IMG/VR virus record: IMGVR_UViG_3300045988_171260
Strand: one strand, 5' to 3'
DNA length: 29,802 bases
Source of the DNA: a virus
Shown: piece by piece, positions 1 to 29,802 of the stretch
Layout: every line of letters starts with the position of its first letter
Position numbering within the stretch: position 1 is the first letter of the stretch
Position numbers and translations under genes: made by a program
Notes under the pieces: model-generated
What the model was told of the DNA's origin: nothing
Seen by the model: only the letters and a program-made list of their open reading frames with translations
Database searches by the model: none

Positions 1-218
1 TCTACTTGTAAGGCATGCTTCATTTCATATACCATAAAAAGACCAATTATAAGGCTAGATATTGCCATAGATAGAGCTGAACCTATCCAAAGCGGTAAAT
101 TAAAAAGATGGCTTATAACAAATCCAAACCAATAAACTCCTTCCATGTACAACACAATCATTCTGTACAACATAATCATTCCTAAAATACAGGCAAATCC
201 CACTAAAAAGAAAAACAT
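1..218 (-). CDS. Small 2-TM membrane protein, 5' portion; ORF runs off window start. Paralog of 654..902.
   Basis: Minus-strand ATG at 216-218 preceded by AAGGAGGG RBS (219-232 on plus). Translation MFFFLVGFACILGMIMLY...VYEMKHALQVD aligns along its length with the 82-aa product of 654..902. No stop within window. Confidence 0.55.
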   Translation of the reverse strand, partial: MFFFLVGFACILGMIMLYRMIVLYMEGVYWFGFVISHLFNLPLWIGSALSMAISSLIIGLFMVYEMKHALQV

Positions 219-228
219 TTTACCCTCC

Positions 229-531
229 TTACCACCAAAGATTATCTTTCTCAGCTTCTTCGATTTCCGCGATATGAATTTCAGTATATTCAGGTGGAAT
301 AGATGGATAAAAGAACTCTTCAATTTGCTGAATCTCTTTTATTGTAATGCCTGGTTCAAAATCGCCAGACATAACAACAGCCGCCAATGTCTGAGCATCT
401 GTAATTTCAGTGTGATTATACCACCTTTCCGCTCTTGTTTTTATAGTTGCTGTAGATTCTATAATACCTTCTGTCTCAAAATAATCTGTAACCATTTTTA
501 CCGCGATTTCAATTAAATTTGTATTCATCAT
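229..531 (-). CDS. Hypothetical soluble protein (~100 aa), paralog of 924..1220. ORF track extends to 537; second ATG preferred by RBS spacing.
   Basis: Six-frame ORF 229..537. Conserved core NWYN(H/Y)TEITDA(Q/E)TLAAV..SGDF(E/K)PGITIKEI(Q/E)QI(E/K)EFF shared with the 924..1226 product. Leader aaagaaagaggtaATGtatATG gives GAGG 9 nt before the second ATG. Confidence 0.65.
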   Translation of the reverse strand: MMNTNLIEIAVKMVTDYFETEGIIESTATIKTRAERWYNHTEITDAQTLAAVVMSGDFEPGITIKEIQQIEEFFYPSIPPEYTEIHIAEIEEAEKDNLWW

Positions 532-578
532 ATACATTACCTCTTTCTTTCTTTTGATATAATAATTATATCATAATT

Positions 579-627
579 TTTAAAAAAAATAAAGTTATAT
601 AAATATAAACAACTATTTATATAACTT
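579..627 (-). terminator. Rho-independent terminator for the upstream minus-strand cassette
   Basis: 14-bp inverted repeat aagttatataaata/tatttatataactt (592-627) followed on the minus strand by a U8 run (plus-strand A-run 583-590). It sits just before the next promoter. Confidence 0.5.
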
Positions 628-653
628 TATGCTCTATTATTTTATTCTTTTAA

Positions 654-902
654 TTAAAAGAAATCATCTTCATCTTCATCTATTGCTTTTCCATAGCTAT
701 CATCTACTTCTAAAGCGTGCTTCATTTCATAAGCCATGAAAAGACCTACTATGAAGCTAACTATTATTATAGATATAACTGATGCTACCCAAAGCGATAA
801 ACCAAAAGCACAACTTATAATAAGTCCAAGACAATAAATCCCTCCAAGGTACAACATAATTGTTCCCAATATGTAAGCAATCTCCATTAAAAAGAAAAAC
901 AT
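654..902 (-). CDS. Small membrane protein (82 aa, two predicted TM helices, acidic C-tail DEDEDDFF)
   Basis: ORF track. GGAG RBS 9 nt upstream of ATG. Hydrophobic segments ILGTIMLYLGGIYCLGLIISCAFGLSLW and VISIIIVSFIVGLFMAY. Paralog of the partial gene at 1..218. Confidence 0.65.
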   Translation of the reverse strand: MFFFLMEIAYILGTIMLYLGGIYCLGLIISCAFGLSLWVASVISIIIVSFIVGLFMAYEMKHALEVDDSYGKAIDEDEDDFF

Positions 903-923
903 TTTAATTTTCTCCTTCTCATT

Positions 924-1220
924 TTATTTTATTTCCTCCATCATCATATCTCCGTCATAAAGGATATATTCTGGCGGAGTATGTGGAAAGAAAAATTCTT
1001 TAATTTGTTCAATCTCTTTTATTGTAATACCCGGCTTAAAATCTCCTGAAAGTGTAACTGCCGCCAGTGTTTCAGCGTCAGTAATCTCAGTGTAATTATA
1101 CCAGTTTTCTGCTTTTGCTTTAAAATTTGCTTTTAAATCTAAAGTTAGCGGGAAACCCTCTAATTTAAAAAAAGTTTCAATTTTTTTCATTGTAGCTTCG
1201 ATCAGTTTTGTGTTTGTCAT
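924..1220 (-). CDS. Hypothetical soluble protein (~98 aa), paralog of 229..531. Track start 1226.
   Basis: ORF track. About 50% identity to the 229..537 product over its full length. Same promoter-leader architecture: gaggtaATGcatATG. Confidence 0.65.
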   Translation of the reverse strand: MTNTKLIEATMKKIETFFKLEGFPLTLDLKANFKAKAENWYNYTEITDAETLAAVTLSGDFKPGITIKEIEQIKEFFFPHTPPEYILYDGDMMMEEIK

Positions 1221-1299
1221 ATGCATTACCTCTTTCTTTTGATATGTTTATTATATCATAAATTTTAAAAATAATAAAGTATATTTCTTTTATTAAGAT

Positions 1300-1347
1300 A
1301 AAAAAAATTATTATAATTAAGCAGTATTTTATACTGCTTAATTATAA
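1300..1347 (-). terminator. Rho-independent terminator ending the AAA/SprT operon
   Basis: Perfect 16-bp inverted repeat ttataattaagcagta/tactgcttaattataa (1311-1347) with a 5-nt loop. On the minus strand it is followed by a U8 run (plus-strand A-run 1300-1307). Confidence 0.6.
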
Positions 1348-1364
1348 TATAAAATAAAATTAAA

Positions 1365-2477
1365 TTAAAGTGCATAATGAATTCTTTCACTAGGAATTTT
1401 TTTAATCAGCATATATTCTGGTTTTGCAGAAATATATTTATTGTAAAGCTCTAAGCTTTGTTTAACTTCTGAATCATTTAAGCTTTCATTAATAACACAC
1501 TGTAAAGATTTACCTGGAATAATACAGCCATGTTCTTTATTGTAAATAGCATCTTTTGGGTTGAAAGTACACATTAGTACGTCAAACTTAAAAACGCTAT
1601 CTTCAAATTCATAGATTCTGCTCTTATTATCAAACATATCTACTAAACAATGGGGACATTCCGCAATAGCTCCATTCGAAAAATGAATAGTTAAATTATA
1701 ATTATCACCAGTAAGATGCAAAATATTCAAATCTTTAATAGCCTCTTCAAAAGTTTCTTCGTTTTGTAATTCAAAAGCAATGGCTCTTAAACAATCATAA
1801 TTCAAATATATTTTTTCTGAAAAACTAATTATTTTATCAATTTCTTTATATTGAGATTTTAAGAGATGATCTTCCATATACTCACGAATTTCCTCTGGGG
1901 TCGGATATTCAAAGCGGAAGTGATAATGAAAACGCCCTGGTCTATTAACTAAATAATTATTTAATCCTGTTAAAATATTACAAGTAATAACAAAAAGTTT
2001 TTTACCCATGGCTATTCCATCAAACAAACTTAGCAATTCTGTTTGAGCTTTTTCATTTCCACTTCTGGAAAAAGTCTTATCAAATTCATCAAAAAGAATT
2101 ATCACTTCTTGATTAATAGAGTTAAGATAACTTGCTATACCAGGTATATAGTTATTGACAATAATAATTGGATAACCTTTTTTAATACCTTCAATAGCAA
2201 GAAGTTTTGAGAATAGAGATTTACCAATCCCTTTATCCCCGCTTAATATAACTCCTAAGTTGCGGTCAAACTTAGCGTAAGACCTTAGTACTTTCTGTAC
2301 TTTTGATAAATGGACACCATAAATTTTTTCATTTACTTTAATTTCTGCATATTTTTCTAAAGAAAAACCAGAATTGGGATTAAAACAAACTTGATACGAT
2401 TGCGGCGGGAGTTGCGTATAAATTTGCATACTGTCATCATAAATTTTAAAGTTATTTCCAGTATTTATTGCTCTCAT
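1365..2477 (-). CDS. AAA+ ATPase of the classic clade (370 aa) with a Cys-containing C-terminal extension
   Basis: Walker A GDKGIGKS. Walker B IILFDEFDK. Sensor-1 VITCN. Second region of homology RPGRFHYHF (the RPGRF arginine-finger signature typical of FtsH/p97-type AAA proteins). C-terminal CPHC...C...C. Confidence 0.85.
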   Translation of the reverse strand: MRAINTGNNFKIYDDSMQIYTQLPPQSYQVCFNPNSGFSLEKYAEIKVNEKIYGVHLSKVQKVLRSYAKFDRNLGVILSGDKGIGKSLFSKLLAIEGIKKGYPIIIVNNYIPGIASYLNSINQEVIILFDEFDKTFSRSGNEKAQTELLSLFDGIAMGKKLFVITCNILTGLNNYLVNRPGRFHYHFRFEYPTPEEIREYMEDHLLKSQYKEIDKIISFSEKIYLNYDCLRAIAFELQNEETFEEAIKDLNILHLTGDNYNLTIHFSNGAIAECPHCLVDMFDNKSRIYEFEDSVFKFDVLMCTFNPKDAIYNKEHGCIIPGKSLQCVINESLNDSEVKQSLELYNKYISAKPEYMLIKKIPSERIHYAL

Positions 2478-2526
2478 AAAGTATTCCTTTCTTTTATTTA
2501 TATTATAGTATATTTTTTTAAAAAAA

Positions 2527-3033
2527 TCAATTCCAATTTTGCACGATTCTCAGAGGAGCGTTACAACAACCAGAAGCCAAAGCACTTTCTCCTCTTGTTA
2601 AAGAGGAAGAAACATCTCCACGAGCTACTAGTTTACCGCATTTTTTGCAATAGATTTCATACTTATACAGATCACGATGAGGTTTCCATATCTGTCTTTC
2701 CGCGAATCGTTTAGGATTTTTAATTCCCATTCTTCGCATCTCTGCTTTCCAATACATATCATGACCATGAGGTTTTCCAGTATCCCATATTACAAAAGCA
2801 TGAGCCAATTCATGCATTGTCGTAGTAATAATTGCTTCTTTTGTTCCAAATTTTAATAATTTTTCAGAAAATTCAATAGATTCAATGTTCATAGTACGAT
2901 CATTTGTATGTTCAAATACAACTCGACCTAACATAGTAACTAAATTAGGATTAATTACGATTGGACAGTAAATTGTTTTATTTCTTTCTTTTGCGATATA
3001 ATTACATAAGCTAAGCATTTCTTTTTCAGTCAT
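2527..3033 (-). CDS. SprT-like zinc metallopeptidase (168 aa) with C-terminal zinc ribbon
   Basis: HEXXH motif HELAHAF followed by GKPHGHD. C-terminal YCKKCGK...GCCNAPL zinc ribbon. GAGG RBS. Co-oriented and adjacent to the AAA gene. Confidence 0.75.
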   Translation of the reverse strand: MTEKEMLSLCNYIAKERNKTIYCPIVINPNLVTMLGRVVFEHTNDRTMNIESIEFSEKLLKFGTKEAIITTTMHELAHAFVIWDTGKPHGHDMYWKAEMRRMGIKNPKRFAERQIWKPHRDLYKYEIYCKKCGKLVARGDVSSSLTRGESALASGCCNAPLRIVQNWN

Positions 3034-3202
3034 ATATTATATACCTCTTCATATTTTATTTTATTTCATTTCAATAGAGAATTACAGTATTAATTCTTAG
3101 TTAATTGTTATTAACTATATAACTTTTTTCTTTTAATATATATATATTATATTATAATTTTATAAAAAAATCAATGAGAAATTATCGGCAAGTAGTTAAA
3201 TA

Positions 3203-3231
3203 TTGAAAAAGTATAAAAAATATGTTATAAT
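3203..3231 (+). promoter_or_regulatory. Sigma-A-type promoter (TTGAAA-17-TGtTATAAT, extended -10)
   Basis: ttgaaa at 3203-3208, 17-nt spacer, tataat at 3226-3231 preceded by TGt. The ORF-track TTG start at 3203 is actually the -35 hexamer. Confidence 0.55.
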
Positions 3232-3265
3232 ATTTAATATAAACAAGAGAAAAGAGGACACGGGA

Positions 3266-3442
3266 TTGACAAGAGAAGAATTAAGTGCGGAATTGGGTAT
3301 AAGTGAGAATAGAATATTACGTCACTGGCGGGAAGTGTGTAATAGCTATGAGCGGATTGGGATTAAGTTGATTAAAAGAGGGAAGGGAAAAAACGCGGAG
3401 TATGGTATTTTAAAAAAAGACGAGACTATAGCAAGATTTTAG
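3266..3442 (+). CDS. Small HTH DNA-binding protein (~58 aa, TTG start)
   Basis: In-frame TTG at 3266 with AAGAGGA RBS 7 nt upstream and downstream of the promoter. Product LTREELSAELGISENRILRHWREV... has a helix-turn-helix pattern. No in-frame ATG after the promoter. Confidence 0.5.
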   Translation: MTREELSAELGISENRILRHWREVCNSYERIGIKLIKRGKGKNAEYGILKKDETIARF

Positions 3443-3946
3443 GTGTAGGTGAGGGTATTTATGGTAACGGTTGAAAATACAGATGGGACTATAGATGTGT
3501 ATGGTAATCTTGGTTGCGTAATCATATAAATATAGAGCGAAACAAAAGAGAAAGAATCGGGGAATTATGTAAATATTTTATTTCTGGAAAAATATGTGGC
3601 GGCAAGGAGAAAATTTTAATAAAAGATATTGATAATAACTATACTAGATGTCTTTCATATGAATCGGAATAAGAAGAGGAGTTTGTTGCGGATGAAGCTG
3701 GATATAAAGATCTTTGAAGTAAGAATTGCCGCATATAAAAAATAGAGGATTTTCTTTGGAGAGAATTTTAAGATAAGAGGATATTATGACGAGAAAAGTT
3801 TAACTGTTTTGTTGAAAGACGAAATTAAATGTCGAAATGTACACTTTTTCAACAAAATTGTTAAAAAAATATGTTTATATTAAAAGGACGAAATTTGTTA
3901 AGTTTCTTCCAAAAATTTTAAAGAAAAGTGAAAGGAGTTTAACAAA

Positions 3947-4561
3947 ATGGAAAATTTAACGAATATAATGTATTTATATCTATTGATTCATCAAGGACAT
4001 TTTGAAAAGGTGAATTATAGTAAGATATCTAAAGAGTTAGGTGTAACTAGACAAACACTATCAAAACAATATAATTCATTACTAGATAATGAAATGATAA
4101 TAAAAGATGATTTTGGTTTTATTAAAGTTAAAGAAGTTTTAGAATTTGATGAAGAAGATTTAGAAATTATTAAAAATAAAATAGTAGAATATCCTTCTTC
4201 TTATATTGGATATTTACTATTAAAAAGAAGATTATTATACGAAACAGATGCTTCTATTTGTAGTATACTAAAGATAAGTGAAAAATTTATTAAGAATTAT
4301 CAACAAAAAATTATTTTTGATAAGAATAATGGAGAAGAAGATGTAGTAAACTATATATATGCTATTGTTTTAAATAAAGAAATAAAGTACGTAGGTTCAA
4401 CAGAAGATTTAATAAACAGGATACAAATTCATTGCAATAAAAGAAAGTTTTTAGCAGAGAATAATTTTATTATTTTAGAAAAATGTTCGAGGAAGAATAG
4501 ATTTGATAGAGAATCTTTTTATAGAAAGTTATTTAATCCAGAATGGAATACAATTATTTAG
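3947..4561 (+). CDS. HTH (winged-helix) protein fused to a GIY-YIG nuclease-like domain (204 aa)
   Basis: GAAAGGAG RBS. N-terminal ISKELGVTRQTLSKQ HTH. C-terminal NYIYAIVLNKEIKYVGSTEDLINRIQIH matches the GIY-(10 aa)-YIG and conserved-Arg spacing of GIY-YIG domains. Confidence 0.7.
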   Translation: MENLTNIMYLYLLIHQGHFEKVNYSKISKELGVTRQTLSKQYNSLLDNEMIIKDDFGFIKVKEVLEFDEEDLEIIKNKIVEYPSSYIGYLLLKRRLLYETDASICSILKISEKFIKNYQQKIIFDKNNGEEDVVNYIYAIVLNKEIKYVGSTEDLINRIQIHCNKRKFLAENNFIILEKCSRKNRFDRESFYRKLFNPEWNTII

Positions 4562-4572
4562 AGGAAGGAAAA

Positions 4573-4932
4573 ATGGAAACTAGAGAAAATCAAAAGGTGG
4601 TTACAACTATGAAAGCTTTACATGACAGTAATAATTTATATTCTCCAGTTAATATTGAAGCAGCAAGTAAAGCAATGTCTTTGTTAAAACCTAATACTTT
4701 TAAAATTTGGTTTTATTTAGGAAAAAACCAAGATCAATATACTTTTGCATTATCTAAAATAGATGTTATGAAATTTTGTAATATATCGCGGTCTACTTAT
4801 TTATCTTCTATAAAGGAATTGATTGATACACATTATCTAGTTCCAGATAAAGATGGCTCTAATCATTATAATTTTTATGAATTTCCTCAAGAAGTAGAAG
4901 ATGATTTGATTATAACAATAAATAAAGGATAA
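4573..4932 (+). CDS. Hypothetical DNA-binding (winged-helix-like) protein, possibly replication-associated. Track start 4543.
   Basis: In-frame ATG at 4573 (METREN...) with GAGGAAGGA RBS. Segment KIWFYLGKNQDQYTFALSKIDVMKFCNISRSTYLSSIKEL resembles an initiator or replisome-organiser wHTH. Functional call is inference. Confidence 0.55.
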   Translation: METRENQKVVTTMKALHDSNNLYSPVNIEAASKAMSLLKPNTFKIWFYLGKNQDQYTFALSKIDVMKFCNISRSTYLSSIKELIDTHYLVPDKDGSNHYNFYEFPQEVEDDLIITINKG

Positions 4933-4942
4933 AATAAAGATA

Positions 4943-4982
4943 GGTATAATTTTAATACCCTTAAGGGTATTAAAATTATACC
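4943..4982. repeat. 40-bp perfect palindrome (ggtataattttaataccctt|aagggtattaaaattatacc). Candidate bidirectional terminator or cruciform.
   Basis: Read directly from the sequence. Lies 11 nt after the stop of 4573..4932, at the point where plus and minus transcription units converge. Confidence 0.8.
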
Positions 4983-4984
4983 TC

Positions 4985-5204
4985 AGTGGTATTAAAATTA
5001 TACCAGAAATAATACATATATTATATTATAAAAGAAGTAATTTCATTACTTCGTATTCAAGCACTTCGTGCTTTCATACTCGTAATGAAATTACTTCTTA
5101 GCCGCCGATAATTTTGTAAAATGTCGAAAAAGTGTAACACAATATAATATAATATAATAGTGGTATTAAAATTATACCAGAAATAATACATATATTATAT
5201 TATA
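4985..5204. repeat. ~46-bp direct repeat, two copies at ~4985-5030 and ~5159-5204. Each contains the hairpin tggtat-taaaat-tatacca followed by an (ATATT)n-like AT-repeat tail.
   Basis: agtggtattaaaattataccagaaataatacatatattatattata occurs twice. The second copy runs into atattatattatattatataataataat. Confidence 0.75.
5032..5099. repeat. 68-bp near-perfect palindrome with 18-bp perfect outer arms (aagaagtaatttcattac ... gtaatgaaattacttctt) and an inner agcacttcgtgct hairpin
   Basis: Read directly from the sequence. Outer arms are exact reverse complements. The centre contains a 5-bp stem with a TTC loop. Confidence 0.75.
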
Positions 5205-5227
5205 TTATATTATATAATAATAATATA

Positions 5228-5262
5228 GGTAATGTATCATACCTTCGGTATGATACATTACC
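5228..5262. repeat. Perfect 16-bp stem hairpin with a TTC(G) loop (ggtaatgtatcatacc-ttc-ggtatgatacattacc)
   Basis: Exact inverted repeat read from the sequence. The loop resembles a UUCG-type stable loop. Confidence 0.8.
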
Positions 5263-5340
5263 TTAGTGTAAATTAAAATGAAGAGTTTTATACGGGGTGG
5301 GGTATTTAGTAGTTGAATCCGCTCTGTTTTAGAGGGACTC

Positions 5341-6108
5341 TTGTTTAATTTTAAAATGTCAAGGAACGTTTTAAAAAATGATTTGAAAATTTTAAGGTTT
5401 AAGTAAATTAGGAAAGTTTTTCGGAAGGCATGAGAAAAAGTAAGAAAAGAAGTATGGTATATTTAGAGAATGGCAAAGAATATTACTGAATAATAACAAA
5501 GAGTTAGAGAGTTTTGTTAAAAACGAGTTATGGTTTTTTGGTTAGAAAAGTGTGGAAGAGGGTATTTAAATTATAAGAGAAGTATGGGAGTGCGGAGTTG
5601 AGTTTAATTAAAGTGCTTCCGCATTTAAAAAGCAAGGTTAAATAAAAATTGCGGGTTACAGAATTACTTAAATAAAATTATTAAAGTTTTGCGTGAGGAG
5701 TTTGATTTTGGAGAGAATTAAGGGTAGCTTTAATAAAATATAAAGATTGGATTAAAGGTGCGTAAGATTAAGATAATAAAATATTTTAGAATTAGAGGGA
5801 ATTGAGGATAGGTTAGCAAAAATAATAAGACTGAGCAAAGAGAATTTAATGTTTGGGTTAAGAGAAAGTATAAGTTAGATTAAGAGAGAAGAAGGTTGAA
5901 GTATATAAAACAATAAGCGGAAGTGAGGATTTTGAGATTGGGTTAAGAGAGGAGTGAGATTAGAGTGAGAGAGCGTAGAATTGGAGTGTAGAGAGGATGA
6001 GAGTGAGGCGTGAGTGGAGAAAGGATAGAGTGAGGCTGAAAAAATGCGAGAAAAAGGTGAAAAAAATTGTGAAAAAAATTGTGAGAGTGAAGTGCTCAGC
6101 CTCACTCT
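5341..6108 (+). other. ORF-free cytosine-depleted, G/A-rich tract (~4% C on the plus strand by hand count; about 43% G and <2% C over 5940-6000). It ends in a long-range inverted repeat with tandem 12-mers.
   Basis: Hand count of C per 60-nt line over 5341-6090 gives ~29 C in 750 nt. No ORF survives in any frame except low-complexity artefacts. Degenerate repeats include gggttaagaga x2 and gagtgag(g) several times. gtgaaaaaaatt occurs twice in tandem (6057-6080). Confidence 0.7.
6024..6108 (-). terminator. Candidate terminator for 6135..6530: 13-bp arms agagtgaggctga/tcagcctcactct around a T-run-rich loop
   Basis: On the minus-strand transcript the stem gagtga/tcactc is followed by acaatttttttcacaattttttt. 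Non-canonical long loop, hence modest confidence. Confidence 0.35.
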
Positions 6109-6134
6109 CCCTATCCTACCTACCTCAGAGCTCT

Positions 6135-6530
6135 TTATACAAGCCCAGAGAGGATTTTTCTAATAATTTCATCATCTGATAAAGCTTTTTCATTCTCCCG
6201 TTTTACATCTCTTTTTAAATCTGTATCTACTCTTTTAATTCCAAATGATCTTCCCCTTGGAATATCACCCATTTTACCAAAAGCTTCAATAGTCTTTTCC
6301 ATCTTAGTAAACTCTGTCATAAGATTTTTTCTATCCTCAGTAGACTCTTTTTTATCAATAGCTCCAAGAGCAATTCCATACGCTACAAACGCGTCAACCA
6401 ATTTGTTTCTCGCATCTACAATCGCCTTTGTGCGGGTTTCCTTAGTCTGCTCCGCCTCGATTTCAGCTCTTACCGCCTTAAGAATTTCATCTGTTGTTTT
6501 GCCTTCTGCGATCATTCTTTTAATATCCAT
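6135..6530 (-). CDS. Hypothetical protein (131 aa), charged and helical
   Basis: ORF track. GGAGAA RBS. Own promoter at ~6578-6606. No recognisable motif. Confidence 0.65.
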   Translation of the reverse strand: MDIKRMIAEGKTTDEILKAVRAEIEAEQTKETRTKAIVDARNKLVDAFVAYGIALGAIDKKESTEDRKNLMTEFTKMEKTIEAFGKMGDIPRGRSFGIKRVDTDLKRDVKRENEKALSDDEIIRKILSGLV

Positions 6531-6577
6531 AGTATGTTCTCCTTTTGAAATGTTTATTTGTTTTTCTTTATGTATAT

Positions 6578-6606
6578 ATTATATCAAAAAATTATAGAAA
6601 ATTCAA
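6578..6606 (-). promoter_or_regulatory. Sigma-A-type promoter (TTGAAT-17-TGaTATAAT) for 6135..6530
   Basis: Reverse complement reads ttgaat tttctataattttttga tataat; extended -10 TG present. Confidence 0.5.
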
Positions 6607-6853
6607 AGGGGAAGACATCTTTCTAGCTATTGTTGGGCTTAATTAATTTCCAAAAATTTTAAATGAGATAAGGCTCGACGTAAAAATGGAAGGCGGAAAA
6701 TAAAAATGGCTTTTTTTACTATTGTATCATATATTTTGTTAAAAATCAAGCGGAGGGAGGTGAGGTATGCCATAATTGCGGGATTCTAGAGTAGTGATTC
6801 AAAATTCCAAACATCTAGCGAAAAAGCCCATATAGGCGATCTTTGTGGTAGGT

Positions 6854-6913
6854 CGGATCCGAGTCCTTTGAACTCGGACCGCTGATTATATCACAGCCGC
6901 CGCATTTTGTCAA
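6854..6913 (-). promoter_or_regulatory. Consensus promoter (TTGACA-17-TATAAT at 6885-6913) whose transcript begins with a GC-rich hairpin (6854-6881)
   Basis: Reverse complement reads ttgaca aaatgcggcggctgtga tataat cagc, then stem cggtccgagt/actcggatccg. Same promoter-plus-5'-hairpin architecture as at 10667-10695, 10850-10878 and 14239-14267. Confidence 0.55.
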
Positions 6914-7195
6914 TAGGCAAATTATATAAATTTTTCATTATTTTTTTAGTAATATTGCACAAAAAGTCATTTTTACCAAAAATTTCATTAAAAATAGGAT
7001 TTTTTTTGGTAAAAATGACTAAAATAAATAAAAATGTACAAAAAAATAGCCAAAAACCGCGTAATTTTTGGCTATTTTATATAGAATATAGAATTTTATT
7101 GAATTTTTATAAGAAATTTTAGTTATTTTGTATAGAATAGTCAGAAATGTAAATTTTCTGACTATTCTACGTAATTTTTAGTTACCTTGAACTGC

Positions 7196-7591
7196 TTACT
7201 CCTCTACAGCTTCCTCTTCCTCTTTTGCAAGAGAGAAATAAGGAACTCTTTTTTCAACTGTTCTAACTACCTCTCCAGATTCGATAAGCTGTTTAAGAAG
7301 AGCCGATAATTTCTGAGAAGAAAGTTTACTCATTTCAGAGTTTTCCTTAATCATGGTTGAAACTGTAACAGGTTTATCAAATAACTCCAAAGCTACAAGA
7401 ATAAGTTTTTTGACTTCCTCATTTTCTTTCTGGTTTTTGGTTTTTTTACCGCTGGAAGATTTTTTATTCAACAGCTCGATTTCATGTCTGAGAAAGTTAA
7501 GTGCTTCTTCTTTTGGTTCAAAGCTACTTTCTTCCAGAAAAGCACTGATAGTTTCAAACCAATCTTTTTTTGTCATTTTGTCTTTCATCAT
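7196..7591 (-). CDS. Hypothetical protein (~131 aa) with C-terminal winged-helix-like segment. Track start 7597.
   Basis: ORF track. Conserved leader gaggtaATGaatATG. C-terminal VTVSTMIKENSEMSKLSSQKLSALLKQLIESGEVVRTV resembles a wHTH. 13-bp perfect inverted repeat gaatagtcagaaa/tttctgactattc downstream at ~7147-7179. Confidence 0.65.
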   Translation of the reverse strand: MMKDKMTKKDWFETISAFLEESSFEPKEEALNFLRHEIELLNKKSSSGKKTKNQKENEEVKKLILVALELFDKPVTVSTMIKENSEMSKLSSQKLSALLKQLIESGEVVRTVEKRVPYFSLAKEEEEAVEE

Positions 7592-7624
7592 ATTCATTAC
7601 CTCTTTCTTTCTTTTGATATATTT

Positions 7625-7653
7625 ATTATAGCATACTTTTTTGTTTTTGTCAA
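7625..7653 (-). promoter_or_regulatory. Consensus promoter TTGACA-17-TATAAT for 7196..7591, part of a duplicated ~70-bp promoter-leader module
   Basis: Reverse complement reads ttgaca aaaacaaaaaagtatgc tataat aaatatatcaaaagaaagaaagaggtaatg. An identical module recurs at 7880-7947. Confidence 0.65.
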
Positions 7654-7684
7654 TTACTTTTTTTATTTTTTTCTTTTCTGGTGC

Positions 7685-7873
7685 TTATCTAATGTAAGCA
7701 CCAGCAATAGACTTAACAGAGCCATCAGCATTGAAAAAGATAACATTATTCTGGATAACGTTGATACCTTTATTCTTTGCAAAATTTCTGAACACAAAGT
7801 CTGTATTCCAGAGTTTGATAAAATCAGCTTTTCTCATGCTTGCAAAACCTTTTGTGTAATTCATTGTTCTCAT
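7685..7873 (-). CDS. Hypothetical small protein (~62 aa). Track start 7879 (TTG).
   Basis: ORF track. Preceded by an exact copy of the 7604-7670 promoter-leader module. ATG at 7873 has proper GAGG spacing. Confidence 0.55.
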   Translation of the reverse strand: MRTMNYTKGFASMRKADFIKLWNTDFVFRNFAKNKGINVIQNNVIFFNADGSVKSIAGAYIR

Positions 7874-7906
7874 AGACAATACCTCTTTCTTTCTTTTGAT
7901 ATATTT

Positions 7907-7935
7907 ATTATAGCATACTTTTTTGTTTTTGTCAA
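7907..7935 (-). promoter_or_regulatory. Consensus promoter TTGACA-17-TATAAT, second copy of the duplicated module
   Basis: Same sequence as 7625-7653. Confidence 0.65.
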
Positions 7936-7951
7936 TTACTTTTTTTATTTT

Positions 7952-8155
7952 TTAATTTTTTCCAAGATACTCTTCAAGATGCTCGTTTAAGAAATTTATA
8001 GTTTCATCCAACCCGTGAATCTCACAAAAGTTTTTAAAAGCTTTTTCAAGTTCTTTTGCTCTTGTATCTTTTATAACTTTTACGCAAGTGCCATACTCTT
8101 CTTTTGTAATAACAAAAGGAACGCATCCATCTTCTTTCAACGTAAAACTTCTCAT
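7952..8155 (-). CDS. Hypothetical small protein (67 aa)
   Basis: ORF track. RBS aaagggg. A 10-bp stem hairpin (8175-8203) lies immediately upstream of the RBS. Confidence 0.55.
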   Translation of the reverse strand: MRSFTLKEDGCVPFVITKEEYGTCVKVIKDTRAKELEKAFKNFCEIHGLDETINFLNEHLEEYLGKN

Positions 8156-8174
8156 CTTATAGCCCCTTTCTGTC

Positions 8175-8232
8175 CTTGCTACTGCCTACTCAGCAGTAGC
8201 AAGTTTGTTAAACTGTCTAATTTTTATTTTTT
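8175..8232 (+). terminator. Hairpin cttgctactg/cagtagcaag followed by a T-run on the plus strand. Intercistronic hairpin on the minus transcript; possible antisense-transcription terminator.
   Basis: 10-bp stem read from the sequence. Followed by tttgttaaactgtctaatttttatttttt. Confidence 0.35.
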
Positions 8233-8598
8233 CTTCGGCGGTCTATGTTTGATTAACGAAATTGAGTATTCCGCACCGCCAATTTTAAAAGTAATTTCTT
8301 TTTGCGGATTTGCAATGGTCACATTTTCAAAGTTTATTTCCTCAACTTCTTTCAAGTGATTTGCTAAAATCTCAATGATTTTAACTTTTTCCGCATCTAA
8401 CTTCACCTCACGCTTTTTCGTGCTTTTTTTCTCTGGCGTACTCTGGACATAATTCTTAATGCCTTTAGCCTTAATCTCCATTTCTGCCATTTCAAGAGCT
8501 TCCTCTTTTGTTACGGGTTCTCCATCCGCTTCAAATTCTTTCATAAGCTTAATAGCAAGCTTTTCGATTGCATCTGCGGTCACTGCTGTTTTAGCCAT
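8224..8598 (-). CDS. Hypothetical protein (124 aa), Lys/Glu-rich
   Basis: ORF track. Promoter-leader module with TTGACT-17-TATAAT at ~8618-8690, duplicated at 9413-9478. Confidence 0.6.
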   Translation of the reverse strand: MAKTAVTADAIEKLAIKLMKEFEADGEPVTKEEALEMAEMEIKAKGIKNYVQSTPEKKSTKKREVKLDAEKVKIIEILANHLKEVEEINFENVTIANPQKEITFKIGGAEYSISLIKHRPPKKK

Positions 8599-8671
8599 GT
8601 TACATCACATCCTTTTTAAAATTTACTATTAACTTGTTACAATGGTATTATATCGCACCTTAGTTTAAAAG

Positions 8672-9382
8672 TCAAGCATTTTCGTGTAATTCTTTTCTTT
8701 TTTTCTGCGGTAGTCTCCAACATGACGGCTTAATACTTCTATCCATTTTTTTATGCTGGTCAAAACATTTTTTCATAATTTCAATTTCAATTTTTACATC
8801 TTCTAAACCTGTATGAGATTCTACAAAATCAATATTCTTTTTAATATATTTATAGCATACCTCAGCGTTAGTTAAAAGATTGCCTTTTTCAGACTCAAAT
8901 CCGTTTTTCTCAGCAAATTTGATATAGGTGTTTGTACTTAAAATCATCTGGCAAGCCATATTCCAAATACAAAAATATTCTGTGCCATAAGGGAAAAACC
9001 AGCGAATAAAACTTTTGCTATGGTATCTAATAGCATTGTTTAATGCTTTTCTATCAAAATTCATATTGTAAGCACCAACTTTTTTCACATTATATTCTTT
9101 CATGTCTGCAAACATCTGTTTTCTAATATTGAAGATGCTTTTCATGGTTCTTTTTCCGCTTTTTAAATCATCCCAATATTTTGGGATTTTTTTAGCGTAG
9201 TAGGCACTATTCATAGCTTCTTTCAAGTCAATAAATGTCTCAGCGACTACAAAGCTTCTTTCGGTGACAATGTTACCGTGTCTATCTGCAATAGCATAAC
9301 CAATATCATAAGGGATTGGCTCATTTACACTATTCGCAGTTTCTGTATCCAATACCATGAAAAACTCTTTTCTTCTACTCAT
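8672..9382 (-). CDS. DEDDh (DnaQ-like) 3'-5' exonuclease (~236 aa). Track start 9397 is a TTG.
   Basis: Exo I VLDTETA. Exo II YNMNFDRKAL. Exo III HTGLEDVKIE. ATG at 9382 with GAGGAAA RBS 6 nt upstream. Confidence 0.8.
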   Translation of the reverse strand: MSRRKEFFMVLDTETANSVNEPIPYDIGYAIADRHGNIVTERSFVVAETFIDLKEAMNSAYYAKKIPKYWDDLKSGKRTMKSIFNIRKQMFADMKEYNVKKVGAYNMNFDRKALNNAIRYHSKSFIRWFFPYGTEYFCIWNMACQMILSTNTYIKFAEKNGFESEKGNLLTNAEVCYKYIKKNIDFVESHTGLEDVKIEIEIMKKCFDQHKKMDRSIKPSCWRLPQKKRKELHENA

Positions 9383-9480
9383 TTTTGATTTCCTCAACTT
9401 TCATTTATTTTTTTTACTATTAACTTGTTACAATGGTATTATATCGCACCTTAGCTTAAAAGTCAAGCATTTTCGTTTAT

Positions 9481-9656
9481 TTTTTAAAATCTTTTAACTG
9501 CTGGTTTGTAGACAACTCTTTAATTTTATATTTATGTAATCTGTTGTTTAAACAATAAATGCATGAACCATGGTTTCTGCACTGCATTGATATTGCTTTT
9601 GCTTTGCGGTATTCTTTTCTATGCTCTTTACCACTTTTAATTGCTTTGTCCATCAT
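9481..9656 (-). CDS. Small Cys-containing protein (~58 aa), below the 60-aa ORF-track threshold
   Basis: Hand translation MMDKAIKSGKEHRKEYRKAKAISMQCRNHGSCIYCLNNRLHKYKIKELSTNQQLKDFKK. AGGTGG RBS 6 nt upstream. 18 nt after the stop of 9674..10147, in the same operon. Confidence 0.45.
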
Positions 9657-9673
9657 GTTTAACCACCTACTTT

Positions 9674-10147
9674 CTATAAGAAATTTTTTAATACTTCCAT
9701 GATATTGTTTACATCAAAACTATTTTTGCCCCACTCTTTTCTATTGCGTTCCTCGTCATCAAAAAGCCATCCCTTACAATCAACGACAGTACTTTTTGGT
9801 GTACCATAGTTTACAATTTTGATTTCATCCCATTCAATACTAGGCAAGTGTTTTTCAAGCCATGCAAGTTTTACACTTGTTACCGCCGTATTATAAGAAG
9901 CTGACCCGCTTTTACTTAACCAGCTTACAATACCGATTCTATAGCCATTAGCTTGTAACTTGTGAAGCACTCTTGCGAAAGCTGAAAAATTGAAAAGCGG
10001 TTTTGCTACTTTGTATGGTGTAGTATCTTCTTTTTCCAAATATGCTAACCAGTTTTCCACGCCGTAGAAATTAGCAAGTGTGCCGTCCATGTCAAAATAA
10101 ATAGTTCCCTTTGTGTTCATCATTTCTTTAATTGTATTATTCATCAT
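9674..10147 (-). CDS. HAD-superfamily phosphatase, possibly 5'(3')-deoxyribonucleotidase-like. Track start 10159 is a TTG.
   Basis: N-terminal DxDGT motif IYFDMDGTLANF. Size ~157 aa. ATG ATG at 10147/10144 with GGGAAGG RBS. Product specificity is inference. Confidence 0.65.
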   Translation of the reverse strand: MMNNTIKEMMNTKGTIYFDMDGTLANFYGVENWLAYLEKEDTTPYKVAKPLFNFSAFARVLHKLQANGYRIGIVSWLSKSGSASYNTAVTSVKLAWLEKHLPSIEWDEIKIVNYGTPKSTVVDCKGWLFDDEERNRKEWGKNSFDVNNIMEVLKNFL

Positions 10148-10591
10148 AATATCTACCAATCCTTCCCTTTTTGATTATCGCAAGTGCTTTGCGATTGACC
10201 GACCAATGATTATGTGAACCTTGCTTTGTTTCTGTTTTTTAAGTTTAATGTCCTTCGACAAGTATATATTACTACATCTTAGCGAAAAAGTCAAATTTAT
10301 TTTTTATTGTGCAAAGTGATGAAAATTTTACATAAAAATCATAGTATTTTTGTTAAAATGTACAAATGTAGAAAAATAATGCGGATTTAGGCAGATTTTT
10401 GTGCATTTTGCTATCTTAAATATCACATATTGTGTTTCTGCGTGTCAAAAAAGGTATGATTTTTTATTAAAATTTCGTCACTTTGCACAAGGTGTAGAAA
10501 ATCTTAGCATTATTTTATTAAATTTTGTACATTTTGTACACCATGTCAAAAAATGGGATTTTTTTAATTTATTTTTTGTGCAAATTGCCTA

Positions 10592-10621
10592 TTGACAAAA
10601 AGGTGCTAGATGTGGTATAAT
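10592..10621 (+). promoter_or_regulatory. Consensus promoter TTGACA-18-TGgTATAAT. Transcript starts with the GC hairpin 10627-10648. No downstream plus-strand gene.
   Basis: ttgaca aaaaggtgctagatgtgg tataat. Preceded by a tttgtgcaaattgcc tattgaca upstream element. Confidence 0.6.
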
Positions 10622-10666
10622 AAAATTTCGGGGTGCCCCGACCCCGAACGGAATTCGTCTACCTCC

Positions 10667-10695
10667 ATTATAACACAGCCGAGCCACCTTGTCAA
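10667..10695 (-). promoter_or_regulatory. Consensus promoter TTGACA-17-TGtTATAAT, convergent with the 10592 promoter. Its transcript runs through the same hairpin and then a U-run.
   Basis: Reverse complement reads ttgaca aggtggctcggctgtgt tataat. The predicted ~45-nt RNA ends in stem ttcgggg/ccccgaa plus AUUUUAUUAUA. Confidence 0.55.
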
Positions 10696-10705
10696 GAGTT
10701 TTTTC

Positions 10706-10740
<35 letters not shown>

Positions 10741-10783
10741 AATTTTAGGATAAAAATTTTAAAAAATTTGTGCATTTTTTCTC

Positions 10784-10812
10784 TTGACAAAATGTCTCAA
10801 CTATGTTATAAT
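10784..10812 (+). promoter_or_regulatory. Consensus promoter TTGACA-17-TATAAT. Transcript starts with GC hairpin 10821-10847.
   Basis: ttgaca aaatgtctcaactatgt tataat. Upstream tttgtgcattttttctc element. Confidence 0.6.
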
Positions 10813-10849
10813 GGAAGGCTCGGCTCGCATGGGCTGCTCGCGAGCCGCT

Positions 10850-10878
10850 ATTATAACACATTTTCCGCGACTTGTCAA
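10850..10878 (-). promoter_or_regulatory. Consensus promoter TTGACA-17-TGtTATAAT, convergent with the 10784 promoter across hairpin cggctcgc/gcgagccg
   Basis: Reverse complement reads ttgaca agtcgcggaaaatgtgt tataat agcggctcgcgagcagcccatgcgagccg. Confidence 0.55.
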
Positions 10879-10896
10879 CCCCTTTTAAAAAATTTT

Positions 10897-10972
10897 TTTA
10901 TTTTCGTCATTTTGCATAAAAATAAAATTCAGCATTTTGCACAAATTTTATTTTCGTCATTTTGCATAAAAA
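10897..10972. repeat. 26-bp direct repeat tttattttcgtcattttgcataaaaa, two copies with period 50
   Basis: Copies at 10897-10922 and 10947-10972, read from the sequence. Confidence 0.75.
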
Positions 10973-10998
10973 AACAAAAGCCTAAATTATATAGGCTT
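10966..10998 (-). terminator. Rho-independent terminator ending the 11018-13771 minus-strand gene block
   Basis: Stem aagccta/taggctt (10978-10998) followed on the minus strand by uuguuuuuuua. Confidence 0.6.
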
Positions 10999-11017
10999 TA
11001 TCATTACTCTTATTAAG

Positions 11018-11224
11018 TTATTTAGTATTACATTTACATTTTGCTTCTGTAATAATTTCTGTCTGATTAATTTCTGTATTGCTATTGTTATTAAAAAAAT
11101 GGTCTGAGCCTTTTGCTAAAAAAACTATTATAGTTGCTAGAATCATTCCGATTATAAGAAAACCAATTAGACCATTCAAATCTCTTCTAAATTCTTCATC
11201 TGTTGGGGCTTTTTCTTCTCTCAT
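11018..11224 (-). CDS. Small membrane protein (68 aa, one TM: LIGFLIIGMILATIIVFLA)
   Basis: ORF track. Hydrophobic core. ATG start. Confidence 0.55.
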   Translation of the reverse strand: MREEKAPTDEEFRRDLNGLIGFLIIGMILATIIVFLAKGSDHFFNNNSNTEINQTEIITEAKCKCNTK

Positions 11225-11270
11225 TTATTTTTTCCTTTTTTTAGAGTTGTGAGTTGTGAATTTCATGGAC

Positions 11271-11450
11271 TTAATTATTATTAAGTCCATGAAACTTTTT
11301 ATTTTCTCGTTTCATTATTGTTTCATAAGCAATCTCTACTATTTCTTTTGAAATATTTTGATTTTCTGCTATTTTACAGAACATAATCACTGTATCATTT
11401 TCAAACCCTTTTACTTTAATTACATTATCCATCATCTCTGTTCTTGTCAT
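11271..11450 (-). CDS. Hypothetical small protein (~59 aa). Track start 11471.
   Basis: Promoter TTGACA-17-TATAAT at 11483-11511 places the TSS ~5 nt from the 11471 ATG. Internal ATG at 11450 has AAAGAGAGGAAAG RBS. Confidence 0.5.
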   Translation of the reverse strand: MTRTEMMDNVIKVKGFENDTVIMFCKIAENQNISKEIVEIAYETIMKRENKKFHGLNNN

Positions 11451-11530
11451 TATTGCTTTCCTCTCTTTCATTTGATAATGTTATTATACACTACTTTTGA
11501 AAATCTGTCAAGACTTTTTTATTTTTTTTC

Positions 11531-11767
11531 TTAACTATTTTTTTTACTTTCAACCATGTTTTTTGTAAATTCATTACTAAACTTTTCGCATGTTTCTTCT
11601 GATAAGTCCGCTCTTAATGCAATAAACTCCATAACCGTACTGACACCATACATAAATGATTCTTTACCATTTTTTGCATCATATTTCCCAGAGAAGAATG
11701 ATGGCGATTTTTTTTTCATATCCTCAAATACTATTTTATAAGCCTCTTCTAATTTTTTATTCTCCAT
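11531..11767 (-). CDS. Hypothetical small protein (~78 aa). Track start 11779 is GTG.
   Basis: ORF track. Promoter TTGACA-17-TATAAT at 11800-11828, whose -35 is embedded in the 8-bp-arm palindrome ggtcttga/tcaagacc (11811-11832). Confidence 0.55.
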   Translation of the reverse strand: MENKKLEEAYKIVFEDMKKKSPSFFSGKYDAKNGKESFMYGVSTVMEFIALRADLSEETCEKFSNEFTKNMVESKKNS

Positions 11768-11843
11768 TATATATATCACTCCTTTTCTCTTATGGCTTAA
11801 TTATACTATAGGTCTTGACTTTTGTCAAGACCTATTTTATTTT

Positions 11844-12104
11844 TTATTTTGGAAGAATAACTTCAGCCTCAACAGGCACTACTTTCTCAGACGCCATAAA
11901 AGCTCTCATGTATCCCGTAGCAAGATTAACCGCAATGAATCTACCTTTTTGTCTCTCCAAGAAAAAACCGCTGTTCCTATCAATAATCATGTACAATCCA
12001 ATTTCATCAATACCACCTCTTTGAGTAATACTAAAAAAAGTTTTTCCTATTGTTAAGTCATTAATGCAAATTTCTGTTGCTTTTTTATCATAATTAATTT
12101 TCAT
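11844..12104 (-). CDS. Hypothetical protein (86 aa)
   Basis: ORF track. GAGAGG RBS. ATG at 12104. Confidence 0.6.
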   Translation of the reverse strand: MKINYDKKATEICINDLTIGKTFFSITQRGGIDEIGLYMIIDRNSGFFLERQKGRFIAVNLATGYMRAFMASEKVVPVEAEVILPK

Positions 12105-12204
12105 TTTAATTACCTCTCTTTCTTATTTAATTTCTTTAAAGATACTTTCACTTGTGGCATTACATAACTTATTATTTACGTTATACTTATCATAAAGCCA
12201 CTTT

Positions 12205-12306
12205 TTACAATCCCATTTTAGCGGACAGTGATAACAAAGTTGTAGTAAAAGCTGTGGTTTCCATCGGAATTGCAAGAAATATCTTTTTAAGTTTTTTAGT
12301 TATCAT
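12205..12306 (-). CDS. Tiny hydrophobic peptide (33 aa), sub-threshold ORF
   Basis: Hand translation MITKKLKKIFLAIPMETTAFTTTLLSLSAKMGL. GAAAGGAG RBS 9 nt upstream. Promoter TTGACA-17-TATTAT at 12340-12368. Confidence 0.35.
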   Translation of the reverse strand: MITKKLKKIFLAIPMETTAFTTTLLSLSAKMGL

Positions 12307-12385
12307 ATTATTTTTTTCTCCTTTCTTTTAACTATCTTTATAATACCATATTAAAATTATTTTGTCAATCCCCTTTTATAAAAAA

Positions 12386-12425
12386 TTATAAAAAAGGAAG
12401 ATTTTTTATCTTCCTTTTACTTTTG
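12386..12425. terminator. Bidirectional factor-independent terminator (stem aaggaagat/atcttcctt, A-run before, T-run after)
   Basis: Read from the sequence at 12394-12416 with flanking homopolymer runs. Confidence 0.55.
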
Positions 12426-12447
12426 TTTTATTCTTGTTTTTTTATTT

Positions 12448-12594
12448 TTATCTTAATAATCTTAATAAATAGTTATTTTCATGCTCTTTCAAAAAAGCGT
12501 TAATTTCTTCTATTGTTTCAGCGTAAATCTCGCCTGTCTCAGTGTCTACAAGCATCAATTTTTTACTTCCTAAAAATAATCCTAAATCTAACAT
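12448..12594 (-). CDS. Small protein (48 aa), sub-threshold ORF
   Basis: Hand translation MLDLGLFLGSKKLMLVDTETGEIYAETIEEINAFLKEHENNYLLRLLR. GGAGGG RBS. Start codon lies 14 nt after the stop of the upstream ORF. Confidence 0.4.
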   Translation of the reverse strand: MLDLGLFLGSKKLMLVDTETGEIYAETIEEINAFLKEHENNYLLRLLR

Positions 12595-12608
12595 ATTTAA
12601 GCCCTCCA

Positions 12609-12728
12609 TTAAGAAATTTTTACCAGATAACCGTTTGTATTTTTTTCTACTGAAAAAATGTATTGATTATCTTTTAAGTATTTTTTTACAGTTTCAAATG
12701 CTTTTCGAGTTGTCAGTAACATTGTCAT
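12609..12728 (-). CDS. Small protein (39 aa), sub-threshold ORF
   Basis: Hand translation MTMLLTTRKAFETVKKYLKDNQYIFSVEKNTNGYLVKIS. AGAGAGG RBS. Promoter TTGACA-17-TATCAT at 12761-12789. Confidence 0.4.
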   Translation of the reverse strand: MTMLLTTRKAFETVKKYLKDNQYIFSVEKNTNGYLVKIS

Positions 12729-13223
12729 ATCCCTTTACCTCTCTTTCATTTGATAATACTATGATACTATATTTCTTTGCTTTTGTCAAGCATTTTAGGA
12801 AAATTTTCTAAAGATTTTTTTATGCGGATTTCCGCTGGAAAAACCTGAACTTAAGGAGATTATAGGCGAACCGACTCCAGAACTATCAAGTTCGGGAGTC
12901 CCTTTTTTATTTAAGGAATGATTCTAAAGCCTTGTAGCATAAATCAGCGTTTTCTTTATCTTTTATGCTAGTACCTTTAGAAAAGTCATTCATAGCGGCT
13001 GTCAGTAGTTCTGGTACTGAAATAAATTCAAATCCAACTGTAAAGCCGCCAATTCATTAAGATTGACTTTTTTCATCGGTTCTTTCTTATCTCCTTTTTA
13101 AATATTTTATTTTCTTTACATTATTATTATATCAAATTTTTTAATAAAAATCAAAAAAGATACTTTATCTAAACAAGCAAAGAAAAGGGCTGAACTTATT
13201 CCGCCCTTTTCCCACACTTTCCG

Positions 13224-13490
13224 CTATCCTATTATCTCTGCATCTGTAATAATATCATCTGTCACATTATTAGTCCCTAAAGAATCCATGTGCAATTTAA
13301 CTTTATCTCTTGCTTTAAAGCCGTCCCCGTAGAAACTCCAGACATGTCCGTAGCTATCCATAACAACCACCTCATTATTAAAAGAGCTAATCACCTTAGC
13401 TTCTCTTGTGTACTTAGTAAAGCTGTCAAAACCGCAAATACTAATTAAAGTTGCACTTACTACTAATCCTAAAATTACCTTTTTCATCAT
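13224..13490 (-). CDS. Secreted small protein with N-terminal signal peptide (~88 aa). Track start 13502 is TTG.
   Basis: MMKKVILGLVVSATLISICG hydrophobic N-terminus. GGAG RBS inside the end of the upstream gene. Hairpin terminator ~13165-13211 downstream. Confidence 0.6.
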   Translation of the reverse strand: MMKKVILGLVVSATLISICGFDSFTKYTREAKVISSFNNEVVVMDSYGHVWSFYGDGFKARDKVKLHMDSLGTNNVTDDIITDAEIIG

Positions 13491-13492
13491 GT

Positions 13493-13771
13493 TTAACTCC
13501 AACCTCTTTCTTTCTTAATCTTTTCGTATCTTTCTTTTGCTTCTTTTTCAATCTTCTTTTTGTCATACATTCTAATTTTCATTCTAGTATATCCGTCTCT
13601 TTTTAAACACCAACGTTCTGTTTTACGTTGTACTACTATTTTATCAATAGCTCTTTGCTGTACCTCTTGCTTATGAGTGTTGTAATATTTGATACTCTCA
13701 ATTTCTAATAAAGTACTTATTGGTCTGTACTTATTGGTTACACTAAACAAAGTGCATTGAATTGTTATCAT
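13493..13771 (-). CDS. Hypothetical basic protein (92 aa)
   Basis: ORF track. GAGAGG RBS. Own consensus promoter at 13800-13828. Confidence 0.6.
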   Translation of the reverse strand: MITIQCTLFSVTNKYRPISTLLEIESIKYYNTHKQEVQQRAIDKIVVQRKTERWCLKRDGYTRMKIRMYDKKKIEKEAKERYEKIKKERGWS

Positions 13772-13799
13772 CTTCTTATCACCTCTCTTTTCAAGTATT

Positions 13800-13828
13800 A
13801 TTATACTACCTTATTATACCATTGTCAA
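13800..13828 (-). promoter_or_regulatory. Consensus promoter TTGACA-17-TATAAT for 13493..13771
   Basis: Reverse complement reads ttgaca atggtataataaggtag tataat. Confidence 0.6.
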
Positions 13829-14238
13829 GCGTTTATTTATAGTATTTTTATTCGTCTTAATGCATATTTATTTATGTATATTTATTCACATTGCTAGTTA
13901 GCTTTACATATTTTATATTTATATCCTTTTATAAATTTTATAAATTAAATTATAAAATAAAATATAATATATCAGTTATTGCATTGTTTTACTTAATATT
14001 TATTTAAGCATATCTTTCTTATTATACTATTATGTTATTCTATTATAACTATTATAAGACAAGAGTCTTACGTTGAATACACTATTATTATTATTGTAAC
14101 ACTTCTATAAAAGTAATTACATAATATAAAATATTATTATACTTATACTTTGTATGTATTGTTATAGTATAATATTATTATACTGTTATTATTATTATTA
14201 TTATTATTATCTTTCCTTTATCTTAAGCTTAATCTCTC

Positions 14239-14267
14239 ATTATAACACCTTTAGCTCATTCTGTCAA
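14239..14267 (-). promoter_or_regulatory. Consensus promoter TTGACA-17-TGtTATAAT firing into the gene-free, extremely AT-rich tract 13830-14230
   Basis: Reverse complement reads ttgaca gaatgagctaaaggtgt tataat. Its -35 is the first copy of the TGTCAATAGACA 12-mer. Confidence 0.5.
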
Positions 14268-14529
14268 TAGACATTTTACACAATTTTTTCTTTTGATTTT
14301 CGTGCAGATTGCCCATTGACATTTCTTGTCTATTGACATTTTGTACAAAAATCAAATTATATTTTTGTATACTTTTACCATTGACAGGACTTGTCAATAG
14401 ACATAATGCACAAAATTTTCCTTGCATTTTTGTGCAATTTTACCTATTGACAAACTCATTTTAGGAAAATATCTTTGTGCATTTTTTACAAAAATTTAGC
14501 CAAAAATTTGTGCATTTTGTCTATTGACA
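14262..14529. repeat. Four copies of the 12-mer TGTCAATAGACA in alternating orientation (14262, 14327 rc, 14392, 14518 rc), interleaved with TTTGTGCA(A/T)TTT and (t/c)attgaca motifs
   Basis: Exact 12-mers read from the sequence. Each carries TGTC-N4-GACA dyad symmetry and a TTGACA hexamer on one strand. Confidence 0.75.
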
Positions 14530-15094
14530 GGCTTCTCGGAGCGTTGCGAAAGTATACGCTCCGATGGTAGATGGTAGATGGCAAGCTACCAATAGCCAAT
14601 AAAATTCTAATCTTCTTGCTTTATTTTAATTATTTAAAGAATTTATTTTATTAGTTTAACTCTTTCTCCTCTTTATTTAAAATAATGTGTTCAAAATCCT
14701 TCTGAACAAAAAACATATCCTCTTTGGAAAATGATTTGAAAAATTATTTGTTAGGCGGTGTTTTGTTGCTTCTTACTCAAAAGAAAAGACCAATCTACAG
14801 ACCATACCCAAACATAATACCCGGGCTATATTAAAGGATTAAAATTTTTTACTTTTATAAAAAGATAGTGTTCTCCACAATTCTCTCTCCAAAAAAATTT
14901 TTAAATCTAAAAATTGAAGAAAATGAAGAAGAAAAAATTGAAATAATTCTCCTTCCAAAAATTTTAGAATCTAAGAATCTAAAATAAAAACTTTAAGGAT
15001 TCTAAATATTAAAAAATTTTCTTCTTCTTCTTCTTTAAAAAATGCGTGAGTGTCAAGTTAATCTCCGAAATACGTTTAAAAGCTTAGTAATCAT

Positions 15095-15319
15095 CTAAAA
15101 CATCGCGTTTGCCTGTTCATAATATTTTAATTCTTGAATCCAAGCGATTGGAATTACCATTTCCGCTTTAGCGTATCTTTCTATAGCATCCATGATTTCA
15201 TGTCTCCTAGTATTGATTATTTCTAATCTAAAAGTTTCACGCGGAACCAATCCTGCAACTGCAACTGCAACTGTTTTCTTTGCTTTCCCTGTTTCGTTAT
15301 TCATAGTCATATTACTCAT
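15095..15319 (-). CDS. Hypothetical small protein (74 aa)
   Basis: ORF track. GGAGGAAAA RBS. Follows 15332..15676 by 12 nt in the same operon. Confidence 0.5.
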   Translation of the reverse strand: MSNMTMNNETGKAKKTVAVAVAGLVPRETFRLEIINTRRHEIMDAIERYAKAEMVIPIAWIQELKYYEQANAMF

Positions 15320-15331
15320 ATTATTTTCCTC

Positions 15332-15676
15332 CTATTTTACTATTTTAATTACTTTACCATGTTTTCCGCTCATTTTCATTTTCATAATAATCTTTCTAAT
15401 TATTGCGTCTTTTCCATCATAAAAAAGTATAGCAAAATCAATATTATCTACCATTTTCTGAATTAATTTATCTATATTGCGATCAAATATATATTCAATA
15501 GGAGCACCATTATTTTCTGCCCATATTTTTCCAATAGACTCCGAGAGCTTCTTCTCCGTATTCCCGCAAACAACAGTAAACAAGTAACACTGCGTTTCAC
15601 AGATAAAATCTTCCATAGCTGCGGAGACTAGGCGATTATCCGCGAAACCGCGACTTCCAAGAATACTAATTCTCAT
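15332..15676 (-). CDS. SLOG/DUF2493-like Rossmann-fold protein (114 aa)
   Basis: N-terminal ISILGSRGF glycine-rich loop and overall size are typical of phage DUF2493 / YspA-like SLOG domains. Assignment from memory of the family, not a search. Confidence 0.45.
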   Translation of the reverse strand: MRISILGSRGFADNRLVSAAMEDFICETQCYLFTVVCGNTEKKLSESIGKIWAENNGAPIEYIFDRNIDKLIQKMVDNIDFAILFYDGKDAIIRKIIMKMKMSGKHGKVIKIVK

Positions 15677-15757
15677 CTCTTTTTCCTCTTGTTTTATTTA
15701 TAAAATAATTATAACAAAAATTTTTTAAAAAATCCAATTAAAGTGCTTTAATCAAAT

Positions 15758-15786
15758 TTGACAAAAAAATTTTTTTGTGGTATAAT
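15758..15786 (+). promoter_or_regulatory. Consensus promoter TTGACA-17-TGgTATAAT for the morphogenesis operon
   Basis: ttgaca aaaaaatttttttgtgg tataat. ~25 nt upstream of GAAAGGAG RBS and ATG 15814. Confidence 0.65.
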
Positions 15787-15813
15787 ATAATTGTAAATTA
15801 GAAAGGAGAAATT

Positions 15814-16971
15814 ATGACACCAATAATAATAGAAGATGAAGCTTTTGAGGAGAATATTTTAGAAGAAGAAAAAACAACAGAAAAACAAATCAAAGAAGAA
15901 AATATACAAACTACTATTAAATTAGATTATTCTTTAGAGACTCCTGAAGAGCGGAATGAATTAGTTAAAAAAATTATAAATAATACTCCTTCTGAGCAAT
16001 TAACACCTAGATATTTAGAAATATTGTCAGATTACATTATTTTTGCTATGGATAAACAAGAGCGGAAACAAAAGCAAATATTAACTGATAATCACATGGT
16101 CACAGTTAACAAAAGAGAAACTTCTTTTGAAGGATTAGTTGGTCGCTTAGAGAATGGCGAAGATGGCATTTATAATATGATTGCTAATGATAAGAATATT
16201 ATCTTTACACCTAAATTTCAAATAACTCAACAAGATATTGCGGAAATCCCCGAGTTAAAACAACTTGTAGACGCGATTGCGGAAGTTGAAAAAGCTGAGA
16301 AAAAAGCAGTTGGTAAAAAGAAATTTTTATTAAAAAAGCAACTTATTGCTATGAGACAAGATCAATATGTAATTAGAAGTGCATATAAGCCGCCAATTTA
16401 TTGTATGAACGCAATTAAAAGTTTTAGCAAAATTGATTTTGATGAAAATGTTTCTATTAGCGGAGATGATGAAATTGAAGATAATAGCTTAGTTTCTTTT
16501 TTTAATCCTAAGCACGTATCTGCGTTATTATGTAACTATTCCCGCCTAAAAGAAGATGCATGGGGAAAATTCTATAGTGATTCATACTTTTTAATGGAAG
16601 ATTTAGATACATTAATAGAAAAGACTTTAAGAGACAGCTATCCAATGTATTATGACCTCTTGATTTATAAAATAGATGGAAAACAAAATCTTGAAATTCA
16701 AAGCCTATTGAATCAAAAGCATAATGTAAAACATTCAGTGGAATATATATCATCTTTGTGGCGGAATAAGATACCTAAGCTATTGTCAGAGCAAGCTCAG
16801 GAAGACTACTTAATTTGGTATTATACGACTCAGAAGAAGGGAAAATGGAAAAAATGTTCCCGCTGTGGGGAAATCAAATTAGCTCATAATAAATTTTTTT
16901 CAAAGAATAAGACAAGCAAAGATCATTTTTACAGTATATGTAAATGTTGTCGAAATAAGAAAAATAAGTAA
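15814..16971 (+). CDS. Hypothetical protein (385 aa), acidic N-terminus, C-terminal zinc ribbon
   Basis: ORF track. CSRCGE...CKCC at the C-terminus. First gene of the structural operon. Confidence 0.7.
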   Translation: MTPIIIEDEAFEENILEEEKTTEKQIKEENIQTTIKLDYSLETPEERNELVKKIINNTPSEQLTPRYLEILSDYIIFAMDKQERKQKQILTDNHMVTVNKRETSFEGLVGRLENGEDGIYNMIANDKNIIFTPKFQITQQDIAEIPELKQLVDAIAEVEKAEKKAVGKKKFLLKKQLIAMRQDQYVIRSAYKPPIYCMNAIKSFSKIDFDENVSISGDDEIEDNSLVSFFNPKHVSALLCNYSRLKEDAWGKFYSDSYFLMEDLDTLIEKTLRDSYPMYYDLLIYKIDGKQNLEIQSLLNQKHNVKHSVEYISSLWRNKIPKLLSEQAQEDYLIWYYTTQKKGKWKKCSRCGEIKLAHNKFFSKNKTSKDHFYSICKCCRNKKNK

Positions 16972-16983
16972 AGGAGGCTAATA

Positions 16984-18183
16984 ATGAATTATACTTGCAA
17001 CAAATGCGGAAAATCAATGGATGAAATAAATTTTTATACATATAAAAATGGTAAAAAAACAGAATTATGTAAAAAATGTTTAACTATGCATATAAATAAT
17101 TTTGAACCTAATACTTTCCTATGGGCATTAGAAAAGATGGATGTTCCATATGTTCCAGAAGAATGGAATATTTTAAGGGATAAAGCCTATGCAAAAGATC
17201 CTTATAAAATGAATGGGATGTCAGTATTTGGAAAATATCTTTCTAAAATGCGGCTAAAACAGTGGAAAAATTATAGTTGGGCAGATACAGAAAAGATTGC
17301 TCAAGAAAAAGAAAAAAAGACTCAAGAGGATCTCGAACAACAGAAAAAATTTGAAGAGAGTATGAAGCAACAGCTTGAAAAAGGGGAAATTTCTGAAGCT
17401 GAATACAAAACAATGGTTTCTACCCCTACTCAGAACGCGGAATTGGCGGTAAAAGCTCCTAAGAACGAGATTGGAACTGACAATTTTTATGATGAAAATA
17501 ATTTTATAAGCGAGGATGAATTAATTGATCCCGCCGCGGAATTAACTCAAGAAGATAAGATTTACTTAGCTATGAAATGGGGACGTTTATACAAACCAAA
17601 TGAGTGGGTTGAATTAGAGAAAAAATATGAAGAGATGACTAGTTCTTTTGATATTCAAGATTCAGATACTACAGGAACTTTAATTCTTATTTGTAAAACC
17701 TATTTAAAGATGAATCAGGCGATCGATTGCGGTGACATGGATGGATACCAGAAATTATCCAGAGTATACGATTCATTGCGTAAATCCGCAAAATTTACAG
17801 CCGCACAAAATAAAGAAGTAAAAAGTGATTTTGTAGACTGTATTGGAGAGATGGTTGCCTATTGTGAAAAAAATGGCGGTCAGATTCCAAGAATGAAGAT
17901 AGAGGCTCCAAATGATATAGTAGATAAGGTTATCATGGATTTAAAAGAGTATACGAGATCATTGATTTATGATGATAAATCCCTTGCTCAACAGATAGAA
18001 AATTATATTAAGCAGAGAGAAAATGCGGATGCGATGAAGAAAGATAGAGAAGAAGCTAAAGAAAAAGGCTATAATCAAATAGAATTAAAAGATAGAGATT
18101 ATCAAACTTATTTTGATAATATTGCAAAAGAAAAAGAAAATGATGAAAAAATTTATATAGGAGAGGATGAAGATTTTATATGA
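16984..18183 (+). CDS. Hypothetical protein (399 aa) with N-terminal zinc ribbon; possible DNA-recognition/terminase small-subunit role by position only
   Basis: CNKCGK...CKKC at the N-terminus. Stop overlaps the TerL start (ATGA). No recognisable TerS motif, so the TerS call is positional inference. Confidence 0.7.
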   Translation: MNYTCNKCGKSMDEINFYTYKNGKKTELCKKCLTMHINNFEPNTFLWALEKMDVPYVPEEWNILRDKAYAKDPYKMNGMSVFGKYLSKMRLKQWKNYSWADTEKIAQEKEKKTQEDLEQQKKFEESMKQQLEKGEISEAEYKTMVSTPTQNAELAVKAPKNEIGTDNFYDENNFISEDELIDPAAELTQEDKIYLAMKWGRLYKPNEWVELEKKYEEMTSSFDIQDSDTTGTLILICKTYLKMNQAIDCGDMDGYQKLSRVYDSLRKSAKFTAAQNKEVKSDFVDCIGEMVAYCEKNGGQIPRMKIEAPNDIVDKVIMDLKEYTRSLIYDDKSLAQQIENYIKQRENADAMKKDREEAKEKGYNQIELKDRDYQTYFDNIAKEKENDEKIYIGEDEDFI

Positions 18184-19922
18184 GTTTAAAAGGTTTATTA
18201 GATTTATCTGAATCTAGAACTCTTAAGAAGCAGGGTATGTCAGAAGAAAGACTGAAAGCTCAACTTCCTCATTTAAGAAAACTAATCGCTTATTATAGAG
18301 AATATCCAGATCTTTTGGTAGACTTTATGAAAGGTCCTGAGAGTACTTTTAAATTCTTTTTTTACCAGAGAATATTCTTAAGAATTACAATGCGGCATAG
18401 ATATGTGTATGCCACTTTTCCACGTGCGTATAGTAAATCATTCTTATCTATGATGATTCTTATGTTAAGATGTATTCTCTATCCTAACTCACATTTATTT
18501 GTTACTACTGGCGGGAAAGAACAAGCTGCTAGTATTACCATAGCAAAGATTGAAGAAATATGTAAGCTCATTCCCGCCCTTAATAATGAATTAGATTGGT
18601 CAAGAGGAGCTTCTAAGAAATCAAAAGACGATGTTAATTATATCTTTAAAAATGATTCTTCTATTAATATATTAGCTGCGAAACAATCTTCTAGAGGCCA
18701 GCGTAGGACAGGTGGTTTAATGGAAGAATGTGTTCTTATAGACGGAGATATATTAAATGAAATAATAATTCCTACGACAAATGTTGATAGATTATTACCA
18801 GATGGAACTAGACATAAAGAAGAAATAATTAATAAAAGTCAAATATATATTACAACAGCTGGGTGGAAGAATTCATTTGCATATGATAAACTGATGGAGC
18901 TTTTGGTTCAGTCAATGATTGAACCTGATAAAGTTATGATTATGGGTGGAACCTATGAAACGCCTGTTGCAGAAGGTCTTTTGGATGAAGATTTTGTAGA
19001 GCAACTCAAATTACAAGGCACATTTAAAGAAGATTCTTTTGATAGGGAATATCGTTCTAAATGGAGCGGAGATGCAGAAAATGCATTTTATTCTTCTGAA
19101 AAGTTTGATAGGTATAGAGTGTTATCCCAACCAGAATACGAATATAGCGGAAGAAGTAGTAAATCAGCTTATTATGTTATAGGGGTGGACGTCGGACGTA
19201 TAGGCTGTACAACTGAAGCTTGTATATTCAAAGTTACCCCTCAACCGCAAGGAGCAGCTTTAAAGAGTTTGGTTAATATCTATACTTATGAAGCAGAGCA
19301 TTTTGAAACTCAGGCAATCAATTTAAAGAAATTATATTATAAGTACAAAGCTAAAATTATTTCGATTGATGCAAATGGCTTGGGTATTGGACTCATCGAC
19401 TTCATGACAAGGGCACAGATTGACCCTGAAACAGGGGATACCCTTCCGCCGTTTGGAGTTGAAGGAGGAACATCAGAAGATGCTATTGCTCCTTATAGAA
19501 AAATTAAGGGCGGAGATGTGGAAGATAATGCTTTATATTTAATTAAAGCAAATGCACCAATTAATACTGAAGCTTATTCATATACTCAGACTCAAATGTC
19601 TAGCGGAAAAATTAAATTTTTGAAAGATGAGTCTGAAGCTAAAGCTAAGCTAATGTCATCAAAAGTTGGTCAGAATATGGATGCAGATAAAAGAAATGAA
19701 TATTTAAAACCTTTTGTTTTAACAACGATTTTAAGAGAACAAATGCTAAATCTAGTTGAAGAAAATGAAGGAGTTAATATTATTTTAAAACAATCTTCAA
19801 GAGGTATAAAAAAGGATAAGTTTTCTGCTTTTATATATGGACTGTACTATATAAAACAGGAAGAAGACCATAAGAAAAAGAGACGAAGTAGAAATATATC
19901 AGATTTTATGTTCTTTAGCTAA
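18180..19922 (+). CDS. terL: Terminase large subunit (580 aa)
   Basis: Deviant Walker A FPRAYSKSF. Acidic ATPase motifs. C-terminal RNase H-like nuclease start YYVIGVDVGRIG. Position upstream of the portal gene. Confidence 0.88.
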   Translation: MSLKGLLDLSESRTLKKQGMSEERLKAQLPHLRKLIAYYREYPDLLVDFMKGPESTFKFFFYQRIFLRITMRHRYVYATFPRAYSKSFLSMMILMLRCILYPNSHLFVTTGGKEQAASITIAKIEEICKLIPALNNELDWSRGASKKSKDDVNYIFKNDSSINILAAKQSSRGQRRTGGLMEECVLIDGDILNEIIIPTTNVDRLLPDGTRHKEEIINKSQIYITTAGWKNSFAYDKLMELLVQSMIEPDKVMIMGGTYETPVAEGLLDEDFVEQLKLQGTFKEDSFDREYRSKWSGDAENAFYSSEKFDRYRVLSQPEYEYSGRSSKSAYYVIGVDVGRIGCTTEACIFKVTPQPQGAALKSLVNIYTYEAEHFETQAINLKKLYYKYKAKIISIDANGLGIGLIDFMTRAQIDPETGDTLPPFGVEGGTSEDAIAPYRKIKGGDVEDNALYLIKANAPINTEAYSYTQTQMSSGKIKFLKDESEAKAKLMSSKVGQNMDADKRNEYLKPFVLTTILREQMLNLVEENEGVNIILKQSSRGIKKDKFSAFIYGLYYIKQEEDHKKKRRSRNISDFMFFS

Positions 19923-19995
19923 AACAAAATGGACAAATGTTTATAAAAAAGAGGAAGTATTTTTAAAGTATTATGAAAAAGAAGGGAGAAATGCT

Positions 19996-20352
19996 ATGCG
20001 AGCAAGTAGAGGTGAAATAAAAATTGAAGAAATTCTTCAAGAATCAGGTTTGAATTTTAAAGAAGAGTATATTTTTTCTGACCTTGTAAGTTCTAGCGGT
20101 CGACCCCTCAGATTTGATTTTGCGATTTTAGATGATAATAATGAATTAGATTTTTTAATAGAGTTCCAGGGTATTCAACATTATGAACCAAAGAGCAAAT
20201 TTGGTGGAATCTCTGGATTGCGGAAGCAACAATATAATGATATGAAGAAGAGAGAATATTGTGCTAAGCACAATATTCCTCTTGTAATCATTCCTTATTG
20301 GGATGAAGGTAGACTTGATTATGATTATATTATGACTGCCGCAGGATATTAA
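19996..20352 (+). CDS. Vsr/DUF559-like PD-(D/E)xK small endonuclease (118 aa)
   Basis: RFDFAIL...DFLIEFQGIQHY matches the D...(E/D)-(F/V)-(D/Q)-G-x-x-H core of Vsr/DUF559-type nucleases. Inserted between terL and portal. Confidence 0.5.
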   Translation: MRASRGEIKIEEILQESGLNFKEEYIFSDLVSSSGRPLRFDFAILDDNNELDFLIEFQGIQHYEPKSKFGGISGLRKQQYNDMKKREYCAKHNIPLVIIPYWDEGRLDYDYIMTAAGY

Positions 20353-20417
20353 AATTTTTATTTTAATAAATTAGATAAAATTGTATTTTATGTTATACTA
20401 TACTTAGAAAGGTTAAG

Positions 20418-22010
20418 GTGTATATCTTGATAAATAGAGTAGCAGAAATAAAGAAGAAGGGGTTCCAAATGAGTATTAATGACTCCACAGAAGATATATA
20501 TGCTCAATCTTTTAATGCAGTAGACTTTTCTAAAATCAAGGTCGGGATAAAAACTTTAGATGACGCTATTGTAAACTTAGGAGAACTAAAAAAAATCAAT
20601 CCTAGGTTAGCTGATAAAAAAGAAGTTTTACGAGCTATTAATAATGGAGACTATGAAACAATGAGAGATATATCTAATTTCTTTTATAAAACTAGTGGTA
20701 TTTATAATAGACTTTGTAGATATATGGCATATTTATATAGATATGATTGGTTAATTACTCCTTATATTAATTCAGATAATTTAAAGCCAGAAAAAGTATT
20801 AGATGGATTTAATAAAGCTTTAATGTATTTAGATAACTTTGAGGCTAAACGTTTTTTTGGGGAAGTTGCATTAAAAGTTATTAAGAATGGCTGTTATTAT
20901 GGATATTTGATCCCCCAAAAAGATCGAATGGTAATACAAGAATTGCCGCCTAAATATTGCCGTTCAAGATTTAGTGTTAATGGACGTCCTGCGGTAGAGT
21001 TTAATATGAGATTTTTTGATGAAGCATTTAGAGATACAACTCAAAAGATGAAAATGCTAAATCTGTTTCCCGCGGAATTTAAGAAAGCTTATATTCTTTA
21101 CAAAGAAGGAAAATTAAAAGCTGATTTTGCTGGAGATACATCTGGGTGGTATCTATTAAACATTGATAACGTAATAAAATTTAACTTGAATGGAGATGAC
21201 TTTCCGGCTTTTATTTCAGTCATTCCCGCAATTATAGATCTAGATGCTGCACAAGAGCTAGATAGAAAGAAAATGCAACAAAAACTATTAAAAATTATCA
21301 TTCAGAAAATGCCTGTTGATAAAAATGGAGATTTGATTTTTGATGTAGAAGAAGCTCAACAGTTACATAATAACGCTGTGAAAATGTTAGGAAAAGCGAT
21401 TGGGATAGATGTTTTAACTACTTTTGCTGATGTTGAAGTTGCGGATATGGCTGATAAGAGTTCCACCACTACTGTTGATGAATTGGAAAAGGTTGAGCGT
21501 GCAGTTTATAATGAAGCTGGAGTTTCTCAGATGCAATTTAACACAGATGGAAATATTGCCTTAGAAAAATCTATTTTGAATGACGAAGCTTCCATGTATA
21601 ATTTATTAATTCAATTTGAAGGGTTTTTAAATACATTATTAAAACCTTTTAATAAGAATCCAAAAAAAGTATACTATAAAGCACAGATTTTAACTACAAC
21701 AATTTATAATTATAAAGAGATGGCTAAATTGTATAAAGAACAGACTCAATTAGGTTATTCTAAGATGTTACCGCAAATAGCTCTAGGTCAATCTCAAAGT
21801 TCAATTTTAGCTAATGCTTATTTTGAAAATGACGTTTTAGATTTAGTAAATCTATTTATTCCGCCTTTAATGTCTAGCACTATGAACGTGGAAGCATTAA
21901 GCCAAGCAAAAACTGCGGAAGATGGAGAAGAAAAGAAAGCGGGCAGAAAAGAAAAAGCTGATGATGAGAAAAGTGAAAAAACTATGAAAAATATAGAATC
22001 TCAAGGTTGA
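20418..22010 (+). CDS. Portal protein (~515-530 aa). Track GTG start 20418; ATG with GGGG RBS at 20469.
   Basis: Size and position immediately after terL. Acidic C-terminal tail. Confidence 0.8.
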   Translation: MYILINRVAEIKKKGFQMSINDSTEDIYAQSFNAVDFSKIKVGIKTLDDAIVNLGELKKINPRLADKKEVLRAINNGDYETMRDISNFFYKTSGIYNRLCRYMAYLYRYDWLITPYINSDNLKPEKVLDGFNKALMYLDNFEAKRFFGEVALKVIKNGCYYGYLIPQKDRMVIQELPPKYCRSRFSVNGRPAVEFNMRFFDEAFRDTTQKMKMLNLFPAEFKKAYILYKEGKLKADFAGDTSGWYLLNIDNVIKFNLNGDDFPAFISVIPAIIDLDAAQELDRKKMQQKLLKIIIQKMPVDKNGDLIFDVEEAQQLHNNAVKMLGKAIGIDVLTTFADVEVADMADKSSTTTVDELEKVERAVYNEAGVSQMQFNTDGNIALEKSILNDEASMYNLLIQFEGFLNTLLKPFNKNPKKVYYKAQILTTTIYNYKEMAKLYKEQTQLGYSKMLPQIALGQSQSSILANAYFENDVLDLVNLFIPPLMSSTMNVEALSQAKTAEDGEEKKAGRKEKADDEKSEKTMKNIESQG

Positions 22011-22029
22011 TTAAATTGGAGGTAGCTAA

Positions 22030-23457
22030 ATGTCAAGAATGAGTATAGCTACGATAGATAGTCCAGAATTTATAAACGTTTCTCCATATAATCCTTTAAT
22101 TTCAGAATGTGAAATTAAAGTTTTGTATCTTGGAGAAAATAGAAATCATAGCTATATAAGTAAAGAAGTAGCTACAGAGATGGCTAATTCGTTACCTGGA
22201 TGTCCTATTGTAGGTTATTTTAAACAAGATGTAAAAGATTTTGGCGATCATGGGGATCAAGTAGTAATTGATGAAGATGGAATACATTTTAATTGTCTTA
22301 CAAAACCTTATGGATTTGTAGCTCCTAATGCTAAAATTTGGTTTCAAAAATTTGAGGATATAGACGATTTTGGAAATTCTATTATTAGAGAATATTTAAT
22401 GACTACTGGATTTTTGTGGACAGGGCAGTTTGAAGAGGCTCAAGCTGTTGTTGAGCAGGGAAAACCACATTCTATGGAATTAGATGAAGATTCCTTAGAA
22501 GGAGAATGGTCAAAAAATTATAAAACAGGTATAGAGTTTTTTATTATAAATGACGCAATATTTTCAAAATTATGTATTTTAGGAGATAATGTTGAACCTT
22601 GTTTTGAAGGTTCAAGTGTAACAGCTCCATGTATAAGTACATCGTTTACTAAAGTAGATGATAATTTTAAAAAGACTTTATATACTATGATGCATGAATT
22701 AAAAGATGCATTAGAAGGAGGACAAATGGCTTTAGAAAAAGATAATAAAAAAGTTTCTGATGAAAAGGACAAAAAAGAACAAAACTTTTCCGCAGAAAAT
22801 CAAAATTCTACAGAGGGATTAAATCAAACTGATTTTGTAGCTTCTGATAAAGATAAAAAGAAAAAAGAGGAAGATAAAGAAGATCAGCCTAAAAATGATG
22901 AAACCACAAAGACAGAAAAAAATGATGAAGATAAAAAGAAAAACTTTGTAAAAAAAGAAGAAGATGAAACTGTTAAAGAAGAAAAAACTAATACAGAAGA
23001 TTCTACTTCAAAGGAAGATAAAAAAGATGATAATAAAGCATCTTCTGATGACGAAGAAGAAGAAAAGAAGAAGAATGATAAATATACTTTATTAGAAACT
23101 CAATATCAAAATTTACAAAGTAAATACTCTGCATTAGAAGAGGATTTTCAATCATTAGTAGCTTTTAAAAATCAAATTGAAAATGAGAAAAAAGATGCTT
23201 TAATTAACAGTTTTTACATGCTTTCAGATGAGGATAAGAAAGATGTAATTACAAATAAAGCTAAATATTCTTTAGATGATATTGAAGCAAAGTTATCTGT
23301 AATTTGTGTTAGAAAGAAAGTTAATTTTGATTTAGAAAATACCTCAAAAAATGAAAAAGATAATCCTGTTACAACTTTTAGTTTAGAAGAACAGGATAGC
23401 TCTATCCCAGCGTGGATAAATGCTTTAAAAAATACTCGAAACAGTAGAAATGATTAA
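22030..23457 (+). CDS. Scaffold-like protein (475 aa): globular N-domain, ~150-aa K/E/D low-complexity linker, C-terminal coiled coil
   Basis: GGAGG RBS. KKKEEDKEDQPKNDETTKTEKNDEDKKK... low-complexity stretch. Predicted coiled coil YTLLETQYQNLQSKYSALEEDFQSL. Lies between portal and capsid genes. Confidence 0.5.
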   Translation: MSRMSIATIDSPEFINVSPYNPLISECEIKVLYLGENRNHSYISKEVATEMANSLPGCPIVGYFKQDVKDFGDHGDQVVIDEDGIHFNCLTKPYGFVAPNAKIWFQKFEDIDDFGNSIIREYLMTTGFLWTGQFEEAQAVVEQGKPHSMELDEDSLEGEWSKNYKTGIEFFIINDAIFSKLCILGDNVEPCFEGSSVTAPCISTSFTKVDDNFKKTLYTMMHELKDALEGGQMALEKDNKKVSDEKDKKEQNFSAENQNSTEGLNQTDFVASDKDKKKKEEDKEDQPKNDETTKTEKNDEDKKKNFVKKEEDETVKEEKTNTEDSTSKEDKKDDNKASSDDEEEEKKKNDKYTLLETQYQNLQSKYSALEEDFQSLVAFKNQIENEKKDALINSFYMLSDEDKKDVITNKAKYSLDDIEAKLSVICVRKKVNFDLENTSKNEKDNPVTTFSLEEQDSSIPAWINALKNTRNSRND

Positions 23458-23470
23458 GGAGGATATATAG

Positions 23471-24055
23471 ATGGCTGCTACAACAATTAAAAGAGTTGGT
23501 TTTGGTCAAGTTGAACCTAATCATTTGTCAGCTCAAAGAACTTCTCAGATTTATGCACAGTTACCAGCAAAATCTGATATTAGTATTCTTGAAAATGGTC
23601 AGTATGTAAAATATGACTATGCTAATGGAGAAGTTAATTTTACTGGCAAAGGCGAATGGATGATGGTGTTCAACGAAGTAAAATTATACGATGATAAGTG
23701 GAGAGAGTCTTATAAAGACTTTGCTATGATTAAAGATAATTATACAGCGGGAAGCGATGATATTACTCATGGTGGCTTAGGTCCACTTAAAGGTCAGATG
23801 GTTCCGCGTGTAATTAAAACAAATGTTGGAGATATTTATACTACTAATGCTGTTGGTGCTGCGAATACAAGCGGAAAAGCAGAATATGCTGGTATTGCTC
23901 TTGAAGTAGGAGACTTTTTAAAAGTTGACACAACAGGCTTCTTAGTAAAAGATGAAACAGCAGAAGCTTCAACAGAAAGTATGTTATGGCAAGTAGTAAA
24001 AATTTATACTATGGCAGATGGACAACCAGCTGTTAAGGTAATGAGAGTTAAATAA
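23471..24055 (+). CDS. Structural protein (194 aa), possibly a head decoration or minor capsid protein
   Basis: AAGGAGG RBS. Immediately upstream of the major capsid gene. Function is by position only. Confidence 0.5.
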   Translation: MAATTIKRVGFGQVEPNHLSAQRTSQIYAQLPAKSDISILENGQYVKYDYANGEVNFTGKGEWMMVFNEVKLYDDKWRESYKDFAMIKDNYTAGSDDITHGGLGPLKGQMVPRVIKTNVGDIYTTNAVGAANTSGKAEYAGIALEVGDFLKVDTTGFLVKDETAEASTESMLWQVVKIYTMADGQPAVKVMRVK

Positions 24056-24070
24056 GGAGGATTATAAGAG

Positions 24071-25099
24071 ATGGCTTTAAGTAGAAAAGATTTATTTACA
24101 TTAGCTAAAACCGTAGCAAAAGCTAATCCTTCTTCTCAGGTTGCTTATTCTTTCGGTAATGAAAAATTTAGCTATTCAGATTTAAACGATACATTGAGAA
24201 ACGAATTAAGAGAAATCGCGGGAACATACGCACTTTATCGCGAAAATAAGAATACAATTTTTGCTCTTATGGAAGAGACTATTGACGATATTCTTCCAAA
24301 AAAAGTATTAGAGCAGTATGGTCAATTTGCTGAAATTAAGACATTTAGCCAGGGAGACAAACCTGTATTCACTCAGAGAATTACGGTTGCTTCAAAGAGA
24401 CGTGCAAAACAATTTATTACAAAAGTTGGATTAGCAGGTATTTATGAAGTATTCAAACTGGATGGTAAATCTTATGAAGTTCCTACAAGTGCTTTTGGTG
24501 GAGCTGCTCAGATTGGATTTGAAGAGTTCTTAGATGGACGTATAGATTTCGCAGATGTTCTTGACATTGTTATGGAAGGATTAGACGAAAGCGTTTATCT
24601 TGAAATTGAAAGAGCTTTGAAAGGTGCTGTAACTAATTTACAAGCTAATAATAAAACCACCCAAGGTTCTTTTATAGAAGCTGAAATGGATAAATTGTTA
24701 GCTGTAGCAGATTCTTATGGACAAGCTACTATTTATTGTACGTATGAATTCGCAGCTACCATGGTACCTGCTGAAGGTTGGGTTTCAGACGCTATGAAAG
24801 ACCAGAAATGGAATAATGGTTATTTAGCAAATTATAAAGGACATAGAGTAATTGTTTTACCTCAGTCTTATGAAGATGAAACTAATAGTAAAAAAGTTAT
24901 CGACCCATCTTATGCATGGATTATTCCTACTGGCGGAAATGATAAACCTGTAAAAATTGCTCTTGAAGGACAGACTATCGTTAGAGAAATTGAAAATGCT
25001 GATATGTCAAGAGAAATTCAGGTTTACAAGAAAATGGGTGTTGCTGCAATTATTACTAATAATATTTGCGTATATAGAAACACTGGTTTGACTCAATAA
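24071..25099 (+). CDS. Major capsid protein (342 aa), HK97-fold family inferred
   Basis: AAGGAGG RBS. Size and gene order. Followed by a strong terminator, as expected for the most abundant late transcript. Confidence 0.75.
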   Translation: MALSRKDLFTLAKTVAKANPSSQVAYSFGNEKFSYSDLNDTLRNELREIAGTYALYRENKNTIFALMEETIDDILPKKVLEQYGQFAEIKTFSQGDKPVFTQRITVASKRRAKQFITKVGLAGIYEVFKLDGKSYEVPTSAFGGAAQIGFEEFLDGRIDFADVLDIVMEGLDESVYLEIERALKGAVTNLQANNKTTQGSFIEAEMDKLLAVADSYGQATIYCTYEFAATMVPAEGWVSDAMKDQKWNNGYLANYKGHRVIVLPQSYEDETNSKKVIDPSYAWIIPTGGNDKPVKIALEGQTIVREIENADMSREIQVYKKMGVAAIITNNICVYRNTGLTQ

Positions 25100-25106
25100 T
25101 TTAATA

Positions 25107-25140
25107 TGGGGAAGATATTATCTTCCCCAATATTTTTATA
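25107..25140 (+). terminator. Rho-independent terminator after the capsid gene
   Basis: Stem ggggaagata/tatcttcccc followed by tatttttata. Confidence 0.75.
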
Positions 25141-25166
25141 TATATTTAGAGATAAAAGGAGAAAAT

Positions 25167-25736
25167 ATGTTAGAGAAAGATACTTTAATCAAAGTTATAA
25201 ATAGAGATAATGGAACTGTTGGTTATACAATTCCTGACTTAGGAAATTTACATCGTAATTTTCAGCCAAGAGAAGAAAAAGAAGTTACTATGGACGAGTT
25301 GAGAAAGCTATCTTATTTACCAGGCGGAATAGTTATTTTAAAAGACTGTTTAATCATTAAAAACAAAGAGGCTTTAGAAGAATTACTTCCAGAAGTCGAG
25401 CCAGAATATTTTTATTCAGAAGAAGATATTAAAAAATTACTTTTAACAGGTTCATTAGATCAGCTTATGGATTGCCTAGACTTTGCTCCTATTGGTGTTA
25501 TTGATTTAGTCAAAGAGTTAGCAGTTAAATTAAAAATTAATGACATTAGTAAGAGAGAAGCTATTTTTGAGAAGACTGGTTTTAATGTAAGCAAGGCTAT
25601 TGAAATCAATAAAGAGACAGACGAAAATGAAATTCCTAAAGAAAAAATTAGAAGAGCTACTCCAGTTTCTTCAACATCAACTTCGACAGGAAGAAGAACA
25701 GCTCCGCCAAAATACAAAGTAACAGTTACAAAATAA
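25167..25736 (+). CDS. Hypothetical structural protein (189 aa)
   Basis: AAAGGAG RBS. In the head-tail joining region. Confidence 0.6.
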   Translation: MLEKDTLIKVINRDNGTVGYTIPDLGNLHRNFQPREEKEVTMDELRKLSYLPGGIVILKDCLIIKNKEALEELLPEVEPEYFYSEEDIKKLLLTGSLDQLMDCLDFAPIGVIDLVKELAVKLKINDISKREAIFEKTGFNVSKAIEINKETDENEIPKEKIRRATPVSSTSTSTGRRTAPPKYKVTVTK

Positions 25737-25755
25737 AACATAAAGGGAGGCAATT

Positions 25756-26325
25756 ATGAATAATATTAATAAAACTCCTTTTTCTAAAGTTTATGATTGT
25801 TTTTTATCAACTAAGGTAACAGACGATATGTACTTAGAATTAACTGAATTAGAGACGTTTCGTATGTTGCAAGACCTCTTGCTTTCCGCAATGCATAAGT
25901 TTGAATTTCCGCGAGTTAATCTTTACGATTATGAAGAAGATTCTTTTGTAGACGAATCTATTTATAAAGGAGTTGAAAGTAATAATATAGAAGTTAAAGC
26001 TTTTATTTATTCAGGTGGTTTTTTTAATAGTTTTTTAACTCAAGAGGAAATCAATATTCTCGCGGTTTACATGGTTGTAGAGTGGATAGGATATCAGTTA
26101 GCTTCGATTGAGAATACTAGACTTAAATATAGCGGTTCAGATTTTAAATTTACTTCTCAGGCAAATCATATGCATAAATTATTAGCAATTAAGAAAGATT
26201 ATGAAAGAGAAGGATTTCATTTACAGAGATTGTATAAAAGAAGAAAAGCTGATAAAAAAGGTATTGTGCGTTCAACCTTCAATATTATTATGGAACCAAT
26301 AGAGGAGGAGCGTTATGATACTTAA
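25756..26325 (+). CDS. Putative head-tail adaptor/connector (189 aa)
   Basis: AGGGAGG RBS. Gene order. Functional call is positional. Confidence 0.55.
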   Translation: MNNINKTPFSKVYDCFLSTKVTDDMYLELTELETFRMLQDLLLSAMHKFEFPRVNLYDYEEDSFVDESIYKGVESNNIEVKAFIYSGGFFNSFLTQEEINILAVYMVVEWIGYQLASIENTRLKYSGSDFKFTSQANHMHKLLAIKKDYEREGFHLQRLYKRRKADKKGIVRSTFNIIMEPIEEERYDT

Positions 26326-26620
26326 ATATGGTGCGGAAATAGATAAATCCGCTATTGATAAAAACTTAAATAGAATTACAAATCAAATCTATAAGTTATT
26401 GCCAAGTAGAGAAGAAAAAACAGATTGGCAAAAGCCATTAACTACTATTATTGAAGAGCTTGCGGGAATGGATAGACTGTTATTTGACCAGCATGAAGTT
26501 CTGTTTCCGCTCTTGTGTAAATTAGAAGGATTATTCCTGCTATCAGAAGATAAAGATTTTTTTCTTTATAGAAGGACTATCTTCGAATGTTTAGGATTGA
26601 TAAATAATATAAAGATATGA
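26315..26620 (+). CDS. Putative head-closure/connector protein (101 aa)
   Basis: GGAGGAG RBS. Start overlaps the upstream gene by 11 nt. Small size typical of head-tail joining proteins. Confidence 0.55.
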   Translation: MILKYGAEIDKSAIDKNLNRITNQIYKLLPSREEKTDWQKPLTTIIEELAGMDRLLFDQHEVLFPLLCKLEGLFLLSEDKDFFLYRRTIFECLGLINNIKI

Positions 26621-27576
26621 GTGGATTAGATAATTTAAAAACTAGACTTAATTATTATGGCGGAAGTAAGGAACGAAGGCTTATTAATGATAAACTTAGA
26701 TCATTAAAAAAAGCTATGTATTCTTATCAAGGTCAAACCGCGATTCTTGAAGACGGACGAGAGTTTAAATGCTTAATTAACCCAAATAAGTTAAATCCAG
26801 ATTACGATAATAAAATACTTTCTATACCTTATAAAGATGTATGTTTAAATAAAGACAGATTAGGAAAAACTTCTGAAGCAGAAGAGGAGTTGGGGATAAA
26901 GTCTGGAGACATTATCTCTTGGAAAGAGACTAATACTAAATGGATTATTTATTTACCTTTTTTAGAAGAAGTTGCTTATTTTAGAGCGGAGATTAGAAAG
27001 TGCGAGGCTCAAGCTGAATTAAACGGGAAGAAATATTGGATTTATATTAGAGGTCCGGTAGAAACTACTATTCAATGGAATAAAAAGAATAATACAGTTT
27101 GGAATGACTTAAATAACACCTTAGTTTTTTATATTACTAAGAATGAGGAAACTTTAGATTTTTTTCATAGATTTAAGTTATTGAAAATAGAAGGACAAAC
27201 TTGGGAAGTCCAAGACACGAATATCTTTTATGGGGAAGGTATTATTAAAGTTACTGTAAAAGAATATTATGAGAATCCGCTTCAAGATTATTATGAAGAA
27301 AGAGAAAAAGAAAAAAAAGAAGATTCAACAACAGAATCTGATATAGTAGGAGATGTTGAAGTATATCCATATGATATAAAAGAATATTCTTTAAAAGGAG
27401 ATTTTAAAGAAGGTACTTGGAGCATAAATAATAATAAAGCGAAAATTATAGAAATAAAAAATAATTCTGCTATTGTAGAGGTAGTAACTGGAAAAAGTGG
27501 AGAATTTATTTTAACTTACAGTGAAAAAGATCAAGGAAAGGTTTTAACTTTAAAAGTAAAAATCAATTCTTTGTAA
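26617..27576 (+). CDS. Hypothetical structural protein (319 aa)
   Basis: ATGA overlap with the upstream stop (translational coupling). Confidence 0.6.
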   Translation: MSGLDNLKTRLNYYGGSKERRLINDKLRSLKKAMYSYQGQTAILEDGREFKCLINPNKLNPDYDNKILSIPYKDVCLNKDRLGKTSEAEEELGIKSGDIISWKETNTKWIIYLPFLEEVAYFRAEIRKCEAQAELNGKKYWIYIRGPVETTIQWNKKNNTVWNDLNNTLVFYITKNEETLDFFHRFKLLKIEGQTWEVQDTNIFYGEGIIKVTVKEYYENPLQDYYEEREKEKKEDSTTESDIVGDVEVYPYDIKEYSLKGDFKEGTWSINNNKAKIIEIKNNSAIVEVVTGKSGEFILTYSEKDQGKVLTLKVKINSL

Positions 27577-27603
27577 GATGTGAATAGAGATAAAAGGAGT
27601 AAT

Positions 27604-28188
27604 ATGAAAAGAAATTTAGCCGTAACGAATATTCAATCATCTTTTCTCTCTTGTGAAAAAGATACTGAAAGAATATTAAAAAAACTTTTTGTTGAAAGTA
27701 AACCTTATAGTGACGATCTAAAAAGACTTTTGGTAATAAATACTAAAGACTGTTTAGATAATAAAGAAGATGAACAGTATAAAAAAAAATTAACTGAAAT
27801 GACTCTTGGAAAAATGATTGAGCAGGGTTATGTTAAATTAAAACCTAAGCTTAGACTTCCTGAACATGAAGAAATTAAATCTTATATAATTGTTTCTTAT
27901 GATAATTTTACACCCAATAGAACAAATCCAGAATTTAGAGATTGTACGATTAATTTTGACGTATTATGTCATACTGATTATTGGGATATAGGAAACTATA
28001 GAGTGAGACCGCTTAAAATTTGTGGTTATATAGATGGGCTTTTGAATAATACAAAATTAACAGGAATTGGAGAATTGCAGTTGGCAAGATGTAATGAATT
28101 ACTTTTAGATGAAGACTTAAGCGGATATAGTTTAACTTATAAAGCAATTCATGGCAGTGATGATAAGATTCCTTCTGAGGAAGAATAA
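27604..28188 (+). CDS. Hypothetical structural protein (~194 aa). Track start 27580 is GTG.
   Basis: ATG at 27604 with AAAGGAG RBS 7 nt upstream. Confidence 0.6.
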   Translation: MKRNLAVTNIQSSFLSCEKDTERILKKLFVESKPYSDDLKRLLVINTKDCLDNKEDEQYKKKLTEMTLGKMIEQGYVKLKPKLRLPEHEEIKSYIIVSYDNFTPNRTNPEFRDCTINFDVLCHTDYWDIGNYRVRPLKICGYIDGLLNNTKLTGIGELQLARCNELLLDEDLSGYSLTYKAIHGSDDKIPSEEE

Positions 28189-28931
28189 TGAATAATGATT
28201 TACTTTTATTGTCTGGTAATGATATTGCTTTTACAGAAGCTCAACTCACTGTACATCAACCTATTATTAAAGAAATTGCTTATATTGGAGAAGAAACTTT
28301 TTTTATGGGATGCGAATTTCTAAATTTTTCAAAAGATAATTTAAGTAAAGAGGACAAAGTTAATTTAAGAAATAAAACTAATTTTGAAATATTAATGTCA
28401 ATAATGAAAAGCAAAAATGTTATTGCCCAACAGAATAAAAACTGTGCTTTATTAGTGCTAATGTTATTATTCCCAGAATATAGTTTATCATTAGATATGT
28501 TTATGGAACAAATTGTTCTAAAAAAAGATGGGAAAGAATATTTTATCAATAATAAAAATTATGAAGCATTTAAAAGTATTCTAATTTCTGTCTTTTGTTT
28601 AGATAAAAACAAAGATGATGTATCTTCATATAATCCTGGTAATGATGCAGCTAGAAAAATCGCGGAAAAGCTGAAAAAAGGTCGAGCTAAAGTTGCATCT
28701 TTAAAAAGTGATTCTCAAAAAATTTCTATTTTAGAAAGATATATTTCTATCTTAGCTGTTGGAGAAAATAAAGATATAAATTCTTTAATGCAATATACTG
28801 TTTATCAATTATTTGACGAGTTTCAGCGGTTTGAATTAAAACAAAGCTATGATATATATTTTAAAGCTAAATTAGCTGGAGCTAAAGATTTGGATGAAGT
28901 AGAAAATTGGATGAAAAATATCCATCCATAA
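28188..28931 (+). CDS. Hypothetical structural protein (247 aa), possibly tail completion/terminator
   Basis: ATGA overlap with the upstream stop. Immediately upstream of the major tail gene. Confidence 0.55.
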   Translation: MNNDLLLLSGNDIAFTEAQLTVHQPIIKEIAYIGEETFFMGCEFLNFSKDNLSKEDKVNLRNKTNFEILMSIMKSKNVIAQQNKNCALLVLMLLFPEYSLSLDMFMEQIVLKKDGKEYFINNKNYEAFKSILISVFCLDKNKDDVSSYNPGNDAARKIAEKLKKGRAKVASLKSDSQKISILERYISILAVGENKDINSLMQYTVYQLFDEFQRFELKQSYDIYFKAKLAGAKDLDEVENWMKNIHP

Positions 28932-29014
28932 TATTACTTTATGTATAAAGATAACTTAAAAAAGTTATTTTTAAAAGATAAATTAAGAATTTTATATAAG
29001 GAGGATAATGCGTT

Positions 29015-29802
29015 ATGAAGTTTGGCGTTAGAGAGATTTGTGATGTAGTGTTTAAAGCGAAAGCAAATGTCACTATTGGTAATACTAAATTCGTCAAAGG
29101 TCAGCCTGTACTTTATATAGATACAGCAAAAACTTCTACCTTAGAAGGTGCTGCAACCACAGTCTATGCACAGGGTGGAAAAGGAAACACTAGACTGATC
29201 GCATGGGAAGGTGAAAAGACTTTAACTTTTACAGTTGAAGATGCTCTATTATCACCTATTGGTTTTGCTGTACTTTCTGGAGCAGGCTTAGTTAAAGCTG
29301 ATAGTAAGAATTTAGTCCATGTTCATATGACAACTGATGTAATCGCGGGAGCAGAAGGTGTTTGTGAAATCACTTATGAAGCTTTTGATGATGAAACAAC
29401 AACAATCTGTAATACAACAGATGTTCCTGTATTTGGTACTGTTTTAGATGGTTCTGGCTCAGGCATTAAATTCTTAGGAGCAGGTACATTTGAAGCAGCA
29501 ACCGCAACGGTAAATGTAAAATCTACTACTATAGAAAATGCTATTGAAGTATCAAACGGAAAAACTTGTCAGATTAAATTTACAGGTGCGGTTGAAGGTC
29601 AGGTAGTAAGAATTGATTATTACATCATTAAATCTGCAGGTGCTCAGACCATTACTATTGATGCTGAAAACTTTGCTGGTTACTACTATGTAGAAGCTAG
29701 TACATTATTTAGACGTCAGGATACTGGAGTAGATATGCCTGCTGAATTAGTTATTCCGAATGTAAAAATTCAGTCTAACTTTACATTCACTATGGCTGCT
29801 AC
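29015..29802 (+). CDS. Major tail (tube) protein, 5' portion; ORF runs off window end. Not in the ORF track.
   Basis: AAGGAGG RBS. ATG at 29015 after a 7-codon decoy ORF. Open frame to the window end: MKFGVREICDVVFKAKANVTIGNTKFVKGQPVLYIDTAKTSTLEGAATTVYAQGGKG.... Gly/Thr/Val-rich beta-type composition typical of siphovirus tail tube proteins. Confidence 0.6.
   Translation, partial: MKFGVREICDVVFKAKANVTIGNTKFVKGQPVLYIDTAKTSTLEGAATTVYAQGGKGNTRLIAWEGEKTLTFTVEDALLSPIGFAVLSGAGLVKADSKNLVHVHMTTDVIAGAEGVCEITYEAFDDETTTICNTTDVPVFGTVLDGSGSGIKFLGAGTFEAATATVNVKSTTIENAIEVSNGKTCQIKFTGAVEGQVVRIDYYIIKSAGAQTITIDAENFAGYYYVEASTLFRRQDTGVDMPAELVIPNVKIQSNFTFTMAA

Follow-up and report, generated by a model that had tools for sequence, protein, structure and literature searches.

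The window, meaning the whole 29,802-nt stretch of DNA analysed here (IMG/VR record IMGVR_UViG_3300045988_171260), belongs to a large uncultivated gut-type phage of ~140 kb, which is low-GC and Firmicutes-type, carries its own sigma factor, terminase and portal, and has phAss-1 and the Enterococcus EF1-like phages as its nearest named relatives. At the beginning of the window lie two tandem units of ~690 bp, with every gene on the minus strand. Each unit consists of an extended -10 promoter, a Shine-Dalgarno leader, a gene for a soluble protein, a gene for a membrane protein and an AT-rich terminator, in this order. The features of the two units (copies A and B) and of their upstream flank are as follows.

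1..218, minus strand: memA, copy-A membrane protein, truncated at the edge of the window, which includes codons 1-72
229..531 (alternative ATG at 537), minus strand: solA, copy-A soluble protein of 100 aa, pI 4.2
532..564, minus strand: conserved leader of copy A with Shine-Dalgarno (TATTATATCAAAAGAAAGAAAGAGGTAATGTAT)
565..573, minus strand: extended -10 TGATATAAT of copy A, with an A/T-rich tract before it and a weak -35
581..630, minus strand: intrinsic terminator at the end of copy B, with an AT-rich hairpin of 17 bp (589..630) and a U8 tract (581..588)
654..902, minus strand: memB, copy-B membrane protein of 82 aa, with a hydrophobic hairpin, a GG turn and the acidic tail DEDEDDFF
924..1220 (alternative ATG at 1226), minus strand: solB, copy-B soluble protein of 98 aa, pI 4.7
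1221..1249, minus strand: leader of copy B with Shine-Dalgarno
1250..1258, minus strand: extended -10 TGATATAAT of copy B
1309..1349, minus strand: intrinsic terminator of the upstream ATPase gene, a 19-bp stem with 3 G-C pairs and a U8 tract
1365..2477, minus strand: AAA+/nSTAND3-like ATPase (phrog_2376), a context gene upstream of the array

When the encoded proteins were aligned, solA and solB showed 59% identity over 87 aligned residues (E 1e-37), and memB and memA showed 54% identity (E 3e-22). Both gene pairs had been described as paralogs in the initial annotation, with an estimate of ~50% for the soluble pair, and their paralogy is far above chance. The soluble-then-membrane order is kept in both units, as that annotation had also described. 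At the DNA level, copies A and B align with 80% column identity, promoter and leader included, and the direct repeats of the two copies are spaced by 680-702 bp. The whole transcription unit is truly duplicated in tandem. The dN/dS values were 0.22 for the soluble pair and 0.44 for the membrane pair, indicating that both copies are under purifying selection.

The regulatory elements of the two units belong to a larger set of repeated signals in the window. The window contains the extended -10 9-mer TGATATAAT 6 times (1.2 expected) and the leader AAAGAGGTAATG 4 times (0.41 expected), the latter in agreement with the conserved leader proposed earlier for each unit. A consensus promoter had also been assigned to each unit; this holds for the -10, which is TGATATAAT in both copies, but not for the -35, which is weak in both promoters (TTTATT, 3/6 by manual reading), and a strict consensus scan called neither of them. 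In the early half of the window, the promoter-leader repeat families D1, D2 and D5 each have 4-8 copies, and at least 8 extended -10, sigma-A-like promoter-leader cassettes were found in the minus-strand half. The structural half opens with a phage sigma-factor gene, beyond which a single weak sigma-A-like match lies among structural genes. The unit promoters are of the host sigma-A type and located in the early region, and judging from the promoter type, the units are probably expressed early.

The hairpin at 589..630 has a folding energy of -15.5 kcal/mol (z -4.45), and the terminator at 581..630 together with the promoter after it forms a composite terminator-promoter cassette. The hairpin at 1309..1349 (-20.8 kcal/mol, z -7.0) marks the upstream boundary of the duplicated array. 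While the copy-A terminator lies beyond the window, a homologous one is present in L026, a relative that is 99.9% identical to the window, so that the terminator claimed for each copy is accounted for by 589..630 in copy B and by its homologue in L026 for copy A. Three homologous terminator-promoter cassettes bound the two units: after memA (in L026), between the units, and before solB.

The soluble proteins are cytoplasmic, all-helical and strongly acidic, with 17-20 acidic and 6-11 basic residues per ~100 aa and pI values of 4.2-4.7, and contain no hydrophobic segment. Translation likely starts at the second ATG, 8 nt past GAGG, as had been assumed before, and database gene calls likewise begin at MTNTKL. 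The AF2 model of solA (pLDDT 82.5) consists of four helices and a C-terminal helix, and solB was modelled with a pLDDT of 83.5. The best structural match is domain III of RuvA, with which RuvA docks onto RuvB, an AAA+ motor. In these models, the core of the soluble protein appears similar to RuvA domain III and UBA-like three-helix bundles, which are small modules that bind proteins; the sequence identity is 13-15%, and the soluble protein adds an N-terminal helix and a C-terminal amphipathic helix; this fold is very common, and the likeness implies no DNA-repair context. The strongest conservation in the family falls on a buried-looking core motif (WYNHT-ITDAE-LAA, EFYFP). The ancestral C-terminal motif of the family, IxEIEEAxxDxxWW, is retained in solA and lost from solB. 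The two copies also differ at the junction with the membrane gene: the solA stop is followed after 10 nt by the memA start, with GGAGGG in between, whereas in solB of the window strain a 5-nt repeat (TAAAA) places the stop 5 codons early and leaves a 21-nt gap to memB. In relatives such as L003, the solB stop abuts the memB start.

The membrane proteins have GRAVY values of 1.0-1.2 and ~58 contiguous hydrophobic residues divided by a GG(G) turn, from which two transmembrane helices per protein are likely. The C-terminal tail is acidic (EVDDSYGKAIDEDEDDFF), and the protein has a pI of 4.1. The full-length memA product is 86-88 aa in relatives, with the complete gene present in L003 and L026. 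Distant homologues end in DDAM, KEE, EHDL or DELA and begin with K/R-rich N-termini, and this micro-membrane family is marked by the signature GGG-x-I-x4-F-x2-P-x-W.

Two copies are found only in the ~140-kb phage lineage of the window, and four close relatives (L011, L012, L029 and L030) have a single copy. L011 and L012 carry chimeras of the N-terminal part of solB and the C-terminal part of solA, with junctions at different points within the soluble-gene coding repeat, while of the two soluble genes L029 and L030 retain just the B type. The alignment of L030 to the window stops at the solA leader, consistent with a junction in a cassette, and in L006 and L027 the membrane genes are mosaic or divergent. 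We considered whether the single-copy variants could have arisen by assembly collapse. This is unlikely because the two chimeric junctions differ, the longest stretch identical between copies A and B at the L011 junction is ~11 nt (manual reading of the alignment), and the single-copy locus of L030 sits in a 137-kb contig. The single-copy relatives indicate that each unit is dispensable, and since four close relatives have recombined down to one copy, the second copy seems redundant. The duplication with divergence had initially been taken as a sign of diversifying function, but the low dN/dS values and the reduction to one copy in these relatives argue against it. We are confident that an autonomous early operon of two genes has been duplicated in tandem in this lineage alone, and that it has evolved in the manner described above. 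The second copy would be largely redundant, providing extra dosage or a slightly shifted specificity, and it may have been gained and lost via unequal recombination between the repeated regulatory cassettes and the coding repeats.

We then searched for both proteins in public databases. Neither the soluble nor the membrane proteins matched Pfam, PHROGs, NCBIfam, PADLOC or PDB sequences, and 63 soluble and 13 membrane family members gave no match in PHROG or Pfam, in line with the initial view that neither protein belongs to a described family. A profile search recovered 116 cluster representatives of the soluble family at 50% identity, all from metagenomes. No member of the family was detected among 185,579 species genomes of bacteria and archaea (GTDB), and tblastn with three family members gave no match in 50,697 deposited phage genomes. 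Alignment-based locus searches of IMG/VR and the GTDB genomes returned no locus, and a degenerate DNA pattern for WYNHT(D/E)I returned 0 loci in the genomes and 1 in IMG/VR (L035, of the same lineage as L019). One further IMG/VR match, L001 (39%, 63 aa), was rejected as fortuitous; it lies within a tail-fibre-like protein from a phage that is unrelated. Enterococcus phage EFDG1 and Staphylococcus phage S-CoN_Ph10 encode a homologue of the ATPase; the region downstream of it contains no equivalent pair and shows no synteny.

Co-occurrence of the two genes in relatives had been named beforehand as a test that could refute a functional pairing. In 11 of the 13 informative related lineages, a small hydrophobic gene lies directly 3' of the soluble gene, indicating that the pairing is conserved. 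In most lineages the two genes either overlap or are separated by 1-13 nt; wider gaps occur in L033 (about 50 nt) and L015 (about 150 nt), and a 46-aa ORF lies between the two genes in L034. In L010 the pair is again flanked by its own promoter and terminator. The soluble gene has no membrane gene at all in L023 and L024, suggesting that the soluble protein can work alone or with another partner.

Because a functional homologue is lacking, we infer the function from context only. We propose that host RNA polymerase would transcribe both units right after infection, and that the soluble and membrane products, made together, would associate in a complex on the cytoplasmic side of the membrane. 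The hairpin protein, with a predicted N-in/C-in topology based on hydropathy and charge bias, may anchor the soluble protein or be regulated by it. The pair could then serve an early accessory function at the cell envelope, in host takeover or in the exclusion of superinfecting phages, a role that we put forward only tentatively. When architecture and function are taken together, this account is in our judgment the best explanation, and about as apt to be right as wrong in its full form. A more ambitious version, in which the pair is a previously undescribed two-component early system defining a clade of ~140-kb gut Firmicutes phages, seems rather unlikely; there, a UBA/RuvA-III-like adaptor recruited to the membrane by the micro-protein would stop an envelope process of the host or keep competing phages from entering, and the two copies would have different targets.

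The conserved neighbours need to be considered here, as the soluble protein may have its true partners among genes of the DNA-metabolism type. Of 10 informative lineages, 9 have the gene for a 188-190-aa OB-like protein at most 2 genes downstream of the soluble gene, a linkage as consistent as that of the membrane gene; in L023, the membrane gene is missing and the 189-aa gene comes right after the soluble gene. The ATPase lies immediately upstream in 8 of the 16 related lineages examined, the top structural match is a module that binds an AAA+ motor, and SprT-like, NADAR, ScpB-like and exonuclease-like genes are also found nearby. The membrane protein would in that case tether or organise the machinery, in the manner of phi29-type membrane-associated replication organisers, or be an unrelated inserted gene. 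However, the co-duplication took in the soluble and membrane genes but neither the ATPase nor the 189-aa gene, and in both the window lineage and L010 the pair is cut off from the 189-aa gene by a terminator and a new promoter. The pair is also intact in L033, where a SprT gene stands between it and the next conserved gene, the 189-aa gene. The upstream gene also differs in about five lineages, with the ATPase absent from L010, L013, L018, L023 and L024, and in the remaining ones of the 16 the contig ends too near the soluble gene for the upstream gene to be judged. Synteny among related phages can stem from shared ancestry rather than functional coupling. We consider a DNA-metabolism partnership unlikely on balance, and an anti-defence module quite improbable. 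In the latter, the soluble protein, very acidic and made early, would act against a defence or restriction system of the host, either as an inhibitor or as a mimic of its substrate, and the divergence would reflect an arms race, which fits the acidic composition, the early-type promoter, the variable copy number among strains, and the confinement of the family to phages, with none in the bacterial genomes and cultured phages searched. Conservation is nevertheless highest in the buried-looking core motif and not in a surface charge pattern, dN/dS is well under 1, searches of PDB and BFVD gave no likeness to known anti-restriction or anti-CRISPR folds, and the conserved membrane partner would be left unexplained.

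Two other roles had been proposed as candidates in the initial annotation, and both lost ground. The small size and two hydrophobic helices of the membrane protein recall class II holins by hydropathy, and the soluble protein could act as a cytoplasmic antiholin-type regulator that times lysis. Among holin models, however, the best match (Phage_holin_3_6) scored 14.7 bits, far under its cut-off of 28.4, and came from close paralogues alone; no holin PHROG matched. Moreover, the C-terminal tail is strongly acidic, in contrast to the basic tails of holins, the promoter is of the host sigma-A type and lies in the early region, and the soluble protein has no signal anchor, unlike the T4 RI antiholin. 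No endolysin is adjacent, the neighbours being SprT-like, AAA ATPase and 189-aa genes, with the nearest cell-wall-hydrolase-like gene ~6 kb off in L003. These observations make the holin reading very improbable. A toxin/immunity or toxin-antitoxin pair would agree with a two-gene operon of a small membrane protein and a soluble partner in variable copy number, but we regard it as extremely improbable, given that no toxin, antitoxin, immunity or defence HMM matched in Pfam, NCBIfam or PADLOC, that the family was found neither in the 185,579 species genomes nor in the plasmid-like contexts examined, that the pair keeps a fixed syntenic position in the early region of a lytic-type phage, and that two lineages carry the soluble gene without the membrane gene.

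Returning to the envelope role, we compared the units with known phage systems. In superinfection exclusion, small phage membrane proteins such as T4 Imm and Sp, lactococcal Sie2009 and HK97 gp15 are expressed from host-type promoters, often as autonomous promoter-gene-terminator units. By analogy, the units here may be likened to such genes in having a small membrane protein, a host-type promoter and a promoter-gene-terminator organisation, and superinfection exclusion by the pair is possible. To our knowledge, however, the Imm, Sp, Sie2009 and gp15 systems are single membrane proteins that have no conserved cytoplasmic partner, and the 63 soluble and 13 membrane members did not match the Imm, Sp, Sie, Ltp or gp15 families of PHROG and Pfam. 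The gene 37-60 cluster of SPO1, a host-takeover module of large Firmicutes phages, contains many short early genes with strong host-type promoters and ribosome-binding sites, some of them encoding small membrane proteins. Like such a module, the locus is a cluster of short genes in which consensus-like promoters of the sigma-A type recur, the Shine-Dalgarno leader is strong and conserved, and small membrane proteins are encoded, although there is no similarity to any PHROG including such genes.

The terminator-promoter cassettes have a counterpart in T4-type phages, in which PeSL (promoter-early stem-loop) cassettes flank small nonessential ORFs in hyperplastic regions (Arbiol et al. 2010, PMC2839356; Comeau et al. 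2014, PMC4122927). The likeness lies in a stem-loop terminator followed by a sigma-70-type promoter (here the hairpin at 589..630 with its U8 tract, then TGATATAAT at 565..573), in sequence-similar cassette copies around small early ORFs, and in the gain and loss of the flanked genes between close relatives. On the other hand, the phage described here is unrelated to T4-type phages: it is low-GC and Firmicutes-type, has a size of ~140 kb, and its relatives are siphovirus-like. Clear homology is limited to three cassettes, the other promoters having the leader, but no hairpin, in common. In two of the four single-copy variants, the junctions fall within the coding repeats and not in the cassettes.

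The duplicated two-gene unit is a phage feature of an ordinary kind, made of uncharacterised proteins. It does not by itself open a long-standing question, and its value would be higher only if a new exclusion or takeover mechanism were proved. Still, it allows two unannotated families to be defined, the soluble and the micro-membrane proteins, together with a conserved gene pairing and natural one- and two-copy variants. This gives a concrete starting point for the annotation of a block that recurs in the genomes of large gut phages, and a natural case, outside T4-like phages, of gene duplication and loss bounded by regulatory cassettes.

An Rfam scan of the whole window gave no matches, and no tRNAs were found. 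An alternative genetic code occurs in the related phAss-1 group (PMC10607447); it is irrelevant here, as all four cassette genes, which end within the window or in L026, have a TAA stop.

Every gene of the duplicated cassette is carried on the minus strand, and in transcriptional order the ATPase gene is followed by a terminator, unit B and unit A. Each unit is composed of a promoter, a leader, a gene for an acidic soluble protein (solA or solB), a gene for a small membrane protein (memA or memB) and a terminator, as follows.

2477..1365, minus strand: AAA+/nSTAND3-like ATPase gene (Pfam AAA and nSTAND3, phrog_2376)
1349..1309, minus strand: strong intrinsic terminator after the ATPase gene (19-bp stem, U8, -20.8 kcal/mol, z -7.0)
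1258..1250, minus strand: extended -10 of unit B, TGATATAAT, with a leader on the same strand that contains AAAGAGG
1220..924, minus strand: solB, 98 aa
902..654, minus strand: memB, 82 aa
630..581, minus strand: AT-rich hairpin and U8 closing unit B (-15.5 kcal/mol, z -4.5)
573..565, minus strand: extended -10 of unit A, with the same leader as unit B
531..229, minus strand: solA, 100 aa
218..1, minus strand: memA, truncated at the window edge

The region beyond memA is provided by L026, a metagenome contig 99.9% identical to the window. In this contig, a hairpin plus T-run homologous to that after memB lies 3' of memA, and past it a further promoter of the same type drives the gene of a 189-aa protein. 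Thus each unit has its own promoter and terminator, as the initial annotation had stated, and the repeat unit of 680-702 bp is flanked by homologous terminator-promoter cassettes. The proposed tandem two-gene duplication was confirmed by the identities between solA and solB (59%, E 1e-37) and between memA and memB (54%, E 3e-22), and by a DNA alignment of the units with 80% identical columns that reaches through the leader and promoter. In addition, 6 copies of TGATATAAT are present (1.2 expected) and 4 of the leader 12-mer (0.41 expected); the duplication exceeds chance. The promoters had been described as consensus, and this stood only in part: the extended -10 is present, but the -35 is weak (TTTATT, 3/6) and a strict scan makes no call. 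They are of the extended -10 type with an A/T-rich tract upstream. The leader holds two in-frame ATGs, of which the second, 8 nt past GAGG, is plausibly the start; the soluble-gene starts annotated earlier agree with this position and with database gene calls.

The promoter-leader module forms a repeat family; the non-structural half of the window, on the minus strand, contains at least 8 copies, several of them with a terminator hairpin just before, and a second tandem pair is found at 7633 and 7915. This pair (7588-7990, minus strand) consists of promoters TTGACA-17-TGCTATAAT, 282 bp apart and 94% identical, with the cassette-type leader, and drives the genes of two proteins, one acidic and 133 aa long (7597..7196), the other of ~62 aa. 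The phage sigma factor gene (15814..16971), the first in the structural half, has its own consensus sigma-A promoter, while the structural genes past it have a single weak sigma-A-like match. Since sigma-A-like promoters crowd the non-structural half, with one weak match among the structural genes, we infer that both units are probably transcribed early by the host RNA polymerase. The terminator-promoter arrangement resembles the PeSL (promoter-early stem-loop) cassettes of T4-type phages, through which the small nonessential ORFs between them are shuffled, duplicated and lost (PMC2839356, PMC4122927).

The window also encodes the large terminase, portal and other structural proteins, and related contigs are 134-141 kb long. 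For the portal, identity is 78% to an unannotated human-faeces record, 39.5% to that of phAss-1 and ~32% to those of ~140-kb Enterococcus EF1-like phages. The phAss-1 paper assigns this broad group to gut viromes, with Clostridia suggested as hosts at the group level (PMC10607447).

Neither protein had been assigned to a recognised family, and this was borne out: solA and solB with 63 soluble homologues, and memA and memB with 13 membrane homologues, gave no significant match in Pfam, PHROGs, NCBIfam, PADLOC or PDB sequences. solA and solB have no hydrophobic segment and are acidic (pI 4.2 and 4.7, respectively). Confident AlphaFold models (pLDDT 82.5 for solA with a 47-sequence alignment, 83.5 for solB) show four helices, with an additional C-terminal helix in solA. 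Foldseek against BFVD returned a single match and nothing beyond it, an unnamed viral protein of 33% identity that evidently belongs to the soluble family. Across 5.8 billion proteins, a word-indexed search detected just 12 solB and 23 memB relatives. When 1.84 billion representatives were searched exhaustively with a profile, the soluble family yielded 116 representatives with E of 1e-3 or lower, 48 of which had E of 1e-10 or lower; almost all of the 116 are stand-alone proteins 75-130 aa in length. Their consensus comprises MxN..LI, WYNHT(D/E)ITDAE(T/M)LAA, EFYFP and a C-terminal HIxEIEEAxxDxxW(W/R), the last being kept by solA and replaced in solB; in the window strain, a 5-nt repeat also leaves solB five residues shorter than in L003, a related locus. 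The soluble family was found neither in 50,697 deposited phage genomes nor in 185,579 bacterial and archaeal species genomes, and it is nearly missing from IMG/VR (one locus). memA and memB contain ~58 hydrophobic residues broken by a GG(G) turn and followed by an acidic tail, and distant homologues carry K/R at the N-terminus and the signature GGG-x-I-x4-F-x2-P-x-W. Based on the hydrophobic stretch with its turn, the acidic tail and the K/R N-termini, we infer a two-helix hairpin with both ends cytoplasmic.

We then surveyed the gene 3' of the soluble gene in every distinct lineage that could be fetched. The expected co-occurrence holds: in this position, a small hydrophobic ORF (45-88 aa) is present in 11 of the 13 informative lineages (the window lineage, L010, L013, L015, L017/18, L019/20/L035, L025, L028, L032, L033 and L034). 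The two genes overlap or are 1-13 nt apart in most of these; the spacing is wider in L033 (~50 nt) and L015 (150 nt), and in L034 the soluble gene is first followed by another hydrophobic ORF, of 46 aa. L023 and L024 have no membrane gene, and their next gene begins 12 nt past the soluble-gene stop. The pair has its own promoter and terminator in L010, as in the window, and remains joined in L033, where a SprT gene lies between it and the next conserved gene. The uncharacterised 188-190-aa protein (phrog_30451/2319) is linked in 9 of 10 informative lineages and the AAA ATPase is directly upstream in 8 lineages, so shared ancestry accounts for part of the linkage. The specific arguments that the soluble and membrane genes form one unit are tight spacing, co-duplication and common promoter-terminator boundaries. 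Extra hydrophobic ORFs (54-93 aa) lie between the ATPase and soluble genes at L019:4649-4930, L035:4910-5191 and L032:2216-2380; the locus seems to accumulate micro-membrane-protein genes.

Two units are restricted to the window's own lineage (the window, L002-L008, L026 and L027; L009 ends short of the second unit). When the copies are compared, NG86 dN/dS is 0.22 in the soluble genes, falling to 0.12 within the conserved core, and 0.44 in the membrane genes, indicating that both copies are maintained. These values give no indication of positive diversifying selection, and the diversifying function suggested from the duplication was not supported. Four close relatives have a single unit. In L011 and L012, the soluble gene is chimeric, with a B-type N-terminal half and an A-type C-terminal half that switch cleanly at two different points within the conserved core, and an A-type membrane gene follows. 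L029 and L030 retain a B-type soluble gene; in the L030 membrane gene, a B-type body is joined to an A-type tail, and the alignment of L030 to the window ends at the solA leader. L006 and L027 have two units with mosaic or strongly divergent membrane genes. Such variation is what repeated unequal recombination and gene conversion among tandem repeats would be expected to leave, and it implies that one or the other copy can be dispensed with. The single-copy variants are unlikely to be products of assembly collapse, because the junctions differ, the identical stretches found there are short and L030 is part of a 137-kb contig. The SprT-like gene, in the same early region as the cassette, also varies in number: most close relatives (L002-L009, L011) have two in tandem (166 and 168 aa; at 7659-8682 in L002-L007), and the window (2527-3033) and L012 have one.

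The architecture and evolution of the units are established; for their function, we tentatively suggest an early accessory operon whose two products might act together at the cytoplasmic membrane, in a complex that would serve host takeover or superinfection exclusion, the second copy being largely redundant. The main rival, rather improbable in our estimate, places the soluble protein in DNA metabolism, as a partner of the flanking ATPase, the 189-aa protein or both, with the membrane protein as an anchor or bystander. An anti-defence role is unlikely: acidity and early timing fit it, but the conservation pattern and the membrane partner do not.

Two roles raised in the initial annotation fared worse. 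A holin/antiholin pair is very unlikely, since the membrane-protein tail is acidic where holins have a basic one, no endolysin adjoins the pair, the promoter is host-type and HMM scores are sub-threshold. The toxin/immunity reading is more improbable still, as there is no toxin domain and no relative was found in bacterial genomes. Operons of this kind, small, early, tandemly duplicated and flanked by repeated regulatory cassettes, are ordinary for large phages; the novelty is limited to the two protein families, neither of which has been described and both of which are restricted to a clade of uncultivated phages.

Neighbours in relatives were also observed. Two genes downstream of the cassette, L003:11955-12311 (off-window) encodes a protein of ~113-124 aa that has a transmembrane helix at its N-terminus; homologues occur in L017, L018, L023, L025, L033 and L034. 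The family has an invariant K..HPDNGG..F..Y block, like helix II-HPD-helix III of a J-domain, which suggests a membrane-anchored mini J-protein; its profile matches to DnaJ and T-antigen J-domains are in register but weak (E 0.14-0.5). In L010 (5688-6551), the 188-190-aa homologue (phrog_30451/2319) is fused to an N-terminal segment with two CxxCxGxG motifs, resembling the DnaJ zinc-finger domain. Together, this fusion and the J-like neighbour hint at chaperone hijacking.

The window contains further repeats. At 10590-10880, short GC-rich palindromic segments without an ORF lie inside two face-to-face consensus promoter sets (TTGACA-17-TGnTATAAT on both strands), with a ~30-nt poly(A) tract between the sets and repeated TTTGTGCA motifs around; this region, which had no match in Rfam, may represent convergently transcribed small RNAs or an origin-like region. 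At 4900-5210, a 60-nt repeat containing TGGTATAAT is present in two copies that are 90% identical and 174 bp apart; they lie among TATAA(T) runs between divergent gene blocks, where the GC content is ~23%. An iteron-like 45-nt element starting TGTCAATAGACA is present in three copies with 65-bp spacing, upstream of a consensus promoter at 14247, and in one distant copy (14260-14440; 6908-6952). Finally, a 73-nt direct repeat (8622-8694 and 9413-9485, 95% identical) flanks a 241-aa exonuclease-like gene (8672..9397; phrog_20187/192).

Follow-up and report, generated by a model that had tools for sequence, protein, structure and literature searches.

A cluster of repeats and perfect hairpins, which starts 10 bp past the stop codon of a gene for a 119-residue winged-helix protein (4573–4932), may well be a replication origin of the iteron type, to which this protein would bind as the cognate factor. 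A probability of roughly 55% is given to this reading on the basis of sequence comparisons. The window, i.e. the whole stretch of 29,802 nucleotides that was analysed (IMG/VR record IMGVR_UViG_3300045988_171260), is part of a ~134-kb SPbeta-like siphophage of gut Firmicutes. A common layout was found in about 20 independent lineages, with the gene followed by three to six dyad repeats, an AT-rich box, and perfect hairpins. The features of the locus are collected in Table 1.

Table 1. Features of the winged-helix gene, the adjoining cluster and their surroundings (positions in the window; wHTH, winged helix)
Feature	Position	Strand	Remarks
Promoter of the plus-strand island	3203–3231	+	TTGAAA-17-TATAAT with TG
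HTH-GIY-YIG endonuclease gene	3947–4561	+	Pfam GIY-YIG 1.9e-6; directly upstream of the wHTH gene
119-aa winged-helix protein gene	4573–4932	+	Candidate origin-binding protein
Repeat unit 1, GGTATAATTTTAATACC	4943–4959		Centre inverted relative to units 2–4
Repeat unit 2, GGTATTAAAATTATACC	4966–4982		23 bp from unit 1
Repeat unit 3	4988–5004		22 bp from unit 2; fused to box copy 1
AT-rich box copy 1, AGAAATAATACATATATTATATTATA	5005–5030	+	Candidate unwinding or priming element
Complex perfect hairpin	5032–5099		18-bp basal stem and conserved apical core CTTCGTATTCAAGCAC-TTC-GTGCTTTCATACTCG; z = −9.5
Conserved promoter-like block, GAAAAAGTGTAACACAATATAATA	5127–5150	+	TCGAAA-18-TATAAT, 10/12
Repeat unit 4	5162–5178		Belongs to the 174-bp duplicated segment
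Box copy 2 and (ATATT)n AT-rich tract	5179–5226	+	Length differs among strains
Simple perfect hairpin	5227–5263		17-bp arms, TTC loop; z = −9.2
C-depleted, G-rich non-coding tract	5265–6083	+	C 4.4%, G 27%; most C-poor stretch of the window
Intrinsic terminator	6083–6109	−	Ends the minus-strand early operon; right edge of the non-coding gap

The preliminary description listed four elements in the cluster. All four exist at coordinates right to within 1 bp, and chance is far from accounting for them. The first is a perfect palindrome with 21-nt arms and no spacer at 4942–4983 (given as 4943–4982), and the second an exact 46-bp direct repeat (4985–5030 and 5159–5204), which sits inside a 60-nt repeat of 90% identity with a period of 174 bp. 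It had been missed that these two elements share one 17-bp dyad unit, GGTAT-N7-ATACC. This unit is present in four exact copies, starting at 4943, 4966, 4988, and 5162, and has no others in the 29.8 kb; the chance expectation is 0.35 matches even with three mismatches permitted. The 42-bp palindrome consists of units 1 and 2 in opposite orientation. The stretch is not kept as a palindrome in the relatives, and the suggestion of a cruciform or terminus-like element found no support. Iteron arrays comprise at least three phased initiator-binding repeats; here there are four units, with spacings of 23, 22, and 174 bp. The spacing of 22–23 bp is two helical turns. In strains L101 and L107, the centre carries the same A>G change in unit 3 and unit 4 alike. 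Strain L108 has a third copy of the unit and box, and in L356 a second pair of units begins 182 bp after the first pair.

In about 20 lineages with differing repeat units, the AT-rich box (AGAAATAWTACA...) comes directly behind the last of these units. It is composed of WATAWTACA repeats of ~10 nt, and each set of units ends in one that is fused to it. Within the window, it is found at 5005 and 5179 only. The least stable duplex of the 29.8 kb lies at 5187–5226 when 40-bp segments are considered, and at 5147–5226 with 80-bp segments. Low duplex stability and a conserved position point to a predicted DNA unwinding element (DUE) beside the repeats. The segment of variable length at 5179–5226 coincides with scaffold gaps in three assemblies, and the module accounts for the assemblies of this phage breaking or collapsing at the locus.

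The third element, the hairpin at 5032–5099, has 18-bp perfect arms as described, and inner stems of 4 and 6 bp. In the fourth, announced as a 16-bp stem with a UUCG-like loop at 5228–5262, the stem is genuine and even has 17-bp arms (5227–5263), but the loop is a 3-nt TTC triloop and not a UUCG tetraloop. The hairpins of the cluster fold with z-scores of −7.5 to −9.5, none of 200 shuffles folding as well. Upon inspection, the main stems are strictly Watson–Crick and evolve by compensatory change, as exemplified by a C>T/G>A pair in hairpin 5032–5099 of L101 and L107. The apical core of this hairpin is kept in L111, L113, L354, L110, and L355, with the basal stem swapped for other perfect stems. 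A global tally of G-U pairs as a test of RNA versus DNA was uninformative; it included irrelevant predicted pairs. The length of the stems alone is not special, because similar perfect hairpins with 15–19-bp arms occur elsewhere in the intergenic regions of the phage (at 589, 1309, 6965, 7133, and 11261). The earlier argument that simple terminators need no stems of 16–20 bp fails in this phage.

The apex of hairpin 5227–5263 reads CCGAAGG on the minus strand. It is a GNA-type mini-hairpin apex on one strand, beside the candidate origin, as in ssi-type signals. GCGAAGC and CCGAAGG mini-hairpin motifs have been described from origins that depend on a primase and from RSF1010 ssiA, where the apex is CCGAAGG (PMC13037366). 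Mini-hairpins of the form SCGAAGS (CCGAAGG/GCGAAGC) are enriched 17-fold after the box, with a strand bias of 13:0; the motif is present in 8 of 20 lineages and absent from 12. The loop is inverted (TTC to GAA) in L101, L102, and L107, and this flip in three strains argues against a strict strand requirement for the hairpin.

The start of the winged-helix gene at 4573 is that used by gene callers in ten strains. The AF2 model of the protein is a winged helix with a pLDDT of 71.6. The protein itself passes no curated threshold, the best Pfam match being HTH_36 (0.005), and PHROG profiles gave no hit with it; HTH_36 also matches six of six close homologs, below the cutoff. NCBIfam holds no family for it, and sequence profile searches of the PDB gave nothing significant. 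A profile search of the family recovered 780 representatives at E<1e-10. When 80 members were sampled, 53 matched phrog_270 ("replication initiation protein"), 30 a DnaD-like loader, 28 phrog_428, and 24 O-like families; one matched a transcriptional regulator profile. More distant homologs that carry the module match initiator families directly. The gene adjacent to the repeats thus belongs to a family in which 53 of 80 members match initiator PHROGs, its own product being below curated thresholds, and the proposed link of the window protein to initiators is transitive, via the profile. Foldseek returned generic winged helices, a mixture of regulators, initiators, and TubR with E>0.08 throughout; among them are the DnaD-like domain of Geobacillus DnaB and regulators of the MarR, CodY, and ArsR types.

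The 119-residue protein consists of the DNA-binding domain only, and its longer relatives carry C-terminal extensions. Its own C-terminal tail is conserved (I-I/T-T/V-N-K). It is a candidate stand-alone N-terminal domain of the phage replisome-organiser family. As to helicase recruitment, it is without the C-terminal part of lambda O, G38P, and the DnaD-like organisers, and no helicase, primase, or loader gene adjoins the module in the window; a partner may be encoded elsewhere.

A dedicated protein–DNA pair is suggested by the comparison of lineages. The sequence of the unit varies with the recognition helix of the protein, every distinct recognition helix going with a distinct unit, and the box is constant. 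The array lies 3′ of the stop codon of the homolog in relatives with 79, 73, 65, and 59% identity, with the same half-sites. It is also found behind homologs of 33–62% identity, with other units and the same box. The spacing of neighbouring units in all lineages is mostly 20–23 bp, with some gaps of 36–67 bp. Divergence between strains is 0.6% in the winged-helix gene, 3.7% in the cluster, and 5–9% in the flanks; the gene is the most conserved one locally, and gene and cluster form the best-conserved part of the neighbourhood. The preliminary description had proposed, among options that also included sites for nucleases or resolvases, that the repeats are origin sites for an adjacent initiator. 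This proposal is strengthened by the array next to the winged-helix gene in about 20 lineages, its covariation with the recognition helix, and the initiator profiles of the family.

Megablast of the locus, and tblastn of the winged-helix protein and of one long family member, gave no match among deposited phages. Related-locus searches with the winged-helix protein or the GIY-YIG protein alone, or with the long form P0032, returned nothing. A scan of IMG/VR for the exact 17-mer yielded mostly chance single matches and one true relative (L013, the same locus as L354). Scans of IMG/VR and metagenomes for the 16-nt box were too unspecific, and left at least one further strain after filtering. The only plasmid found to carry the module is pRGF00006. 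It was considered as proof of a replicon and ruled out, being a mosaic with its own conventional Rep and iterons.

The arrangement can be compared with that of characterised origins. Lambda ori has four 18-bp iterons and a 38-bp AT-rich segment (PMC3349717). The likeness lies in several initiator repeats of 17–19 bp with an internal dyad, and an AT-rich segment beside the last repeat. In lambda, the initiator contacts the repeats through its N-terminal winged-helix domain; here, binding by the 119-residue protein is predicted, and members of the family of this protein match "replication initiation O-like" PHROGs. In lambdoid phages, iteron sequence and O specificity vary, the AT-rich part is kept, and an inverted repeat follows it. 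However, lambda ori is inside the O gene, whereas the present sites begin 10 bp past the stop codon, and O has ~300 residues including a C-terminal P-DnaB-binding domain, which the 119-residue protein is without. The box here is also a conserved ~10-nt repeat (WATAWTACA) common to many phages, and the hosts are Firmicutes.

At SPP1 oriL, AB boxes and a DUE are bound by the organiser G38P, and there is a second site, oriR (PMC5737612). Common to both are the Firmicutes hosts and the repeated boxes; the non-AAA+ organiser, the DUE alongside, and the two binding regions per genome of SPP1 (PMC5737612) have predicted counterparts here. A likeness to DnaD-like organisers is seen in the 30 of 80 family members that match "DnaD-like helicase loader" PHROGs. 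In contrast to the present locus, oriL lies within gene 38, which encodes full-length G38P and is followed by loader and helicase genes; none is adjacent here. The winged-helix protein has no direct sequence match to G38P, and no PDB or Pfam match above threshold. The oriV of RSF1010 combines iterons, an AT-rich segment, and stable hairpins that are single-strand initiation signals, with CCGAAGG at the ssiA apex (PMC13037366). The order of the elements is the same here, as is the heptamer on the minus strand at the apex of 5227–5263. RSF1010 differs in having its own RepC initiator, RepA helicase, and RepB′ primase, none of which was identified here, and two ssi sites on opposite strands, the motif being on one strand in our case.

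Should the cluster be an origin, dimers of the 119-residue protein would bind cooperatively to the units, with distortion of the DNA. The neighbouring box and AT tract, which form the least stable duplex of the window, would then melt. As the box is constant in phages with different units, its reader would be a common factor of host or phage origin, for instance a helicase loader, primase, or polymerase. In single-stranded DNA, the hairpins of the bottom strand, which have C-GAA-G mini-hairpins at their apexes, may signal priming or the assembly of a primosome, with synthesis proceeding rightward. A further role of the hairpins could be to shield the origin from transcription that converges on it. 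As at lambda ori, transcription reading through from 3203 may have an activating effect. The duplication of unit and box at 174 bp, with three copies in one strain, might provide a second initiator-binding site, comparable to SPP1 oriL/oriR.

A bolder version of the origin reading, which is regarded as a long shot, sees in the module an origin cassette that is self-contained and portable, moving between gut Clostridia phages, prophages, and plasmid-like elements, with initiation at the box by a route other than the classical organiser–loader interaction. It would combine an initiator reduced to its DNA-binding domain, lineage-specific dyad sites, and a universal box of WATAWTACA repeats. Initiation could start from a nick or break made by the neighbouring endonuclease (GIY-YIG or HNH). 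Alternatively, an RNA primer could be laid across the box, with an R-loop stabilised by the C-poor, G-rich tract downstream. As for the endonucleases that recur next to the gene, they would either take part in this function or be homing elements by which the cassette spreads.

The main rival to the origin reading is a lambdoid-style operator–promoter switch, which is unlikely though by no means negligible: the 119-residue protein would be a transcription factor, the 17-bp dyads its operators, and the box a promoter. The geometry resembles that of lambda OR/OL, with tandem 17-bp dyads 22–24 bp apart, a specificity that tracks the protein, and a conserved element that is abutted. Dyads with a 22–23-bp spacing beside a conserved AT-rich element also fit lambdoid operators and promoters, with the invariant box read by a conserved polymerase, and variable sites beside an invariant element follow the logic of an immunity region. 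Positions 9–14 of the box form a −10-like TAyAAT (TATAAT in L354; TACAAT in L110, L111, and L361), relative to which the last unit contains a weak −35-like hexamer. The conserved block at 5127–5150 is the top promoter-like site of the cluster, unique in the window, and has a near-exact counterpart in L110, the protein of which is 59% identical. A plus-strand gene lies downstream of the module in L110, L355, and L370, and the modelled fold also matches regulators of the MarR, CodY, and ArsR types. A non-coding RNA would begin with the hairpins and enter the C-poor tract, serving as a regulator or as a replication primer. However, the promoter-like sites of the cluster reach at most 10/12, and that of the box at most 9/12, versus 12/12 for the early promoters of the phage, which are perfect TTGACA-17-TATAAT (12 such sites). 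The box is used nowhere else in the window, and matches to initiator and regulator profiles in the family stand at 53 to 1. Unlike at OR/OL, the protein falls in an initiator winged-helix family and not in the Cro/CI HTH family, no consensus promoter covers the sites, and no pair of divergent regulatory genes encloses them. All units are found 3′ of the winged-helix gene, and neither its own promoter nor that of the island at 3203 has a unit nearby. In the window and in L111, the genes beyond the module are all converging ones, which leaves it no downstream gene to regulate. In L374, a canonical plus-strand terminator stands ~35 nt past the box, and a replication initiation gene follows ~700 nt downstream of the module. 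The locus has no Rfam family, and the C-poor tract is ~9% divergent between strains.

Two further explanations concern functions other than initiation or regulation. A centromere-like partition site, with the winged-helix protein akin to TubR or ParR, or a cos/pac packaging site is judged improbable. In the packaging version, the protein would resemble a small terminase subunit (such as lambda Nu1 at cosB), the box would be the cleavage site, and the endonuclease a helper. TubR matches are weak (E=0.22 by sequence, Foldseek probability 0.85), and neither the window nor the 20-kb loci of the strains contain a tubulin-like or ParA-like gene; no TubZ/ParA-type NTPase is adjacent, the nearby ATPase being a classical AAA protein on the other strand. 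At cosB/cosN, variable binding sites stand beside one invariant site, a logic that the present sites resemble. HNH or GIY-YIG endonuclease genes directly flank the winged-helix gene in at least seven lineages, and resolvases are near the module in three, which would suit packaging or partition. Yet the endonuclease is of different families in different lineages and many lineages have none, which is what homing endonucleases would lead one to expect, and the large terminase gene (18180–19922) is 13 kb off, beyond a block of genes on the opposite strand. Complete-length and near-complete contigs break at unrelated positions, which indicates that the site is not a fixed genome end, and the family matches initiator profiles, not those of terminases or partition proteins. 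Still less probable, and scarcely credible, is that the hairpins are ordinary terminators or insulators ending the plus-strand island, with repeats produced by local duplication and no specific protein partner. It is true that 4983–4942 and 5263–5227 are followed by terminator-like tails on the minus strand, that long perfect hairpins are the usual intergenic style of the phage, and that strictly Watson–Crick stems with compensatory changes are compatible with terminators. But no T-run follows any hairpin on the plus strand, and the minus-strand operon is already closed by the terminator at 6083–6109. The four exact 17-bp units, their 22–23-bp phasing, the invariant box, the conservation of units by the winged-helix gene in about 20 lineages, and their covariation with the protein would all be left unexplained.

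Mapped replication origins are a great rarity among the large phages of Firmicutes, and among uncultured gut phages in general. The module is a concrete and easily tested candidate, consisting of a 119-residue protein and ~330 bp of DNA. Its signature, a short winged-helix gene followed by dyad repeats at 20–23 bp and AGAAATAWTACA, finds the element in many Clostridia phages and prophages. If the origin reading is true, a stand-alone origin-binding domain would suffice as specificity factor, and the invariant box would be revealed as a common loading site for host or phage factors. Orthogonal initiator–iteron pairs could then be used for vectors in gut Clostridia, a group that does not lend itself readily to manipulation.

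The cluster had been placed at a convergence point of genes; it does adjoin the last gene of a small plus-strand island, but the nearest minus-strand gene ends at 6135, ~870 bp to the right. Transcription from the promoter of the island would proceed through the winged-helix gene into the repeats. The product of 3947–4561 is probably a free-standing homing endonuclease outside the core module. Its role as a conserved partner, as envisaged previously, was not borne out, the relatives having in its place an HNH gene or a different HTH gene, or nothing at all. A paralogy of its N-terminus with the winged-helix protein was considered and dropped, as the match was non-significant (hhalign probability of 3.5%). 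The cumulative GC skew, proposed as a check for an origin, has its extreme near 6.0–6.5 kb, which coincides with the switch in gene orientation. Its polarity is that of a terminus, and so wrong for an origin; the test is uninformative because it is confounded by gene orientation.

The AAA ATPase gene was examined as a source of a replication initiator or loader and set aside, its product being a classical FtsH/p97-like AAA protein. Reassignment of a stop codon as the cause of the ORF-poor region was ruled out; the region has many small minus-strand genes. Rfam and tRNA searches gave no tRNA and no Rfam match at gathering thresholds, and at permissive thresholds only spurious matches to miRNA-like hairpins. 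No gene was called in any strain in the tract at 5265–6083, which diverges by ~9% between strains. This C-poor, G-rich tract accompanies the module, and was found again in L110, L111, and L113.

The cluster between about 4935 and 5265 contains all four palindrome and repeat elements that a preliminary description had listed, two of them with adjusted limits: the palindrome, given as 40 bp at 4943–4982, extends over 42 bp, and the perfect stem, given as 16 bp at 5228–5262, has 17-bp arms and a 3-nt loop (Table). A single 17-bp dyad, GGTAT-N7-ATACC, hereafter the unit, underlies both the palindrome and the direct repeat. Exact copies occur in the scanned 29.8 kb at 4943, 4966, 4988 and 5162 only, with spacings of 23, 22 and 174 bp; 0.35 chance matches are expected when three mismatches are permitted. 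Single-strand folding of the three hairpins gave z = −7.5 to −9.5, and none of 200 shuffles folded equally well. The cluster begins 10 bp past the stop codon of a 119-aa winged-helix (wHTH) gene, in a gap where no gene was called in any of ten strains. It had been placed at the convergence point of transcription. It lies at the 3' end of the small plus-strand island and not at the exact convergence point, because the minus-strand operon terminates further on.

Features of the window and of related loci (L numbers) carrying homologs of the 119-aa gene
Feature	Locus	Position	Strand	Details
Island promoter	window	3203–3231	+	
HTH-GIY-YIG endonuclease gene, beside wHTH	window	3947–4561	+	in island
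119-aa wHTH gene	window	4573–4932	+	in island
Non-coding gap	window	4933–6134		1.2 kb
Perfect palindrome	window	4942–4983		21-nt arms, no spacer
Direct repeat, exact part	window	4985–5030, 5159–5204		period 174 bp
Hairpin	window	5032–5099		18-bp perfect arms
Hairpin	window	5227–5263		
Terminator, minus-strand operon	window	6083–6109	−	
Endonuclease gene beside wHTH	L109	3005–3604		
Endonuclease gene beside wHTH	L355	~1880 onward		
Endonuclease gene beside wHTH	L364 (pRGF00006)	890–1501	−	
Endonuclease gene beside wHTH	L366	1116–1490		
Endonuclease gene beside wHTH	L384	1993–2964		
Endonuclease gene beside wHTH	L386	2139–3002		
Unit	L355			TATTCAAAATGAATA
Unit	L356			GTGGTAAAAAAACTTTACCAC; two pairs, first units 182 bp apart
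Unit	L361			TTTCTCAAATTGCGAAAAA
Unit	L362/363			TTCTGAA..GAAAA
Unit	pRGF00006			GTGTA-N11-TACAC

The same arrangement was found in other lineages. Homologs with 79% (L109), 73% (L354), 65% (L111–113) and 59% (L110) identity are followed, directly past the stop codon, by three to six copies of GGTrT-N7-rTACC, the final copy being fused to ACCAGAAATAWTACA... The unit probably acts as a symmetric site for a dimer, since its central 7 bp have no constant orientation among lineages. Homologs with 33–62% identity, drawn from IMG/VR, a 5.2-kb plasmid and gut Clostridia MAGs, keep the layout with different units (Table), including further ones in L365–L389. Neighbouring units are mostly 20–23 bp apart, some gaps being wider (36–67 bp). 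Each distinct recognition helix has its distinct unit; the units therefore co-vary with the protein, and the adjoining AT-rich element, the box, is invariant. In box-bearing lineages the box, (T)AGAGAAATAWTACA..., always continues the last unit and consists of 2–4 copies of a ~10-nt WATAWTACA. An Oscillospiraceae subgroup (141–177-aa ORFs) and a few other loci are without it. In L372 the module (wHTH gene, units, box and hairpins) is inverted. The window has boxes at 5005 and 5179 only, so the box does not serve there as a promoter motif in repeated use. The window's least stable duplex spans 5187–5226 in a 40-bp scan and 5147–5226 in an 80-bp scan.

The first hairpins past the box have strictly Watson–Crick stems in all lineages and lineage-specific sequences; the apical core of the complex hairpin is conserved. 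At the apexes the gene strand has C-TTC-G, corresponding to SCGAAGS on the opposite strand. In 6 kb of post-box DNA the heptamer was counted 13 times, against a background of 0.125 per kb; the 13 copies share one orientation and come from 8 of 20 lineages. At 5227–5263 the minus-strand apex is CCGAAGG. The DNA mini-hairpins formed by GCGAAGC and CCGAAGG are extraordinarily stable and are known from phage origins that depend on primase and from ssiA of RSF1010 oriV (PMC13037366). L113 carries a tandem pair of complex hairpins (1030–1210). L111 (1420–1500) resembles a deletion in which the first hairpin supplies the 5' arm and the second supplies core and 3' arm, which looks like the product of recombination between conserved apical cores.

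Alignment of ten near-identical strains (L099–L108) showed that the cluster is kept. L101 and L107 show compensatory C>T/G>A changes in the 5032–5099 stem, and an identical A>G substitution is present in units 3 and 4. Loop bases 5244–5246 are GAA in L101, L102 and L107 and TTC in most strains; the palindrome centre is inverted between the two groups, as a flip-flop polymorphism. The length of the AT tract differs among strains, three assemblies are interrupted by scaffold gaps at the cluster, and unit plus box are present a third time in L108. Divergence from L101/L107 is 0.6% in the 119-aa gene, 3.7% in the cluster, 5–9% in flanking genes and ~9% in the remainder of the gap. The most variable part of the neighbourhood is the left non-coding gap, 3034–3946 (8–15% substitutions, ~450–480 gap columns); in L101, L105 and L107 a second SprT-like gene adjoins the first (locus coordinate 8000–8550; window about 3034–3200).

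The AlphaFold model of the 119-aa protein is a winged helix (pLDDT 71.6). Its structure matches are generic, non-significant and mixed, including the regulators CodY, MarR and ArsR, as well as TubR, and among initiators RctB domain 1, the DnaD-like domain of Geobacillus DnaB and pSK41 Rep. Sequence searches of PDB and Pfam returned nothing above threshold. A profile search of 1.8 billion representatives yielded 780 relatives (E < 1e-10), many of 105–135 aa and many others of 200–340 aa with the domain N-terminal. When 80 members were sampled, 53 matched phrog_270 'replication initiation protein', 30 phrog_186 'DnaD-like helicase loader', 28 phrog_428, 24 phrog_678 'replication initiation O-like', and one a transcriptional regulator family. 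The module-bearing distant homologs L356 and L361 match these PHROG families directly. The initiator assignment of the window's protein is transitive, as its own direct search against PHROG families gave no match, and it is without the C-terminal part of full-length organisers.

An origin, or sites for an adjacent protein, had been proposed for the cluster. Pairing with the wHTH protein is suggested by the co-variation of units and helices, and use of the cluster as plain terminators, partition sites or packaging sites is unlikely. The module is best read as an iteron-type replication origin, with a probability of about 0.55. This is favoured because its layout matches known iteron origins: a gene for an origin-binding-type wHTH protein is followed by phased dyad repeats, an easily melted, conserved AT-rich element and stable hairpins. 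The units and box resemble ori-lambda, where O binds four 18-bp iterons and 38 bp of AT-rich DNA (PMC3349717), and SPP1 oriL, where G38P binds AB boxes beside a DUE, with a second site at oriR (PMC5737612). The post-box hairpins recall RSF1010 oriV, where ssi hairpins are additional to the iteron layout.

The main rival, clearly less probable, is a lambdoid-style operator-promoter switch, possibly yielding a primer or regulatory RNA. Such a switch has the same geometry, and a −10-like TAyAAT lies in the box, but the cluster has no good promoter, every unit lies 3' of the gene, in several lineages there is no gene downstream to be controlled, and the protein's family affiliation favours an initiator. 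Iteron origins paired with a cognate binding protein are well known as a kind of element. What is new here is the stand-alone binding domain, the sites directly 3' of the gene, and the box common to lineages, with mini-hairpin palindromes after it. The unit and box motifs were absent from the literature searched and no homolog of the 119-aa protein was detected in deposited phages; this variant of the origin module appears undescribed and widespread in phages of gut Clostridia.

At least seven lineages have an endonuclease gene as immediate neighbour of the wHTH gene, in many lineages upstream of it, but from different families (GIY-YIG in two, HNH in five); other lineages have none. These are likeliest homing endonucleases exploiting a conserved target, possibly functionally paired with the module. 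Small serine recombinases are found near it in L366 (2540–3208), L379 (767–1372) and L364 (2049–2663), and a tyrosine integrase 1.2 kb upstream in L380 (811–1824). In L374 (2341–3453) a 'replication initiation protein' of 370 aa (phrog_4402) is encoded ~700 nt downstream; some copies therefore reside in integrative or plasmid-like elements. pRGF00006 (L364, HG796773.1) is a 5.2-kb circular mosaic record. Its 381-aa Rep, resolvase and 129-aa ORF have zero TAG codons; its HNH gene, wHTH homolog and 118-aa ORF have 3–7 in-frame TAG, needing reading as Gln, at sites coinciding with the family's conserved Gln. Either a TAG-recoded phage has recombined with a plasmid of standard code, or the assembly is chimeric.

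The non-coding tract 5265–6083 (819 nt; plus strand, C 4.4%, G 27%) is the window's most C-poor stretch and turns abruptly C-rich at the minus-strand terminator; a C-poor tract was also noted at 3200–3700. The tract recurs in L110 (6610–7000), L111 (1490–1900) and L113 (1200–1545). Its composition is kept in closer lineages and its sequence evolves fast, with ~9% divergence between strains. Possible explanations are R-loop-prone DNA, a protein-sponge RNA or plain mutational skew. In L110 the tract is directly followed by an odd GC-rich stretch (7000–8400) with no convincing genes and repeated GGCCATATG-like motifs.

The source phage is uncultured, with ~134 kb and ~29% GC. The large terminase shares 44% identity with its counterparts in Enterococcus phages H1/EF1 and Geobacillus virus E3, and Brevibacillus Sundance YonF is a further match; these phages are SPbeta-like large siphophages of Firmicutes. 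A classical AAA ATPase (1365–2477, minus strand; phrog_2376, E = 6e-102; nSTAND3/AAA) shares synteny with the module in both L109 and L110, and ~50% identical homologs occur on at least 258 IMG/VR contigs of 50–250 kb. Recoding was rejected as the reason for the apparent lack of ORFs at 5–15.8 kb, a region filled by small minus-strand early genes with perfect TTGACA-17-TATAAT promoters. Twelve such 12-of-12 promoters, many with an upstream TG, lie on the minus strand within 6885–14267 and on the plus strand at 10592, 10784 and 15758, an unusual density of consensus host-type promoters. The late plus-strand block opens with a gene (15814–16971) matching a PHROG annotated as sigma factor (4.5e-52), whose product has a weak endonuclease VII-like match at its C-terminus.

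Follow-up and report, generated by a model that had tools for sequence, protein, structure and literature searches.

A cytosine-depleted, purine-rich non-coding tract at a convergent junction in human-gut phages is a candidate directional filter for Rho

Firmicute coding genes carry a mild, genome-wide purine bias on their sense strands, amounting to ~54% purine (Dierksheide 2026, PMC13323073). In B. subtilis, Rho terminates transcription of fragments with >150-nt stretches of C over G combined with T-richness; the purine bias shields untranslated nascent RNA from Rho and primes antisense RNA for Rho, and it has been termed a barrier for phages (PMC13323073). The phage DNA analyzed here (IMG/VR record IMGVR_UViG_3300045988_171260; 29,802 nt, hereafter the window) contains a tract with similar properties: G exceeds C, T is reduced, the sense strand is purine-rich and the antisense RNA pyrimidine-rich, and the setting is low-GC and Firmicute-type, with nascent RNA that would be exposed. 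Relatives of this phage are binned with Erysipelotrichaceae and Bacilli MAGs. However, unlike the published bias, the tract is discrete, non-coding, 0.83 kb long, 67% purine, and 4% C; it is located on a phage at a convergent junction.

Other described systems share part of this anatomy. Read leftward, the tract resembles the rut sites found in Rho-dependent terminators (e.g., tR1 of phage lambda): beyond the end of a gene, it specifies an untranslated RNA that is long, rich in C, poor in G, and weakly structured. It is nonetheless about ten times longer than a classical site and lies behind an intrinsic terminator that is already competent. Similarly to CsrB, RsmY, and RsmZ, it is non-coding and has many GGA motifs in absolute terms, but these are neither enriched nor displayed in loops, and the tract neither repeats a stem-loop unit nor matches Rfam. 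At R-loop origins (ColE1 RNA II, T4 oriF/oriG, and pAMbeta1), a promoter, here a putative one, is followed by an AT-rich segment and then by a G-rich non-template strand, and the 3' third of the tract prefers RNA:DNA hybrid over duplex; in contrast to these origins, most of the tract is not hybrid-favoring and its G content is modest. STAB-SD elements are 5' stabilizers of Bacillus mRNAs. The tract is likewise untranslated, with Shine-Dalgarno-like purine motifs and a strong 5'-proximal hairpin (5227-5263), although it lacks strong Shine-Dalgarno cores and its motif count is that predicted by composition.

Within its natural limits (Table 1), the tract has 36 C in 827 nt (4.4%, exact count), with 27.1% G, 39.8% A, 28.8% T, and 66.9% purine on the plus strand and, correspondingly, 27.1% C, 4.4% G, and 39.8% T on the minus strand. 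The whole-window averages are 13.9% C, 15.9% G, and 34.6% T, and intergenic DNA of the window outside the tract has 11.1% C (binomial P = 1e-19 for the tract C count versus the window average, and 3e-12 versus the intergenic background). This is the most extreme composition within the window: when both strands were scanned, the six lowest-C 800-nt windows all fell on the tract (minimum 4.75% C), and the lowest elsewhere had 6.75%. GC skew is +0.72 to +0.76 in the tract, versus +0.06 to +0.38 on the sense strands of 26 reliable genes. The original prediction thus stands in all its numbers on exact counting, namely ~4% C for 5341-6090 (3.9%, 29/750), ~43% G and <2% C for 5940-6000 (44.3% and 1.6%), and a C-poor 5281-6108 (5.2% C, 27.1% G), and the windowed C fraction and GC skew that it proposed as a check distinguish the tract from the intergenic background. 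A rises and T falls alongside the rise in G and the fall in C, so that the composition is a purine-versus-pyrimidine shift and not the G+T shift expected of single-strand deamination. Sense-strand purine content is 50-64% in every reliable gene and at least 55% in 22 of the 26; the plus strand of the tract is an exaggerated form of this signature. The doubtful ORF 145-516, outside the set of 26, has a GC skew of -0.27.

Comparison with 11 relatives agrees with the earlier statement that no reading frame survives, since no ORF in the tract is conserved. Under the standard code, two ORFs touch its 3' end; the plus-strand ORF (5997-6179) is intact in none of the 11 relatives, and the minus-strand ORF (5875-6105) is frameshifted in five. 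Reassignment of a single stop codon (TGA, TAG, or TAA) yields no long credible plus-strand frame, and the frames that open on the G-poor strand when TAA is read as sense are explained entirely by its lack of G. Substitutions have no 3-nt periodicity across the tract, and ATG is depleted (11 versus 25.7 expected from mononucleotide shuffles). Although 10 of 11 relatives keep a 19-aa ORF (5430-5489) intact, it was rejected as a gene: its Shine-Dalgarno spacing is poor, it has four synonymous versus five non-synonymous changes, and a single compensating base pair better accounts for two of the "synonymous" changes. The window has no tRNA or tmRNA gene. The predicted, strongly strand-asymmetric tract at a convergence point is real, conserved, and non-coding.

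Eleven further distinct phage contigs from the human gut carry the tract, and C content is 3.7-4.4% in all 12 sequences. The blastn search suggested with the original prediction returned no homologue in annotated phages. No comparable tract is present in Enterococcus phage H1 or in the first 50 kb of Phass-1, an nhmmer profile of the 12 tracts found nothing in distant relatives, and the family is limited to one narrow clade. The two ends of the tract evolve differently. In the 5' segment (5264-5420), which holds the G clusters at 5294-5302 and most of the invariant cytosines (23 in the tract, mostly at 5293-5692), 9% of sites are variable, versus 44-53% of third-codon positions in neighboring genes. 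The 3' part (5701-6090) has 27-30% variable sites, unit indels, and 9.5% pairwise divergence, versus 16.5% at third-codon positions. The 3' third changes through A<->G exchanges and unit indels and never gains C; it drifts and yet keeps C out, and therefore selection there would act on composition rather than sequence. In contrast, the 5' third is conserved in sequence, and composition alone is therefore not the whole explanation; its near-invariance would imply an additional sequence-specific function, e.g., a regulatory site or a 5' domain of an RNA. Conservation is just as high in other intergenic DNA of this clade. A<->G exchanges account for 106 of 150 variable positions across 5264-6020. 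Their excess over C<->T (P = 5.5e-8) was dropped as evidence of selection, because any compositional equilibrium predicts the same ratio.

In distant relatives, in which the ATPase is only 53-60% identical and there is no nucleotide homology, the last 400-600 nt of the rightward unit have 1-5% C and 20-31% G. This C-depleted zone sits at the same convergence point and consists of small coding genes and a C-free 3'UTR of ~125 nt. C depletion thus follows position rather than sequence homology. One distant relative, L028, is an exception in its final 200 nt, which are AT-only with 5% G.

Table 1. Features of the tract and its flanks (positions in the window).
Feature	Coordinates	Strand	Observations
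Composite hairpin	5032..5099		18-bp outer stem around an AAGCAC-TTCG-GTGCTT hairpin; 100% complementary
Promoter-like site P1, TCGAAA-18-TATAAT	5124..5153	+	10/12 consensus matches; points into tract
AT-only (TATAA)n low-complexity run	5141..5227		Many metagenome contigs end here
Operator-like palindrome GGTATTAAAATTATACC	5162..5178		Directly downstream of P1; copy kept in relatives
Perfect 17-bp hairpin/palindrome, left boundary of tract	5227..5263		Terminator-like on minus strand
C-depleted, purine-rich non-coding tract	5264..6090	+	Exact counts; 11 relatives; no conserved ORF; no Rfam match
Near-invariant 5' segment	5264..5420	+	9% variable sites; 97.7% mean pairwise identity
Motif AAAATGTCAAGGAACGTTTTAAAAAATGATTTGAAAA	5353..5389	+	Alone in having a distant-relative counterpart (L028)
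Degenerate purine-repeat 3' part (GGGTTAAGAGA, GAGTGAG)	5701..6090	+	Drifting sequence; unit indels; C still excluded
Tandem 12-nt repeat, GTGAAAAAAATT-like	6039..6084	+	Copy number varies among relatives
Intrinsic terminator of leftward gene, stem and T run	6109->6083	-	Conserved; adjoins right end of tract
C-rich pyrimidine block CAGCCTCACTCTCCCTATCCTACCTACCTC, abrupt switch	6096..6130	+	Variable length
Convergent 131-aa gene, no assigned function	6135..6530	-	Sense strand 64.4% purine

The original prediction correctly placed the tract where rightward and leftward units converge: plus-strand genes end at 4932 and are faced by the minus-strand gene 6530->6135, which has its own putative promoter (6606->6578, TTGAAT-17-TATAAT) and the Shine-Dalgarno sequence AAGGAG. 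To the left, the composite hairpin is 97.6% identical in L005. P1 is kept in L001, L006, L008, L012, and L015, is duplicated in L006, L008, and L012, and is absent from its position in L005; it is a consensus match only, in a promoter scan that as a whole is at chance (12 found, 11.4 expected). Three further operator-like copies lie at 4943-5004, and all four GGTAT-N7-ATACC sites of the window (0.38 expected) fall within 4943-5178, of which relatives keep only one 17-mer. The boundary hairpin has compensatory double changes in 7 of 17 pairs, with 100% of cells paired, a covariation matched by none of 500 shuffles; its loop reads either TTC or GAA, depending on the relative. To the right, L004 and L005 have a different hairpin and T run in place of the 6083-6109 terminator, and the tandem repeat, read on the minus strand, is the source of the terminator's T run. 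The first 13 nt of the C-rich block pair with 6027-6039. In the window, the hairpin at 6125-6155 is imperfect and has no proper T run, and no convincing rightward intrinsic terminator follows the tract.

All of the repeats in the original prediction were recovered: GGGTTAAGAGA at 5855 and 5940, GAGTGAG four times (0.2 expected), tandem copies of GTGAAAAAAATT at 6057 and 6069, and an inverted repeat with 13-bp arms (6027-6039 / 6096-6108). Its description of the tract as GGA- and GAGG-dense is accurate in absolute numbers, but the density is a product of composition. GGA occurs 19 times, versus 21.4 +/- 2.9 in dinucleotide and 23.9 +/- 3.8 in mononucleotide shuffles; GAGG occurs 10 times (7.1 expected); and none of GGA, AGGA, GGAG, and GAGG is enriched in the tract over either type of shuffle. 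The tract has no strong Shine-Dalgarno core (GGAGG, AAGGAG, or AGGAGG; 1.6, 1.3, and 0.7 expected). As a general caution, purine tracts can mimic CsrA or ribosome sponges when motif density reflects composition alone.

The leading explanation is, tentatively, that the tract provides compositional control over the direction in which Rho lets transcription pass at the junction. It is likewise plausible, though far from assured, that the tract is an untranslated stretch in which composition, more than sequence, is the selected feature. On the plus strand it has G over C and a purine excess for 827 nt, compared to the >150 nt relevant to Rho, and its leftward reading has the rut-like properties of a long, C-rich, G-poor, T-rich, weakly structured RNA. 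Rightward transcription would probably start from the regulated, promoter-like P1, pass through the 5227-5263 hairpin, and produce an RNA of roughly 0.9 kb with 4% C and no ribosome cover, on which Rho would be unable to load despite the absence of ribosomes. Leftward polymerases that escape the 6109->6083 terminator would make RNA with 27% C, 4% G, and 40% U; this read-through RNA would be an ideal Rho substrate and would be aborted before the regulatory region and the rightward genes. With a Rho-proof rightward RNA and a Rho-prone leftward RNA, the junction would therefore be a directional filter set by composition. From these sequence features we infer transcription of the tract, the promoter used, and Rho as the selective agent. 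Rightward transcription, as originally proposed, appears the more likely direction: the leftward terminator adjoins the tract, P1 and its palindrome point in, and ATG is depleted. Several observations fit a Rho filter less well. An 830-nt length is far beyond the needs of a Rho entry site, a convincing rightward intrinsic terminator is lacking, P1 is missing from its site in L005, and the 5' third is conserved in sequence in a clade whose other intergenic DNA is equally conserved. Additionally, any compositional equilibrium would produce so few C<->T polymorphisms, and their paucity alone is no proof of selection.

An extension of the Rho filter, which is unlikely, is that composition itself is the functional unit and that P1 and its operator launch a C-free "runway" RNA of ~0.9 kb, immune to Rho. 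Transcription itself, or a hybrid persisting at the G-rich 3' end, would then be the effector, possibly by silencing the convergent early gene (through collision or antisense) or by opening or priming a nearby origin, and the complementary strand would be a built-in Rho trap. If the Rho filter is correct, the tract would represent the Rho-imposed purine code of Firmicute transcripts in a natural and extreme form with sharp boundaries, put to use by a phage in non-coding DNA where transcription units converge, and phages could build direction-selective insulators or Rho-immune non-coding transcripts from composition alone. The tract would also be a compact, 0.83-kb test object for Rho specificity outside B. 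subtilis.

Alternative explanations differ in whether RNA or DNA would be the active form. A stable RNA:DNA hybrid that opens or primes a replication origin, formed by a primer or activator transcript running from P1 through the AT-rich run into the tract, is distinctly unlikely. The anatomy upstream of the tract is origin-like (four palindromic 17-mers, the (TATAA)n run, and strong hairpins) and would be compatible with an origin nearby, the G cluster GGGGTGGGG (5294-5302) stands at the 5' start, and 5800-6090 is the most hybrid-favoring stretch of the window (hybrid-minus-duplex energy -9.1 to -11.4 kcal per 100 nt versus a window mean of +6.0 +/- 6.5; reference values in the energy table, rGG/dCC = -2.9 and rUU/dAA = -0.2); the tract as a whole averages -2.6 kcal per 100 nt. 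However, its first two thirds (+0.8 to +1.2) favor hybrid no more than ordinary genes do (mean +0.7), and its 27% G is below the roughly 40% that defines R-loop elongation zones; G reaches 44% only in 5940-6000. The gene just upstream in relatives encodes a tandem winged-helix protein with a weak match to "replication initiation protein" (E = 0.006), but this assignment is weak and an ScpB-like or generic HTH match is better. The originally suggested iteron or initiator array did not hold up: beyond local 3' duplications the tract contains no iterons or spaced repeat family and no periodicity, and DnaA boxes (TTATCCACA, at most one mismatch) are at chance (11 in the window versus 8.0 expected, none in the tract). 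Relatives keep one 17-mer only, and the same compositional zone is coding in distant relatives. A trans-acting long non-coding RNA that titrates a protein or ribosome (CsrA, Hfq, 30S, or a defence or host factor) is quite improbable, although C depletion would keep such an RNA single-stranded and its sequence is constrained, most strongly in the 5' third and at the 23 invariant cytosines. Folding is weak (-121 kcal/mol for the 757 nt of 5264-6020, z = -2.0; z = -1.5 for 5264-5700), because the pairs available to a G/A/U RNA are limited to A-U and G-U, and there are several decent Shine-Dalgarno-like sites, e.g., GAGGAG at 5696. The original suggestion of CsrA or 30S titration nevertheless fails on unenriched motifs, zero strong cores (GGAGG and AAGGAG included), and only two of 19 GGA in hairpin loops of the minimum-free-energy fold. 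The proposed covariance-model and folding checks suggest an RNA that is not notably structured. Only two of 123 predicted pairs changed on both sides; at one covarying internal pair, 5462/5480, relatives have U-A, U-G, or C-G, and the U-G intermediates would fit a plus-strand RNA. Rfam gave no match at gathering score over the whole window, no sponge family even at E <= 10, and at that threshold only chance miRNA/snoRNA matches on the flanking hairpins in 4900-6200. Complementarity of the tract to the rest of the window is at chance, the 3' half evolves almost freely, with indels, and the family is confined to its narrow clade. A CU-rich leftward transcript, also raised originally, is unlikely to accumulate because of the conserved 6109->6083 terminator and because it would be a preferred Rho substrate; the terminator hairpin contributes most of the minus-strand folding energy (-98 kcal/mol over 902 nt).

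A function at the DNA level, as non-B DNA (triplex or G-quadruplex), a protein-binding array, or a sequence related to packaging or genome ends, is extremely unlikely. Strand asymmetry is strong, A/T periodicity near 10-12 nt is weak, and several assemblies break next to the tract; however, the breaks coincide with the (TATAA)n run and tandem repeats, other assemblies of 117-138 kb read straight through, and the terminase gene is 12 kb distant. The longest purine run is 14 nt, neither strand has a G4 motif, and autocorrelation peaks are weak (z <= 3.6), which argues against the non-B DNA of the original prediction. It is also very unlikely that the tract is a functionless, decayed remnant of small purine-rich genes whose composition was inherited from coding ancestors. 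Phage genomes usually lose useless DNA, tract divergence is 0.4-0.6 of the third-codon rate, and C has drifted upward in none of the 12 sequences. The syntenic stretch in L026 and L027 is still coding, with 4-5% C and 20-31% G, but neither protein-level nor extended DNA similarity links the tract to the small genes of L026, L027, or L028: local alignment to L026 and L027 gave z = 1.3-1.5, tblastn matches were at chance level, and in a pseudogene test against the small genes of all three only a 37-nt motif matched. In L028, a 109-aa gene has its ribosome-binding site and start codon at the counterpart of this motif (5353-5389; z = 3.6 by local alignment, a score that the best of 60 shuffles equaled), and the window reads ATG ATT TGA where the L028 gene starts.

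Exact counting reproduced all composition figures of the original prediction, which had described a gene-free region almost devoid of cytosine on the plus strand, and placed the natural limits of this tract at 5264-6090. Its 827 nt contain 36 C (4.4%), 27.1% G, 39.8% A and 28.8% T, compared with C contents of 13.9% on average in the window (P = 1e-19) and 11.1% in other intergenic DNA (P = 3e-12), and no 800-nt stretch elsewhere in the window, on either strand, approaches it. Both purines are raised and both pyrimidines lowered. Deamination of exposed single-stranded DNA does not fit as a cause because it would raise G and T instead. The sense strand of every reliable gene in the window is 50-64% purine (at least 55% in 22 of 26), with G over C (skew +0.06 to +0.38), and the plus strand of the tract carries the same signature in heightened form (67% purine, skew +0.72). 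Read leftward, the 827-nt tract would give RNA with 27% C, 4% G and 40% U; just past it, the plus strand turns abruptly to a C-rich block (6096-6130). The predicted lack of a reading frame was borne out: reassigning any one stop codon opens none, the substitutions that separate relatives lack 3-nt periodicity in the tract, and two ORFs touching its 3' end are broken in relatives. The purine repeats and 13-bp inverted repeat named previously are also present.

The window is a portion of a low-GC (30%) tailed phage that uses the standard genetic code and encodes, besides the large terminase, a sigma-like protein, an AAA ATPase, a SprT-like protein and an HTH-GIY-YIG endonuclease. Its genes have strong Shine-Dalgarno sequences upstream and sigma-A-type consensus promoters are present, which together point to a Firmicute host. 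The close relatives are contigs of ~117-138 kb from human-gut metagenomes, and the nearest annotated phages (Enterococcus phages H1, EF1, Geobacillus E3, Phass-1) have terminases only ~44% identical. Terminase relatives from rumen and rabbit gut (L022-L025, 70-76% identity) are binned as 'uncultured Erysipelotrichaceae bacterium' or 'uncultured Bacilli bacterium' MAGs, a weak hint of the host.

Eleven other distinct copies of the tract were recovered, with C at 3.7-4.4% in all. Whether it is conserved or hypervariable, a question raised previously, depends on the part considered: the 5' third is nearly fixed, whereas the 3' third drifts. Variable sites make up 9% of 5264-5420, 17% of 5421-5700 and 27-30% of 5701-6020, the last with unit indels, compared with 44-53% of third-codon positions in two neighbouring genes. 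Pairwise divergence is 6.9% (5' part 5.1%, 3' part 9.5%), against 16.5% at third-codon positions and 5.9% in another intergenic region. A<->G changes account for 118 of the 183 variable sites and C<->T changes for only 22, a ratio as predicted by a stable C-poor composition, which shows equilibrium but does not prove selection. There are 23 invariant cytosines, mostly in the 5' half. Overall, constraint acts on sequence in the 5' third and mainly on composition in the 3' third.

More distant relatives, at 53-60% identity, were reached through the conserved AAA ATPase. At the nucleotide level they share no homology with the tract except for one 37-nt motif, the sole shared sequence, which comprises a ribosome-binding site and gene start in one such locus (L028) and reads ATG ATT TGA in the window. 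Their rightward unit ends, at the equivalent convergence point, in 400-600 nt with 1-5% C and 20-31% G, except that the final 200 nt of L028 are AT-only, with 5% G. Since C depletion recurs at the equivalent junction without sequence homology, it is a property of the junction and not of a particular sequence, and positional C depletion appears to be older than the tract. In the distant loci L026 and L027, the C-poor zone consists of small protein-coding genes and a C-free 3'UTR of ~125 nt. These genes (L026 5790-6400, L027 6726-7250, locus coordinates) lie directly before the convergence point and have 4-5% C and up to 31% G on the sense strand.

Several elements flank the tract (see table). 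The perfect hairpin at its left edge shows compensatory double changes in 7 of 17 pairs among relatives and is the best-supported structure of the region. Its 3-nt loop (5244-5246) is TTC in the window and in the related contigs L001, L006, L008 and L015; L002, L004, L005 and L012 have its precise complement, GAA, so that the centre of the palindrome looks as if it had been inverted between relatives. The evidence for P1 as a promoter is conservation, not promoter-scan statistics. On the right, the tandem GTGAAAAAAATT repeats supply, as their reverse complement, the T run of the leftward terminator; L004 and L005 have another hairpin and T run at this site, and therefore terminator function is conserved. 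No clear rightward terminator was found for the tract. Many assembly ends (L001, L002, L003, L004, L013, L014, L016, L017) lie inside the (TATAA)n run or the 12-nt tandem repeat, whose copy number varies from ~2 to 5 among relatives. The cassette upstream of the tract (9589-10230 in L008) differs by lineage and has been swapped: L006 and L008 have one tandem winged-helix protein (205-213 aa; phrog ScpB-like, E = 7e-8, with a weak 'replication initiation' match).

Features of the window
Feature	Position	Location	Remark
Small HTH protein (TREELSAELGISENRILRHW...)	3266-3442		start of rightward unit
Small Cys-rich protein	3514-3672		start of rightward unit
Swapped cassette	3947-4932	upstream of tract	winged-HTH-GIY-YIG fusion (204 aa), HTH_36 protein (129 aa)
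Palindrome GGTAT-N7-ATACC (17-mer)		left of tract	4 copies, nowhere else in window
Three extra 17-mer palindromes	4943-5004		accompany window's version of cassette
Composite hairpin	5032-5099	left of tract
P1, promoter-like	5124-5153		TCGAAA-18-TATAAT; one 17-mer directly after
(TATAA)n run	5141-5227	left of tract
Perfect 17-bp hairpin	5227-5263	left of tract
37-nt motif	5353-5389	in tract
12-nt tandem repeat	6039-6084
Intrinsic terminator of 131-aa gene	6109->6083		leftward
131-aa gene	6530->6135	right of tract	leftward, own consensus promoter
Second long gene-free region	6531-7195
Run of 29 A, unbroken	10706-10734
Large terminase	18180-19922

A 2026 study (PMC13323073) found that sense-strand purine bias shields nascent RNA from Rho in B. 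subtilis and in further bacteria whose transcription is 'runaway'. Rho there targets C over G together with T-richness over >150 nt; antisense RNA, through its complementary pyrimidine bias, is primed for Rho, and phages face this rule as a barrier. Untranslated RNA is free of codon constraints and is not covered by ribosomes, and C can therefore approach zero. Judged by composition, the leftward reading of the tract would be an optimal Rho substrate. The tentatively preferred reading is that the tract, through its composition, acts as a directional filter for Rho where the transcription units converge. Rightward, it would be untranslated RNA that Rho cannot stop, probably beginning at the regulated, predicted promoter P1; leftward, it would trap Rho-sensitive transcripts that pass the intrinsic terminator. 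An additional sequence-specific function must, on sequence grounds, reside in the conserved 5' third. Weak points of this reading are that the promoter evidence comes from conservation, that the tract exceeds the length needed for a Rho site and that it is without a clear rightward terminator. The tract fits no known family of RNA or DNA elements; the principle that suits it best, purine bias against Rho, has been described, but recently and for coding genes.

An R-loop or replication-origin element is an unlikely alternative: there is origin-like anatomy upstream, G clusters occur at the 5' end, and the 3' third is the most RNA:DNA-hybrid-favouring stretch of the window, but the remainder of the tract is unremarkable in that regard and the upstream winged-helix protein bears only a weak resemblance to an initiator. 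The tract may have descended from small genes such as those of the distant relatives; a pseudogene test against these found no similarity beyond the 37-nt motif, and a decayed gene remnant is considered quite improbable.

A trans-acting sponge RNA is rather improbable. The GGA and GAGG density stressed in the original prediction does not exceed composition, as GGA, AGGA, GGAG and GAGG show no excess over shuffled sequences (mono- or dinucleotide); the tract has none of the strong Shine-Dalgarno cores (GGAGG, AAGGAG, AGGAGG), and GAGTGAG, the only enriched motif, reflects local duplication. Predicted hairpin loops contain only 2 of the 19 GGA, and no Rfam family matches. Folding models suggest that the plus-strand RNA has no notable structure (z = -1.5 for 5264-5700, -2.0 for 5264-6020); a longer fragment reaches z of ~-4 on both strands, owed to the terminator palindromes. 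In a consensus fold of 12 sequences, both sides change in only 2 of 123 pairs. One of these, 5462/5480 (U-A, U-G, C-G), fits plus-strand RNA; A-U/G-U switches are many, but trivially compatible in any G/A/U sequence. No antisense target was found elsewhere in the window. Neither periodicity nor an iteron family occurs in the tract, DnaA boxes are as frequent as expected by chance, and there is no G4 motif or purine run >14 nt. Together, these results leave the proposed CsrA/30S-sponge, anti-Shine-Dalgarno, iteron-array and non-B-DNA readings unsupported as stated. A DNA-level element is highly improbable.

Elsewhere in the window, the second long gene-free region equals the tract in conservation among relatives (variable sites 20%, divergence between pairs 5.9%), has no Rfam match at gathering score, and contains a GC-rich hairpin (~6851-6884) and GGAGG-ATG followed by a 2-codon frame. 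Cassettes of 73-90 nt are repeated in the leftward early region (7588-7677, 7870-7959 and 12303-12392; 8622-8694 and 9413-9485; 11444-11518 and 12722-12796). The first carries TTGACA-17-TATAAT, a Shine-Dalgarno sequence and ATG on the minus strand, and its family looks like duplicated promoter-RBS modules; such repeats probably explain many metagenome contig breaks near 7600-7700. An AAAATGT(C/A) box, which may be a regulator binding site, recurs in or beside consensus promoters (plus strand 3827, 5119, 5354, 10791; minus strand 14275, 14324, 14341, 10534). Three copies precede the promoter at ~14275, P1 contains one, and another falls within the invariant 5' part of the tract. The small HTH and Cys-rich proteins are both kept in L008 and L026, and are probably regulators of the rightward module.

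Follow-up and report, generated by a model that had tools for sequence, protein, structure and literature searches.

Layout of the gene-free block

The window, a 29,802-nt stretch of viral DNA, is SPβ-like, with a YonF-type terminase, a YonG_N protein and a YpsA/SLOG gene. In its leftward arm, positions 13772-15094 form a gene-free island flanked by small ORFs without assigned function, a SLOG-like gene and a sigma-like gene. A previous reading of the letters alone (the sequence-only reading) had described a regulatory block here, at a point where leftward and rightward transcription diverge between 13.8 and 15.8 kb. The sequence features it listed are all present, with small corrections of coordinates (Table 1). 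The divergence also exists, but the coding strand switches at 15677-15813, outside the flagged features.

No ORF with coding support was detected in the AT-rich tract, and the mini-ORFs of 7-34 codons in 14600-14960 were rejected as genes, the differences between relatives being non-synonymous or length-changing. Rfam gave no gathering-level match across the whole window, and E-value scans of 13400-15900 and 6500-11100 returned chance-level matches only. The tRNA/tmRNA search found none. LexA boxes in the window are absent or at chance level, and a literature search for the motifs retrieved only unrelated primer sequences.

Table 1. Features in and around the gene-free block (window positions)
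Feature	Position	Strand	Description
92-aa gene	13493-13771	-	SD and ATG directly after the 13828 promoter
Consensus sigma-A promoter	13800-13828	-	TTGACA-17-TATAAT, 12/12; SD/ATG of the 92-aa gene within 30 nt
AT-rich, low-complexity gene-free tract	13829-14238	.	About 16% GC, between two tandem leftward promoters
Perfect (TTA)8 microsatellite	14186-14209	.	Right edge of the insertion
Consensus sigma-A promoter, ancestral early leftward	14239-14267	-	TTGACA-17-TGTTATAAT, 12/12 plus TG extension
Homotypic box/-35 array	14262-14530	both	About 7 modules, roughly 3.5 tandem 65-bp units
Exact 12-mer TGTCAATAGACA	14262, 14327, 14392, 14518	+, -, +, -	
Degenerate upstream box ATTGTGTA	14277-14284		N9 position relative to the 14267 promoter
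Array boxes	14299, 14340, 14364, 14407(-), 14429, 14474, 14507		TTCGTGCA at 14299 (TTTGTGCA in relatives), TTTGTACAAA at 14340, TTTGTATA at 14364
Array TTGACA hexamers	14316, 14333, 14381, 14447, 14524		
Candidate weak promoter	14447-14475	+	TTGACA-17-TATCTT, 10/12, box at N10
Terminal full composite TTTGTGCATTTTGTCTATTGACA	14507-14529	+	No -10; abuts the GC hairpin
Stem-loop 1	14536-14564		CTCGGAGCG...CGCTCCGAG, z = -5.0
Stem-loop 2	14565-14591		GGTAG...CTACC, adjoins stem-loop 1
AT-rich non-coding spacer	14592-14802	.	25% GC; conserved only within the close lineage
Conserved element, roughly 110 bp	14803-14912	.	ACCCGGG...TTTYGGGAAAA...TTCYCTCTCCAAA
Second, degenerate TTCTCCTTCCAAA copy	14947-14959		
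'Sigma factor' gene	15814-16971		

The AT-rich tract and the leftward promoters

The extreme base composition reported for 13830-14230 was confirmed, with 15.7% GC as compared to 29.9% for the window; the tract also contains the lowest-GC 300-bp stretch of the window (13.3%). The consensus promoter said to fire into it is likewise a perfect match (12/12, with TG). The (ATT)8 repeat placed at about 14197-14220 is real, but its true span lies about 10 nt leftward (Table 1).

The tract was found only in the window and in four relatives (L001, L002, L007 and L031), with 68-71% identity and many indels, whereas the neighbouring array is 91-95% identical in close relatives, like the flanking genes (92-94%). 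It is missing at the same position in L041, L044, L037, L004 and L017. The 14267 promoter is orthologous to the L041/L044 promoter directly preceding the 92-aa gene, which runs straight into the ribosome-binding site of the first gene, and the microsatellite starts exactly at the position of the ancestral SD/ATG in these two relatives. Its copy number varies among L001, L002 and L007. As judged by these alignments, the tract is a recent, lineage-specific insertion of low complexity that entered the leader of the 14267 promoter and plays no conserved part; the 13828 promoter came with this insertion or evolved in it.

A 23-bp composite element

The four alternating copies of the 12-mer were recovered with the coordinates and orientations described previously, the first three being spaced 65 bp. 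Additional copies with one mismatch lie at 6908 and 10586, so that six occurrences at ≤1 mismatch were found versus 0.22 expected, a number reached in none of 100 shuffles. The motif search that had been proposed as a check finds the element beyond the locus, in other islands of the window and in dozens of related contigs. The box TTTGTGCA is present in 10 copies (1.17 expected), every one of them within three gene-free islands, with local copies at 14407(-), 14429, 14474 and 14507. The sequence-only reading had seen this motif recur, and it does, but the positions given as 14440, 10585 and 10781 should read 14429, 10575 and 10767.

The 12-mer and the box are the two halves of one 23-bp composite, TTTGTGCAA-N2-TGTCTATTGACA, in which the box occupies positions -52 to -45 and the 12-mer positions -41 to -30. 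The consensus of the entire element is TTGCACAAA-N14-TTTGTGCAA-N2-TGTCTATTGACA, with or without N17-TGnTATAAT. The gap between box and -35 is quantised, with 9-10 nt at 8 sites, 19-20 nt at 8 sites and 39 nt at one site, while controls were flat: the box lies upstream of the σA -35 and keeps to a single face of the helix with respect to the -35/-10. A strong sigma-A promoter follows 27% of 62 box sites as compared to 3% of random positions. Box cores are exact, the spacers variable. Box-class promoters of the window are confined to the three gene-free islands, and ordinary early promoters, followed by an SD and a gene, carry no box.

Among 87 unique composite sites, 44 possess a -10 and 43 do not. 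In the former group a hairpin was observed at 26-45 nt from TTGACA in 21 cases and within 25 nt in none; in the latter, 18 sites have a hairpin at ≤25 nt. The 87 sites share no conserved alternative -10 motif. The GC hairpin of -10-bearing composites is often located at the start site. Such promoter-hairpin cassettes are intact in islands A and B and in many relatives, and in island B opposed promoters flank a GC hairpin only, without genes. Complete composites are predicted strong promoters, and the versions lacking a -10 form arrays.

The array studied here stands at the start of the early operon that is read leftward in this SPβ-like siphophage. Apart from the 14267 promoter, the module at 14447-14475 is the only one with a usable -10, and three of four close relatives have it unchanged; the remaining four or five modules do not qualify as sigma-A promoters. 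Most array modules lack a -10 and hence are not promoters themselves.

Conservation among SPβ-like relatives

The exact 23-bp composite was found in 17 further stretches of large viral contigs. Phage contigs of the SPβ-like kind share it, and a common consensus can be drawn from their sites. L008, L009, L012, L022 and L023 are devoid of the box. L014 carries 17 boxes despite only 48% identity of its sigma protein. Similar arrays without -10 are present in L017, L028, L036, L037, L041 and L014; each genome has two syntenic array positions, and these arrays are kept at both in lineages with 48-68% protein identity. The number and arrangement of modules vary between lineages, and the order of parts is preserved in L041/L044, L004, L037, L017 and L010. 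In three other lineages perfect LexA boxes adjoin the arrays, which is what the control regions of SOS-responsive phages would be expected to show.

Hairpins and a conserved 110-bp element

The GC hairpin pointed out previously at 14536-14564 indeed folds (Table 1). Its location directly after the last module was also observed in L041/L044, L004, L037, L018, L014/L015 and L017. In eight instances at seven loci a GC stem of 9-11 bp is kept with unrelated sequences (z from -1.9 to -7.6). The hairpin after the last module is therefore a positionally conserved structural boundary element. It may act as an insulator, terminate leftward read-through transcription or form a cruciform in the DNA; it has no U-run and is thus not a canonical intrinsic terminator. 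The GATGGTA direct repeats noted next to it exist, with 2.7 copies at 14563-14581, but are not kept in close relatives.

The 110-bp element lies outside the coordinates of the sequence-only reading, yet belongs to the same block. It can be aligned in five lineages, between which the flanking protein is 44-68% identical, and its motif is unique to the block within the window and occurs once per genome. A conserved RNA structure was considered and rejected for this element, with RNAalifold energies of -2.5 and -1.4 kcal/mol for the two strands and no covariation.

A possible transcription-control hub

We consider, with slightly better than even confidence, that the copies of one clade-specific cis-element of promoter type, densely clustered at 14239-14530, act as a transcription-control hub and not as an origin. 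As in an operator set, many promoter regions of the phage carry one and the same element. The suggestion of a shared operator or promoter class is in this respect well supported at the level of the cis-element, by its clade-wide conservation and by its helical phasing relative to the -35/-10. The regulator itself and a 'master switch' role are inferred.

A sequence-specific DNA-binding protein, probably phage-encoded, would bind the box together with the TGTC-N4-GACA dyad overlapping the -35. A repressor or global regulator, occluding or tethering RNA polymerase, is favoured because the associated promoters are already consensus, but whether the protein would repress or activate is a guess. 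Through the array, the 14267 promoter, and possibly also the weak rightward promoter at 14447, would come under cooperative control at high occupancy. By analogy, such control would resemble that exerted through SPBRE and MrpR in SPβ or through the C1 operators of P1.

Candidates for the protein were sought. The 92-aa protein is syntenic and co-occurs with the box; no DNA-binding fold was recognisable in its confident structure model. The 'sigma factor' encoded at 15814-16971 was rejected as reader of the motif: it is also present in lineages devoid of the box, the spacing from box to TTGACA is wrong for a -35/-10 pair with no conserved alternative -10, and the protein bears no sequence-level sigma signature. 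No protein with the tyrosine-recombinase fold (MrpR type) was found in the window.

The closest described system is that of SPβ, where the master repressor MrpR (YopR) binds the SPBRE, a repeated 15-bp element, at about ten promoters and keeps lytic genes off (PMC10516654). In both cases a short element is repeated in many intergenic promoter regions, including the border of the late cluster. The sequences are however unrelated, TTTGTGCA and the 12-mer being absent from the 25 kb of SPβ checked. In contrast to SPBRE, the 23-bp composite of the window takes in the -35 hexamer and exhibits N9/N19/N39 phasing, arrays without -10 and coupling to GC hairpins; neither an MrpR homologue nor another binding protein was identified in the window.

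The combination of a phage-specific upstream box with a host sigma -10 is also reminiscent of the middle promoters of T4. There, the MotA box replaces the -35 and lies at -30, whereas here the -35 is consensus and the box lies at -48 or -58. The only hint of a MotA-like protein is a weak PHROG match of ORF 6135-6530 (E = 0.0036).

The element appears to mark a promoter class making short hairpin RNAs rather than proteins. A broader proposal, tentative and in our view rather doubtful as a whole, is that of a three-part regulatory system in SPβ-like gut phages made of a composite-defined promoter class, hairpin RNAs and arrays lacking the -10. The 23-bp box-plus--35 composite, read by one putative factor, would define a separate promoter class; this class would drive the synthesis of multi-copy GC-hairpin RNAs of about 40-80 nt instead of proteins, often from face-to-face promoter pairs flanking the hairpin; and the arrays without -10, such as 14262-14530, would be the high-affinity sink or switch of the factor at the head of the early operon. 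Opposed promoters set close together, under a multi-site regulator on one face of the DNA, are found in the face-to-face switch of coliphage 186 (pR/pL) and in the p4 control of divergent promoters in phi29. The opposed promoters of island B differ in flanking a hairpin and not genes, and the present array mostly lacks a -10. If the proposal holds, the array would be the control node of phage-wide palindromic promoter-hairpin cassettes, which have no described counterpart.

Alternative functions of the block

An array of protein sites followed by a hairpin and an AT-rich stretch also resembles origins, centromeres and pac sites. In SPβ, the genome opens in intergenic DNA that separates the early genes from the late cluster with yonG and yonF. 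The block has a similar placement, lying upstream of both the YonG-like gene (16984, at 1.9 kb) and the YonF-like terminase gene (18180, at 3.1 kb). The hairpin(s), the AT-rich spacer and the 110-bp element with its TTCTCTCTCCAAA repeats could be a terminase recognition and cleavage site (pac/cos), the box array being merely an adjacent promoter region. The conserved position of the hairpin is compatible with this, as is the 110-bp element, which is single in each genome and conserved as sequence, not as RNA structure. Both loci are long, contain no genes and part the early genes from the late/terminase cluster, but the block does not stand immediately at the head of the late operon, two leftward genes intervening in the window and two to six across loci. 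Nor does it show significant similarity to the SPβ pac region. A likeness to yonR-yonP seen by eye (GGGGGTATATTT and CATTTCC...CCAAATT) was rejected, since local alignment against shuffled sequences gave z of at most 4.3, arising only from AT-rich low-complexity matches. Long independent contigs break at differing distances from the block, as would fit either circular permutation of the genome or assembly breaks at arbitrary places, and no fixed genome ends emerged from these inconsistent breakpoints. A packaging site is considered unlikely, and it would concern 14536-14960 and not the features flagged originally.

The array could also be evolutionary debris, that is, tandemly duplicated and partly decayed promoter-hairpin cassettes without collective function beyond the live 14267 promoter. 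Its 65-bp tandem units, 62-80% identical to one another, would agree with duplication, as would the missing -10 of most modules and the lineage-variable number and arrangement of modules. Decay is however difficult to reconcile with an array conserved like its flanking genes next to a tract of about 70% identity, with the maintenance of -10-less arrays at the same two syntenic positions in distant lineages, or with exact box cores separated by variable spacers. We regard this reading as quite unlikely.

The sequence-only reading had compared the locus to classic origins, with iterons next to an AT-rich unwinding element. An origin here would consist either of initiator-binding iterons beside such an element or, as in T4 oriF/oriG, of the 14267 promoter firing into the AT tract, its transcript forming an R-loop primer. 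The protein sites are indeed clustered on one helical face with a 65-bp period, and the SPβ-group origins are unmapped (PMC8270828). The 12/12 promoter reads into a gene-free tract of 16% GC, as at the T4 R-loop origins. Here, in contrast, the AT tract is not conserved: the 400-bp tract is missing from relatives that keep the array, and phages of the L041/L044 type suggest normal replication without it. To the right of the hairpin, all lineages have a shorter AT-rich stretch, and only this stretch could stand for a conserved adjacent AT-rich element.

Clustered repeated protein sites beside AT-rich DNA are also found at the lambda ori and at SPP1 oriL/oriR. Iterons of this type are direct repeats that occur nowhere but at the origin, within the initiator gene or next to it. 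The repeats of the window are not of this kind, as they alternate in orientation, are parts of a promoter element used at many sites throughout the genome, form two arrays per genome and have no initiator, helicase-loader or primase gene next to them. DnaA boxes are not enriched (11 found versus 8 expected, none perfect). GC skew, proposed as a check of an origin at 13830-14600, reaches its minimum at about 15.6-15.8 kb instead; there it tracks the coding-strand switch at 15.7 kb and is uninformative as to where replication starts. The iteron and unwinding-element origin therefore fails on most tests run (orientation, tract conservation, DnaA boxes and initiator), and an origin of either type is very unlikely here. 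With the AT tract recognised as a recent insertion, an attractive but mistaken origin call can be dropped. Better origin or pac candidates are the 110-bp element at 14803-14912 and the palindrome/hairpin cluster at 4935-5270, the latter being a more classical iteron/hairpin/AT-rich site beside an HTH-like gene.

Finally, the omega-heptad arrays of pSM19035 serve both as operators and as parS, and a comparable centromere-like or architectural nucleoprotein site for plasmid-prophage partition or genome organisation would suit inverted and direct repeats of one site that overlap promoters at few loci per genome, but no ParA/ParB-type gene was seen in the window or in the related loci that were annotated and nothing points to plasmid maintenance, making this most improbable.

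Significance of the element

Returning to the transcription-control hub, SPβ-type phages are a model for lysis-lysogeny decisions (arbitrium, MrpR/SPBRE), while their uncultured gut relatives are unstudied. The phase-locked, clade-wide element offers a 23-mer handle for pulling down the regulator by which these phages, about 135 kb in size, control their early transcription. An assignment of the host from genome contigs was rejected, as it gave only three MAG bins of conflicting taxonomy, with Erysipelotrichaceae as the best.

Position of the locus in an SPβ-like phage

The window comes from the genome of a large SPβ-like siphophage of a low-GC host. Its terminase is of the YonF type, with relatives that include those of Enterococcus EF1/VRE9, Geobacillus E3, Brevibacillus Sundance and Bacillus SPβ-group phages, and a YonG_N domain was found in homologues of the gene preceding it. 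The rightward late/packaging cluster opens with a gene that was assigned to PHROG 5767, the only source of the gene's name 'sigma factor'; Pfam, NCBIfam and PDB sequence matches gave that name no support. This sigma-like gene has a host-type promoter and stands where SPβ has yonP/yonO (phage RNA polymerase).

Genes left of 15677 are transcribed leftward and those from 15814 on rightward. The cumulative GC skew minimum (~15.6-15.8 kb) coincides exactly with this strand switch. The region 13830-14600, which the sequence-only reading had placed at the point of transcription divergence, is therefore off that point and lies within a 1.3-kb gene-free island (13772-15094) of the leftward arm. A plus-strand ORF block (3000-4932) with strongly positive GC skew interrupts this arm; its ORF 3947-4561 encodes a GIY-YIG endonuclease with an N-terminal Myb-like DNA-binding domain, and the block has the appearance of a homing or mobile module that was inserted. 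In L041, one of the fetched related viral loci (designated L plus a number), a GIY-YIG gene is placed between the sigma-like and YonG-like genes.

Coordinates of features in the window and of LexA boxes in related loci
Feature	Position	Remarks
AT-rich tract	13830-14230	15.7% GC; contains the window's most AT-rich 300 bp
Microsatellite	14186-14209	perfect (TTA)8 run
12-mer	14262, 14327, 14392, 14518	exact copies, alternating orientation
Consensus promoter	14267..14239	12/12 with TG extension; AT tract follows
GC hairpin	14536-14564	z = -5.0; second stem alongside
110-bp element	14803-14912
92-aa gene	13493-13771	leftward
Promoter of sigma-like gene	15758-15786	12/12, TG-extended
Sigma-like gene	15814-16971	rightward
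Terminase	18180-19922
Box-class promoters	6913-; 10592+/10695-; 10784+/10878-; 14267-	only in three gene-free islands
17-bp palindrome	4943, 4966, 4988, 5162	GGTAT(W)A(WWW)T(W)ATACC
Perfect inverted repeat 1	5032-5049/5082-5099	18-bp arms
Perfect inverted repeat 2	5227-5243/5247-5263	17-bp arms
LexA boxes	L004:583; L018:3009; L041:8927, 11734; L044:8736, 11538; L023:6566

A composite element phased with sigma-A promoters

Each element listed in the sequence-only reading was found in the window, and these features are real and non-random. Including two one-mismatch copies elsewhere in the window, the TTGACA-containing 12-mer gave 6 matches versus 0.22 expected. Three of its copies are spaced by 65 bp, as a tandem unit with 62-80% identity from unit to unit. 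The upstream element TTTGTGCA (the box) was present in 10 copies versus 1.17 expected, all in three gene-free islands (~6.9 kb, island A; 10.4-10.9 kb, island B; 14.4-14.5 kb), with 0 copies in the late arm. Rfam, tRNA and DnaA-box scans returned nothing, or chance level only.

Relatives were fetched in three ways, with the sigma-like protein, the exact composite motif and the neighbouring 92-aa protein. Enrichment of TTTGTGCA is clade-wide, with 17 copies/10 kb of early region in L014, whose sigma-like protein is 48% identical. Alignment of all sites yielded a single composite, aaTTGCACAAA-N~14-TTTGTGCAA-tT-TGtCtATTGACA, of which the 12-mer is simply the right half (-41 to -30, including the -35 hexamer). 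Among 62 box sites from ten non-redundant loci, 27% were followed by a strong sigma-A promoter, versus 3% of random positions. Spacings between box and -35 fell into three classes, 9-10 nt (8 sites), 19-20 nt (8 sites) and 39 nt (1 site), which step by one or two helical turns; controls were flat. Such quantised spacing is the signature of a putative protein site required to lie on one helical face relative to RNA polymerase.

Over all loci, 87 unique box-N9/10-TTGAC sites comprised 44 with a proper -10 and 43 without. A GC hairpin 25 nt or less from TTGACA was seen at 0/44 of the former and 18/43 of the latter, with most of the other -10-less sites lying in arrays; at 21 of the 44 sites with a -10, the hairpin begins 26-45 nt downstream, at the transcription start. 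No alternative -10 motif was conserved among the sites (maximum 0.74 bit per column), which gives no indication of a different sigma factor.

The array 14262-14530 contains ~7 modules in both orientations. Its only complete promoter is the leftward one at 14267; that at 14447-14475 is marginal (10/12). Similar -10-less arrays occur in L017, L028, L036, L037, L041 and L014. Each genome has two syntenic array positions: one is close to the 92-aa and sigma-like genes, and the other, the counterpart of island B, is close to a deoxyribonucleotidase gene. Among close relatives, the array 14262-14530 is 91-95% and the flanking genes are 92-94% identical.

Box-class promoters and hairpin units

The left arm carries ~18 near-consensus sigma-A promoters. 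At ordinary early promoters, the upstream DNA is A-rich without a box, and a Shine-Dalgarno site and a small gene follow each. What lies downstream of a box-class promoter is a GC hairpin, except at 14267, where it is the AT tract. In relatives, the typical order is a complete box-class promoter, a GC hairpin, an A-rich linker and sometimes a terminator, with stems varying from copy to copy. This arrangement has the layout of a putative short RNA gene. Genomes carry several copies of such units (L029 has three within 4 kb), and Rfam gave no match to them; they may represent an undescribed phage small-RNA or cassette family. Occasionally, a box-class promoter drives a protein gene (L034/L035/L038).

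In units of island A (6800-6965) and of L024-L037, hairpin loops often read a(a/g)GG(a/t)(c/t)CGT, and a second, inverted module is often found alongside. Island B (10560-10900) carries two face-to-face pairs of 12/12 sigma-A promoters with predicted start sites just ~25-34 nt apart and a GC hairpin inside each pair; an A27 homopolymer (10708-10734) separates one promoter from its upstream box. Transcription from these pairs is predicted to give very short RNAs with mutually complementary 5′ ends. On the minus strand, certain ordinary early promoters match one another in twos (7653/7935, 8675/9466 and 11511/12789), with near-identical upstream, spacer and leader sequences (e.g. '...aaaaaaagtaaTTGACA...TATAATaaatatatcaaaagaaagaaagaggta'), which suggests duplication of a promoter-leader cassette before different small early genes.

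Conserved island architecture

Part order is identical in the window lineage, L041/L044, L004, L037 and L017/L010: a leftward promoter, a box array, a last box usually with TTGACA, a GC hairpin, 100-150 bp of AT-rich DNA and a ~110-bp element. All hairpins tested (8/8 instances, seven loci) have 9-11-bp GC stems (z -1.9 to -7.6), unrelated to one another in sequence; they lack U-runs and would thus be at best weak terminators.

The 110-bp element could be aligned across these lineages (alignment A3). Its primary sequence is kept (ACCCGGG..TTTYGGGAAAA..TTCYCTCTCCAAA) at a flanking-protein identity of 44-68%, no conserved RNA structure was found on either strand, and within the window its TTCTCTCTCCAAA motif occurs in this block alone. 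The element is thus a one-per-genome DNA site, unlike the multi-locus box, with pac, ori or leader as candidate functions. A second, degenerate repeat lies 66 bp beyond, in the 14803-14960 block, on whose minus strand mini-ORFs of 7-34 codons begin at a conserved GGAGAGGGAAATG.

A pac site in the island would agree with the opening point of SPβ, located in the analogous early/late intergenic region, but similarity to the SPβ sequence is not significant and the break points of long contigs are inconsistent. Any pac or origin function of the island would be better assigned to the hairpin and 110-bp element than to the 12-mer array.

The AT tract and the origin interpretation

In the close relatives L001/L002/L007/L031, the AT tract shows 68-71% identity with many indels and a variable microsatellite length, and no extreme AT tract was found at the same position in more distant relatives. 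L041/L044, whose 92-aa protein is 65-68% identical, have the same part order without it. Alignment A6 matched the 14267 promoter to theirs (TTGACA...TAAAGGTGTTATAAT...TAAGATAAAGGAAAG), beyond which L041/L044 continue into GGAGAATAAAGCTAATG, the 92-aa gene's Shine-Dalgarno site and start codon; at the same junction, the window continues into (ATA)n and then the AT tract. The window's 92-aa gene now has a second 12/12 promoter, at 13828, paired with a Shine-Dalgarno site of its own. The AT tract is an insertion.

Since the tract is absent or divergent in relatives, a conserved unwinding element is not part of the locus, and an origin interpretation of 13830-14600 is not supported. A T4-like origin, composed of a promoter plus a DUE, matches the anatomy of the window but not that of its relatives. 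The iteron-type origin proposed earlier is not supported, as the repeats are unsuitable in orientation and distribution, initiator gene and DnaA boxes are lacking along with the conserved unwinding element, and GC skew is accounted for by gene orientation.

Candidate regulators of the box

As a clade-wide, phased cis-element, the composite upholds the earlier proposal of a promoter class or shared operator; the factor that would bind it, the sign of regulation and the hairpin's role are what we infer. Box and 92-aa protein occur together, but no DNA-binding fold was recognised in the protein. The sigma-like protein, considered as reader of the box, showed no co-variation with it and was rejected. 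Perfect LexA (Cheo) boxes of the Gram-positive type, CGAAC-N4-GTTCG, adjoin box arrays in three related lineages; none was found in the window, even allowing two mismatches. Such boxes are in keeping with the control regions of phages that are SOS-responsive and probably temperate. Functionally, the closest precedent for the box is SPBRE/MrpR, the repeated promoter element and master repressor of SPβ (PMC10516654), although the 25 kb of SPβ that were compared lack the box and 12-mer motifs.

Another candidate origin

As a candidate origin or cis site, the segment 4935-5270 is more classical than 13830-14600. It contains four copies of a 17-bp palindrome, three of them spaced by 22-23 bp, two perfect inverted repeats and an (AATAT)n tract. 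The segment lies just downstream of a small ORF (4543-4932) that is HTH-like, with a Pfam HTH_36 match at only E = 0.006. This segment and the stretch 5400-6090 were analysed in the window only, as both lie outside all fetched relatives; the latter (~690 bp), devoid of ORFs of at least 50 aa, has 3.9% C on the plus strand.
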